From Phoronis australis (taxonomy: Eukaryota > Animalia > Phoronida), in the NCBI GenBank assembly GCA_002633005.1, contig NMRA01000054.1, positions 1,162,927-1,226,926 of the forward strand: a stretch of 64,000 nucleotides of DNA, written 5' to 3'. Below, in pieces: positions 1-64,000 of the stretch. The notes below the pieces were generated by a model. It was not told the DNA's origin. It saw only the letters and a program-made list of their open reading frames with translations, and searched no databases. How positions within the stretch are numbered: the stretch's first letter is position 1; each line of letters begins with the position of its first letter. The position numbers were made by a program, and so were the translations under genes.

Positions 1-477
1 TCTGTTGCTGGCAATGTTTCTTCTAAAAAAATTAAAACCGAGACGGGCAAGAGATCTTTTATCTATGCAGCTGCTATAATATGGAATTCTTTTAGCCCAG
101 AAATTAAACGGTCCAATTCAATTACTACCTTTAAAGTTAATGTTAAAAAGTGGTTGTAATTTACTTAACCTTTTATACCCTGCCTGTCTTAATCATGTCA
201 TTTTTTCATTGTCGTAAATACTCTCATTGCCTAGAGTCATCTCTTAATTTATTTCATCTGTCTTAGTAAATTTTTTACCATTATTTGTCATTTAGTTACT
301 GTCTTAATTCTCAACCTTAACTGTTTTAATTGTATCTTTGTTACGTACATTTCATTGTTGTTTTATTACTTCATTGTATTATATTACTGTTTTTCTTGTT
401 GAGGGCCCTCTTGGAAAGCAGTGCTATCACTGAAGAGGCCACCCTCATTTTAAATATCACAATAATAAAATAATAAA
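1..477 (+). mobile_element. 3' end of an L2/CR1-group (Crack/Daphne-like) LINE: ORF2 C-terminus, 3' UTR and A-rich tail
   Basis: Frame 1 reads ...GKRSFIYAAAIIWNSFSPEIKRSNSITTFKVNVKKWL* (stop 157-159), matching the F.Y.A..WN.LP..I....S...FK C-terminus of CR1/L2-group ORF2. It is followed by an AT-rich UTR, a stem-loop at 401-446 and an aataataaaataataaa tail. Confidence 0.7.
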
Positions 478-920
478 TCCTTTTCTGGATATTTTAATAA
501 AAGCAGACTTGTGGATAAGGTCCTACATAGTCTTAAATCAGTTTTTTTAGTGATTTCAACAAATCCTTATTCTGTCACAATGCATCAGTGGCGTCCCAAT
601 TGTGAGATAAAATCAGGATTCAAGTAAAAACTCAATCTCTGCCACAGATTGGATATTTGATTCTTAATAGCTAGTCTTATCTCAATACAGTTGTCGTGTT
701 GCTTACCTAAAGCCTAGGTCACGCTTTCCCATTTAACGGACTTTCGAGCCCAATTTTTGAGAATTGTGAAGGTTAGAAAGCATTAATTTGTTTCAGACTA
801 TTGCATGGGAAATTTATTTTTAATACCTGCTCATACGCCAAAATCCGGTTAAGTATCTATTTAGATCACGGACCTGTAGGCTTGTAATCACCAGTGTCCA
901 TATGACCCGTCTCTTTTTAG

Positions 921-1199
921 CATACCAAGACAAAACCCATAAGTGCTGGGAGGACAGTCCTCGTCGAATTGGTGAGTTGACTGATGTTAAACCAGTCACG
1001 GTTCCAAACTGTCGGTACACATGCGGTAATCTCGGATTTACCTTTGCTACGGTGCAAAATGGCGAAGAATGCTGGTGTTCTAGGAATCCGTTCCTATACA
1101 AGTTAAAAGGCATGAAAGACTGCAACAAAAAATGCGGCCCTACTGGGGAAAGTTGTGGCGGGGCTTGGAGAAGTTACGTGATTTACTCAGAAAAATTCA
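921..1199 (+). CDS. Mosaic receptor/lectin gene, exon A: WSC domain
   Basis: Acceptor ctctttttag|, donor |gtaagt, 279 nt, phase 1-1. Encodes CWEDSPRR...VTVPNCRYTCGNLGFTFATVQNGEECWCS...DCNKKCGPTGESCGGAWRSYVIY, the 8-Cys WSC pattern. Confidence 0.9.
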
Positions 1200-2910
1200 G
1201 TAAGTCATTGTTTAAAATTCCCTCTCTCTACAACATCAATGTGTTTCTGGGACATTTAACCTGGTTAAAACCACTATTTGTTTAGTCGACAAGTGACAAC
1301 ACTGTCAACATCAATAAACCTTCCTTTACAGTGTCACGGGACGTTAGTAACTGTACTTCGGTTATCGTGTTGCTTATTTAGTTGCTATTGTTCATTTGTT
1401 CTGATGCTTAATGTCTTTGTTGCGTCACAGAGCGCTGTACAGCCTTTGTTACGTGGGCCATGCGGGCCTGACTGTATATGTCGAGCCCTTCGCTAGCGAC
1501 AGGTTTCGGAGAAGGGTGTGTTTCCTTCCTTGACCTCTATGGAATTGAGCGTATGTCATGTGCAACTCAACTGTATGCGTTGAGGTGAAGTTCACATTTT
1601 TGGCGTTCACTGGAGATTTGCTTTGTTGCATTAATAATACCAAACACGAGAAAATAGAAGAAAAGCAAATGTAATTGAAAGTGTAGCAGCAATGTCTTAC
1701 AGTTTTTCACACTGAACTCAATGGAGGAAGACTAATGCTGTGATTGATAGTCCACGTTCTACGTATTGTTTCGACCAATAAAAATCGGCTAATTGGCATA
1801 CCATCAGACAGTGTGTGCAGGTCTTCTAATTTGACGTCTGATTGACTGATGGGACTGTATTTTGTCTTTTGGCCTGAAATTAAACTTTGAATCAGTGAAT
1901 ATCAGCAAGAATAAGCTTAAGTGTGTTTGAACTTGCTCAATAAACATGTGTTTGTGATGTCTCACCACCAAATGAAGTAACACAGTCATAGAACCCTAAG
2001 TATACTTTAAATGTTTTTTCTCTCGATCATACCGACCTTAGCGTTGAAAATACAGGCGCAAAACAAAATTGTAATAGAACTGGCTGATGTTCAGTATCAG
2101 CTAGACGAGTCACAAATACATTTAGAGGCGACGGAACTCAGGTGTGGTCGCGAACCCTGCGCCATTTGAATTTTGCCCTTCCCTTCTATGGCCACCACTT
2201 TCACCCATGCCCCTTCGCCTTCGCCTCAACTCACACTGGAGAGCGACGTTTAAAAAAGCACATAACGCTTGGTAGCTTGAATAGGTTCACAACCTTCCCG
2301 CCCCCAAGCCTACATTGAAATGACTAAGGCAATGGAGCGTAACGCAGAGGCAGAGAGCTTTAACATTCAGATGCAGATGTTTATCTTTGAAGTGACAAAG
2401 TATTACGAATGACTGGTAAATGTAACAAGGCTCTGACTGCACATAACTTTTCGGTTTGTGGGCAGTAATGGAATAACTTCTTATGTTGTTCTTAAGATGA
2501 AAAAAAGTTTGAAAAAGTCTCGACCGACTCGCGAGTTATATCAGGCGTCGCCACCAGGTGACTTTGCCTGGTTAGTCTCGTTATCAAGAAGCGTGCTCAT
2601 TTCAAATATCCTGCCATTAGAATGTCACTGTTTTAGACCAGGTGTGCATTCAGTAACATTGGGACGTACGCTAGGTTCTTACTAAAATCTAGCCACAGCC
2701 ACGTGTTCTTGATAATACATGGCGATATCTCACGCACTCTCGCGGCGAAGTCTTGCTTTTTAGCGTTTTCTTAGCGTTACTGAACGGGAGGCAGGTGAGC
2801 CAAACATATTTTTAGCATTAACGAACGTCCGTGATTCACTAGCCCAGAATCGGAACCGGTAAGGAAGACGCTGGGACCTGTTCTAGATGTCGTTCTTTTT
2901 GTCTCTTAAG

Positions 2911-3036
2911 GAACTGGACCATGCAATAAAGGAATAGATTACTTCGAATGCGAGGGGAAGTGCCTGAAAAAGACAGATGTGTGCAACCACGACAAAAACT
3001 GTCCCAGCGGCCAAGACGAAGACAATGGCATGTGCG
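2911..3036 (+). CDS. Mosaic gene exon B: LDL-receptor class A repeat 1
   Basis: Acceptor gtctcttaag|, donor |gtgagt, 126 nt, phase 1-1. Encodes TGPCNKGIDYFECEGKCLKKTDVCNHDKNCPSGQDEDNGMC: 6 Cys with a C-terminal DE. Confidence 0.88.
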
Positions 3037-3270
3037 GTGAGTAAACGTTGGAGAAACGATCCCTACAATCTTCATACACATGTAGTTTAAAGACCTAGTT
3101 GCACGTGATCTCAACGGCTAATAAATTGTTAAAGCATGTTAATCGAAGCCATCAGTACATAAAAGGGTACCAACAAACGTCATGGTACTGGACCCGTACC
3201 ATTCCGGTACCACATTACGGTACTGACACTAGTAAGTTTTGCACGTTTTTTGCATCGGCTGGGTGTCAGT

Positions 3271-3680
3271 GGCCAGTTGCATGAAAGAGTCCCAAATAGG
3301 AACTCGGCTAAGTTGCCTAAATCTTTTTCAAATTTGTTCCGTTCTTAAGGCACAGATGTAATATTTTTATCTTTTTATCTTTTTATCTTGATTATGAGCT
3401 CTTTGATTAATAGCATTTTGCATCAATATAACTAAAAACTGAGTCCTTAATTCAATCAAAATAATTAGGGACTTAGTCCTTAACTTGGAGTTTTTGCATG
3501 AAAAGTTCCCTACCTATTTTCAATAATGTTGAGAATTCGATGTAGAGTTCAAGTCAAACTTGGCTTAGTAATGATAAACAGCATGAGATAGGATAATCAG
3601 GGTTTTCACAAGCCTTCAATCACGCAGTAGATTTAGAGGTTAGCTGAGTGCCTATTAGGGACTTTTTCATGCAACCGGGA
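3271..3680. mobile_element. MITE with ~40-bp terminal inverted repeats (PIF/Harbinger-like)
   Basis: ggccagttgcatgaaagagtcccaaataggaactcggctaa at 3271 pairs with ttagctgagtgcctattagggactttttcatgcaaccggga ending at 3680. Superfamily is inferred only from the termini. Confidence 0.6.
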
Positions 3681-3803
3681 ACAGAGCCCCGCCGGCTCCA
3701 GAATCTGACTGAGAAGGTACAAAACTGGTAACGGAACAGCACCTGGCAAGTTCCCGGATGGCATAAAGCCTGCACTAGGTTGATATAAGTGTGGTTCTGG
3801 ATG

Positions 3804-3814
3804 ACACACACACA

Positions 3815-3846
<32 letters not shown>

Positions 3847-3910
3847 CACACATGCATACACGCATACATACATACGTACATACAGTGATACATACATATG
3901 TATGTACACA
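3804..3910. repeat. Compound microsatellite (CA)n/(CGCA)n/(CATA)n
   Basis: Directly visible; it produces the spurious CVRACVRA/THARTHAR ORFs. Confidence 0.95.
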
Positions 3911-5290
3911 TAACATAGATATAGTAAGGTTGGGAGAGTCATTGCAGGCTGAGGCAGTTTCCATGCCCTTCCGGTCACTTAACCTACTGTCAGTCTCACC
4001 AATGAGCTAAACTTGAAATACTGATTAGCTCATTGGTCTTACTAAAGACTATAGTATATGGACCGCCAACGTCTTTACATTTTCAATTGATAAAGTATTT
4101 GATAATAACCGTACGCCCTGACGTCACTATTCACTAGCGGCACCTGAAGCGTTAGCAAGTTTTACTTCCGGTCTGCTAATCATGGTCATTTTGTCGGTAT
4201 TTGGATCGGCGATTTTGCCGAACTCACATCCGTGAGCCCGTAAAACATTAATTTCTTAAAAAAGCTCACATTAATACTCCAGACATAACCACCAGACACC
4301 AGACCTTCTCAAAATCAATCTTGCACTTCAGCAGCAGTTTGCATACTCCATCGGACGTCTCAGTTTATAAGGGGACTGTAATAAAAATAATGCAGCAGTT
4401 AACCGGTTCTAACATAATATTAAATTTCAGATTTGCCCGAGTAGCGCCCTAAACAAAAGCTCATTCATGTTTATTGTCCTGACAGCGATCGCTGATTGGC
4501 TGATATGTTAGTGACGTGGCTGGTGGGGCATCGACTGCTTATCACATATTGCTGTATAATATTGTAGAAAATTAATATCGTATTTTATCATTGTATCCGC
4601 TGTTCTTATTTTTTCCTGTTTGCCAGTGCTGTAAAAGGTTCGCCATGCCTTTTTGTATGTCTCGTGATTGTTAGAACTCTTCGAAAGAGGTGTCTTCTAA
4701 GGGGATGGTCATTGCGTACCATCGGCCTTGGCCCAAAGCTGTATACTAAGTTTCATTTCGTTACAAGTTTTTAGTATTTCAATACCAGGAAGTCGAATTT
4801 TAGAACAAACGTTGCTGATGCGAAAGACGTCCCAAAATTTTAGGAAATGGCACCTGCACCTTGTCACGAACGTGCTGTTTCTGAAAACGGACGACATAGT
4901 TTTGTTTATTACAAAAGGCGGCAAATTATGCTAGAAAATGACATTTATTTCCACTTAAAAAGTTTACAGAGAGCTGAGTATTGGCTGGCATCTGGCTGGC
5001 TAGAGTCCGCAACGTCAACAGTCACACCAGAGTAAATTGTTGATACGGACTGGTTGCACCGGCAAATTTTCGTCTGACGATAACGACGACTGAGTATCAC
5101 TTTCTGTTGCCTCGGCTCAAACAGGTATCCCTGGTGACCCGACATTTGTCACTAAATTTTTTTATTCCGACAGTTCTTTTGTTTTGGTCCCCTCTTTCAG
5201 GGCTATTCATAATACACGCCGGTGGGCGTTTTGTCCATGCCCATCTTGCAGAGTCTTAGTTAGTTTTATCTATTTACGTCATAATAAATA

Positions 5291-6085
5291 TAGATTATTA
5301 GATGGCGAAGTCGTTATCCCCCGTTATCTAGAGCCTGAGTGGATTTTGGAGAATTATCGCCCGAGGGGCGTTAATACCACATACTGAGCGAGAAACATTA
5401 TAATGAATCGATCTACCTTTCTTGACTCGCCTCGGCTTTTTAACTACTTTCTATGTCAGAGGCCCTGGGTCGGAGGTCGTGACCTTTTAAGAAAAGCCGA
5501 CTCGGAGATTTTTTGTCAAATAATGTTTTTATTCAAAACCAATTGAAAATTTAAACAAAACAGAAATAAAGTGAATGTATAAATTAAGGTTTAGCAACTA
5601 TTATAGCTTACTACACATTTTAGCATGCTAAGCTTCGACCGAGAAAATATTGTCTGCTAAAGTAGGTTACCACTGGTAACTGAGTATAATGCTCAAGTCA
5701 AAGGATCCCGACGACGCCATACCCGCATTCAAATTGAAAACCGGTGATTTACAAGTAAGAGAACATGAGAGAAAAATTTCACTGAATTAAAATATCGTTT
5801 TTTTATGGAAATTATGCGTCTTATTTTTCATAGATTATAAATGTCGGTGCAATGCCCTTTTCTGAACAGGCGATTGTTGTGCGTGCTCATTTAAGTATTC
5901 TATTTTCACGTCCGAAGACGTCAGCCTCTAAGTGGTGTAGTGGTAAAGTCGGCGACTCGAAACTCTTGAGACCCGGGTTCGAATGCGGCCTTGGTTTCCC
6001 GCCAAAATGTTATCTCACTAGTGAGATAACTTCATGGGTTATTACACGGTTGTATCTGCCATTCGAGGCTAATATTGTGGTATAA
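5291..6085 (+). mobile_element. Non-autonomous repeat, copy 1: hairpin module plus ~710-bp module with an internal tRNA-like segment
   Basis: Highly similar to 38802-39637 (direct) and 39644-40514 (inverted). The long module ends are (t)ataccaca...tgtggtata. A-box-like tggtgtagtgg and B-box-like ggttcgaat lie at ~5933-5984. Confidence 0.85.
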
Positions 6086-7229
6086 ATGACAATATTTGCA
6101 ATCCTCTTCTTGTTTTACTCTGCAAAATAGCTCGTGGCGTACCCCGGGCAAAATAGATTACGATAAACATTATTGAACTTGGTAAAGAGTGACAGTTGAT
6201 TCCATAGTCGTGTGACTCTGCAAGAAGAGACCTTAATCAACATGAAAGACGGTTGTACGTTTACAAAAAAGCAGGAGAATAGAGGTAATCGATACGAATA
6301 TTGGCCCTTTCTGAGTGAGCGGTCCCTTAAGAATTTGTCAATAAACACAGGAAAAAGGTGGCTACTTAAATGTCATTAATGGCCCCCATCAAGAGCTGGG
6401 CCCATAGATATGAAAAGATAAATTTTCAAAGATCATGAAATGCGCAGCAATTGATGTTATCTGTCAGGTCATCTATTTTCCCAAGTCATATGCAATTTCG
6501 AGAAAAAATAGAGCGACAGAGAGGAGTTTCTGAAAAAATATAGTTTTGCATTCGTAAAATTGTCTTATTGAACATAAAATTTTCTCGATTTTTCGAAATA
6601 CGTATATGAATTATTAAGCGCACATTTTCAAGTCCGTTGAGACGACCTATGCTGCAAAAGCAGAGAACCCAAACAACAATATTCTGGCCAGGGCCCCCGA
6701 AGGGTAAACCGTGGACTGTCAAATGTTCTCTTTTTTCTCTCTTATCCATATTCGCAGTCTTTCTTTTCTCAACTGTCCGCGGCCTCTTTATATTGGTTGC
6801 GACGGTTTAGCCCTGACGCATACAATTTTTTTTTGTTGGGGGGGGGGCATGTGCTTCCCAGGCCCCTCGCTTCATACGGCCACAAAACTACCACAACAAA
6901 TAACAACACTCATGAATTTAAAATTTTACAGTGAGCAGACGGCAGTGGGTCAGAATACTCACTTAAGTTTGTTTTAAACTTACTTAATCAATATTCGAAA
7001 TTCTCAGGTCTTAATCCAAATATCGAAAAACTCCATGTGTATACAGTGGTTCCATGAAACAATGTGAGACCTTATGTTCTCAAAAAATTTTAAGATGGAC
7101 CAGTGAAGCTTTTACCGTATTAGGAATTACATATAGCGAAGACTTGGAAAACATTCCAAATTTAACCTAGGATGAGAAAGTAAGGAAATAAATAAAGCAT
7201 TGCATGTGTGGTCTAGACAATGTTCAAAT

Positions 7230-7740
7230 AATTCTATTACCAAAAATTAACTCATCTGTTTATCACTCTCCCGTCTCCTTTCAAAGCGTTTATAAGAAAT
7301 AGACCAAACGTTTTTTAGTTTTAATTGGTTACAGAAAAGTGATAGAAAAGCTGGAAAAGATAATCCAGGATTATGACTGTGGAGTATGGAGAATGGTCCA
7401 CTCTGCTTCTTACACAAAGGCACTGAAACTTACGTGGGTCCGTAGATTAGCAAACGCAAACAAAGTTATAGATACATTTGACTGAAGCATTTTGGGAAAA
7501 GTTTAAACTTCTATGGTGTTTTGGAGATGAGTGTTGTAATGCGATCGACTCCGAAATTAAAAATAAGTTCTGGATGGAAAGTTTCCCATCTTAAAAGAAT
7601 TTGTGTCATTGACCCAGGAGACTTTGACGAACTTATAAAATCTTATTTATCAACCTTTCTGGTAGAACTCCTTATTTGCAAAAGGTCAGTATTTTCAAGT
7701 CGTGGAACGATAGAGGAGTAAGGAATAGATGGTTGAATTT
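7230..7740 (+). mobile_element. Degraded Tx1/L1-type LINE ORF2 fragment
   Basis: Interrupted translation LLPK.LTHLFITLPSP...KLEKIIQDYDCG..RMVHSASYTKALKLTWVRRL resembles the post-RT region of L1/Tx1 ORF2. Confidence 0.5.
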
Positions 7741-8748
7741 TGAACACGTTTTTATTGAAAATAAAGCGACCATTGAGTGAGTGCGTGCTTGTATGTGTTC
7801 ATTGTGTTTACATTGTAATATTTCATATTGATAATAAATCTACTCAAGGAGAAACAGGTAGTGCCTCAGTTGATGAGAAACAAAGAAATGATTCTCATAA
7901 TGTGTTCGCAGCCTTTAATAGTACTTAGGTTATTTCGGACCGGGCCACTGCCTGATGTTCAGAGATTTCTGTACAGTAAACAAGTGATCAAGGAGTGTAC
8001 GAAAAACTGTACTACACTCCTTGAAGTGATCATGTTACGCGATTCTGGTTCTGTCAGAGTCATTGTTATGACTAACCTTCTTGATAGGTCCCAGACTACT
8101 GGTAAAGTCTCCAAGATTACTGAATTTACCACTGTATATCTCATCACAAAGAAGGTGAGACTGTGATTGGTTCACCTTATTTTGTTGGCACCGTGAGAAC
8201 TGTGTGTGTTTACATGCATTCCAATGAGTGACCTGTTATTTGGTAATATAGATGGAGCAAGAGCCTAGGTAATGCTAAGTCTTATGGGTCGCCTGTGCCG
8301 GCCGATGTAATTACGACTAAATGTCAGGTCATACATTGACGAGTGTTTTGGTGGACATAAGTGTGATGTTTCGATTAATTTCATGTACATGTTCACTGCA
8401 TAGCTCCACGTGTGTTTGGTACCAGTGATACTAGCCCTACATATGCGATTTGTAAAGTGGCCGATCTGAAATATAAGCCTGACTATCTATCCGACTAATC
8501 CTCAAACATAAACACTAGGGATTACGCGACTAAGCTTGTCACCAAAATGAGTCGTTTTCTAATGAAGATGATACACTGGTATATATTGTAGCACTTTTGT
8601 AGCCAGAGCGTCTACTTCAAAAGAGACAGATGTGCACTGGTAAGAAGTATTTGCTTGTTATCATTAACTAATTCGTGATAGAGAGTAAATGTGTCCTGAC
8701 GCATAACTGCTGGTAAATACAATTCGTATATTTGTTTCTCCCCAACAG

Positions 8749-8865
8749 AACGTTTGGCAAGAGAGTGTGCGACAGAAGGCGGAATACTCTGCGGTTTCTG
8801 TGTTCCCCGGATAAATATTTGTGATGGTGTGAACAACTGTCACGATGGCATAGACGAGCTGTCTT
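8749..8865 (+). CDS. Mosaic gene exon C: LDL-receptor class A repeat 2
   Basis: Acceptor tttctccccaacag|, donor |gtaagt, 117 nt, phase 1-1. Encodes ERLARECATEGGILCGFCVPRINICDGVNNCHDGIDELS; the sixth Cys codon is t|gt across the next intron. Confidence 0.9.
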
Positions 8866-9162
8866 GTAAGTGATCTAACGACAAGAAGCACCACGTTTTA
8901 AACATGTATGAAGTGGTCATCGGGAGGACATTACTTTAGAGCATAGGGTGATTTAGGGTAGGGATGGTAGGGTAAGAGGTCACGGGCACTCTAAACACTA
9001 CCGGAAAAGCCTATCATTTCAAATTTAGGTGTGATTTAAATATTATTTCCAATGCGGCGTCCTAGACCAGCCTGTGTATGACGATGTGGTTGATAACGAC
9101 AATGACGAGAGTATAGTGGGGCTGCCAACTAATTTTATCTGGTAATGAAATTACGTTTTTAG

Positions 9163-9375
9163 GTGATTATAACGTGGCATACAAGAAATCCACGAAAATG
9201 AGTTCCACACATCCAGTAGGAAATGGAGAGAATGCCGTTGACGGCAACAGAAACCCAAACTATGAAATGTCTTCTTGCATCCATACTGACTCTGATACGT
9301 ATGCTTGGTGGCAAGTGGACCTCGTTGAAGACCATTGGGTCTTGGGAGTAGATATTGTCAACTTGGTCAAGCCTG
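9163..9375 (+). CDS. Mosaic gene exon D: F-type lectin (fucolectin/FTP) domain 1, N-terminal half
   Basis: Acceptor gtttttag|, donor |gtaagt, 213 nt, phase 1-1. Encodes DYNVAYKKSTKMSSTHPVGNGENAVDGNRNPNYEMSSCIHTDSDTYAWWQVDLVEDHWVLGVDIVNLVKP, with the NVA..K...SS, AVDG, C.HT and WW.VDL motifs. Confidence 0.92.
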
Positions 9376-10559
9376 GTAAGTCTCCGATACGCTTCTCTCG
9401 GTGTACAGAAATTTTTTAAAAACCCGCCTTCCGCCAAGAAAATTTTAATTTTCATCGCTTACATTAAATAGGTCCGTTTAATCCTAATTAATGGTCTTTG
9501 AGAGGCATACACGTTAATGAAATGTCTTTTCGCCTGCCTAGTTTTTTGCTTTTATCGCGTAAATTTTGGTTTTTGTGTTAAAAATTGCACTCATTTCCGG
9601 ACAAAATTGGTTGAGCCCTCGGCTGATACATCACGTCTGGGTCCTGGTCAGTCAGTTACAATCAACACTAATTGTGTTTTCGCAACCAAGAAGCAAAAGT
9701 GGTTCACACGTTTTAATGCGAATTTTGCGTTACAATTTCAAGTGCTGTCTTTTCAGTCAAAACTTCAAAAAATATTCCAATGACTTATTGTAACGGTTTA
9801 CTAACGACACGGCTTAGCAGGGTGACGTTTCGGAGAACACAGTCTCTGACCTCAAGGCGAAGGGAGCGACTGTCTCCTACAGAATGTGTCAGAGAAACGG
9901 GAAAATAAAACTAGGACAGGAATTGCATAGTAGAGCACTTCATATTCGGAAATCAATCTGCTGATTTTCGTCTTTCTTATATATATTTCAAGGGCAATTC
10001 GCTTCTGTCATTGTTGAATCTTAACTGAAGCGCCTTGGAGGCTTAAACAATACCAAAATTATGTTATGATCCTGAATTGTTGCAGAATGAGGCGTCCCTG
10101 TTTTATGAACAGTGCTGCCCCCAGCTTCATAAGATGGGGGAGCTCACCCCCTCTCCCCGATTCCTGCGCTTGTCAGACGGCAGTCCCAGTCCCGTCGAAG
10201 TGTGTAATCCGTCATTTTGAAATGTATCAGATAGCACTACAAGGGAACACTTTACGATTTTTAAACGCACTGATACGCCGTAAAATGTAACAATTTCGTT
10301 AAGAGTAACAATTGTTATATTTTTCGTCTATAATACATTTTGCGTTGCTAGGCCTCTCCTAAAATGCAAGAAGTTGTTAAATTTTATGTAATTTTACAAT
10401 TTACGTTAAATGCGCATGCGAGAAATGTAACGCTGTTACATTTTACGAAAGCGACGTCACATTTCATGCGTTTGCATGGTATTAGTCACACGGAGGAAAA
10501 CGGTTCCCACACTTAACGGCTCCTTCCTGGGATTGTTTGAATGAGATCCTACCCTATTG

Positions 10560-13150
10560 ATGTGTCCCTATGTTCCATTGTTTTTTTAGCATAAATTAGT
10601 TTCTTGGTATAATCAAAAATGTACCCCGCATAATTTCAACTTCAGACGAAAGAAGTTTCCAAGATCAGGTAACAAGTTCGTTGTTGTTAAAGCGTTCTTG
10701 CAATCTTTTGCTGGCGCTCACAGGTCATAAACTAATTGTGTATCTGGCATTATATAGACATTTATATTGACAGTACGAAAGTTTGTTCTGAAATTCCGGG
10801 GTCATTGTCTTCCTCAGAGCAATATCTTGGTCGTAACTGGTCAATGTGATGATGTCAAATCGGTCCGTCGGGCATCACATTACTTTGACTAAACGTGATC
10901 CTAAAACTTGTGATGCAACGGCGGATACCCATCTTGGATCTTTGGCCTGCCGGGCACCAAAACGCAATGCATAGCATGGTATACCAAATCTGTACTTGTG
11001 AATCTTCGATACCGCTCCCTCAGACTCAGACGTTTGGACTTCATTGCTAGTCGAGATTGTTTTCCTTGATACACATGAACAAGTGAAGGCAGCAAACCGT
11101 CCAGTTTGCACCGAATTTGCCTTCCATTTAAAAGTTCGCATGGAGAATACCCACAATCTAGATGCTGCAAGAAACATCCTTGTAAAGCACTCTTTGGTGT
11201 TACTGAAGATTTTCGCAAAGATTGTTTGAAAGTTTAAACTAGGCGTTCTGCTGCACCGTTTGTAGCAGGATGATGAGGAGCACCTGTGAGATGTACAATA
11301 CTTCGTTCCTGACACCAATGCTGGAATTCTTCCGATTTAAAACTTGCTGCGTTATCAGTCATCAACGTAAAAGGATAACCAAAATGCGCGAACTCTTTTC
11401 AAGCAATTCTGTTGTTGTTTTCGTTGACAAAGAATTTGTTGGGTGTATACAGGGGTACTTTGAAAAATGCATCTATCATGACTAACCAATTGGTCCCAAA
11501 ATTGATGTCATGATCAACGTGAACACGAATCCATGGCTTTTCTGGTAACATCCACGGACGAATAGCCGATTTTGGTGGTTTGTTCTGGTGTTCACCACAA
11601 ATAGTACAATGAGCACAAGTTCTTCGGTATCTTTGTCAATGTGAGGCCAATAAACTACAGTTCGTGCAAGTTGCTTCATTCTTTGCATCCTAAAAGGCCC
11701 AATATGAAGCAAATCCGACACTTGTTTTCGCAATCTTTTTGGAATAACTATTCGTGCACCATGAAATAGACAACCGCTTTGTGTTGTCAGTGTTTCACCT
11801 AATTTTCTATAGTATTTCAATGCCTCGTGTCCATCCTTCTTTGATGTACTGCATTGCCATTGAAATTTTAGAATCTTTTAAGAATTACATAGTGAGGAAT
11901 TTGGATTTAACAGGATTCAATTGGAGTCTTATCTGTTTAACAGAACAAACAACATTCACGCCTGCTTGCTCTTCTTCCCTGTCAAATTGCGGATCTTTAC
12001 CACATGGTAAACGACTCAATGCATCTGCATTTGAATGATCAGAGGTCTTCCAATATTCTATTGAATATTCATACTGCCATTGCAGGAACTCCTTTTGGTG
12101 GTGCGAAAATAGAAACTAAAGGTTTGTGGTCAATAACCAAAATAAATCGTCGTCCGTAAATAATGATGAAATTTCTTTAGCGTGAAAATGATTGCAAGAG
12201 CCTCCTGCTGAATTTGACTGTATTTTCTTCGCGTGTCTGTGAGAGACTTTGAAACATTAGCAATCGGTAGTTCACTTCCATCTAGATAGCGATGAAAAAC
12301 AAAAGCTCTAATCCCAACATTAGAAGTATCTCAAGCAATTACCAATTGTTTTGCCGGGCCAAACTGAACAGGAACTGCGTCTATACATAGGATTTATTTT
12401 AAACTTTGAAGAAATGAATTCTCCTCAGAATCCCATCTCCAAGGCATATCTTTACGTGTTAGACGGTTCAGAGGATCAGTTAAAGTAGCTAAATTCGGAA
12501 TGAATTTTCCATAGAACTGTAACGACCCAAGAAAAGAACGCAGATGGGAAACATCCGATGGTGCTGGCGTCTTTAAAATAACATCTACCTTATTTCCCTT
12601 TCTAATGCCTTCATGAGAAAGCATTTGACCAAGACATTCTACAGTCTTTTGGTCAAAAAGGCATTTATCCAAACGACATCTCATGCCATTATCTTGCAAG
12701 CGTTGAAGTAAACGCCGCAAGTTTTGTAGATGTCTTTCAGAATTGCGACCGCTCACTAAAATATCTCCTAAGTTGTCCCACCACGCCATGTAAATCAGTA
12801 GTCAATTTGCCCATAATATCCTGGAAATAACCAGGGGCTGAGCTAATGCCAAATGGCAACCTCTTTTGTAGAAGAACTCCACGATGTGTGAATAGTGCCA
12901 GACGTCTTTGACATTCCGGTGTTAATTTAATCTGATTATATGCATCAGCTAAATCTATTTTTCATGAAACAAAAATAGCCACTGAGCTTTCGCATTAGAT
13001 CTTCCGGCAGGGGTAGCGGATGACGGTGAGTTTAAAGTCGAGGCCTTATCGATACTGAAGAATCTCCACATACTCTTAACTTCCGTTTACTTTGTCCAGG
13101 AAGCGATGCTTTTCTTATAGGGACAACATGTGTTCCGTACTCGTTGAATT
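10560..13150 (-). mobile_element. Degraded Ty3/Gypsy LTR retrotransposon pol (RT, RNase H, integrase)
   Basis: RT DILVSGRNSERHLQNLRRLLQRLQDNGMRCRLDKC...LRSFLGSLQFYGKFIPNLA; RNase H-like KYSQIQQEALAIIF; integrase Zn-finger-like LLHIG...MKQLARTVVYWPHIDKD. Many frameshifts. Confidence 0.88.
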
Positions 13151-13554
13151 GTGTTGTCTACCTTTCTTTTCAATAGGACTAAAGAGACATGAATACAAGA
13201 CAGAATAAAATTTCTAAGCTCACCAAAAATGTTAATTCCCTGCATACGGTGGCGAAAAGGTGACAAGTCTTTTGATGTGTGCTCTGTCAGATAAAACCCA
13301 AAAAGAAGTTTTCTGCGCCCCCTTCAGTAGCGAAAATATTAGCACCATCTACAGGAAATGACTCACAAGTGTATCTGGACTTTACTATTGGGTAGGGAGG
13401 CATACGACATAACTTTGTCCGAAGGTAGGGTAGAATTTCACCCCTCTCTGATCATGACTTGTTTCACTTCTTTGGTGGTCAATTTACGACCCCCGTGTCC
13501 TCGCCTAATACGCCTATGGTTCCGATGTATCCGATGTAATTTTTTCACTTTCAG

Positions 13555-13776
13555 ATGACTGCAAAAGCAGTAACGCACAAAATGCTTATTCTGGTACTGC
13601 ACGACGGACAAGCCAGGGCGGAAAACCGTGCGTTGATTGGTATTACGGGATTACCAAGTTCCGTGAGCTTCCCGAAAACTTCTGTCGCAACCCGGACGGC
13701 AGGTCCTCCGGACCTTGGTGTTTTTCGAAGAAGGGCGGAGAGGAATGGTTGCCTTGTAACATTGCAAAATGTGGAA
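13555..13776 (+). CDS. Mosaic gene exon E: kringle domain, nested within FTP domain 1
   Basis: Acceptor tttttcactttcag|, donor |gtaagt, 222 nt, phase 1-1. Encodes DCKSSNAQNAYSGTARRTSQGGKPCVDWYYGITKFRELPENFCRNPDGRSSGPWCFSKKGGEEWLPCNIAKCG: 6 Cys with the NFCRNPD and GPWCF kringle signature. Confidence 0.92.
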
Positions 13777-14482
13777 GTAAGTGGGTTTCTTTCCTTGTCG
13801 AAGCACGTTTTGATATTACAATTTTTAGTACATTTATTCCCGATAACTCAAAGCGTTCTTTTCTCGCATGGCTACCTCTTCTAAACCGGGCTGCGGGATG
13901 GAGACCGGCAAAGTGGGGAGGTAGAAATCTATTACATGAAGTTCTGCAAGATATAGGTTGAAATAATATCCAGTCCTTTCTGTTAACACCTTTTTCTGTT
14001 GACTGTCATGGTTTAAGATCAACAATTCTTTCTTGATGTTGTATTTTCATACATTTTGATTTTTTCAGTACTTTGTATCGTCACATGAGTTTATTCTGCT
14101 GTGAAAAGAAAGAAAAGTAGACAAAAGATGTCCACTTTTATTTGTTGTTTCCGTAAGAGTTGAAATCTAGAGATAAGCACTTTTTTCGTTCAAGCCCAAG
14201 GGGGAGCTTCAGATACCGACAGAATACTCATCAGATAATTATTTGATAGGCATCACGATGTACAGTCTCTAAAAATGCCAGTTACACATATTTGAGAAAC
14301 AACAAGGTCAATAGATTTAATTATTGTATCCTGCACCATCTTTGCGTATCACAAACTTTCACCATAGCATCTCATTACTACACATCACCTTACTCTGTAG
14401 CAAGGATTGCTGTTGTGTAAAGAAAGTCCTACCTGCAAATGTTTGAATGCAGGCATAAGGGCCATTACGTTTCATACAAGGG

Positions 14483-15440
14483 TTGTACTTCGGGAGCAAG
14501 TTTTCGGTTATACAGAATTGGTTAAACGCACGACACTTTTCATTGCTCACAGTCTTTATTCCGTTACGTTCATACCTTCGGAACATAACTCTTCTCTCAA
14601 CTGAACATAGATTAAGTAACTGACCTAGCGACATAATTAAAAGACTCACGATATTTCGAAACATACTTGTTTCATTCTCAAGTGAAGATAAAATGACGCA
14701 GTAATGCCACCGCAGAGCATAAGCTGATGACACACACAGTGAGACACGGCGGGTGTGGAACACTGCAAAGAATGAGTAATGAACGGGGGTAACAGGAAAG
14801 TCACGCAAACAAGTGTAACGTGCGGCGCGACCCTGTTTGCTGCTCATTCAAAACAGGCTTCTTAAAAGCAATTAAAAGGGACTTTAATACTTTCAATCGC
14901 AGTACATCGTGCTCCACGTAGCGAATTGACGTGTTTTCCACAATTTCTTGACGGGTGATTTTACGTTCGTGACATTGCAGAAAATGATCTTGGATGGCGC
15001 CATTTTGAAGATGCATAGATAACCGACGGGAAAGATTGCAAACCGTTTGACCAATGTAACATTGTTTGACGTTTGAACGAAGACATTCGTTCATAGGGCA
15101 CACAAACTCATAAACAACACTACACTGTGCAACGGGGTGGACTTTCGCTTTAGAAATGTTATTTTTCATTAACAAGTTAGAGGACTTCCTATTCCGATAA
15201 ATAAATAATAACATCGAGGTAATCATCAGACTTACAAACTTTAACAATATATCTAATAATTTTCTTAATGGCGTGATCGTCCTGGAGGTAATTATTAGAC
15301 ATGACATTTTTGTAAAATATCTTTTTGGTCACGCCGGTCCGACGTGCAGGGACCTCATAGCTAATTCTGTCCACAAAAGCATTGGTGTACCCATTATTCA
15401 CCAGTGTTTGTAGATCGCATAAGACAAGCTGGTTGATAAT
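14483..15440 (-). mobile_element. 5'-truncated Penelope-like retroelement: RT tail, GIY-YIG endonuclease and pseudo-LTR with ORF restart
   Basis: ORF 14801-15307 has VVYEFVCP...CYIGQTVCNLSRRLSMH...IQDHF...LLIAFKKPVLNEQ (GIY-YIG), with LQTLVNNGY upstream. After the stop, a UTR leads to a new ORF start MSLGQLL...FNQFCITENLLPKY (ATG at 14634), the partial tandem layout typical of PLEs. Confidence 0.85.
14646..14685 (-). ncRNA. Minimal type I hammerhead ribozyme motif in the Penelope pseudo-LTR
   Basis: Minus strand reads UCAC-UUGAGAA-U-GAAACA-agua-UGUUUC-GAAA-ua-UC-GUGA. This gives stem I UCAC/GUGA, a U3-A8 variant of the CUGANGA core, a 6-bp stem II, GAAA and a UC cleavage site. Confidence 0.6.
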
Positions 15441-16028
15441 CGTGCCAGTCCCGGCGGCTGCGACGCCGGGGCCTGATCGGGTTCCGAGCCACTGGCTGGG
15501 ATAACGAGTCAGTCCGGCCGCGACAGGCCTGATCGGGTTCCGAGCCACTGGCCGGGATAACAAGCGTTTTGTGTGCTTAGAACTAAAAAAATCAATATAA
15601 ACAACACAGATGTAGGTTCTCCTGTCTGTATTTCACGGAAGAACACTTCGAATTTATCTCCGAACAGACCCCAAACTCCTGCTACGGACCTGGGTAAATT
15701 GGCCTGCCGAACTTTGTAGGCTACGGATACCAGTAAATCCGTAACAACGAAATGAAACAACACGTTTTTATAAGAACTCTGTGTATTTTAAGGGTTTTAC
15801 ATCGAAGTTTGATGATTTATTGGTGTTAAACGATGAATTCAAGCGAGAAGCTGACACCAGTAACCCGTGGTGTGAACTACTCACTGAAACCAATAACGTC
15901 ATTGGATAATTTCAACACCTCCGTCTGCCGTCAGGTGTCAGGTAACGCAACCGAACGTGCCGTTCTCGAGTAGAACTACTCGATCTAAATTGATACAAAA
16001 TAGGTTGTTTTTTGGGTGGTATTCTCCT
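15441..16028. mobile_element. One arm of a TTAA-flanked non-autonomous DNA transposon; the other end is lost at the Penelope junction
   Basis: Ends ...gggtggtattctcct|ttaa and is the reverse complement of ~29650-30220. Contains a duplicated ggcctgatcgggttccgagccactggc unit. Confidence 0.75.
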
Positions 16029-16037
16029 TTAACAGAA

Positions 16038-16870
16038 GTCGACCCCACACCCCGCGACCCACAGCCCCCACGACCCACAGCCCCCACGACCCACAACCCC
16101 CTCGACCCGCTACCAGACGACCAGTGGCATTTGCGCTTTTTACACATTTCATAATCATATTACGTCAGTGAATGACTTTATCACGCGAATCTTCTATGGA
16201 TCAAGTCTGGTGGTTAAAAATATAATGTGGCGTGAGACCGTGATCAGAAATATACGATTATGAGCGTGCTTCTGATTGTTGTCTCGGAAATAGTTCCACG
16301 AGTGGAAACCAATGGCCTTGTTCCACTAAAATTTCGAATACGTACATAATTTCACGTTTTTATTATTTGCTAACTGTTGTGTACTCGTTTACAGTATACT
16401 GCATTCAACATTGAGATACGTTTATATTTAACTGTTTTTTCAAACCCTGTTTACTGCACGTCGGTTCCACGCACTCTTCCAAAAAGCTTGATTTTGCCAT
16501 TCACAAAGAGCAGACGATACGATTACATTCTACCGGGAACGACATTTGTAACGTTGGTAGGTCTTTGATTTCCTGGCGCCGTTTTTTTCGTTTTTGGCTT
16601 TCAGACTTCCCGAATCGACTCTCTTAATTGCAGAAAACAGAGAAATGCCAGCCGAGCTCACGGCCCGACTGGTTGGTCCTGCAAGTCAGCGCTTGTTCTA
16701 TGTTCAGATAGAGTCGAACTTGTGTAGAGTGGGTCAAGGGCGCTGTGGGTCGTGTGTTGAGGGCGCTGTAGGTCGTGCGTCAATGGGTCGTGAGTCCTGG
16801 GTATCGGGGGTCGTGGGGATCGTAAGGTGTGGGGGTCGAAAGGGTCAAGGGGGGTTTCAAAATAACCCAG
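16038..16870. mobile_element. TIR-type repeat with subterminal GACCCAC/GTGGGTCG arrays
   Basis: C-rich cgacccac repeats at 16040-16110 face G-rich gggtcg repeats at 16730-16860. Same motif family as 60250-61352. Confidence 0.5.
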
Positions 16871-18861
16871 TACTACCATATTACTGTCGGCAGTATGTCA
16901 CGGTGTATTCAGTGGTCGTATTCACCCCAATGTGGGACAATTATAGGATATCCCATGTACATGGGAATACTACTTCCATATCCTATCGAGAATTCATTTC
17001 ATCTGGGAATGTCCCAACGAGACCGAAGAAGTCCAGATAGGATATCGCAGTATTCTTCATATGTATGTTGGATAATCTATTTATCCCATATATTTGGATT
17101 TATTTGCATCATCGTGGCAATACCTTGTTGCCGTGTGATCCGGTTTGTTGTTATATGACGTCATATGTATGCCAAGCACGGTTCCAAAACTGGTTAAGCT
17201 GCAACACAGTCTGTGAAAGTGTTGAATTTACCAGTACAGTTTTATTTCGTAATTAATTGATCGGAATTTTCTTGATTGTGAAATATACAAGTTAAAACAC
17301 TGAACCATTCAATTACGTCAAAAGTTTGTCGGAAACTTAGAAACAATCCATCCGGGAATATAAAAGTTGAAACATTCCCTGAACTGAGTTGTTTGCAACA
17401 GCTTGTGGTTTTAGCTTCGGTGAATTTCTTAGTTTTTTGGTCTTTTTTCATGTCTTAGCTCCTGGACTGTACATTGTAATAGAAGCATTTCCCTGGGTTG
17501 ATCACAGCATTGGAAAATAACTGTGGAAATCGTGCTGATTCGCAGACCTTGAGCTAAGGACTATCGCAAAGCAGACAAAGTTTTACGCCACGGCCGGCAG
17601 CCGAAAGTTGAACGCTTGGAGCAGATGATTGCCTCAATAAAAAAGCACACACTCGTTATTAGGTCTTGATTTTCTGTACAGACCTTAGATCTCAGGATAG
17701 ATATACTGTATGCATCCGGAATGAAAACTTTTTGTTTGGATTTGAAAAAGATGTTGACAGATTTTACTAGCCGGTGACCTTACATAGTTTGACCTAGTTA
17801 TATGTATGATGACCCAGATTGAAACTTCAGCGAGGCCCCAAAACAGCCGCATGATCACCGTGCGTCGTAATTTTCATCGGTAAATCTTTTCTGCTTTGAG
17901 AGGAATAAAACTGCTTTTTCAGGAGCGATGACTTGAATTAATGATTAAGATAACCCAATTGATTGAGCCCAATAAAATTTGGCGTTGTACACGCGGATTT
18001 ACTCCACCAGCAGACTGCACACCAACCGTGAAATACGGCTTCTACCGTTGAATACGGCTTCTGTCGTGATATACGGATTGGCTCTACTTTCCCCCTTACA
18101 TCACAGTTGAATACGTCACATATACATTGGCCATATTTTCATATATATGGGAAAAATATAAATACACATGCAAAAATACACATATGTATATCTATATCCA
18201 AATAAGGAATATTTCGTAAAAGTTTTGTCGTTTAGTTCAATTAATGTTACAGCCAAAAGTGGTATCATACAGCGATTGTCTTCACCTGTCACATGACAAC
18301 CTAGCCAACATTATGTTGTTGTCTACACCAAATTGTTTCCAGGCGGGGGAATTTTATCCCTGTCATCGTTAAACACTAATGAGATCTGATTTATTGTTGT
18401 AATCAGCAATATATTTCTATTGTGTAGGTTCTTAAATTAAGTACCGGTACATCTGCTTTATTGAAAAAGTGGTGGCAATGGAGTGATTTCCACTTAATAA
18501 ACGCTGGACGAAGGATGTGGTATCGGGTTGTCTGTGAATGATAGGGAAAAACAATGAATTTATGTAGTGATACTCTCATGAAATCTCAAAACTTTTAATT
18601 TTTGAGAATTAGGAATGCACCACATAACCCTCAGGCATGTCCTCGAGAAAAAGCGCAGCATTTTAAATCGATGTTGTTGGTTCTTTCGTTGTGTTATTAG
18701 CGATACGATTCTCATACATTAAATTTTCTATTTCTATTGCCATTTTAGGAGTCCAAAAGTTTATTGTAGCAAAGATACTCGCATCCTTTACTCCTCTCGG
18801 CTCATGTTCAATACATTTGACGAAATGCGTCGGGATAATTTCGTGCAATAATTCTTTTCAG

Positions 18862-19071
18862 AAACCGACGATGCCAACCAATTCAGTCTCATTCTCGGAG
18901 GCGTGAAGCTCTGGTGGAGGTGTAATGATTACAAAACATCAGAACCTCCGTACCTCAAGACGCTATCAATCGACTGCAATTCCTTAATGCTTGCAAGGCA
19001 TGTTAAAATTCAATCAAGGAGCCAATCAAAGTTTTTGCGCTTCTGTGAAGTTGATGTGAGAGCCGTTCATG
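18862..19071 (+). CDS. Mosaic gene exon F: F-type lectin domain 1, C-terminal half
   Basis: Acceptor attcttttcag|, donor |gtaatt, 210 nt, phase 1-1. Encodes TDDANQFSLILGGVKLWWRCNDYKTSEPPYLKTLSIDCNSLMLARHVKIQSRSQSKFLRFCEVDVRAVH, matching the FTP C-terminal C..C...(G/A)R.V.I...L..CEV.V pattern. Confidence 0.88.
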
Positions 19072-19892
19072 GTAATTAACCTACGTGTTGTTAAGTTTGC
19101 ACTGTGTTAAGATGTTTCAATAGTTTGAGTGATAATGCGAATGTCGAACAGTTCTGTGTACCGTTGGTGGAAGGTACCAATGCCATCCCCTCATCAGCCC
19201 TAATTAAACAACCCCCCTGCTCGTTACAAACGTTGCGCTGTCCTTAACCGCAACGACAAGGGTAACATATCTTGTGTGGAAAATGTAACCTCGTACATAA
19301 GCCATCGCAAAAGCGTGGGTCATTATGCACGTGAAATGAAAGCTTATGACCAAAATAGCGCAACGCCGTAGGATACTTTTCATGGGTCTGGCGTGTTTTG
19401 ATAAAACCTATAGTTCTTTTTCAATTTCAATAATTTTGAATTACGTGAATTTTAGTTCTTTTCGAAATGTTAAAGCTTACCCTGATTTCGAAAAGACAAC
19501 TTGCAATCCTTTGTCGTCACATAATCTATGAGCCTTCTAGTGTTTTGTGCCGCGCCTCGGTACTTGCAAATTTTCTGTGATATTCTATGTTTTCTGCAAT
19601 CTAAATTGGTACTTAAGTGAGCAAGACCTTAATATGTTTTTGAAATCCTCTAACTCTATCCCTGGAAAGCCATCTTCGATCTCTAGCTGGTGAGATTGCG
19701 CAAGCATAGGTGGAATTCGTTTGCACTCATTTGTTGCGTGTTTGTTCTACGTATGGAACTTATTATCACTGAAACTTTTCGCAACTTCGGGGTTTTTCAA
19801 CCGAATTTGCACAAAAGTCATATCACAAGAAAGCCCTTTTTCAGTTACTGATGGTCTAGGATTTTCCCAGAAGCTGATAATAAACAGTTTAA

Positions 19893-22796
19893 AGGAGAAT
19901 ACCACCCGATTTAATTATTTTTTTGCCGTCTTAATCGGTCTATATCCACATCGCCTCGCATACGGTCGACCTTACATTGCCAAGAGGTGTCGCGTTAACC
20001 TGTGAGGAAGGTGAGAAACGACGCTAGCGACGTCAGCGGTTCATATGCAGAGGAGTGAATGCCGCTATGTTGCGGTGCATCGTTCCCGCTTGTCCGAACT
20101 AAGCAGCTGCGAGGAAAGCGGGTAGGCCTATATCGTTTTTTTACTTCCTCTAGAGTCCGAAATGCTTAGGAAGTGGCTCATGGTAGTGAAGAATGAAATG
20201 TACGCAGTAAATAGCAAGTATGAGACCGTGAAACATCTCCGTGTCTGTGGCCTGCAGACGTCGACAGCCGTGCCTTACGAATGCCGGCTTACCAAATAAC
20301 TCCATACGTTCCGTTGTCTGAGCTTGTTCACGGCGCCTCTCTAGTATTTCTTCATCACAGTATTCCTGTTCGAATTGATAGCCTGTAAAACTTATCGATC
20401 CACCTGCGAAGTCGGGACTGATGAGCTCTACCTCGTCCTAAGTCGGCTCGGGGATTGCGAGTTGCCATGTTGGCGTTTATTACAGCTGAGTGAGCGTTCT
20501 GTTTCAAAATGAATTATTCTCACCCTAACGTAGAAAATATATCTGAAACTAAATAAGGCGATCCAGATCCTCCCAAGGATACTATTGTTTCGTGAAATGA
20601 AGAATATAAATCGGTAAATAAAACAACAAGAATGGATCAACTGAAATTTGAAATTTTCGGAGGTAACAACTTCCTTTATCAACAAAAACAGAAATAAAGT
20701 AAAATCAAACACGAAATGACAATTGACATATAAGATATGGTGTAATGAAAATGATACATTTTTGCGTAAAAAATTCAATGACATATTTTAAGTTTTTATG
20801 TTCAATCCATGAGGTTCTATTGTATTCAGTTTGTCTATCCAATATTGTTCTCTTTTAAGTCTGTGAGGGGTACTGGGGTGTTGGAGTTTTTCTATTATTT
20901 GTACAGAAANCATGCTCACCAACAAGGATTATTTGTGTAGCAGTCAGATATAGTTCGTATGGATACACAGACACTCCACTGTCACATTGTCTTATGGTAA
21001 ATAAGTACTGCGATTCACATTTCTCCAGGGCCACTGACTTGCACATTGTGCCATGCAGCACTGCTGGTGTGTGGAAGTGCTGTGGGAACAGAACGGAGTA
21101 ACAAAGCGTGTCTATGATACAGCTTGAAGTGGCCTTAAAATGTCACTGAACCTGGAATAAATATTGAAATATGAATAATTAAGTACTCCAGATTGGATCA
21201 AAAATGTCATCCCTGTTTTTCAAAAATATATGGTGATTGGTCTACAGTTTCATATAAAAGTAAATAATTACTATTTTCAGAAACCAAGGGTGTATATAAT
21301 GAGTATTGCATAAAACTGTCTCTTTATTTTTTATCCCTAGCCATAACAATTCTTTAAACGCATCACTTGTGTGTAAAATATACAAATTTTTTGAGACAAC
21401 TTCAAACCTTTGTTACCCATTTTCAACCCTTTTTAAATTTGATACTTTCAGCAATTTTAAACTCAGATTACAGGTTCATGGGTCTGTCAAGCATACTTCT
21501 AGCCTAGGGTTGAGGGAACCGTTTTTCTTCTAATAGAAGATATAAAGTCATTTAAAAATGATGGATAATCTTTCTGTTGTTTAAGAGTAATTACAAATCG
21601 TAAGGCACCATCAAAAATGCAATTTTCCCAAAAAAGGCAGTCATTTGAATTTATAACGACTTGCAACATTTCAAGGCATGATTTAAGACTATTCAGTCAC
21701 TGTGAATTCAGAAAATGTAATATATTTTCGTGGTTTTACAAATGATACAAGTAGCAAAACAGTTTCATGAAATCAACTTGAAGGGACTTCGTGAAGGTTA
21801 AGAATTACCTCACCATGCTCTTTTCCCCAAACATGTATTACCTGTTATTTCCACACATTCAGTTGTACCAAATATTACAACCCCCATGCCAATGCCCCCT
21901 CGGGACCTGAATAAGTAATTAACAAAATGACTTTAAAAATAGCTGTTCCTTTTCAAAGGCTTTGTCCGTTGTCTCCAATATTGAAAGTAGGCTTTGACAA
22001 CAGATCTGCACAGGATGGGAAGATCTTGTTGGTTAGCTGCAGTCAAATGCTAAAAAACAATTTTTGTCCATTCAGGGACGGTACAGAAGCGATGCATATC
22101 TCCTCTGCACGGTACAAGCCTTCAAACCTAAAAAACAAAGGTTACGTGAAAACTGACGTGATAGATTTCCATTTCAATGTGTAATAGATGTCCATAAGAC
22201 ATATGATAGGGAGTAAACAAATAGTCTAATGCAATGGATATTTATCACTCACGTACCCTTTGGCATTGGGATTGGATTGTAATCTTAACTCATTAACCTG
22301 TATCGAGTTGACAGCATAAACATTCAGCATTGATTGATGTAACTGTCACTGATAAACTTTTAGAAATCATCCCAAACAATAATAATGCTTTGATGTACGA
22401 AAAGATCCCGATTGTTACGTCAAGTATCGTATCACATATCACAGCATACAAAGATTAACCAGACTCTGGCTGGCGACTGACTGCCGCGAAATCGACATCG
22501 GCGAGTGCCTCAGTTAACAGGCATTGGTAGAATAATCATGGAATAATCGTTAAAATAATCACAAACCTTACCTTTGTATGAGGTCGTGCTTACTTCCTCT
22601 CATAGAAGCACCCCTTTTACGCAATCTCAGATTCAGTTGGCACGGCTTCAAGCCATTTCACCATGTATTTAAAGGGCTCGCGAAATCGAGGCTGTAAATC
22701 TATCACCACTAGTACACGCACGCCCTGTCGTTATTGTAGATTTTCCGAATAGCCCCATTGATACAAATTAGGTTGTTTTTTGAGTGGCATGCTCCT
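19893..22796. mobile_element. Internally deleted two-gene DNA transposon (ISL2EU/IS4EU- or Kolobok-like): THAP remnant on +, spliced SAP...YqaJ nuclease remnant on -
   Basis: Ends ttaa|aggagaataccacccga ... tgagtggcatgctcct|ttaa. THAP pieces MLRCIVPACPN...LPLESEMLRKWL...HLRVCGL at ~20068-20255. Minus-strand SAP-like LKPCQLNLRLRKRGASMRGSKHDLIQR|gt at 22572-22651, and YqaJ-like TPAVLHGTMCKSVALEKCE...GVSVYP...YLTAT at ~20911-21151. Confidence 0.7.
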
Positions 22797-23279
22797 TTAA
22801 TTCGTAAATTACCTGCAAACATCTGGCGTAACGACGCCAGTCTTGTCGTCAAGTGGGAGCCCTTCTTCCTGGGCTGTTTCGACACCGTCTACAACAACAT
22901 CCATTTGAGTCAGCTGAGATGATCAGTATGATCACAGAACTGTACATTAGAATTTTTATTTTATTCCTAGGCTAGTTCCCTTCAACAATTTCAGGGACGT
23001 CAGAGCTTTCCTTTCTCATGTAGCGTTTTTCATTCTCCACAACCACTGCGATGTTTTTTATACTTGAATAACTTGACTAGGAGCCGTATTGACATCTATC
23101 GGATAATACGCTAACTAAATCATTGAATATCTCTCTTGGCGTTAAAGAAAACAACATTAACACAACTAAAAACACAAAAGAAAAGTAACGCGGGTATGTC
23201 TGTGGTGAAAAATCACTCATAATGTCTTAACCATGTGAAAATACATGGCAGTAAAAACAACAGTCCAATATAAAAGTCC

Positions 23280-23600
23280 TTCAAAGTTCGCATTACCAGT
23301 CTTGAAGGCGGTTTATTGGTCGTCCTGATCGCGTACGATATCGCTCTTGGACATCTGATGTTGGGGCAGGTTCTGTCGACATCACTGGACTGGCAGCGGG
23401 CTGTGGTTGGGGTGTACACCGAGGCGGATGTGGAACCAATGTGTCCTTCGTTGCTTCGTCGTTGGCATAGGATTTTCGCAGAAGCTGGCGATTGCACACA
23501 AAAGAGTAACCACCTGAACGTCGCACCTCGTATTCTCTATTGGAAAGGCGTTTGGTTACAGTTGCGGGTTTCCATTTCAAATGAACTCGCTGAATGGGTT
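23280..23600 (-). mobile_element. Gypsy integrase C-terminal fragment
   Basis: KWKPATVTKRLSNREYEVRRSGGYSFVCNRQLLRK...RYRTRSGRPI matches the W..A.V...R.Y.V...RNR..L...TRSGR tail of Gypsy pol. Confidence 0.6.
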
Positions 23601-23689
23601 GCATACGAACAGTTTCACATAGCTGGAGGATAAAAAAGTCTCTTCGGTGTGGATTAAGGCGGTCAGCAGTAAATGACTTCTTTTTTTTC

Positions 23690-26070
23690 ACTGCGGTGTT
23701 TTTTCAGCCTGGTAACCCAAGTCATCCACAAATCTCTTCCTCTCCCTCCCTGTCATAGCCAGCATATGTAGCGCCCGCCAAACATATTGACCTACGAAAC
23801 ATCTTCCACGGGAAAACAGCTCATTGTCCAGCCGTTCTTCGGCCGCCTCTCGACCTGATCTTGGTATTTTTCGTGAGATTCTTCATACGCTCCTCCCACG
23901 GCACAGTCAACACCAGCAGCATCACTTGCTTGGTTAGTCTTAACGACATTACTATGTTTGGACGAAGGGTTGTCTCGAATACTTCGGATGGAAAACCAGT
24001 CCCTTGTGCACACCCACTGCCAACTTCCCATCCCCTGCTGTACCCAAAATGCCGCTTCTCTAATGTTATTGCTTCCCAGCGTTACGCCCTTCGCGTACGA
24101 AACCAGTGAATATTGGGCCTCTTGTCACCCTACGGTCCTTCTTCAGCTTCTTCTCTAGGTCTTCTCTCACCACTGCTAAGACTTTGTCGTGTCTCCAAGT
24201 GTACCCCCCCCTCATGAAAGAGCCACTGGCCATGACAACACGTGCTCTACATTTGCTGGTGCTTTGCACAATCCACGTGAGGTATCCTCTGCGAAAGCCC
24301 ATGTACACAGGTTTGTTGGGCTTGGTAATACACCATACACAGATCTCAGCACAAACTTCAACACACCTTCCTGTATTGCTCAGATTTCCTGCCACTTGAG
24401 GCTTCTCTGCTTGGATCCCTGTCAGTCGAGCCAGTTCCCTTGCTGTTTCATTCCTACTGCTTTAACGACCCTGTCTTCTTCCTCCATAGCTCTTACTTGC
24501 TGTCGGACCTTTCCTCGATTCTCCCTCGCACTTTAAGAGCTCCAGCGTGGTTGCGGTATTAGTCCATGTCCTTGACAGCCTTTTGCTAGCGTGACCACCA
24601 CGCCACTGTATCTAAGTTTCTGCTCAACTAGATCTACTGTTCAGTTGTTGGTTACTTTCTTTGTCACAACTTTGGTTTTGTCTCTCGAGATCTTCTCATC
24701 TCTGCTGTTTGAAAGTCATCACTTGATGCACCTTCCCAAACTTATATTCTTTTCCCACTGACCTCAGTGGCAACTGAAGTTTGGACACTGTAGAAAAAAA
24801 TCCTATGCTGCAGAAAATCCTCGGTACTCTAAGTCATCTCAGGCAAGCACGTCACATTGTTGTCTGTCTTAGACAATGGCACGTCGTAAAACTATAGGGA
24901 CAGCAATATTTGAGATAATACAGCGTGCTGGCATATCCAGGTCTTGGTTGGAAGGTCGCACTTGTCCTCCAAAGTCACCCACTTCTCCACCTAACCTCGA
25001 ACAGCTGACACGTTGACGTCGTCCTAAGGGTACAGACAAACCACTTTCATCGGCTTTTTTACTGATTTCTTGAACACTGTTGGTATGATGTCGCCACCGA
25101 TTACGAAGCGCTCGTTAGTCACCATTTCATTCTTCAGCACTAAGCTTCTCGATTTTAGTGCTTTAAACTTCATCCTCGCCCAGTCCTTAAGGTTATCTAA
25201 CACCCATTTCCTATTAATAAATGTGTTCGTTGTTATTGTCATATTCTCCACGGATGCTCTAGTTGGTAGTTGTCGAACTCCTGATTCCATCCAAGGCCCT
25301 CTGCACTTCTTTGAACTAACTTCACCAACAGAATCATTGCTGCTAAAAACTATATCACAGATACTGTGCAACCTGTAACGATTGTGACGTGTAGTCTCTG
25401 TCAACTTGTTTTTAGTCATTAACCGACAATGTCATTTTGAAATGTAGAAACGACCTTGCAACATCACTTGGATCTTATGTTGAATCTTGTACATCTATAG
25501 AGTAAGCATCACGGGCTTGTGTGGAATTGAGCCGTACGCATTTGCAAGATCTAGCCATAACACAACCAAGTCTGACTTATTCTCTTTTGCTTCTTTGACG
25601 ATCTGGGTCAGTACACCTCTGTGCTCCAGGCACCCCAATATTCCCAGCGACGCCACCTATCTAAATTGTTATATCGATGTAGTTGTTCGCCATCATACTC
25701 AGTTGTTATTTCTGCCTCAACTGCCAAAAATATCGTCCCTTCTACTACATTCAACAACGAGATGGTCCTGAACTGTTGCAACCCATGAGTATTTTATTCT
25801 TTGGCATAAAGCTTCCTTCTACATTGTAGACGTGTTCCGCTTGCTGTCCCCGTCTCCAAAGCACTCTAAAGAGTTTGCACAATGTTCTTCTTAACTTAGG
25901 ACAGCACATGTACAATTTCCAGCGCACTTTGCTTGGCTAGCTCTTCTTGCTCTTAAACTCCTGCTATTTGAAACCCCCTTTCAGTTGTTTCAAGTCACGT
26001 CTGATTTCAGCTATCTCTGTATATATCCTGTTCTTCTGGTGTCGCCCTCTACCACTCCTGCGTTGTAAAT
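23690..26070 (-). mobile_element. Degraded RLE-type non-LTR retrotransposon (R2/NeSL/HERO-like)
   Basis: RT motif KSDLVVLWLDLANAYGSIPHK at ~25515-25575; post-zinc-knuckle YTWRHDKVLAVV; restriction-like endonuclease region TLRPNIV...LLVLTVPWEE...GWTMSCFPVE. Confidence 0.8.
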
Positions 26071-26519
26071 CAAAGTTTTTGGTGCCTTCACGTTTCCTAA
26101 ATAATTATATCGCAAATATGACAGGTTTAAAAATATTCGTTTATGATATTCTAAGAACCAAAAATATTATAAAAATACGAATAAAACCATGGCGTAATAG
26201 TAACATAAAAACGAAATGAACCAGAGAGATTATATTAAGAACTAGTTATACCAGCAAGGAAATAATTTGCATGATCCTAACTATTTCTGCCATATAAAGG
26301 CAAAGATTTTAGAATATGGATCTCAAAATTACTGTGAAGAATTTAGTCAGACATTCATACAAAATAATTCATCTTTATATTTTAATTGAACCTACTAATA
26401 AAAAAATAATTGCAGGCGATCTCATACTGCAAAAAGAAAATGAACTTGTTCAAATTTTTGACTTGGTCGACCACTTTGTCGATGTTCAACACTAAGGATC
26501 TATTTCAATGACCATGAAA

Positions 26520-26760
26520 CATTCCTGTTAACAAGGGGCTGAGACTAATTGGCCATTCACTTTGGGTCTATCCCTGGCTCTCGACGAATATTTTGAACTT
26601 TTCCAGGCAGTTTACTGCTTTTCGTCAAACTTGGGCAGTTTAGGTTTGACGCCACCAGTTGTCCTCGCAGGGTTACTCTCAGCTGCAACCTGATTGGATT
26701 TCCGAGATGCTAGCATCCTCTCATTTTCCATTCTTTCTCGCTCATATGTGGTCCGACAAT
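26520..26760 (-). mobile_element. LTR retrotransposon gag fragment (Gypsy-like)
   Basis: Minus strand reads KLPKFDEK...LEKFKIFVESQG*TQSEWPISLSPLLTG, resembling a Gypsy gag N-terminal capsid region. Confidence 0.45.
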
Positions 26761-27028
26761 GGCCAAAAATAATAATATTAAGATTCGCAGTCTATTTTTA
26801 CATTACATTTATCCGAAATTTCGACCACAGTTCGATCGCAAACTAATATGACTGACACAACTACGTACACTGCCGCTAGAAACATCACTGGATATTTATA
26901 TAACAAAAGACATTGAGACGACGGCGACTGTCGTAACAAGGTAACTAGACTGAAAACTCGAATGAAACGAACTAAAATGGTTCAGCTGTAGTAATAATAA
27001 TCTTAACTTAAGTCTCTGCCCTATAACA

Positions 27029-29330
27029 TCCCCCCTCTTAATGGGCAACCCATCGACACAAAGTCCAAGATCAACGTGGCTCACAGTTCAACGCCAAAAG
27101 TCAGATCTTCGTAACCGGTCTTACTAGCACCTTTTTCCCAACTCTAATCTTGATAGACCGGACATGTCCATCTGTTCCATGGTAGACTTTGATGACTCGT
27201 CCCAGAGGCCAATGTGCTCTTGGCGAATCTGGAAGAAGACCTGGAACGACGTCGTCAATCTTGATTTGTTTTTTTAAGAATGCCACCAGTCGGCATCACG
27301 ATTCAATGTTGGCAACCAAACTCGAAGCCAATGACTCCAAGAATGCCTTACCAAGTCTTGAACTCGTCTCCAACTGATTCTTAAGCTTAAGTGTGCAGCA
27401 TCTACCGACTCTGGCGCGAACTCACCACCAACCTGGTCAAACAAAAGGTGATTTGGCGTCAATGGGACATCATCTGATGGGTGAGACGACTGGTAACTTA
27501 ATAGCCGCGAGTTTATGAATGCCTCAGCTCCAGTAAACGCCGTGACTAATTCTTCATCTGCAATAAGCCTGTGAAAGTGTATCATAGGTAGCTCGTTTCT
27601 CAGCCTTGATGATGGTGTTATGTACTCATCCAAAGCAGAGTCAAGGGTCGGTTGGAACGCCATTGTATTCTTTTTGTCTGCTGATCTGTCGATGATGTCT
27701 TTGTCTAGCTTGTTTCCAAGCTCTCGTTCGTCTCCAATGAAGTTACTTCCGTTGTCTGACAAAACCTATAGCGATCGACCACTTCTATTCACCGTGCGAA
27801 AGAAAGCGTTCAAAAATAAGTCAATGTTCATAGTGTAAGACATCTCTAAATTGACGGCTCTAGATAACAAGCATGTGAAGAAGCATAAAAAACGCTTGAT
27901 TCTTCGCATAATCAACTGCGACTCTTGCAAAGGCTCACAGTTGCAAAATCAGTCGAATATTCGGAAGTGGTGTCATGATCTGAGAGGCATATCCAGCCTC
28001 GCGTCTTCGACACCCATAACACGCTCTTTCCCATTCACAAATCTGTCCCCTGTCTTGCAATATCCAGAAGCGGTGCCACAGTGAATCCAATGTCTGGTAA
28101 GTTCCTGCCTTATGATATCCCTTTCTCGTGAAGATACTTTACAAGTACCTTAGTCGTGCAGCTCTTCCTGGGCAGCATGCACCAATCGACCATTCGATCA
28201 CAGTACACCATCATCATTATGCTTCAGTTAGGATTTTAAAGTTCTGCTCCTGAAATCTGTTGATTCCTCAACTCTCCATGCCATCTGAGTTGCACAGGCA
28301 CCTGACAGTTGTTTAGAAAACTACGAGCCCACGCCCGAACTCACAACAGTCTTTGCCAGCTAGAAAGCCTCTCAGGCTGAGTCTCCAAGTTCCATCTTTG
28401 ACGACCGATAATATGACATGGTTGCTTTTCGAGCTCGGGGAAATCTTGGTCTCATGCCACTCTGACTGTTATAGCTTCAAGAACCCAGGACCGTTCCACC
28501 ACAGCATACTTCTCCTTGGATCTTGAAAGGACATTCCTCTTGTTGTTAGATCTGCTGGATATACATAATACATAATACATGCTTAGCTAAGTGCTAATAC
28601 ATCCTGGGCCTAGTCTCCTGGTTCTGTACTCATACCCATATTCATACTCGAGATTTCATACTTGAAATCCGGCTCACTAGAGTCATATTCGAAAAAGCGT
28701 ATTTCATGTCGCATTTCAAATAGACTCAAGGCTGTTTAAAACATGGAACTGTGCCGCAACTTTTTTAAATTACTGCTTCGCTCTTCTGAAAGACGATGTT
28801 TTGCTGTTGCACTGGCAAAATCTGTCAACCTTGAATCACCATAAAGCGTAAATGTGGCAAAAATGCACTTTAGCTTGGTTGAACTGGTATTCGCTTGGCA
28901 GCTTCGCCTGATCAATATCTCTGCACAGGGATGTGTGGTACCATCTTGCTAGCGGTTATTCCGATGCGTCGATATATCTCTGCTATGTCACAGACGAGTG
29001 CAACTTGAAATCGACGAAATCGATTCAGCACGTCAAACAAATCTCGCTGCAATCTTGGCCCCTTGTGTATCATGTTGTTCAAACACGATGCGAACTTCGA
29101 CCATATTCTTGTCTGGACGCACGATCGGGAAATGTAGCAAATATCAAACGTCTTTTCTTGCTTTTTCTTCGATGGAAGTAGACGACTCCCTGTTTGAGAC
29201 GTATCATTTCCTCATCGTCTTCGAATATTTACTTCTTTTGTTTAGATCTATCTTCAATCGACTTTCTGTGTGTTCTTTAATCTCTTCATTACAGTGTTGT
29301 AATTATCAGGCAAGTCTTGTCTGTTCTTCT
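27029..29330 (-). mobile_element. Degraded BEL/Pao LTR retrotransposon: integrase, C-terminal domain and PPT
   Basis: SDNGSNFIG; EAFINSRLL...DDVPLTPNHLL; WRRVQDLVRHSWSHWLRVWLPTL; PRAHWPLGRVIKVYHGTDGHVRSIKIRVG..LVRPVTKI. The polypurine tract aagagggggga (27029-27039, minus strand) abuts TGTTATAG, the likely 3' LTR start at 27028. The 5' boundary is approximate. Confidence 0.85.
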
Positions 29331-29340
29331 TCCATGACAT

Positions 29341-29645
29341 CATAGACTATAGTACATGGACCGCCAAATCCGTATACTTTCAATGGACGAAATCTGTGAT
29401 CTTACGCATAAGCCCATACGTCATTATCCACTGGCGACACCTGACTAAATTTTCTGTTGTTCGGCCACACAGGCGAAATGTTAGCTTTCATACCATCCGA
29501 AGATCCCATAATCGGCTGTGGGAAGAAAAGCTTATTTCTCGTGTCAACGTGAATGGCAGTTGTTTCAGCAATAAGACTTTATGCATTTGTTCTGAATGGC
29601 ACTTTGAAGATGAACGTTTTTAAGAGGCTCTGGTAGGCCTACTAC
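29341..29645 (+). mobile_element. 5' end of a THAP-domain DNA transposon, interrupted by the TTAA element
   Basis: Begins catagactatagtacatggaccgcc (a similar sequence occurs at ~4047). Encodes THAP-like VSFHTIRR...LW...ISRVN...CICSEWHFEDERF. Confidence 0.5.
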
Positions 29646-29649
29646 TTAA

Positions 29650-31333
29650 AGGAGCATGCCACCCAAAAACAAGCTAATTTGTATCAATTTAGGTCGAGTA
29701 GTTCTACTCCATAACGACACGTACGGTTGCGTTACCTGACACCTGACGGCAGACGGAGGTGTTGAAATTATCCAATGAAGTCATCGGTTTCACATGCAGT
29801 CTGTTCAGCAGTTCACAACACGGGTTACTGGTGTCAGCTTATCGCTTGAAGTCTTCGTTTAACACCAATAAATCATCAAACTTCGATGTAAAACCATGAA
29901 AAATACACCGAGCTCTTATAAAAACGTGTTGTTTTATTTCGCTCTTACGGATTTAATGGTATTTGGACACACCGTAGCCTACAAAATTCGGCAGGCCAGT
30001 AAGGTCAGTAGCAGGAGTTTGGGGTCTGTTCGCAAATGATTTCGAAGTATTCTCCGTGAGATACAGACAAGAGAACCCAGATCTGTGTTGTTTAGACTTG
30101 TGACTTTTTGAGTTCTAAACACCAAACGCTTGTTATCCTGGCCAGTGGGTCGGAGCCCGATCAGTCCCGTAGCGGCCGGCCGGATTGACTCGGTCCCGGC
30201 CAGTGGCTCGGAAACTAATCAGACATCACGAACATAAACCAGCCAAAATTCAGTGGAAACTAAACTTCCAGTCAAGAAAATACTCTACTAGTGAGCCAAA
30301 GTAATGTGCACGTGATTATGTTGGTGAATTAGCCACGAAACTGCAAATCTACTTACTCGTCGGGGGCCGCGAATTAAGGTTCCACTTTGGTCACAGCACC
30401 GTTAGGACAGAAGTTAAACATTGACAATCATTATTTCAGTAATGTAAATGTAAATAAAGATTCCCCTAAAACTTGGCCGTAGGATGGAAATCGAGTTGTT
30501 TCACAACAGTTTCTGCCAGCAAACACTAAATTAGCATGAGCTCACACGGCCTCGGCGTCCCGTCAATTAGTTTTATTGCACCTAAAGACGGTAACGCAGT
30601 GATTTATTCATTGCTGGCTTCTCAAATCATTTGCACTCACGAACACTCCAAAGGCATTACAAATTGCATCTAATGAGACAGACTTTGTTTCAGTTTTATA
30701 TAAGTATTGGTTAGGGTGAGAATAATTCATTTTGAAACAGAACGCTCACTCAGCTGTAATAAACGCCAACATGGCAACTCGCAATCCGACTTAGGACGAG
30801 CTAGAGCTCATCGGTTCCGACTTCGCAGGTGGATCGTTAAGTTTTACAGGCTATCAATTCGAACAGGAATAGAGTGATGAAGAAATACTAGAGAGGCGCC
30901 GTGAACAAGCTCAGACAATGGAACGTATGGAGTTATTTGGTGAGCCGGCATTCGTCAGGCAATGTCGACGTCTGCAGGCCACAGACACGAAGATGTTTCA
31001 CGGCCTCATACTTGCTGTTTACAGCGTACATTTCACTCTTAACTACTTTGAGCCACTTTCTAAGCATTTCGGACTCTCGAGGAAGTAAAAAAAAAAACGA
31101 TATACCCGCTTTCCTCGCAGCTGCTTAGTTTGCACAAGCGGGAACGATGCATCGCGACATAGCGGCATTCACTCTGCATATGAACCACTGACATCGCTAG
31201 CGTTGTTTCTCACCTTCCTCACAGCTTAACGCGACACCTCTTGGCAAGATAAGGTCGATCGTATGCGAGGCGATGTGGAAATAGACCGATTACGACGGCA
31301 AAAAAGACTAATTAAATCGGGTGGCATTCTCCT
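29650..31333 (-). mobile_element. Non-autonomous TTAA-flanked DNA transposon of the same family as 19893-22796
   Basis: Ends ttaa|aggagcatgccaccc ... gggtggcattctcct|ttaa. 30715-31333 is the reverse complement of 19893-20525 (THAP end); 29650-30220 is the reverse complement of 15480-16028. Confidence 0.85.
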
Positions 31334-34214
31334 TTAATCCTGTCTTCACAAGTCCATTTTTGTTATCTCCGTTTTGATGAAAATTATCTGGTAATCTTTT
31401 TGACGAAAATTGTCCGCTAAATTTCTTCCAAAGGTAGTGACTCAAGAACTCCTGTCCTTACGAGGAACTTCAGCCATAGTCTAGTGAGCGAATTAACCAA
31501 ATTACTCTTCGCTGGTCTCAGCAGAATGCGCACATTTGGCCAGGATTTGGACCAGCGATTTCAACAAATTCACATTCGTGTATAAATATATAGAACGCTG
31601 GTAAAACCTTTAACATAAATAAAGATTACATTAATACTAGTCAAAATCTACCTCGCAATTCAACAGCAGGTTACACACTCATGTCCAATATATGCCGCAC
31701 AAAATCTCGCGATTTGCAGCCTATTAAAATGCAACCAACTTCTTTGAAAACATGGAACAGGAAATTACACCAGAGAGGTGTGAAGGTTGTTTTTATTCTT
31801 CAATGTTAAATTTTTGTAGGCGGACAAATGGTTTTTAAATTTCCGCCTTAAGTCCTAACATTTCCAAACTTAAGCCGTTCAAACGAACGTTTATGACGAA
31901 AACAAAATTCTTCAACCAGTTTTGTAAAGTCCTATGCCACCTGTTGGGTACATAATGAACCAATCCCACTCCTAATGTAACAAAAGGGTCCCGTGCATAC
32001 AGGATATTAAGTATTGCCCTCCTGAAATATTACTGTATTCACCCTAATAGTGAAGCGGCCAGGACGATTAGAAAAATCCGCTTCAGGAAGGGGGGGCGCA
32101 TAGCATAGACCAAAAGTGGTTAAAACCCGGTCTCCGAAACAAGTGAAATCGTAAGCTAGAATTCATCAAATTTACGCTCTGTGACGCATCTGTAACCTAT
32201 GACAGAGTTTCTCCAAAACTGAACTGCATTGCTATCAAACTTTGTTGTTAACTTACGAGCATTTTCCAGAAAATCCCACTGCCAAAAATTGCCGTGAATC
32301 AGGTTTCAAGCTCCTCAGCTTGGTCTAACTATATATTAATGAACCATAAAAATGGTTCCAAGTGATCAATGCAATGGGCCCACATGCGCTGCCTGCGCAC
32401 GTCTGGTAAAACGTGTATCATGCAGCCCCTGATTTGAACAAAGGTATCGTTTTTTAATTTTGGTCCGGTATAAATAACGCCACAGACCTGGAAATCCAGC
32501 GAAACACTTCTACCCTACAATTCTGACAATCCCTAGTCTCAGAAAATTTGAGCACTCAGCAAAAGATACTAATGATGAAATTCCGGTGATAATAATCACT
32601 TACTTTGTTTATTTACTTCACCTATAGTTGGTAAAATGAAGCCCATTCGAGCAAAATAAATCATGTGACGTAATTGGCGAAAGCCGACTCACAAGAGCGC
32701 ATTTCAAATTTAGCAGTAGATCATCGGTAGAACGCCAATTTTCCAACACCCTTGAATAATTTGGTTTACTCAAAGAAGAGCGGTGTAGCTTTTAAGTGGC
32801 ACTACTTTTGTGTCGGATTTTATTTAGTCATTTTTACCCACATCGGCGCAAAGCTGTAAGTTTTGTATACAGCTTTGCACCAAAGTCTAGAACAAATCTG
32901 ATCGGGAATTTTGTCACCAGTCCTTGTCGTGAATACGAATCTATTTCACGTAGGGCACACGACGGGATAGGCGGGTAAGTTCCACAAATGTATAACAAGA
33001 CCTCTTCATCGCTGCATCCTTACGCAACGTGGCCCAGAAGCCTACGTCAGAGAAATGTCACTCAGCTGTTACGCAGTGAGACTTAGGAGAAATTTCGTTC
33101 CACTTTACGCTGTTTGGTTAAGAATTTCTCTGGGAGCGCTCGAAGGGTCTACGAATTATGGGTGGTGTAATTTACGTCGCAATTAATTATTTCATGTAGT
33201 ATGAAAGCAACAAAAACTATATTTTATTAAAAATAACTGTATTTCTGGTGTCAAGAGGTCGTTTTGGACTCTGGAGGCTATCTTTAAGATCAAGAAAACT
33301 TATAACCATGTGATGTAATGACAATGCTTTTCTCAAAACTAAAAAGATTATCTGCATTTTATTTTCCTTGTCGTTGTGTAACTAACACATACATATCATG
33401 TTTCATCGCAGTTTTACAATCAGAATATACATGTTGATTGGGAATTTGGAGAGGTTATCTTTTAAAGTTTTGTCAAGGTTTGAAAGTGCAGCCCAGCAAG
33501 AAATTGCCAACTGACAACAGTTCCAAGAGGTTAATTGTATCCACAGAAACATTACATCAATGTATTCATATTCCAATAGCTTTTTCTTCCCTGCTGTGGT
33601 GCACAACATGTAAAATATACATGCATAAAACACCAACCTCACTGTTCAATTATTTTTCATATTTAAACTTAAATGTGTGCTTGAGTTAACCTGCACCTAT
33701 TCGTATTTGGTTAGCTCAAAGCTAAGAGTTACTTAAGCTTAAGCATAGTTAAAACCATTGTTTCCATCAAAACACAACATTGTTATAATTATGCTCAAAA
33801 TGAAACTGCTGTTTTATGATTTCCCAAAATTAGAGAAATTTTCTGCAATGTCCAAAGCAGACGGATTTTGTCTTAACTCGGCCAAAATGTTAGTGTGTCA
33901 AGAAATTTTCATTGGCAAATTCGAGTTTAGTACCCTTTTAAATAGTTTTTACAATTAAATTCACTGTATATAAATGTTTATTCTGTATAAGTCGAAACAA
34001 TGTGTTACTGCTATTGATCAAGCGACCAGTGAAAAATAATTAACAAATTCACATACAGTTTTAATTTTAGTTTTAATTCTATCAAAACCGACTTAGAATA
34101 TGTCATATGGATTTCATTAAATTTAGAAGAACCCTCAACCACTCTGCAACACACATTTGCAACCTTTCCCATCGCACAGGTGTTTTAAAATTCCGCTGGT
34201 TTTTCGCCAGTTGC

Positions 34215-34386
34215 ACGATCGTAATTTACGGCGACATTTCCCCACTTAATTTACGAGAGTAATTATACTGCAACACTTTTGCAATGTAATTTACGCTCGT
34301 AATTAGGGGCGTAATTTCACGGGGACGCTCCTGCAATTTAAATTACGCTCGTAACTACGAGCGTAATTTTACGGCGACACTTTCCC
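34215..34386. repeat. Short degenerate tandem array (aatttacg / ggcgaca motifs)
   Basis: Repeated gtaatttacg, aattacgctcgtaa and acggcgaca units; probably subterminal repeats of a transposon. Confidence 0.45.
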
Positions 34387-35851
34387 TTAACGGCCCACTA
34401 TACAATCAAGGCATTGTACGTCGTCTGTTTTATTTATGGTTGTTGGACGCAGTACCGTCCTCAGACAAAGTATCTGTTGTATGTGTAGGAGCCTCTATCG
34501 ATGATCAAACATCCAGTAATGTTCCAACAAACGATGTCATGTGTAGCCACAAAACACGTAAGTACAGCCAACACAATATCAGGCCAATGGAGAGGTACAC
34601 AGCTTACAAAAAGTGGCAGATACAAGTCAGAGGGCACTGGGTATAAGTCTCAGCATTAACCACATCACAATTGTGTTGTAAGATTCGTCACACAGCGGAA
34701 GGTACTATACACTAAAGAAAGCCAATACATGAACAAAGCAATGTCACGATAACCAGATTGAAGATTAATATGAAGTTAAAAACGCAGGAAAATAATAAAA
34801 AAATGTCGTCTCAGTGTCACTATCAATTTCTTCCAATATTTCGATGCACCGCCGTATACACTAGCATCTCGCGGGAATTGTATAACACAACGGTGGCCCG
34901 TACTGACATTTTGTTTTGGTTAGCAGACACACGAATGCTGTTAATTTTTATTTCACTAAACGAAAGAAAATGTGGCGGTAATTTGGCAGTATTCTGCGCG
35001 TGCAATAAAATATCGCAAATACATAATCCTAAGTTTAATCAGTAATTAATAGAAAAACCAGGACTTTGATGGAGGATTTTTTGATTGTAACTCGACCATA
35101 GTTGGATACTAAAATCACATTCACAAAGACAAGTTTCAAATTTGTTTGGCGAACTGACACGCTACAGCTTATGCATGAAGGCCTAAAAATGTACATTGGA
35201 AGCAAAATGAGGATATCATTAACATGGTCAAATTCCAGTTGTTCATATCACCCGTTTTGTTGCTCTTTTGCAGCCTACATTTTTCTTAAAACCGTGGTCT
35301 TCCTCGAAGGGTAAAAGTTCATAATTAATATGATTTTTCTATTGATTGCGTACATGATTTTTATATCTTAACACATGTTAATTACAGTTTTCAGTACATT
35401 ATTTGTGGTAGCAACGCATTAGCCCCGTGCGTACAGGACTATTCATTTTGAGACCTATGAGCAGGTTTCTTGCACTTCACGTTAAAAGTTTGAGATTTCA
35501 CAAGTGTGAGGCACTGTTTCAAGAGTGAAATTAGACACTTGTTTGAATTAAAAGCTGACGTAGACAAAAGCAAGCTAATACGCCTAAAAGTTCGTTACAT
35601 TTGGCAATTTATGAAATTAGTAGGCTCAGAGCGATGGTCTTAACATACTGTAGTAACCAAATTTACATGTGTTACCGTTGAAGATAGGCTTTAAGTGGCA
35701 GATAGATGTATTTTAAACACTGACATTTCTGGACTCCAACATTTCTTGTCTGACTATTCTATTTGTAGGCTGGGCTTTTCAATTCTGTGCGTGTCATTAC
35801 CACTTCGACCAAGCTTGTGAATATGTTATAGTGTTGACGCACATTTTTCAG

Positions 35852-36064
35852 CAACCAACGTGGCCAAAAATAAAAAAGCGATGCAAATGTCAGACCATGA
35901 TTTAGGTCCCGCATGGAAAGCTATAGATGGAAATGACAGTCCGCTTTGGGAACACTCATCTTGCACGCACGTAAAAGATTGGGAGTATCAGCCCTGGTGG
36001 AAGGTGGATTTGTTCGACATTCACCACGTCCATGGAGTCAAAATCACAAACAGACAGGCTGTCG
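35852..36064 (+). CDS. Mosaic gene exon G: F-type lectin domain 2, N-terminal half
   Basis: Acceptor acatttttcag|, donor |gtacgt, 213 nt (same length as exon D), phase 1-1. Encodes TNVAKNKKAMQMSDHDLGPAWKAIDGNDSPLWEHSSCTHVKDWEYQPWWKVDLFDIHHVHGVKITNRQAV. Confidence 0.92.
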
Positions 36065-36375
36065 GTACGTTGTTTTAATTTACACTACTGCGTGATGCCG
36101 TGCGCTTTTCCAGGTGGAAACACCAGCCTTCACTGCGACGTTACTGTTACTCACAATCGAACCCCATACATTTCTGCGACACAGTTTGCGTGATGACATT
36201 GGATTTTTGTCCCATTGCTCTTGGCGTCATTGTGCTTACCTGTTACTGAATATCGGGAATTTGCCTGAGGTTTGTAAAATTTCGTGCTGGTTTTCCACGT
36301 TCAGGCTATATAACTAATTCAGGAATTCACACAGCAAGATTATAATTTTTGTTCAATCTACATGACCCGTCAGAG

Positions 36376-37090
36376 AATAGCGGAGTTGCAACGCCGCCAT
36401 ATTGGAAATGGGTAAGAATGTTGCATTGTGGTTAAGCCAGTAAACAAGTACGTCGGCAAGCGTGGGGGCGAACCGGCCAGAGGGAGGTTATACGTGTTGT
36501 GTGCCTAACACTGGTCGAGTTTTTTATTAGTCTTCGATTCACGGTTTTCACGTGTACAAAGAAGTTTGGATTCCTGATGAGGCCGGAGAAAATCTGTACC
36601 GGACAGAAACAATGCAATCCCGCTGACAAGCACGCTGCGTCTGTTTTCAAAGTCCAGACCCGCGTAGTGGGGCACATCCCTTGCAAGAGCAGCAAAACTT
36701 CTGCGTTCTTATTGAATCGCGGCGTAAGTTTGAAGTGTATACAGACATAAGGGTGAGGCTCGTGGTCTACAAATTCAGGACTGTCGGATCTTTCAATTGA
36801 TAAATTGGAGACGTTAGAACTGTAGGTAAGGGCATTTTTCTCATGTAGTTCATGGGCTGGGTGCTTACCAAAGTCTGAAAACGCGTTGGGGCACTTGTTG
36901 GGGTATGGGCGCTTATTAGGGCGAATAGCGGCAGAATTACATACAGCAGCGTAGTTTAATGCACACAAATCACACGTCGTGCAAACCAATCGGCCATTCC
37001 ATATACCCTAATCAATCCCAATAGCCTTTGAGCACCCTAATTTCCGGACATGCGCAATCGTTAAATCGATTCGGTTGCAACTCCGCTATT
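36376..37090. mobile_element. TIR element with a perfect 17-bp TIR, containing a HIRAN-like coding fragment
   Basis: aatagcggagttgcaac (36376) pairs with gttgcaactccgctatt (ends 37090). Internal NPADKHAASVFKVQTRVVGHIPCKSSKTSAFLLNRG resembles a HIRAN motif. Confidence 0.55.
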
Positions 37091-38801
37091 GGCAGAAATT
37101 TTACGAATGGATTCATGTCCACCTCAAACGACACGAATCACCTGACACACTCATTGACCTCTCCGTCTATTTTTACACCCCTGAAATTTTTACTTTAAGC
37201 ATGAAAAATTGGGCTTAAATGACCTTTTTGGTAATAGCACTGTTCCGTATAGATAAGTCACTGATATTCGATATTTTGTAGGTAAGTATAATATTCATCC
37301 CCCAGTCCCATTTTTTTCAAAGAAATAACCTTCCCTTCGTGGGGGGGGGGCACTCGTTATGCCGGACCACATAATTTAAGTACCCATACTCGAACTAAGT
37401 TATTGATAAGGATATAGCAATCTGTAACAAAATGACTGGAATTTCTAGGCGATGAATAAAAGTTACAACAATAAAGTTCAAAGGTTTGGTCTTCTTTGAT
37501 TCCATGCATAGAAATCCAACTGAAAATGCGCATTTTTGGATGCCAAGTGTCAAGTACTTGTTGTAATTGCTCAGTAATATAAAATACAAACAGCAACTGA
37601 AAGTTTTTAATTTGCTGTAGAAGCATTATATATCGTGCATAATAATCTTGTTTACAGTTTCCTTGCTCTCAGAATGGTTAGTTTTATGAAGAGCTTTCAT
37701 CAAAGGCTAATTTTATAAAGTGACACTTTGTGGCGATATAGTATCAGAACATCCTTTCCAGAGAAATATGGCTGCAGTGTTGTGCAGTTTTAAAAGGCGG
37801 GAAAATGCATTGACGATCTGCCAGTAATGTGAGTGAGGCAGGTTTTGAATATAACTTATGAACTCACCCTGGCCAGAATGGGCGTGTTTGATATATTGTT
37901 CGGTGCACGGATGCACATTTTTGTTCATTTCCTTGGTTGAAATCATTGCTCTCCCTTGGGCATTGAGGGAAACCCGACATTGCAAGGCAGTTGGTGTCTT
38001 CCCCGAATGCATTTGGAGCATTAGCACTTACGTCGGCTTCTTATGATAAGAGCTGGCCACGATCCACTTCTAATGAAATCGAGTCTAGGTGGACAATACA
38101 CAAAGGCAAATGGAACTCCAGATTTGCTCATGACGTGAAAGTCTCTTGACGAAGAGTTTGCAGCCAGACTCCTTCAGTTGTGTCTAGAGATGAGGTTATC
38201 GGAGAATTGTCATAAAAACGTTTTAGATGAGATGAGTGGCTAAACTTCAGAGCAGTGTCTTCTTTTCTTGCTTGGCTTCTACCTCTAAATCTGGTGCAAA
38301 CGATGGAGGGAGAAATATTGAAATCCCATCTATTACATGAAGTTATGGGACACCTGGGTTAATACCCAATCTGTTCTACTTTGAAGCTCAGTCACGTGAA
38401 GACCTTTTTCTGTTGGTTGGTTGTCGTGATTTAAAGAGCCACAATTCTTTCTTGGTGTCAATACTTTATATCGTCACATGAGATTATTCTGCTGTGGAAA
38501 GAAAGAAAAGTAGAAAAGAAATATTTGTACTTTTAATCGTTGTTACCGTAAAGGTTGAAATGAAGCCCCTTTTTCGATTAAGCCCACGGTGGGAGCTTCA
38601 GATGCATCATTGTATACTTACGCACCAAGGACTACTAAAGAAAGGACATGCACAGCCAGATTCCTGCCTTCGCTAGCGAAGGCCAGTTTATCTGAGCAGC
38701 TGTTCTTCTATTTTTAGCTTCATTTGGCGTAGGAATATTTAGGGATTGCTATGGTGTTTATTGTACGCCATATTGCATAATTTACACTATATTTATATGT
38801 A

Positions 38802-40514
38802 TAGATTATTACATGGCGAAGTCGTAATCCCCCCTTATCTAGATAACGCCCCTCGGGCGATAATTCTCCAAAATCCACTCAGGCTCTAGATAAGGCGGAT
38901 AACGACTGAGAACATGTAATAATCTATTTATACCACATACTGAACGAGAAATATTGCAATGAATGGATCTACCTTTCTCGACTCGCCTCGGCTTTGTAAC
39001 TACTTTCTATGTCAGAGGCTCGGGGTCGGAGGTCGTGACCTTTTAAGAAAAGCCGAGCAATTTTTGTCAAATAATTCTTTCACTCAAAACCAATTGAACA
39101 ATAAAACAAAATAGAAATAAAGTGAATCTATAAATTAAGGTTTAGCAACTATTAAAGCTTACTACACATTTTATCACGCTAAGCTTCGACCGGGAAAATA
39201 TCGTCTGCTAAAGTAGGTTACCACTAGTAACTGGCTATAATGCTCAAGTCAAAGGATCCCGTCGACACGATACCCGCATTCAAATTGGAGATCGGTGATT
39301 TACAAGTGAGAGAACGCGAGAGAAAATTTTCACTGAATTAAAATATCGTTTTTATGGAAATTATGTGTCGTATTTTTCATAGCGTATAAACGTCGGTGCA
39401 ATACCCTTTGCTAAACATGCGATTGTTGCGCGTGCTCATTTAAGTATTCTATTTTCACTTTCGATGACGTCAGCCGCTGAGTTGTGTAGTGGTGAAGTCG
39501 GCGACTCAAAACTCTTGAGGCCTGGGTTCGAATCCTGCCTCGGTTTCCCGCCAAAATGTTATCTCACTAGTGAGATAAATTTATAATGGGTTATTACACG
39601 GTTGTATCTGCCATTCGAGGCTAATAGTGTGGTATAATTTAAGTTATACCACAATATTAGCGTCAAATGGCAGATAAAACCGTGTAATAACCCATAAAGT
39701 TATCGCACTAGTGAGATAACGATTTGGCGGGTAACCGAGGACGGAGTCGAACCCGGGACCTTGGTATTGCTGATCACCGACTTTAACCACTACACCACGC
39801 AGCGACTGACGTCGTCAAGAGTGAAAATAGAATACTTAAATGAGCACGCGCAATAATTGCATGTTCAACAAACCGCATTGTACTGTACTTATACGCTACG
39901 AAACATAAGACACATAATTGCCATAAAAATGATATCTTAATTCAGTGAAATTTTTCTCTCATGTCCTCTTACTTGTAAATCACCGATCTCCAGTTTGAAT
40001 GCGGGTATCGTGTCGTCAGGATCTTTGTCTTGAGAATTATATTCAATTACCAGTGGTAACCTACTTTAGCAGACGATAATTTCCCGGTCGAAGCTTAGCG
40101 TGTAAAAAAACGTGTTTTAAGCTCTAATAGTTGCTTAACCTTAATTTAGAGATTCCCTTCATTTCTATTTTGTTTTAATTTCCAATTGTTTTTGAGTATA
40201 AGCATTATTTGACAAAAATGGCTCGGCTTTTCTTAAAAGGTCACGACCTCCGACCCCGGGCCTCTGACATAGAAAGTAGTTACAAAGCCGAGGCGAGTCG
40301 AGAAAGGTAGATCGATTCATTGCAATGTTTCTCGTTTAGTATGTGGTATAAATAGATTATTACATGTTCTCAGTCGTTATCCCCCTTATCTAGAGCCCTC
40401 GTGGATTTTGTAGAATTATCACCCTCGGGGCTAACGCCCCTCGGGCGATAATTCTCCAAAATCCACTAGGGCTCTAGATAGGGGGGGATAACGACTTCGC
40501 CATGTAATAATCTA
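38802..40514. repeat. ~1.7-kb inverted repeat: two copies of the 5291-6085 element, tail to tail with a 6-bp spacer
   Basis: Arm 1 38802-39637, spacer tttaag, arm 2 39644-40514 (...tgtggtataa-tttaag-ttataccaca...). The arms are similar but not identical. Confidence 0.9.
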
Positions 40515-40726
40515 TATTTATTTTAAATACCGCAATCAATCCACTCAAAGCATAAAACGTCAATTAAAAACATTCTGAGGTCATGTTAGATCATTTAAAG
40601 TTGGCACTATTTTGTTCCATGTAACATTACTACCGGATGTCTGAGTTGTTTGATCCAGCATGGTGGAATTTTGAAAGGAAAATTGTGATTGTCTTGTCAA
40701 GTTTTTGCTGGTTTTCTTGCTTCAAA

Positions 40727-43120
40727 ATGCCTAATAGATGTGGTGTTGTAAACTGCAAAGGAAATTACAACGAGGAGAACAAGTGTAGTGTGTTTCGATT
40801 GCCTAGAGATGAAGCTGAGAGACAGAAATGGTTGGATGTACTCCCTCCACGTGAGGATTTCGTTGTTGATCCAGCAAAGTTTTTCATATGTGAAAGACAT
40901 TTTCCCTTGAATCCCCCTATGGTCAAATTGCATAAGACTATGCCAATGTGATTATCTCAAAATCAACTGATAGGTTTGTTTGTGTCTTCATGTCGGAAGA
41001 TTTGCATGATAGTAAACTGCCTGTTATTGTCGAAAATAAACCCACTTTGTGCTGTCCTCTGATCCTCAGAGCCTTCAAGGATGGTGTGAATGTACCAATG
41101 GGTAAGATGCTTTCACCGAACAATGGCCTATCTTCTTACTCACAGTTTTATGAAGCTGTGCGCATTGCTGTTAACTATGACATCCCACTGGAGTATATAT
41201 TAAACAAGGCAGTTACAGTTCTCCAAGCTACTCAAACGTTGGATATAGAGAGCAAGAAGGAAACAAATTGGAGTTTTTAACTCATCAGCTCCAGCTCTTG
41301 GCCCATAAACAGTTTACTATGAATGACTTTTGCTTTGCAATTGAATCCTTCCCCTGGTGCAGCTATGAACAGCTGAGGGATATCTTAATGCTGCCTGGCA
41401 AGTGTAAAGTACAATCTGTTGTTTGCGTCTGTGGACGAAAATGATGTTCTCAGAAACAAAATTGAGAAAATGCAAAAACCTCAGCAAAAGAATGTATTCC
41501 TGCTGGTTGACGAATTGAAAATTCGTCCGACTGTTGCATTTTCTGGCGGAGTATTAAATGGTATGGCCAAAAATAATCCAGATTGTAAGGCGGCATAAAG
41601 GGCCAAGCTTTATGATTTCTGTCACACCAGTGCATAAACTAACTGCAAAGGTTCAATTCGACTTTGTGAAAGAAGCTGCTGCTGCTGTTAAGAAGGCAGG
41701 GGGACGTGTGATAGGCTCCACTACGGACAATCATAAAGTGAACCAGTAGTATTGTAAATTGTTTAAACGGCCTTATGAGTATAGTGCAATCGCCGAGCAT
41801 CCACTCTATGATAAGCGTGTGTGGTATTTACTGTTTGACACGGTACACCAACTAAAGTGCATTCGCAATAACTGGATAATGGAGAAGTACCAGATAATTA
41901 GTCTTGATGGCCAATCAAAGGCATCATTCGCGGACTTAAATTAGTTGTACAACTCAGAAAAAGACAGCATTTTAAAAACCACTCCACTGACTCAAGCCGC
42001 TGTTAATCCATCAAAACTGCAGCTGCAGAATGTACAACACGTACTGAGAGTATTCAATGAAAAAGTGGTTGCTGCTCTAAAACTGCGAGGATGCCAGGAT
42101 ACTGCATCCTTTGTAGAAACTGTTCTCGACTGGTGGAATATTGTGAATATGTCTGGAAAGGGCAGAGCCAGCGCCTTAATGAACCCCACCGTACTGTCCA
42201 ATAACCAGGTAAAAATATTTAATTTTAGTCAACTGCTGTTACTGTTGCCTGTTATTGCTGTATTATTACTCTTAAAGTAATTGGTATTTTGAATGCAATT
42301 ATAAAATGTTTTTATACTTGAATTGAGGGACGATTCCAAGCGACAGAATTTTGGTTTTTAGTACATGTAGAATACCACAACATACATTGCTACATTTGTG
42401 ATTTATCTCTTCAAGTGACCCTAAAATAACTAAATGTACCACAAACCAACGCAAGATTTCGAGTATGTTCTGCTACAAGAAATACAAAGTGATCGTCTGG
42501 AAGAGGAGTTTTCTGTGTTAAGGCAGTCGACTGGAGCGAACTCGTTTATGACAACAGGAGTTGTCTTTGCAGCATGTAAAAAACACTAGCTAAACACGCT
42601 GCTTCTTTTCTGCTGTCTATTGAGGTTCAGCCTGAGCCAAAGCAGCATACATGTTTGGGGCTTGACGTTGTTCTAGAGGATGCAGCCTCTATTGTGGTGG
42701 AAGCTACTCTTTCAGTTAACGAAGAAAGTAGTGCAGCGTATGTAGCCGGTTGGCTTTAGAGCAAGTGTGCCGGTGAGCTTGCTTTCACTGAAGAAGAACC
42801 AATTGTAACTAGTGATGTTAAAGATTTCATTGAAACAGTGTCAAAAGTATCTTTGACAGTGCCTCACATGTGCACTTTTGAACTTGTGCGGCTTGGTCTA
42901 TGCTTCGTAATGAAGGCACGTCATCGTGCATGCTACCGCAAAAGATTGCGTAACATTTTGTTAACAATGGCCAAATTCAACAACATAGATATTAATTGAT
43001 GCTCTAAGTTATATAGACATCTCTCAAATGTACTTTTGTGTGGACTGCAGAACCTAGAAAAAGACCATAAAAATGCAGTTCTTCTCTAGACATCCGTGAA
43101 AAAGGCCTGCTTAGCTAATT
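40727..43120 (+). pseudogene. P-element/THAP9-like transposase pseudogene
   Basis: THAP MPNRCGVVNC...VFRLPRDEAERQKWL...FICERHF; catalytic-region motifs LLVDELKIRP, STTDNHKVNQ, LLFDTVHQLKCIRNNW and IQSDRLEEEFSVLRQSTG. Several stops and frameshifts. Confidence 0.88.
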
Positions 43121-45699
43121 AATTAAAGGTAATTATTTTTGTATTCAGTAATGAATGACTTTAAACTGAAAAATGAAATATTGTCAATAATGTAATCCCA
43201 TCTCTTTATCTCCTACCTAAGTTTGCACTAAGGCAATAACATGCTAATAGCTCATGCTTGGGATTGCATGCAAGTTCTATGTATTATTAATTAGGCCTGC
43301 ATGCAATTGGCATTTCAAATCATAAAATATGATTAGATGCATTTTTATTTGAATATCCAGGTTTATATTTATTTCTGTTGCATGACAAAATTGCAGTGAT
43401 GTGGCCTTGTTCAAAATGCCAAGTGTCAAATTATGCAATGGCCTTTGCTAGCGAAGGCAGGAATCTGGCTGTGCATGTCTTTTCTTTAGTGGTCCTTGTT
43501 ACGCACACATTTAGGAGAATCAAGCATACGACAAAACGCGAGATGAGACTTTTGAAACACATTATTTCTATCGGAAATTTACATATTTCTCTTTAATTGC
43601 GTCCCATAGAACTAGAAAAGTGCGTCAAGACCATTGGCACCAATGTCTATCACTACCTCTACAATGATGGGTAAATTTCTCGTCCTAGCCTTCCCAAACT
43701 ATGCCTAGAGAAGACTGTTTCACCAGAAGCTAATTTTCGCGGATTCCAATCTGCATGAAGTGTTGGAAAACGACCCGTTGTGAGTGCAACGTACGACCAA
43801 GAAGGCGATGATGATCTTAATCATTGGCTGTCACTAAGTTTAAAAAATATGCAGGACTTGAAGTGCGAAAGAGCGCAAACAGTCGAGCGTCAAAAGGACA
43901 ACGTACAAATGGCATCACTGAAAGTCGACCATTCTGACATGTTATAGTAGACTATGCACTGTCTGTTCTTGCAACTGAGCATCCGAAGCAACGACGGTAC
44001 CAACAGATTTTTGCGACTAGTGAACGTTGTCGAAAAATTTCCGCTTACAGCACAAAGAAAAAAAGCTAAGGCATCGGTCTTACGAAGAGCCAAAATCATA
44101 CACACAGATCATACGGAATTTGCTCATATGCATAATCATAATTGTCTCAGAGGGGGATAGATTTTGGCCTTTGGAAACTTCTTTCTCCAAATCGGCACCA
44201 ATGGAGCACATATTAAAACGCAAAAACAGCTTGAATCGATGGAGGCTTTCTGCAGGCCTACCCGAAGCTTTATGACAAGGAACTGTACATTCAGTCATCT
44301 CAAATACAAGAATGGGCATAATAAACGGATCAGTTTGGACAAACATTATTTTCAGTGTTCAAAGAGGGAACAAAAATGAGTAAGATACAATTAACTGAAA
44401 CAACGCAGTGTAAATAAGGACCAAGAAATTTACCAACATGTCAAACACTCTAAACGTTATTGAAAAACGAAAAGGCGTTCTTGTCTGAGACTTACCTGGA
44501 CTCCACGCCGCACTGACATAGGCGGCGCACCACAGCCCCCCCACTTTTTCAGTGCTATGCCGCCCAAGGTCTAAGGGTTGTGCACCACGAGGAACTAGGA
44601 GTTATGGCCCCCACTTTTTCAGCGCTGCGCTGCTCATAACTAAGTGTGACTTCAAGTCGCCCTTTATTAAAGGCCGTTATGAATAAGTGGTAATTTCAGT
44701 ACCAACTGGGACTAAACGAATTGATGCAATGATTTTATTTGCCTTGCAAATGGTGTATGAATAATCGTATCGTGATGACTGTTCCCTAAAAAACTATACC
44801 ACAAGCATTGAAGCAGTCCTTTACTCATTTCTCAACCGTGACTTCGTCAGTAATGGCAAAACGTGTTGCGAGAGGAGAGAAGAGAATTTCGCCAATTCTG
44901 TTTTCTGTTTTTGAACTGATACGCATGGCAGCTTTGATGTTGGTGTAGTTTTTAAATTTGCGTGTCCACACAGAGTAAGGATGACGACGAGATCCTAAAC
45001 GTCAAACTTATAGACAGAATTTTATTCTAGCATCTTACAACACAAGTCATTCAAAATTCCGATTCTTACTTTTGTTTAATTTTTCGTTCAATGGAATCTA
45101 CTAGCAAGTAGCAAATGTCAAGAATTGATGATTGTGCACTTGAGCAAAGCAGCGAACTTGTATTGTTCCAGTCAACTTGGCTGTTTAAAACGAGTACTAC
45201 CGCGTCTGGGGAATAACTGACCAGGAGGAGTTGAAACGCTCTGGCGCTCACGCGAGTAAACTGTTAGTGACAGGCCCCATGACCCATGAAGGTTTGCTTT
45301 ACGTAAGGTGTTGCGCAGGGAGTTGAATTCGACTGGCATTTTATTAGGCACATAGTCATGTCTAGATTGCACGGAAAATATCAATGGTATAACTGAAGTG
45401 GCACACTTGATTTAGGCTGTGTACTTTTTTGCAATGCATGGGAACAAGCGGGAGTAGGGTGAAGTCAGGTAGTTTGTCAACAACCAGTTTAAAAATTGGC
45501 TGGCAAAGACATCGAGCCCAGGCATGTTGAAATGGAATTGATTGAATCCATCAGATTATTTCAATCACTATCAAATTTAACCAGCAGTGTTCATTCATCG
45601 TAAATGAGATTTTTCCAAATGCGTTCGATCATTTATTTTGTCTGCCTACGAACTTGTCTGACATATAACAATTGTTCTATGTGGAGTGGTCCTGCACTT

Positions 45700-46550
45700 G
45701 TCGCAATTAGTTTCAACCGGTTTTGGTGGGTTGGTTTAACTCAACTCAGAACTTTGGGAGTGACAGGCAGGGAGTAATCCACCACGGTATCTTTATGGCA
45801 AAGTTCTTTCATGACGCATGGTTTTATGTTGAATATTTTGCAACTGGTTTCATGTTGTTACCTCTTGGGTTGATTTAGATCAGTTGCGAAACCACATTAT
45901 TTTTGTGTGACAGAGACACCCGACCACTGAAGTCGTCTGGTAAGTAACAGTTGTGTTGCATGGAGTGACGCTGAAGTCTATGAAGTTGGCTTCAACTGGT
46001 TACCTAATGGGTTAACCAAGCTCAAATATGAGGTTGGGCGTGACCGGCGGCGTTAACTCACCACTGAATTTGTCTGGCAGTGTTCTTTCATGATACATGG
46101 GGTTATGTCGAATATTTTCCAGCTGATGTTATGCGGTTACTTCTTGGGTTGATCTAGCTCAATTTTGGGACCTCATTATATTTATCTGGTAGGCGAGCAC
46201 TGAAATTGACTGGCAACATTGAATAGCCACTTGTAGTGATGCTGCATGCTATACATTTGGTTTCAACCGGTTGGGCTAGCTCAACTCGGAGATTTGAGTA
46301 ATCCACCACTGAACTTGTCTGGCTGTGTTCATTCATGATACGTTGGTCTTTGTTGAATATTTTGTAAGAGGTGGTTACCTCTTGGGTTGATCTAGCTCAA
46401 TTTTTGGCCTCAGTTTTAGCCGTCTGGCTGATGTTTCCCACCTCTGACTTGTCTGACAGTGGATAGTTTTGATACGGTGAATTGAGCAGTAGGTGTCGCA
46501 GGTGTTTTCAAGTGGTTGCCTGAAAAGCTGATCTACATGTAGCTCAATTT
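45700..46550. repeat. Diverged tandem repeat, about 3 units of ~250-300 bp
   Basis: The block caccac...ttcatga...gaatatttt...ttac(c/t)tcttgggttgat(c/t)tag recurs at ~45780-45880, ~46060-46165 and ~46304-46405. Confidence 0.7.
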
Positions 46551-48734
46551 TTGCGTGTCGTTCTTATGGCTCCCCTGACCACATCCACCAGAATGAACCT
46601 TCCATATAGCCAGTTCCTAGCATTGCGACACTCACGAATCACTGTGGTATCAAAGAACATTTGTTACATTTTCATGGTCAAAGTACCTCTGGGATCCCGG
46701 TCTAATACTGACAAAATACTTATCAGTAAATAATTTGACAGACATCACCATGTACAGTTTCTAAAAATGCCAGTTATACATATTTGCGAAAGGTCATTGG
46801 ATTTAATCCTTCTGTATTTTACATAATACTACAAGCTATCACCATAAGAAATCAAAATACCACCAGCCTTTGTAGCAATATTGTAAAGAGTGTCCTGCAA
46901 AGGTTTGAAAGGTAAAGTTGCGAGTTTTCTAGTTACATGCTGTCCTGACTCCGTTTATTTTATGGATTGTTCTGAGTAACACGTGCTATACACGGAGACC
47001 TCGTCGTATGCGTAGAATCGTGTTTTGTTATTTGTTGAGGGACCAAAATCGGCCCCCTGGAACCTACACAATTGTCACCACATCTCCAGCTTCATTATTG
47101 TCCCGTAAAAATCGCGAGAAGAGAGGGGGGAAACGGTTCACCCCCCTATAGGCCTACCCCCTTCTTGGGGTTCCGACGGTCCCAAAATATTTCAAAGTAA
47201 ACATACCTTCATATTCACTTAACGTATTCAAATCGTGATGTTTGTAATGCATCTTTTTATAAAACTGGTGTATAATCAGTGTAGCTGAGTAGCCAAATAG
47301 TGCAAGGTATACTCAGTATGTAGCCGCGTCTGGCTACAGGGATAAATTAAAAGAAGCCGTTTGCATAACACACTTTATTATTTAGTTGCAAGCGATGAAA
47401 AGTAGAAACCGGAAAAGCGTGGTTATCTGCAATAAAGAAAAACACACACAGTCTGAGTATTCGGCAAGCAAGCGTAATTAACAAGCACTATATCAGAGCG
47501 TTAGAAAGACTCGCGCCAATGACTCTATGACAGGCAAATACTACCTCGCTAACAATACATAATTAACTGGAACCCGTACTATATTCTACAACTGGGGACC
47601 ATTACCGTACACAACCAACTGCCTAACTGCGACCCGTAACTATTTATTCTATGAACCGGGTACCGCGCAACATATACGCCAAACAAGCAGCTGAAGGAAA
47701 CTATACGTCAAACGACAACATCTATGTACGCTCTAAACTCAGCTAGTAGATACACACGAGTACAACATGCTATGCCATAATACTCAGTACTTACAACAGT
47801 TTGTCTAACAGTCTGTGCTTAATATAAAAGTTCCAGCAACCGAGGAAAACACATGATTCGTGTTACAGATCTTGTCAACGAATGCCGGTAAACTCATGAA
47901 ACGCTAGTCACCAAAACCCGCGTAACATACAGAGGCTAATACGTAACAATGGCCGGCCGGTCAAGCTACTATTCGACTATGCAAATGCTATTGTAACCAC
48001 TGGAAAGAACCGGCTTGCTAAAAGAAACCAAATCACAGCGGCGAAAGGTGTACTGCTACCTAGAAAGAAAATAAACAGCGTAACAAGTAAATGAACTACA
48101 ACAACCAATGACAAAAAATGATGCACGGCATCAACACAGTAAAAGTACATGTTAACCTCTAAACGGTCAAAAGACCAAATTTTGACTACATGTATGTACT
48201 TCCCTAACCCAATACTATCAAATCTCACTGTTTTCATATTCACAATGCTCTATACTTTGCTCGCAAATCGTTTTGAAAAGCCAGTACTTAAATACTAAAA
48301 TGTCTATCTGAATTATGAAATGTGTTTATGGATCTTAAGGTCAGATACATTCACAGAGAAAAGTCATAGTTATTTCTCACTAAGATAAGATACCTCACTG
48401 GTCTTGAAAAGTTGACAGCTTTTTCACTGAAGTAAATGTCGAAAAAGCCATGTTTGTAAAGATCCGCATACAAACAAAAACGAGGTTTGCCGTGAGCAAC
48501 TCGATGCCTGGACACTGTGTCCCACATAATCAGTATTCAGGATACGTTTAATTTATTTACTCAAACAAATTGTTGTCAGTGCCAGCGTCATCACTGTTGT
48601 GTTGATTCTGCTCGAGACATCGGTATTCTTGTTTTCTTCGTCAACCTCGATTCCAAGACTTTCATTCTATTTCTCCACGTGTAGCTCTTCACAGCGTTTT
48701 CATTTAGTTCATGCTCCTTTGGTGTTGCTCTCAG

Positions 48735-48932
48735 GAGAAAGATTACACGACGTAAAAGGTACAGTCGCCATATGGGACGATAAGCAAGAGTGCTTCTTCT
48801 TCAAAGGCCCTGCAACGGGAGGGGAAAAGATATACAGGGAATGTCCAAGAGAACTAGCTGGACGTATTGTGCAGATTCAGATAATGGCCGATTCAGCAGT
48901 ACTGACCTTGTGTGAGGTTGAGATTTATATGT
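48735..48932 (+). CDS. Mosaic gene exon H: F-type lectin domain 2, C-terminal half
   Basis: Acceptor ttgctctcag|, donor |gtgagt, 198 nt, phase 1-1. Encodes GERLHDVKGTVAIWDDKQECFFFKGPATGGEKIYRECPRELAGRIVQIQIMADSAVLTLCEVEIYM. Confidence 0.92.
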
Positions 48933-49501
48933 GTGAGTATCTTCACAGTGGGCGTTTATTGTTTGGGTGAATACTGCCAAAGCATGGTAGCAGTACCTAC
49001 TTTTGTTACTTCACATATTTGTCAGTCAAGTAATCACCAGGAACTACAAGTTTTTGTTTCATCGTATTATTTTCGCCATAACCTATAACACTGTTCTTCA
49101 TTGATCATTCTAAGCTTTATTATGTGCCCATGTTCACGTATGTTGGGTGCACATTGGCGTCATCGTTGTGTGGCCGTCGTGGCACCATCACATCAAATTA
49201 TTTGCTGGATCTTTATAAAAGATGACAGATGAATGGTGTTCCTATAAAGCTGATGACAGATTACGACGTTGACCACTGCGCCACCAAGTATCTCTTTTTT
49301 CTTGGAGAAAAGAAATGTCTTCAAGTGTGTTACTTTGTCATTATTTTTTATTTGTACTCACGATACAATATGGCACTGTGGTGGCCATTTTTCATTCGCA
49401 GAGATCTTATATCAGTGATCCCTTGTCGGATTCTTCTGAACTTTAATATGTAGAGAGATCCAGTCAAGCCCTAATGAAAGTAGGTCCTAGCGTTATTGAA
49501 C

Positions 49502-52500
49502 TGTAATCCTGGCTTTGACATAGGTGAGCATGCTAACTATACCTGTTGCGAATGCGCAAAACCATAGAACTCTAGTCATGGAATGCCAACACCCGCACGT
49601 GACCTATTAGAGCTTGCACCCCCAAGACTAGCCGCGAGAGTTAGCACTGAGAATTTCCGGCTTCCTGCTCGACTGAGTTTTGATGGAGAATTGTAGTTAT
49701 CAAAGCAAGTCTAATTTCATTTCTTCATTTTCATTTTGTTCTTATTGTTCATCAAGCGACACTATACGGTACGGTTCCATACGATCAGCGATTTCTCCGC
49801 AAAATTAGTCAACAAACCCGACAATTGCACTGGTCACTCTTTATAAGCATCGACCTGTGTCCTTGCATTGGGTGGATGCCGAGAGTAGTTTGGCCTTCGA
49901 TACCTTTTCAGCTCAAGTCGTCGTAGGACCAGTTTAGACAACACAACGTACTACATGCCAGAAAATTTTCAAAAAGAAAGTTTTGAGTGTTAAAATCATG
50001 TTCCAGTATTAAGGGAAAAGTTACATTTGGGGTTTATTTGACGATACAGACGCTGTACCTGAATCCTGGCGACGCACAGCCGGTCAAAAACTAACCCAGT
50101 TAAACTTAATGTTCCGCCAATTGGCCAACTATTGTCCTGTGATTGCCCGTAGCGCTATTGTCAAACAATCCACCTACCTTACTGGTATATGAAGTCATTA
50201 CGGCTTTCAGACATCTGGAGGACATTTCATTGGTTGTTCTTTTATTCGCCTCCAACACGACGAACGCCCGTTAGACCTATGTCAGCGACTCATGACATTC
50301 TAAGAAGATAATTTGCTCGGCCCGGACAACACCATTTGACATCATGGCGTGCTTAGAGAATTTAGCAGTCCTTACTTGGTTACGCTTGATTCACCCAGAT
50401 TTGCCTCATCTAGTCCAACAACGATATGGTCCCGAACTCCGAAGTAAGTCACTTGCATCGATCAAACCGGGAACTTTGCAGGCACTCCAGTCATTGCTTG
50501 ACGAGTTACAAACACTCGAAGATGCCAAGGCGTTGCGGGCTTTCCCTCGCAAGGCTACGTCGGTCCCTCGCCGAAGCCCAGCAAAATCATGTCCAATGTG
50601 TAAACAGGCTCATCTCTCCAACTTTGATCACTACTTGTCGCAGTGTCCCTACCTACCCGCAGAAGACGAACGCTATTTTACGAAGACCCGCTTCTCGAAG
50701 TTGATCATCCAGTCTCCCAGTGAGTCCCGACGAGATTTGTGAACACATAGCGAACGGAGTCCACATTATCCAGTCACCTTTCATCGACGCTGTGTGCCAC
50801 GATCAACCGGTACGGCTTACTCTCGATTGTGGTGCTACAGTAAATATGATACGCGAATATTGTGCCTGATCGTTCGGTACACCTATCGTCCCCAACACAC
50901 AGTATGCCTTCCAAGCTGATGTTGTCTCCCCACTTGATGTTGCCGGTGAAATCAAGATCACTTTCATGCTTGATAGCCACAAGTTGGTTTTCGAGGGCCT
51001 GGTCACTAAGACACTTGATGTAGACGTAAGTGCTGCTACCCATTTATGGTGAGAGACAACATCTCCGTGTACCCAGCTAAGAAAGAGGTTGGTGTAGGAG
51101 AAGTCGATGTCTATCGCCATGATCACTCTTATCTTTGTCAAGACAACCATTTCTCCGTAGAACACACGTTCTGCGTTCCCTCCTTCAGCCACTGTGGTAT
51201 GGCCAGGAGACAGTCTCGACATTGAAGTCCCTGCTGATTTACTTGGACATAACCAGGAGATAGCGATTGAATCCCTAACAGATTCCTCAAGTGCCCTAGT
51301 GATTTGTTGCCCAAACCACAAATCCTTACTGCCAACCAGGGCAAGGTACACCTACTAAACGACACAAATGAACCCCGATTCTTACGCAAGGACGAACGCT
51401 TTTGTCAGGTTCACCACGTCTTCACACCTACAATGGTACCACCCCCTAAACATACTCACCAACCACGCAGCATGTCCAACATTTTCGCTTTGCTTCAGTC
51501 GATCTTGATGGAGTTTTACCGGATGTCACCCGGAAAGCTGTCGAACGCCTTCATGAGTCTTTTGCTACTATCTTCACCCCGAATTTTACCGGTCACAATG
51601 AATACACTGGTCCATTTGAAGCCTCTGGTAACATGGGTCCCACTCAGCCGCTCCAAAGCAAGGGTCGTCTACCTATGTACACACTGACAAAACTCTACGA
51701 CCTCCAACAGAAGTTTCACGATCTTGAGGCGTTCGGTGCCTTTGTTCGTCCCGAAGGTGTGAAGTTCCAAGTGACAGCCTTTGCGGATGTTGGAAGATAT
51801 GCCAAACCCCAAGCATCGCTCATGCCCGATGTAGATTCGGTCCTACGCAAGATTGCCCAGTGGCGATTTATCGCCAAGACGGACCTCACGAGTGCCTTTT
51901 ATCAAATTCCCCGGTCTTGCGAGTCCATGAAGTACTGCAGCGTGGTAAACCCTTTCCATGACATTTGTGTCTATGCCAGATGTGCTGTTGGGATGTCGGG
52001 TTCAGAAACAACATTAGAAGAGCTTACCGTCCGCGTTCTTGGTGATTTTCTCGAACAAGGCATCGTAACCAAGTTGGCCTACGACTTGTACTGTGGTGAA
52101 TAGACCCCATCTGAGCTACATACCTTTTGGGAACTGGTACTTTCTGCCCTTGCTAAGTCTGGTTTACATTTGTTACCTACCAGAACGGTCATTTCCCTCA
52201 AGCGCACGACTAGTTTGGGTTGGAAATGGGAGGGTGGCACCCTTCAGGCTTGCAGTCATCGAATCACTACACTTGCTTCATGCAACAAGCCTACAACCGC
52301 GCGTCAGATGCGTTCATTTATTGGTGGCTTCAAGGTTCTGTTTAGGGTTATCCCTCATTGCTCCACCTATGTCTCCACTGGATGATGCTATTTCAGGCCG
52401 CGATTCCAAGGATCCATTGACATGGTCTGATAAGCTAGTCAGTGTATTTTCTGCCGCCCAGAAAGCACTCTCGTCTATCAAGGTCATCACACTCCCCTGT

Positions 52501-53715
52501 CCTGAGGACAACTTATGGATTGTGACAGACGCCTTTGCCAAGCACCCAGGGATAGCAGCCACCCTATATGTTACTAGGGAAGGAAAACCCAAGATCGCTT
52601 CCTTCTTCAGTGCCAAGCTTAAGTCCCGCCAAGTACTTTTGCTCCCTGTGAGGTTGAAGCTTAGGCAATTGATGTGGGCTTGAAGCACTTCAGCCTATAC
52701 CTCATCCAGTCCCAGCATCGTGCTACGGTCCTCAGTGACGGTAAGCCACGTGTTCAGGCCTTTGAGCGCTTATGTAGAGGTGATTTTTTTGAGTCTTCGA
52801 ATGTCTATAATTTTTGTCAGCTGTATCTTGGTTCCAAGCTACTGTTTGCCGTGTTTCAGGTGCCGCGAACATCGTATCAGACTTCGCAAGCCGACATAGT
52901 ATTTAGTGTTCAGACATGGCGTGCCAGGTGTGCTCCTTCGTGACCTCTACCAAAGATTGTGAGGCCTTTCGTTTATCCACAGACGACATCTTATCGGGTG
53001 TGTCGAGACTTCCGTTCACTACCCGCTCTGCTTGGCATAGTATCTAAACTGAGCTCTCGGACCTTCGCCGTACTTATGCTCATCTCACTCAGGGTACGCG
53101 TCCCAGTAAGAAGCTGATTGATGTTCGAGATGTGAAGCGTTACCTAAACATTGTCAAGGTCGCTAGCGATGGTTTACTAGTTGTCCGTAGAAATGCACCC
53201 CTCGCTCCGATTCTCGAATGCTTAGTTGTTCCCCGTTCTGCCTTAGACGGTCTACTCATGGCTCTTCATCTACGCTTGGACCATCCCTCGCCCAACCAAC
53301 AGAGGCTAGTTACCTAACGGTTATTTCTACACCCTCGACTTGGACTCTGCCATTGATAGATGTTCCAAATCTTGTCACCAGTGTTGCTCTCTTCAGACAG
53401 TCTCCAAGACGTTGATCACTCAAGATTCGTCTGACCCCCCCACTGTCGGTCTATCTTTCGCTGCAGATGTCATGAAACGTGATCGCCAATTGATCGTCAT
53501 GCTGCGGGAATGTGTGTTCTCCTACACCGTCGCACGCATTTTCGAGAGTGAACGCCGTGACGACTTGCAAAATTGTCTTCTTCAAGTGTGCATAGAACTT
53601 TGTCCTTTGGATGTTCCTCCAGCAGTTATCCGTACGCATCAGGCCTCCCGGCTTCAGTGCATTGAAGGACGATGATCTCCTTAAACGACACAGGATTGCT
53701 ATTGGGTTTGGTGAA
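49502..53715 (+). mobile_element. Degraded Ty3/Gypsy LTR retrotransposon (gag, RT, RNase H, integrase), in sense orientation to the host gene
   Basis: gag-like LENLAVLTWLRLIHPDLPHLVQQRYGPELRSKSLASIKP; RT KTDLTSAFYQIP...KLAYDLYCG; MRSFIGGFKVL; RNase H LWIVTDA...FFSAKL; integrase [10 protein letters not shown]...CHQC and SFAADVMKR. Boundaries are approximate; tgtaatcc at 49502 may be an LTR start. Confidence 0.85.
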
Positions 53716-53886
53716 CACGTTGGGAGTATATGTGCGCTTTCTGTTGATCTTGTTTTTCAGGATACGTAGTCTTTATCATAAGTTTGAAGTTGACAATCTG
53801 TCTAGTTCATTTTCAAAAACTTGAAAAACCTCTTTCATAATCGGTGCCATACCACCAAAATGCAATGCAACTAATTTTATTTCTAA

Positions 53887-54066
<180 letters not shown>

Positions 54067-54689
54067 TAAGAAAATTCACCTTCATCTATCTAGTTACCTA
54101 CCTACCCATCTACGTACTTTCTCTTGCCATCTGTACATTGCTTGTTCTTCTTAATTCATTCATTTTTCTTTTACGAGTCTTATTTGTCTAAATGTATGTC
54201 TTTCTTAGAGTGTTTCGTGGTGTTATATTGTATTGCATTATTTTGTGTGCCATCGTTATAACATCAATTAATCATTCAATCGATTAATCAACACTGGTGA
54301 CAACCAGGGAAATGTTGGAGGTGACCGCGAGGAAATTCAAAAAAAATCATTCGAATGTTTAAACGCACTTATCATAAGCTGAGGGCTGCTGCGTTGAAAG
54401 CAAACGCAGACGAGTCGATCGCTTCAAATTTGTGGCCTGTGGTCTGTTGCATGAAAAGTGACTTGAAAGATTTGTAATGTCATTATTAGAAATAACTGCT
54501 TGGAAATATAGTGTACAAATTTTCTGAATAACTAACAATTATGGATATGTTCTCAGATACGTTATTCGTTTGTTAAATAGAGTTTAGTATTTTTCAGAAA
54601 TAGTTATGTCGAGAGTAAAACCAAATTTCAGACGCAATTCTTACATCATTTTTCATGAAACATGCCCCTGAACACTGGTCTCTTTACAG

Positions 54690-54877
54690 GAATGCGGAAA
54701 TCATAATCAGTGGAAAACAGTACGGCACAGGCAACGGCAAGTACCATATTCTCAAGGCCGGCTGTAGAGGTACCGAAGTTTCTCTGGATAGGTGTGTGCA
54801 TGGACAGTGGCCGGATAGTAATAAAGCAACGTGCTCCACGGGAGGCGTGGCTTCAGTGAAGTGTACAGACCACCGAA
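54690..54877 (+). CDS. Mosaic gene exon J: SRCR domain 1, C-terminal half
   Basis: Acceptor tctctttacag|, donor |gtaagc, 188 nt, phase 2-1. Encodes NAEIIISGKQYGTGNGKYHILKAGCRGTEVSLDRCVHGQWPDSNKATCSTGGVASVKCTDHR; with exon I this gives a 6-Cys group A-like SRCR. Confidence 0.92.
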
Positions 54878-55308
54878 GTAAGCATTTTTCATCATTAAAC
54901 TAAATTCGGCAAATCATGTAAATATAGCTTCTTTTTCTAGCTATAGTCTGGCGGCAGAATCTCAAAATTCCAGAGAATCTTGCAATCGTCCTTACAGTAG
55001 TTGTTTTCAGAGCTTGGTGGGCTTCTTTGAGTGCGACCGATTGACAACAGTACACTTGCCAGTGCTGCGTCAAGATGGCCGACAGTATGGCTGGCGCATG
55101 TGATGAGAATCTTCATTTCATCGTAGCCTGGGACCTGAATACAGTAGGAAAAAGATTTTGACACAGTTTACAATGATTCCAATGTCAAGAAATTCGATTT
55201 TGTGTTTATTTTAGCTATTGGAAATAAGCAGAAGGATCCAAATACAACTTAGAACACAACTTTTAAAAACTATACATGCACGTACATGTATGTTGCATGT
55301 CAGCTTTT

Positions 55309-55452
55309 GTATATATATATATGTGTGTGTGTGTATGTGTGTGTTTATTTGTGTGTGTGTGTGTTGGCGTATGAAAGTATGCATGTATGTATGCGTGTAT
55401 GAATGCGTGAATGTATGAGTGTCAGCACATGTACATGAATGTAATATGCGTA
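55309..55452. repeat. (TA)n/(TG)n/(TATG)n compound microsatellite
   Basis: Directly visible. Confidence 0.9.
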
Positions 55453-56169
55453 TGCGCTCGATAACAGGATGAGACACTAACCCCTGGAACTTCATCCGTT
55501 GTAACGTACTACGACAACTGCATTGCTAACTATGATCATATGCAAAAAGACGTCATAGATGAACCAAAGCGGCTGAACTTTACCGTAGAAACGCGCGTTA
55601 CGCAGTCACCCTGTCATGGATTTATGTCGTGCAATTTTTGGGTCGTACCACTGAGAAAAGTTTAATCCGATACTTACATATGCATCAGAAGGCATCATTT
55701 TGGGCTTAGTAATCCGTAACTTATTGTAAGTTTAATGTATTTTTCTTTGTGTCCATGCATGATTAAGGCTTGCGGTAGGTAAAACTTGTTCTATGAAACT
55801 TTTTTTAACCAGTAACCATGCATTTTGTATAATTACGAAGGGTACGGTTAAAATTCGTAGTTACCTTAAAACCCCAAATATGATACAATGGGTTCATAAA
55901 CGAAGTAATGCATTTTCTGGAAACCTATAAAATGTAAAGTTCCCAAATGTAATGCCATGGCCTCGTATTGGAGTATTAGGCCGTTGGTTCGAGTGTGAGA
56001 CCACTCTTATTGTGTTCTTGCTCTTTGCCACTCATTCAACACTTCCCGAGTTATAATACTGGGTAACGTTTCCGAAACCTCGCATTCGAATATGAGGCCG
56101 TTGGTTCGGGTGTAAAGCCAACCTTATTTTGTTCTTGCTTTTCCATTCATTGAAGACTTGCTACGTTAT

Positions 56170-56840
56170 AAACTGATTGGTTTTACGGTAAAACATTCTA
56201 CTGTACAAGGTCTTTTCTGAGTCACACTGTCGCACGAAATGTGTATAAATTCCAGTGGAGTTGCTTTGCTACCTGAGTTTTCCTTATCTTCGTGCCGGGC
56301 AGTTTCTGGGGCATCTTGAAATATCACATGCAGCCGCAAGCCAAAATAGGCCTTGAACGCTTTTTCGGAAACAAGAAACGCCACTGAACAAGTTTTGGGC
56401 AACTGCCTGTACCTGTTTGAAAGGGTGTTTACTTGGCTGACCTGGTTATTAAACAAAACAAAGGACCCCACAAAACGTCCATGTTTTTCAAAAACCATTC
56501 AATTGCTTAACATGGTACAGTTGTCACCAAAGTATCTGGTGCCTCAATTATTTGAGAAAGTGGTTAGTGCATGAGCCTTAGCTTTGCAATCAGTCACATG
56601 CGCGTGGTCTCCTTGTATAAACGTAGGCACGCGCCTTTTTGCGGAATAATGCGTTTCATTGGCAACATTTTTATATTCAAATATCACCCACATAGGCGTA
56701 TGTGTATAAGCTACGCAATCAGACGCAGCTTCACAAATTGGGTCATGCGCACAGCTGCATGGTTTTACTGTAAAACAAAACATTTTTGCAAATTCCGTAT
56801 TAATCGTGCACATTTTCAGGGGTGCAGGATGATCCATCGA
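56170..56840 (-). mobile_element. Possible CACTA/EnSpm transposase remnant
   Basis: Fragments PLKMCTIN..., MTQFVKL and PMWVIFEYKN resemble the C-terminal CT.N.H...GPLW...F.FE.. region of EnSpm transposases. Heavily decayed. Confidence 0.3.
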
Positions 56841-59800
56841 TTCATGATGTTAACCTCATATTTATACGTAGTTCTCCAAGTGCCGTTTGTTGTTATTGTT
56901 AAGCGTAAATTTGAGTATTTTATATCATGTAGTGCGTCTTTAGTGAAACGTTCCATCACCGTAGCTAGAATATTCCACTGACGCAACTTAAGTTGTCGTN
57001 TGTCTGGGTAATACCTTATTAAGTATTCAATTTAAGTCCTTTTTTCGAAGCTCATTTATTTGAGAAAAGCTCATTTCAAATGAGAAGGTGTTTTTAGTGA
57101 AACGTTCCATCACCGTAGCTAGAATATTCCACTGACGCAACTTAAGTTGTCGTGACAATTCGTACCTTTGTTTCAATCTGGACAATTTATTAGAATTAGG
57201 GCCTGCAGCGCTGACTCAAATTATCAGAATCTCAAAGTTATGACAGTTTGGGACGTTGTGATAATTTGAACCTGCACAGCGCCTTTGTTGCTGTATGTCA
57301 AGTCACGCTTTGGCCAAAAAAATCATCGTTCAAATGACGTCGTATGGAGGTCGCAAGGTATCGTTAAATTTGCGAGATCCAAGCGCCGTGGCATGGTTAT
57401 CACCTGTAGGGCGCTACCACTGTTTTCCTTTGTTGCGTCTTTGTTGGATATAACAATACAGGTCGCTCGGATACCGTACCTTGGGCGCACATCAGCCAGT
57501 TACCGATAAATGCTTTCCCTAGAAGAAAGAAAAACAAAGCGCACAATGGATACGCCATTCAACCGGTCTCTCAGCGACTAGCTTACGACCTAGTGTCCTG
57601 TAATTCAATTTTCTACCTACTTTAGTATCGAGTAATATGTTTGTCGAACTGTTAATCTAACCGAAATTTTTACCTCGATTGTCAAAGCCCAGTCTCGAAT
57701 AGCGGACACTTATTTCATTTCTTCAAATGCCGACTGCGTTTGTCAGGAACCATTATATCCAATTTTAGTGATGCTAACTCTAGTTTAACAATGCTTATTT
57801 CTGTCTTGTCTCTTCCAAAATTATGAAACCTTTGTACCGTTGTGATTCGTCAATTATTTCGGTCCAGTGTCCGACTCCATTCTCTGTGCCGGCTGTGGTC
57901 GTGAACTCAAATTACTTCCGTGGCATCTGAATCCCGTTTTCTACTATTGGGCATTGACTTATCAGTGAATAGCATGCATTCCCACAACACCTTGGACAAG
58001 AATAAATTGAGGGAAACTTGCTGCAATCACATGCATTATCTCAGCCACAATTTGATGCTCGATATGTTCCTTCTTGCTATGTTCCCAGAAATACAGCAAG
58101 ATAATTGCTCTATGCCTCATCAAATGGACTAGACTTTGTTTTAAAGAATCACATATTTTTCCTGAATATAGAATTTAGTTCAGTGTCAACACGTTTGTTT
58201 TCAATCTCTATTCATTGCTGCTGCTCAGACGATTTTCCCAATGCCAGTGATACCTTCTTCCGCCACCATTTCTCTTGTCACTCTAATCCCACTTTCCTTA
58301 AGATCGATGCTATGCGTGATTTCTTGCTGTGTACCAAGTCCAGAAACGACACTTTGCAGGGGGATCGGAAATCAGTGGCAACCTGTGGGCACTTTTCAAA
58401 AAGGTGCAAACGCAAAACTGGATTAAGTTTCGACTGGGAGGAGGATTTTTTGCAATTAACAGGGCACTTGGCTCCGTTGTGCCGCCGTAACCGTGCCACT
58501 ATTACCAGTTACTGACAACATACAATTACACACTGTTTTGCCTTTGATAGGCTACCTTTCGGCTTTCACATAGGGCGATAGCCTCACCACTAGTCAACAT
58601 GAAACTGAAAAGGCCGACACTGTGACGGCTGTTTCCAAATCTCGAATGAAGGTCCATTGCTTCTTTGAGGAAGAGCTTTTGTATAAAAAATGACGTCAGA
58701 AATCAGGCTCATTGGTTTTAGGTCTTATAGGATCAACTGGATGACTAATAAAACCCGTTGACCCTACCAGATCATAACGGAACTAGTAAGCACTGAGTCG
58801 ATTAGGCATGGGAAATAAGGACTACCTAAGGCCCGGTAATTCTTATCCCGGGGAAATATAAGAACAGGAGAACATAGAGCCGGTGTAACATTGGACGTAG
58901 AGCACAATGCTAACCTGCCCGAGGACATGGAGACAGAGGAACAGCGGTTGGGGAAAGATGGGTGAGAAGAATATAGAGTGGGTACCGGAAACACAAACAT
59001 AGACCGCCAAAGAGGGTTACAAAACATTTTGTCATATTCAGAAAAAAACCTTTTTCTTTTCGAAACTGCACTTAAAATGATGCCTAGCTAGTTTCATGAC
59101 TGTTTCAGCTATGTTGCTCACACGACTTACATGTCTTGTGACGCTGAAGATTATGTAATTTCTAACTTCCTACGACCTTATGATACACATTCTCGTTATC
59201 TTCTAAAGACATCCATTCTTCACACTGACTTCTGCTCATGTCAGTGGCAAGAAATAAATCATATGATCAGATGAATTTACGGTTCAAGAGCCATTCTACG
59301 TAAAAAGCAGTATTAAGATCAAATGGGTAATTGTTAATGCACTTTTCACAGGGACTATCGTGTTCAATCATATCTTGCGTGGCCACTTCACCCAAAGACT
59401 CGTCAATCGAAAGTTTGGTTCAATAAATCTTTGAAATAGCCGTGTCATTTCTACAGATTAATTTTGGAATATTGGATTCAATTAATTTCCAAAACACCTT
59501 AGGATTATTTTCGAAACGTTTAATAGCTTCAATAAGTTGGATTTCATATGCTTTCTCTTTCTGTTTAAACAGATCACGGGCAGCCTTCTTTTTATTTTAT
59601 ACGCATTGAGGTAAAAGACAAAAGAAATACAACGAATTGTATCGTAGTTACTAATTATGAAATTGGTTGAATATCTAGAGAATGCTTTTAGAGAGTGGGA
59701 ATTAATCCTATTTAGAACAGAGATTGTTATTTCGTTGTAGTAAATAAGACGAAGAATTTCAAACCTGATACACGCTCTTGATGACAATTTGTCGGATGAG

Positions 59801-60249
59801 GGACTTAAATTTTGGGTTGTATTTTTGGAATACTGGTAGAATAGTGATTCAAGTACTCAAGAACTCTAATATGTCTAGGCGGTTTATGTTGGATCGGTCT
59901 GATAAAGAGGTTGTTAGTGAGTAACCACATCGAATTCTACACAAAATGGCAAAAATAACTAACGCTATGGCGGCAAAACGCACAATAAAGACACACACGT
60001 ATAACGTTCGTATCGTGTTCTAATGATATAATACAATTCCCGCCCTTTTTATCTTAAACTATCCTTCTGATTTCGGATACGTCGTCCAATATGATGGTCT
60101 GCCGTTCCAGTCTGAGATCCATTTGATGCGTCCACTTATATGTGTTGTCACTGTTTTGTCCGGTTGTCCGTGTGTATCCTCTACATGTATATCTCAAAAA
60201 CCCCTGTTCGAATCTTGATGAAATTTCGAACAAGGACATCACAAAAACA

Positions 60250-61352
60250 GGGATTGTTCCAAAACCCCTCGACACCCCACACCCCCTCGACCCACGAACC
60301 CCTCGACCCACCACTTACATTACCCAAAGCCAGGTTCGGCTCCGTCAGGTTATCGGCTCACCTTCGGGTTCATTGGGTCTGGCTGGTACCTAAGAACACT
60401 GTACAGCTGTACAAACCGGCACAAATTGCAGCAGACAACCACACGTTTTAAACGCAACACGAACAAGGCGTATATAATCGAAAGTGGAACAACGCACCTT
60501 TTCTGAGAGAAACGGCAGGTAGACCTCCTAAGCATCAAAACAGGCCGATGCCCCTTTCGTCCAATAGCAGGACAAGAAGGCCGACGATGTTCACTAATCA
60601 CGTCGAACTACTTTTCAGTTTGACGGATCGAGAGTGCGAGTAGACCTGGCCAGAGAAGTTGGCACGCGAGCTGGCACGCGCTCTGTCTGCACGAGACCTG
60701 CTGTGGGGAGCCAGAGGGTACTACACTAACATGTTCGTCCGCTGTAACAATGTTTCAAGCAACAAAACTCAAAATTCTAATTTATTACATCAAGACATGG
60801 CCTGTGCAACACTGAAATAAGTAGGGGGCTATTGCTCCCCAAGTCACCTATGGTGCACCGCCCATGAAAGATTTTCAAAAGGGTGAAATGAATTAAACGT
60901 CATTAACGACAGTCCCATATCTGACACTGAATAATTACAATAAAGACACAAAATCGAAGACAAGAAAGCAGGAATCATGATGAAATGCACAACGTTCAAC
61001 TAAGAATTAAACTGATTTTATCTCAGAAAACACTTTTAATTAGAAGTTGTTCGGAGCTTTTTTATAAAAAAACTTCGACTTTCTTACGTGAATGTGTTTT
61101 TCTTTTGCTTTTATTTTCGCAAAAAATTGCGAGGTCAATGATTGCCAAACTCTCTGTTAAACCACGTGATGGCAGTTAAGTTTTAAAAGAATGTCACTCC
61201 GCGACGTTATACGATTAAGAAATAAGTAAAAAGCGCAAGTATACCTCTATTGCCAAAGTCGTGGGTCGAAGGGGTCATGGGTCGAGGGGGTCCTGGGTAG
61301 AGGGAGCCGTGGGTCAAAGAGGTTGTGGGTCGAGGGGTTTTAGAACAATCCC
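60250..61352. mobile_element. Non-autonomous TIR element with subterminal CCCCTCGACCCAC arrays
   Basis: gggattgttccaaaacccctcgac (60250) pairs with gtcgaggggttttagaacaatccc (ends 61352), 24 bp with 1 mismatch. Tandem motifs lie inside both ends. Confidence 0.75.
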
Positions 61353-62329
61353 TAGAGCGGTTCATGCCACTTTTCATTCTGGCCCGCCCTTTGCTGTATT
61401 TCTTGGGGGAAAAGCGTTTCCGGGTGATATCTAAAGAACGTATTGACGGATTTCGGTGAAACTTGACACAAAGGTGTGTGAGACGAATGCGCCTGTACGA
61501 TTATATTTTTGGGCGGATTCACCCTAGAGTCAGCAGTATCACGTAGGTGATCCTCTGCTCGTTAACCTGGCAATTGATGAAAAGAGGCAACCTTTTTTAG
61601 TCGTACCTATGACGAAATGCGCACCCTGAGGCTTGGAAGCCCACCACAGAATGATCCGTACATATTACGTATTCAATATCTACTGGCTGTGATGCTTTGG
61701 ACTACTGCTATCATAACGTTTTTCGTAAAACATGGTTAATGCAATCTCTTAAAACCAATGATCAAACCCGTTTTACTCAATTATTGAGATTTTATATTTT
61801 TTACATTTCACGGTATGATTTTTTGATGAGGTGTGAAATGTGTAAATATGGCTTCGTGTGTACAAACCCTAGGTAAAGGGATATAAATGTTTTCTTTGGG
61901 ACTTACTTTCAGATTGATGGTACATGAAGGACATTGCTTATGAGTGCAAGCTTTGGAGTATCAAGGGGGAGGGGAGGTGGGGGGAGGCTGGCACTGTTCA
62001 TTGCCTCTCGGTTGACATGGTTCGTCAACTGTGCGTCGGTTCCCCTGTTAATCGCAAAGTGACCCCAACTTGACACTCATTTCACCCCCTTCCCCCTGTC
62101 GCCAACAATTCCGCGTTTGCTGTACCAAGTGAAACACTGCTGCTTATGGCAGTAAGTGCGAGGATTTAATTTGTTCTATTTGATTTTGTATAGACGGCAA
62201 GTATACCACAGATGCTAAGTCGTCTTATTGTTCACAGAAAAGTACAAACCTGCTCTTGATGAGCTGCGGTCGTGTGTATAACAGAAACACGTGCAAATTT
62301 AAAAGAAATAACCAATTATCTTTTAACAG

Positions 62330-62474
62330 CTATTCGGCTTGATTTCGGGAAAAGTCTTAATCAGGGAGCCATACAAGTTTATATGCACCACGAAGGAACA
62401 TGGGGCTATATTTGCTGGAACGACAACTGGAATTTAAAAGCCGCTGAAGTTGCTTGCAAGCAGCTAGGATTCTA
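62330..62474 (+). CDS. Mosaic gene exon K: SRCR domain 2, N-terminal half; the gene continues beyond the window
   Basis: Acceptor tcttttaacag|, donor |gtaagt, 145 nt, phase 1-2, split at the same point as exon I. Encodes IRLDFGKSLNQGAIQVYMHHEGTWGYICWNDNWNLKAAEVACKQLGF. Confidence 0.9.
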
Positions 62475-64000
62475 GTAAGTTTGTCATAGTTTGATGTTGT
62501 TATTTTTAAAACTATCGCATGATTTTGTACAGTCACATCTCGTAACGATACCTGTGACTGACAAATTGCACTTTTAAAATTCCATGTGTAGTCCTCTGCA
62601 CACATGTCTTGGTTTCAGGGCTCCGTTTCATGAAACTGTTTTAGTCTTAAACCAAAACAACAATACTGTTATTCCATCACATGTCACGCTGCCCTTGTTG
62701 AGCAATGCTGTTGACGTCATGTCAGCAACCAAACTTGAGACTTAACCTTTGAGGAAACGAGGTCCAGATATTCCATAAAGTATATACCAAAAATATTAGG
62801 ACATAACAGCCCGGTTAGGCTTTCGTGCTTTTTCTCCATTACACTAACTTGATTTTCTGACGGCAGTGTTCCTTAAAACAGTTATCTAACCAAGTCTTTG
62901 TGTTTCTGTTTCAATTTCCCATTCAATTCCTGTATTATTTACGGAAGATTTCATTGTGCGCGGCAATTAACCGCCATGATTTTAAAGTCCTTTGCACGTT
63001 GCGTGTGACGTAACATTCAGCGGGACTTGAACGAGGCTAACCAGAAACTGATATTGTTGCTCATTTTTTCTTTTACCATTACTGAAAACTGGTCACTTTG
63101 GCATATTTGACGGGTCTTATCTGCTTAAGTGTCTGATGTACAGCGATGATGAATCAGGTAAATAGTTTACTGAACTCTCAATGAACGGCTGTGAATCAAA
63201 TGAATGAATCAATGGGCTTCATATTAATTTGAGCTTCGTTAAGGTAGGTTATGACTCTGACTTTAATTGCATTCCATCAGTGTATAGACGTTGTTCACGG
63301 CATCAGCGGCCCTGATTGGGGCACATGTCGAATATTGAGCCTTCACATCAGAGAACCAGATACATCCGCTGAATAACTGTCTGATAAAAAACCAGTGTTG
63401 CCTGATTATCAAAATTAGGTACACCTATTTAGCTAGCGCCGCACCTTACTTAAGTTATTAAGTTATTCAAGTATTAGTCCGTGGGCCAGATCTCATAGCG
63501 TTCATCCTTGTGAGTACTTTAGGGGGGGGGGGGGCAACCTAGTTTTATCTATGTGGCTAGACAATATACCTATAAATCAAATTCCAAAAAGTTCCCACGT
63601 CTACACTTGCACATTTTTTTAAAACAAGATGTTTTTGTTGCACAAAATATGATGCACATTCCTGCCACTTGGTGGCGCTTTTCTATTGAATTGACCAATC
63701 AGAGAGCCAGATTGTATTGTTGTGCTTAGTTACTTCAATATGGCTGCTCCCATGGAGTGTGATGCCTGAATAATTCAAGGTTTATCAAACAGCACAAAAT
63801 TGTGATGCCAGAGCCTAAAGAAGCTTAGGAAAGCTTCCTGACGAAATCTGATGGACTGTGGAACTCTGTAGATCAGTAGATAAAAAAGAAGAAGAGGTGT
63901 CACAAACGTTTGTCAAGAAAACAGCTGCATGTCCTGGTATAGCCTACACAGTATACTGCTGAGTGCTGTAGACTAGAAGACCAAGTGTCAGACCAAAAAA

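Follow-up and report, generated by a model that had tools for sequence, protein, structure and literature searches.

In the phoronid Phoronis australis, an exon encoding a whole kringle domain is spliced between two exons whose homology, shown by profile comparisons, is to the first and second half of a single F-type lectin (FTP) domain. The window analysed is a 64,000-nt stretch of contig NMRA01000054.1, and all coordinates are positions in this window on the + strand. It carries a gene encoding the mosaic WSC-LDLa-LDLa-FTP[kringle]-FTP-SRCR-SRCR, which runs on past the window end, beyond exon K (Table 1). The kringle (exon E) interrupts the first FTP domain (domain 1, exons D and F), and alignments to known F-type lectins show its position to lie within the Arg79–Arg86 loop, both arginines of which have been lost. 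We consider it likely that the D and F halves refold into a single β-sandwich, clamped by disulfides and calcium and likely blind to fucose, in which the kringle is displayed from the former sugar loop.

Table 1 Exons of the mosaic gene in the 64,000-nt window, with the evidence for each; paired read counts are from two RNA runs.
Feature	Position	Strand	Evidence
Exon A, WSC domain	921..1199	+	Pfam WSC 40.6 bits; AG/GT, phase 1-1; membership of the same gene (upstream part) inferred
Exon B, LDLa-like module 1	2911..3036	+	Pfam Ldl_recept_a E value 0.005, under cut-off; 3′ end matches loose read ends before C, 400/315 reads
Exon C, LDLa-like module 2	8749..8865	+	Pfam Ldl_recept_a E value 0.0005, under cut-off; C–D joint, 213 reads in X1 and 171 in X2
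Exon D, FTP domain 1 N-terminal half (calcium motif, Cys50, His52; ends within the fucose-binding loop)	9163..9375	+	Pfam PF22633 32.9 bits; PDB matches; FTP profile positions 1–64
Exon E, whole 6-Cys kringle nested in FTP domain 1	13555..13776	+	Pfam PF00051 Kringle 47.3 bits (gathering cut-off 34.3); D–E and E–F joints
Exon F, FTP domain 1 C-terminal half (Cys108, Cys124, Arg131, Cys146 and Glu147 equivalents)	18862..19071	+	phmmer matches; bacterial FTP profile positions 114–142
Exon G, FTP domain 2 N-terminal half (His, first Arg kept)	35852..36064	+	Pfam PF22633 34.7 bits; PDB alignments; F–G join as loose read ends from both sides
Exon H, FTP domain 2 C-terminal half (second Arg kept)	48735..48932	+	G–H joint 541/396 reads; FBP32 E value 8e-4
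Exon I, SRCR domain 1 first half	53900..54065	+	Pfam SRCR 46 bits; H–I joint 244+56 and 188+55 reads
Exon J, SRCR domain 1 second half	54690..54877	+	Pfam SRCR 25.3 bits; I–J joint 208/172 reads
Exon K, SRCR domain 2 first half	62330..62474	+	Start matches loose ends behind J, 343/287 reads; Pfam SRCR 36.8 bits; 3′ end inferred (donor site only)

Stranded RNA reads confirm that E is spliced between D and F. The RNA data comprised four runs (X1–X4), with about 18–19% of each raw run read; three raw RNA runs were chosen by species label. The D–E joint is crossed by 310 reads in X1 and 268 in X2, and the E–F joint by 261 (226 + 35) and 174 (160 + 14), respectively, with 60–82 different read start places per joint in these two runs; X3 and X4 contain no reads for the C–D, D–E or E–F joints. 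The smaller E–F counts (35 of 261 and 14 of 174) belong to a minor variant, which likewise joins the kringle to F and replaces Lys by Thr at the junction codon. These joints bear out the initial annotation, which had proposed the D–E–F order and named transcripts lacking it, or a misassembled 9.4–18.8-kb region, as grounds for doubt. Since spliced reads cross both introns, misassembly is irrelevant to the exon order. Exon E reaches 74% and 81% of the mean read depth of D and F, somewhat below its neighbours as a pseudo-exon or minor alternative exon might be; the hundreds of stranded junction reads nevertheless rule out an artefact as the main form, no D–F joint is present among the 15 strongest of 34 joints, and we regard an artefactual origin as extremely improbable. 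A small fraction of transcripts may skip E, given its reduced depth and the 19 weaker joints outside those 15. With reads of 151 nt and an E of 222 nt, no single read can span D–E–F.

On rechecking, the coordinates, phases and translations of D, E and F are as first annotated, except that the protein reading of F runs a few residues beyond the quoted end, to R-A-V-H. The three exons (213, 222 and 210 nt) all have AG/GT flanks, are of phase 1-1 and contain no in-frame stop, with acceptor/donor scores on a generic matrix of 2.8/10.7 for D, 10.0/8.1 for E and 6.0/6.1 for F. Expression is abundant in two samples (roughly 200–250 RPKM, estimated from read depth) and silent in a third; from its WSC, LDLa and SRCR modules, the product, a mosaic of extracellular type, most likely works in recognition or adhesion in particular tissues or stages.

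Exon D covers positions 1–39 of 91 of the Pfam F5_F8_type_C_2 family and matches the PDB sequences of striped bass FBP32 (E value 6e-24) and eel agglutinin (1k12, 2e-8), and an ESM Atlas search with D returned FTP clusters. Exon F is quite diverged: it has no Pfam match, no FTP match among PDB sequences, and no BLAST alignment with H or with one bacterial FTP domain; its identity to H over profile columns is 17%, compared with a 5th percentile of 24% among 731 bacterial reference pairs and with 44% between D and G. The split FTP match flanking a Kringle match that the initial annotation had predicted appears in Pfam for D and E, fails there for F, and is recovered by FTP profiles across D+F. 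Joined, D and F align to a profile of 79 bacterial FTP domains from position 1 to 142 of 150 (64.9 bits) and to a second FTP profile from 1 to 136 of 138 (87.4 bits, on a profile that leans towards F because it was built from F's own matches), both ungapped at the junction. When F was shuffled and D kept, none of 1,000 alignments reached position 135 of the bacterial profile. F alone scores only 7.8 bits on it, at positions 114–142, a placement reached by 2 of 2,000 shuffles.

A phmmer search with F against 1.84 billion representative proteins gave 17 matches, of which 13 are tandem FTP proteins matched in the C-terminal part of the domain and four are unrelated repeat proteins. None of the 17, the 13 FTP proteins included, has a kringle, and none is a close ortholog, although this search would pass over one whose F has diverged. 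In the ESM Atlas, F falls closest to unnamed clusters, and an F5/8 cluster at 0.89 is a lead only. Queries with F, D and E in a word-index protein search matched nothing, a blank that carries no weight because the kringle query missed even the plasminogen-type proteins found among PDB sequences; plasmid sequences contained no match to G. Models of F alone reached pLDDT 46 and 67 with no Foldseek match at E ≤ 0.001, and the alignment-guided model ranked the streptococcal F-type module 2j22 (residues 84–149) second of 48,161 (60 aligned, rmsd 3.1), at a non-significant Z of 3.3.

Both halves are homologous to those of eel agglutinin (AAA, PDB 1k12), FBP32 (PDB 3cqo) and the hemichordate, amphioxus, mollusc and Xenopus tandem FTP proteins, with which domain 1 shares the calcium motif, the core-disulfide and salt-bridge residues, His52, and a layout in which each domain is encoded by two exons and flanked by phase-1 introns. 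In eel agglutinin the fold is clamped by the Cys50–Cys146 and Cys108–Cys124 disulfides and the Arg41–Glu149 and Asp64–Arg131 salt bridges (PMC5712786). All these residues have counterparts in D+F, with Asp in place of Glu149, and the predicted Cys50–Cys146, Arg41–Glu149 and Asp64–Arg131 pairs would each bridge D and F, and Cys108–Cys124 lies wholly within F; D carries one cysteine and F three, so that taken singly neither half has an even number. The calcium ligands Asn35, Asp38, Asn40, Ser49, Cys146 and Glu147 are kept, the cation motif h2-D-G-x is present, and the cysteine gaps (53, 18, 23) are close to those of domain 2 (53, 17, 23). These features tell against the view that the insertion broke the domain and left D and F as decaying linkers round the kringle. 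The divergence of F and its poor folding alone would suit such decay; half a sandwich, however, would hardly be expected to fold by itself, the four cysteines, the calcium-binding residues and the two salt-bridge pairs that would link the halves persist at near-canonical spacing, and the gene is abundantly expressed, so that we consider decay very unlikely. From its sequence, domain 1 is an FTP-fold domain, non-canonical as a fucolectin.

Within the R-x-D-x4-R loop, the kringle enters at the codon equivalent to Cys83. The last Asn of D aligns to residue 78 of eel agglutinin and the corresponding Arg of G to Arg79, a residue within CDR4 (PMC5712786), which upholds the original assignment of this segment to the fucose-binding loop. 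The accompanying claim that the kringle had replaced the loop holds for its place and not for a replacement: profile alignments give D+F a loop of canonical length that is split and substituted, with no residue deleted. Unlike other F-type lectins, domain 1 is interrupted by 73 residues and lacks Arg79, Asp81 and Arg86, which are Leu, Lys and Asp (profile columns 65, 67 and 72; Arg, gap and Arg in domain 2), so the fucose motif His...R-x-D-x4-(R/K) is absent and fucose binding by domain 1 has probably been lost.

Domain 1 might instead bind a glycan of new specificity through a remodelled site made of His52, lysines near the insertion and the kringle surface. His52 and its 26-residue distance to the loop are kept, one Lys occupies the Asp81 position and a second the E–F junction codon, and deviant motifs may signify altered specificity (PMC5712786). 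Against this, both triad arginines are lost, one to Asp, and the minor variant carries Thr in place of the junction Lys; Drosophila CG9095, which has lost two basic residues, was judged unlikely to bind canonically (PMC5712786). We find such a site improbable, and domain 1 is likely a sugar-blind scaffold displaying the kringle.

The sister domain 2 provides the uninterrupted counterpart. As first noted, it is split at the same point by a phase-1 intron after a 213-nt first exon and nothing is inserted, G joining H directly. It keeps the His and both arginines of the fucose motif; it has neither the Asp nor the vicinal Cys pair, and its loop is one residue shorter. Domain 2 probably remains the glycan-binding unit. 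The intra-domain intron of FBP32 lies elsewhere, near Glu123–Cys124 (PMC5712786).

Exon E is an intact kringle, as initially described. It has six cysteines (positions 2, 25, 43, 55, 67 and 72) and 77 matches among PDB sequences at E ≤ 0.001, with plasminogen at 1e-27. It shares the six cysteines and conserved core of plasminogen and HGF kringles and is shorter than these. Lysine-binding kringle sites of the plasminogen type combine an Asp-x-Asp anionic pair with an Arg cationic centre. E lacks these canonical residues, the alignments giving Asp-Gly-Arg and Glu at the corresponding places: Arg stands where plasminogen kringles 1 and 5 have the second Asp, and Glu takes the position of the Arg that precedes the final aromatic residue in plasminogen kringles 1–4. 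We propose that FTP1[kringle] provides a surface for binding proteins or polyanions. The ends of a kringle are tied together by its outer disulfide, so that a host loop can tolerate one.

With its single 222-nt exon and read-confirmed phase-1 introns on both sides, E is a class 1-1 module. Such modules, kringles included, as a rule insert into existing phase-1 introns (PMC3927616). The simplest and probable history is insertion by exon shuffling: a phase 1-1 kringle exon would have entered a pre-existing phase-1 intron common to the tandem FTP domains at this codon. D and F are predicted to have refolded around it as one β-sandwich, with the kringle displayed from the former sugar-binding loop; domain 2 would keep glycan binding and FTP1[kringle] would take on protein or polyanion contacts. 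Alternatively, an FTP-kringle-FTP ancestor lost the second exon of its first FTP domain and the first exon of its second, so that D and F derive from two domains. All exons concerned are phase 1-1, so the losses would keep the frame, and equal phases ease loss by exon skipping (PMC3927616); the low F–H identity beside that of D and G is also in keeping with it. This history, however, requires two losses instead of one gain, and six-frame profile scans found no FTP half-exon in either intron flanking E, the best score, on the minus strand, being 2.5 bits, compared with 22–59 bits for the four real halves. No repeat or other sequence is common to these introns, and hence no trace of intronic recombination remains. 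We judge loss from two domains unlikely. The scans and the direct joints also dispose of hidden exons completing a separate FTP domain on each side of the kringle, a possibility raised at the outset.

Nesting by exon shuffling is known from the FN2 modules of MMP-2, MMP-9 and IGF2R domain 13. FN2 is a kringle-like module, and MMP-2 and MMP-9 retained the host active site and gained an exosite; an ECOD insertion table gives three inserts per MMP host, in accessions that we take to be MMP-2 and MMP-9. In their catalytic domains, FN2 modules of phase 1-1 were inserted internally in an existing phase-1 intron (PMC3927616), like the kringle here, which in contrast lies within a binding loop whose binding residues are gone. 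In IGF2R (CI-M6PR) domain 13, a small disulfide-closed FN2 is likewise nested, between strands 8 and 9 of a lectin-type receptor repeat, makes protein contacts and supports IGF2 binding by domain 11; host fold and module differ from ours, and the insert is not described there as occupying a sugar site (PMC7015683). The module set recalls invertebrate SRCR mosaics: sea urchin SRCR proteins commonly carry F5/8 and WSC modules and those of P. australis include kringle, WSC and LDL-A, the accessible part of that survey reporting domain counts and no nested arrangement (PMC10855680). Database searches, and literature searches screened on titles and the opening of abstracts, both of them weak, found no FTP[kringle] protein.

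The locus provides a transcript-verified case of probable exon shuffling into a domain interior, at a ligand-binding loop with its binding residues lost; in the accounts examined, the FN2 inserts of MMP-2/9 and IGF2R domain 13 are not described as capturing a binding loop. In Pfam the gene reads as a truncated lectin and then a kringle, exon F going unrecognised, so that nested forms like this would escape domain-architecture surveys. The adjoining uninterrupted FTP domain makes before-and-after tests simple. CDR4 also emerges as a site at which the F-type fold can apparently accommodate a domain of 73 residues, of use in lectin engineering. On balance we lean towards regarding this as the first recorded F-type lectin in which a whole shuffled domain has captured the sugar-binding loop. 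Such a natural graft would have turned a receptor for fucose into a platform that displays the kringle, and the ungrafted sister domain beside it would be the built-in control; invertebrate F-type lectins may more generally use the CDR4 intron as an entry point for swapping glycan for protein recognition.

Transcripts of the + strand gene join exons D, E and F in that order, so that a kringle (E) lies nested between the two halves (D and F) of the first F-type lectin (FTP) domain. The positions proposed for the three exons in the initial annotation stood when flanks, phases and frames were rechecked, each exon has a length divisible by three, and the open frame runs unbroken through exons A–K. 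Pfam matches and reads together give the protein order within the window as WSC, LDLa, LDLa, FTP1 with its nested kringle, FTP2, SRCR and SRCR, in which both LDLa assignments fall below the Pfam cut-off and the A–B join lies outside read coverage. These modules are those from which known SRCR mosaics are built (PMC10855680), and the gene structure and modules suggest the invertebrate animal type.

Features of the FTP1 exons, the minor transcript variant and the surrounding introns
Feature	Position	Strand	Basis
Exon D, FTP domain 1 first half	9163-9375	+	AG/GT flanks, phase 1-1, open in frame
Exon E, kringle	13555-13776	+	AG/GT flanks, phase 1-1, open in frame
Exon F, FTP domain 1 second half	18862-19071	+	AG/GT flanks, phase 1-1, open in frame
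Minor variant differences	8832-8865, 18862, 36059-36065, 53900-53902, 54690-54720	+	RNA reads
Broken LTR-retrotransposon remains, D-E intron	10800-13300	-	Reverse transcriptase and integrase zinc-finger matches below Pfam cut-offs
GIY-YIG-like fragment, E-F intron	14300-16100		Weak Pfam match
THAP-domain transposase remains, G-H intron	40625-43000		
Second broken retrotransposon-like element, H-I intron	50300-53750		Judged by open frames

Splicing was followed in RNA datasets X1–X4, comprising three raw runs (roughly 18–19% of each sampled) and one small contig set under the same species label, mapped to 8700–19200; three runs were also mapped to 35700–55200. Reads of X1 and X2 are stranded and agree with a + strand gene. 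They cross the C–D joint (213 and 171 reads, respectively), the D–E joint (310 and 268) and the main form of the E–F joint (226 and 160), with a further 35 and 14 reads carrying a different first base of F; the D–E and E–F junctions anticipated by the initial annotation are thus present in both. No D–F joint is found among the best 15 of the 34 joints in the first mapping, and exon E depth is 74% and 81% of that of D and F; because 19 weaker joints fall outside those 15, rare skipping of exon E is possible. In the sister domain 2, G and H are joined directly (541 and 396 reads), in line with the earlier view that no exon was inserted there. The F–G join is seen as loose read ends, and H–I, I–J and J–K joins also appear in the second mapping. 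From depth, expression is roughly estimated at 200–250 RPKM in X1 and X2, and X3 and X4 have zero depth over the exons of the first mapping. Exons C–J are abundant in X1 and X2 and have zero depth in X3, a sample of the same study, which suggests tissue- or stage-specific expression. A minor variant has its own sequence at several exon ends and makes up about 8–23% of the reads at junctions that allow a count; it changes amino acids in LDLa 2, at the E–F junction and in SRCR 1, likewise has the kringle joined to F, and represents either an allele that has diverged or a closely related paralog.

Exon D has Pfam and PDB sequence matches to the first half of F-type lectins, whereas F has no match in either, which made the identity of F, together with the splicing, a point needing test. 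The predicted profile signature of a split lectin around a kringle was therefore found for D and E in Pfam, but not for F. Against a window-independent profile built from 79 bacterial FTP domains, D aligns at 1–64 and F at 114–142; F alone scores only 7.8 bits, equalled by 2 of 2,000 shuffles. Joined, D then F aligns across 1–142 with a gap-free junction, and none of 1,000 versions with shuffled F reaches position 135, with two scoring equally high. A reference seed was a bacterial metagenome protein (L001, 212-2449) whose three tandem F-type lectin domains all carry the canonical motif. Querying 1.84 billion proteins with F by HMMER gave 17 matches: 13 tandem FTP proteins, three TPR proteins and one unassigned repeat protein. 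Wherever the stretch was given, F matched the C-terminal part of domains in the FTP proteins; eight matches looked up come from a gastropod, hemichordates, amphioxus, Xenopus and a marsupial. A second profile, of 77 domains from the 13 FTP matches, gives F 26 bits (0 of 2,000 shuffles) and H 30 bits, and favours F because it was built from F's own matches.

The strongest support for F as the second half of D's domain is in individual residues. Eel agglutinin (PDB 1k12) is clamped by disulfides Cys50–Cys146 and Cys108–Cys124 and salt bridges Arg41–Glu149 and Asp64–Arg131, and its calcium ligands are Asn35, Asp38, Asn40, Ser49, Cys146 and Glu147 (PMC5712786). Every one of these residues has a counterpart in domain 1, with Asp in place of Glu149, and a D residue is paired with an F residue in three of the four clamps. 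Cysteine spacing is 53, 18 and 23 in domain 1 versus 53, 17 and 23 in domain 2. Profile scans found no further FTP half in the D–E or E–F intron, which speaks against missed exons completing separate domains on each side of the kringle; the gap-free alignment and retained clamp residues uphold D and F as one domain. Modelled alone, F folds poorly, Foldseek found no match for these models, and a wide structure search with F alone placed a streptococcal F-type module second (Z 3.3, module residues 84–149), which is not significant.

The fucose motif, a His and an R-x-D-x4-R loop, has the latter in CDR4 of F-type lectins (PMC5712786). The last Asn of D aligns with eel residue 78 and the Arg of G with Arg79; in the gap-free alignment the domain 1 intron falls in the Cys83-equivalent codon, mid-motif. 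His52 is kept, 26 residues ahead of the loop as in eel numbering, and Leu, Lys, Pro and Asp occupy the Arg79, Asp81, Cys82 and Arg86 positions. The kringle had been proposed to replace the binding loop; it does lie inside it, but the loop has been split and substituted, not deleted, as the gap-free alignment indicates. Domain 2 keeps the His and both Arg, is missing the Asp and has a loop shorter by one residue. Reference FTP domains were chosen by a pattern spanning the motif, so its high conservation among them is partly by construction; 50 of the 77 animal domains carry the canonical form. The intron position differs from that in fish FBP32, near Glu123–Cys124; oyster bindin also has a mid-domain intron (PMC5712786).

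Exon E was rightly called an intact six-cysteine kringle: it scores 47.3 bits against Pfam Kringle and matches 77 PDB sequences. In the alignment of 13557-13775, Arg and Glu stand in place of the Asp and Arg of lysine-binding kringles, positions that we assign by presumed kringle numbering. The predicted lysine-binding site is thus apparently charge-reversed and, as aligned, lacks the canonical residues, so the kringle probably binds a protein or polyanion surface.

The introns hold mobile-element debris. The D–E remains stop a few hundred bases short of the kringle exon, and in X1 and X2 transcripts of related copies run antisense to the gene. The GIY-YIG-like fragment is possibly a Penelope-type element; the same stretch also contains high-copy repeats, and reads cover it in X1–X4. 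Two rare joints lead from G into the G–H intron, to 41069 and 43688 (three reads each, X1). The H–I element has no Pfam match in the two frames scanned.

As the simplest history, a class 1-1 kringle exon would have entered a phase-1 intron already present at the codon shared with domain 2, in agreement with the rule that class 1-1 modules insert into existing phase-1 introns (PMC3927616). An FTP–kringle–FTP ancestor that lost two exons would give the same product. In the predicted protein, D and F would refold around the kringle into one sandwich held by calcium and disulfides; fucose would no longer bind to it, and the kringle would be displayed at the sugar-docking place. Domain 2 probably keeps a glycan site.

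The nesting had been thought undescribed, which is likely though not established: no kringle nested in an F-type lectin was found in the literature searched, to which the main FTP architecture survey is external, and the word kringle is absent from the F-type lectin reviews examined. We take ECOD group 380.1 to be kringle-like and 10.32 to be the galactose-binding jelly-roll. Domain insertion is common: an ECOD survey, whose table covers the PDB and selected AlphaFold proteomes only, puts it at 20% of multidomain proteins; among 44,929 of its 48,551 events, 380.1 is the insert in 10 and 10.32 is never the host (PMC13114784). The nearest analogues are the FN2 modules inside IGF2R domain 13 (PMC7015683) and MMP-2/9 (PMC3927616). 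Nested exon shuffling is thus known; likely new here is its entry into a lectin binding loop, with the binding residues lost.
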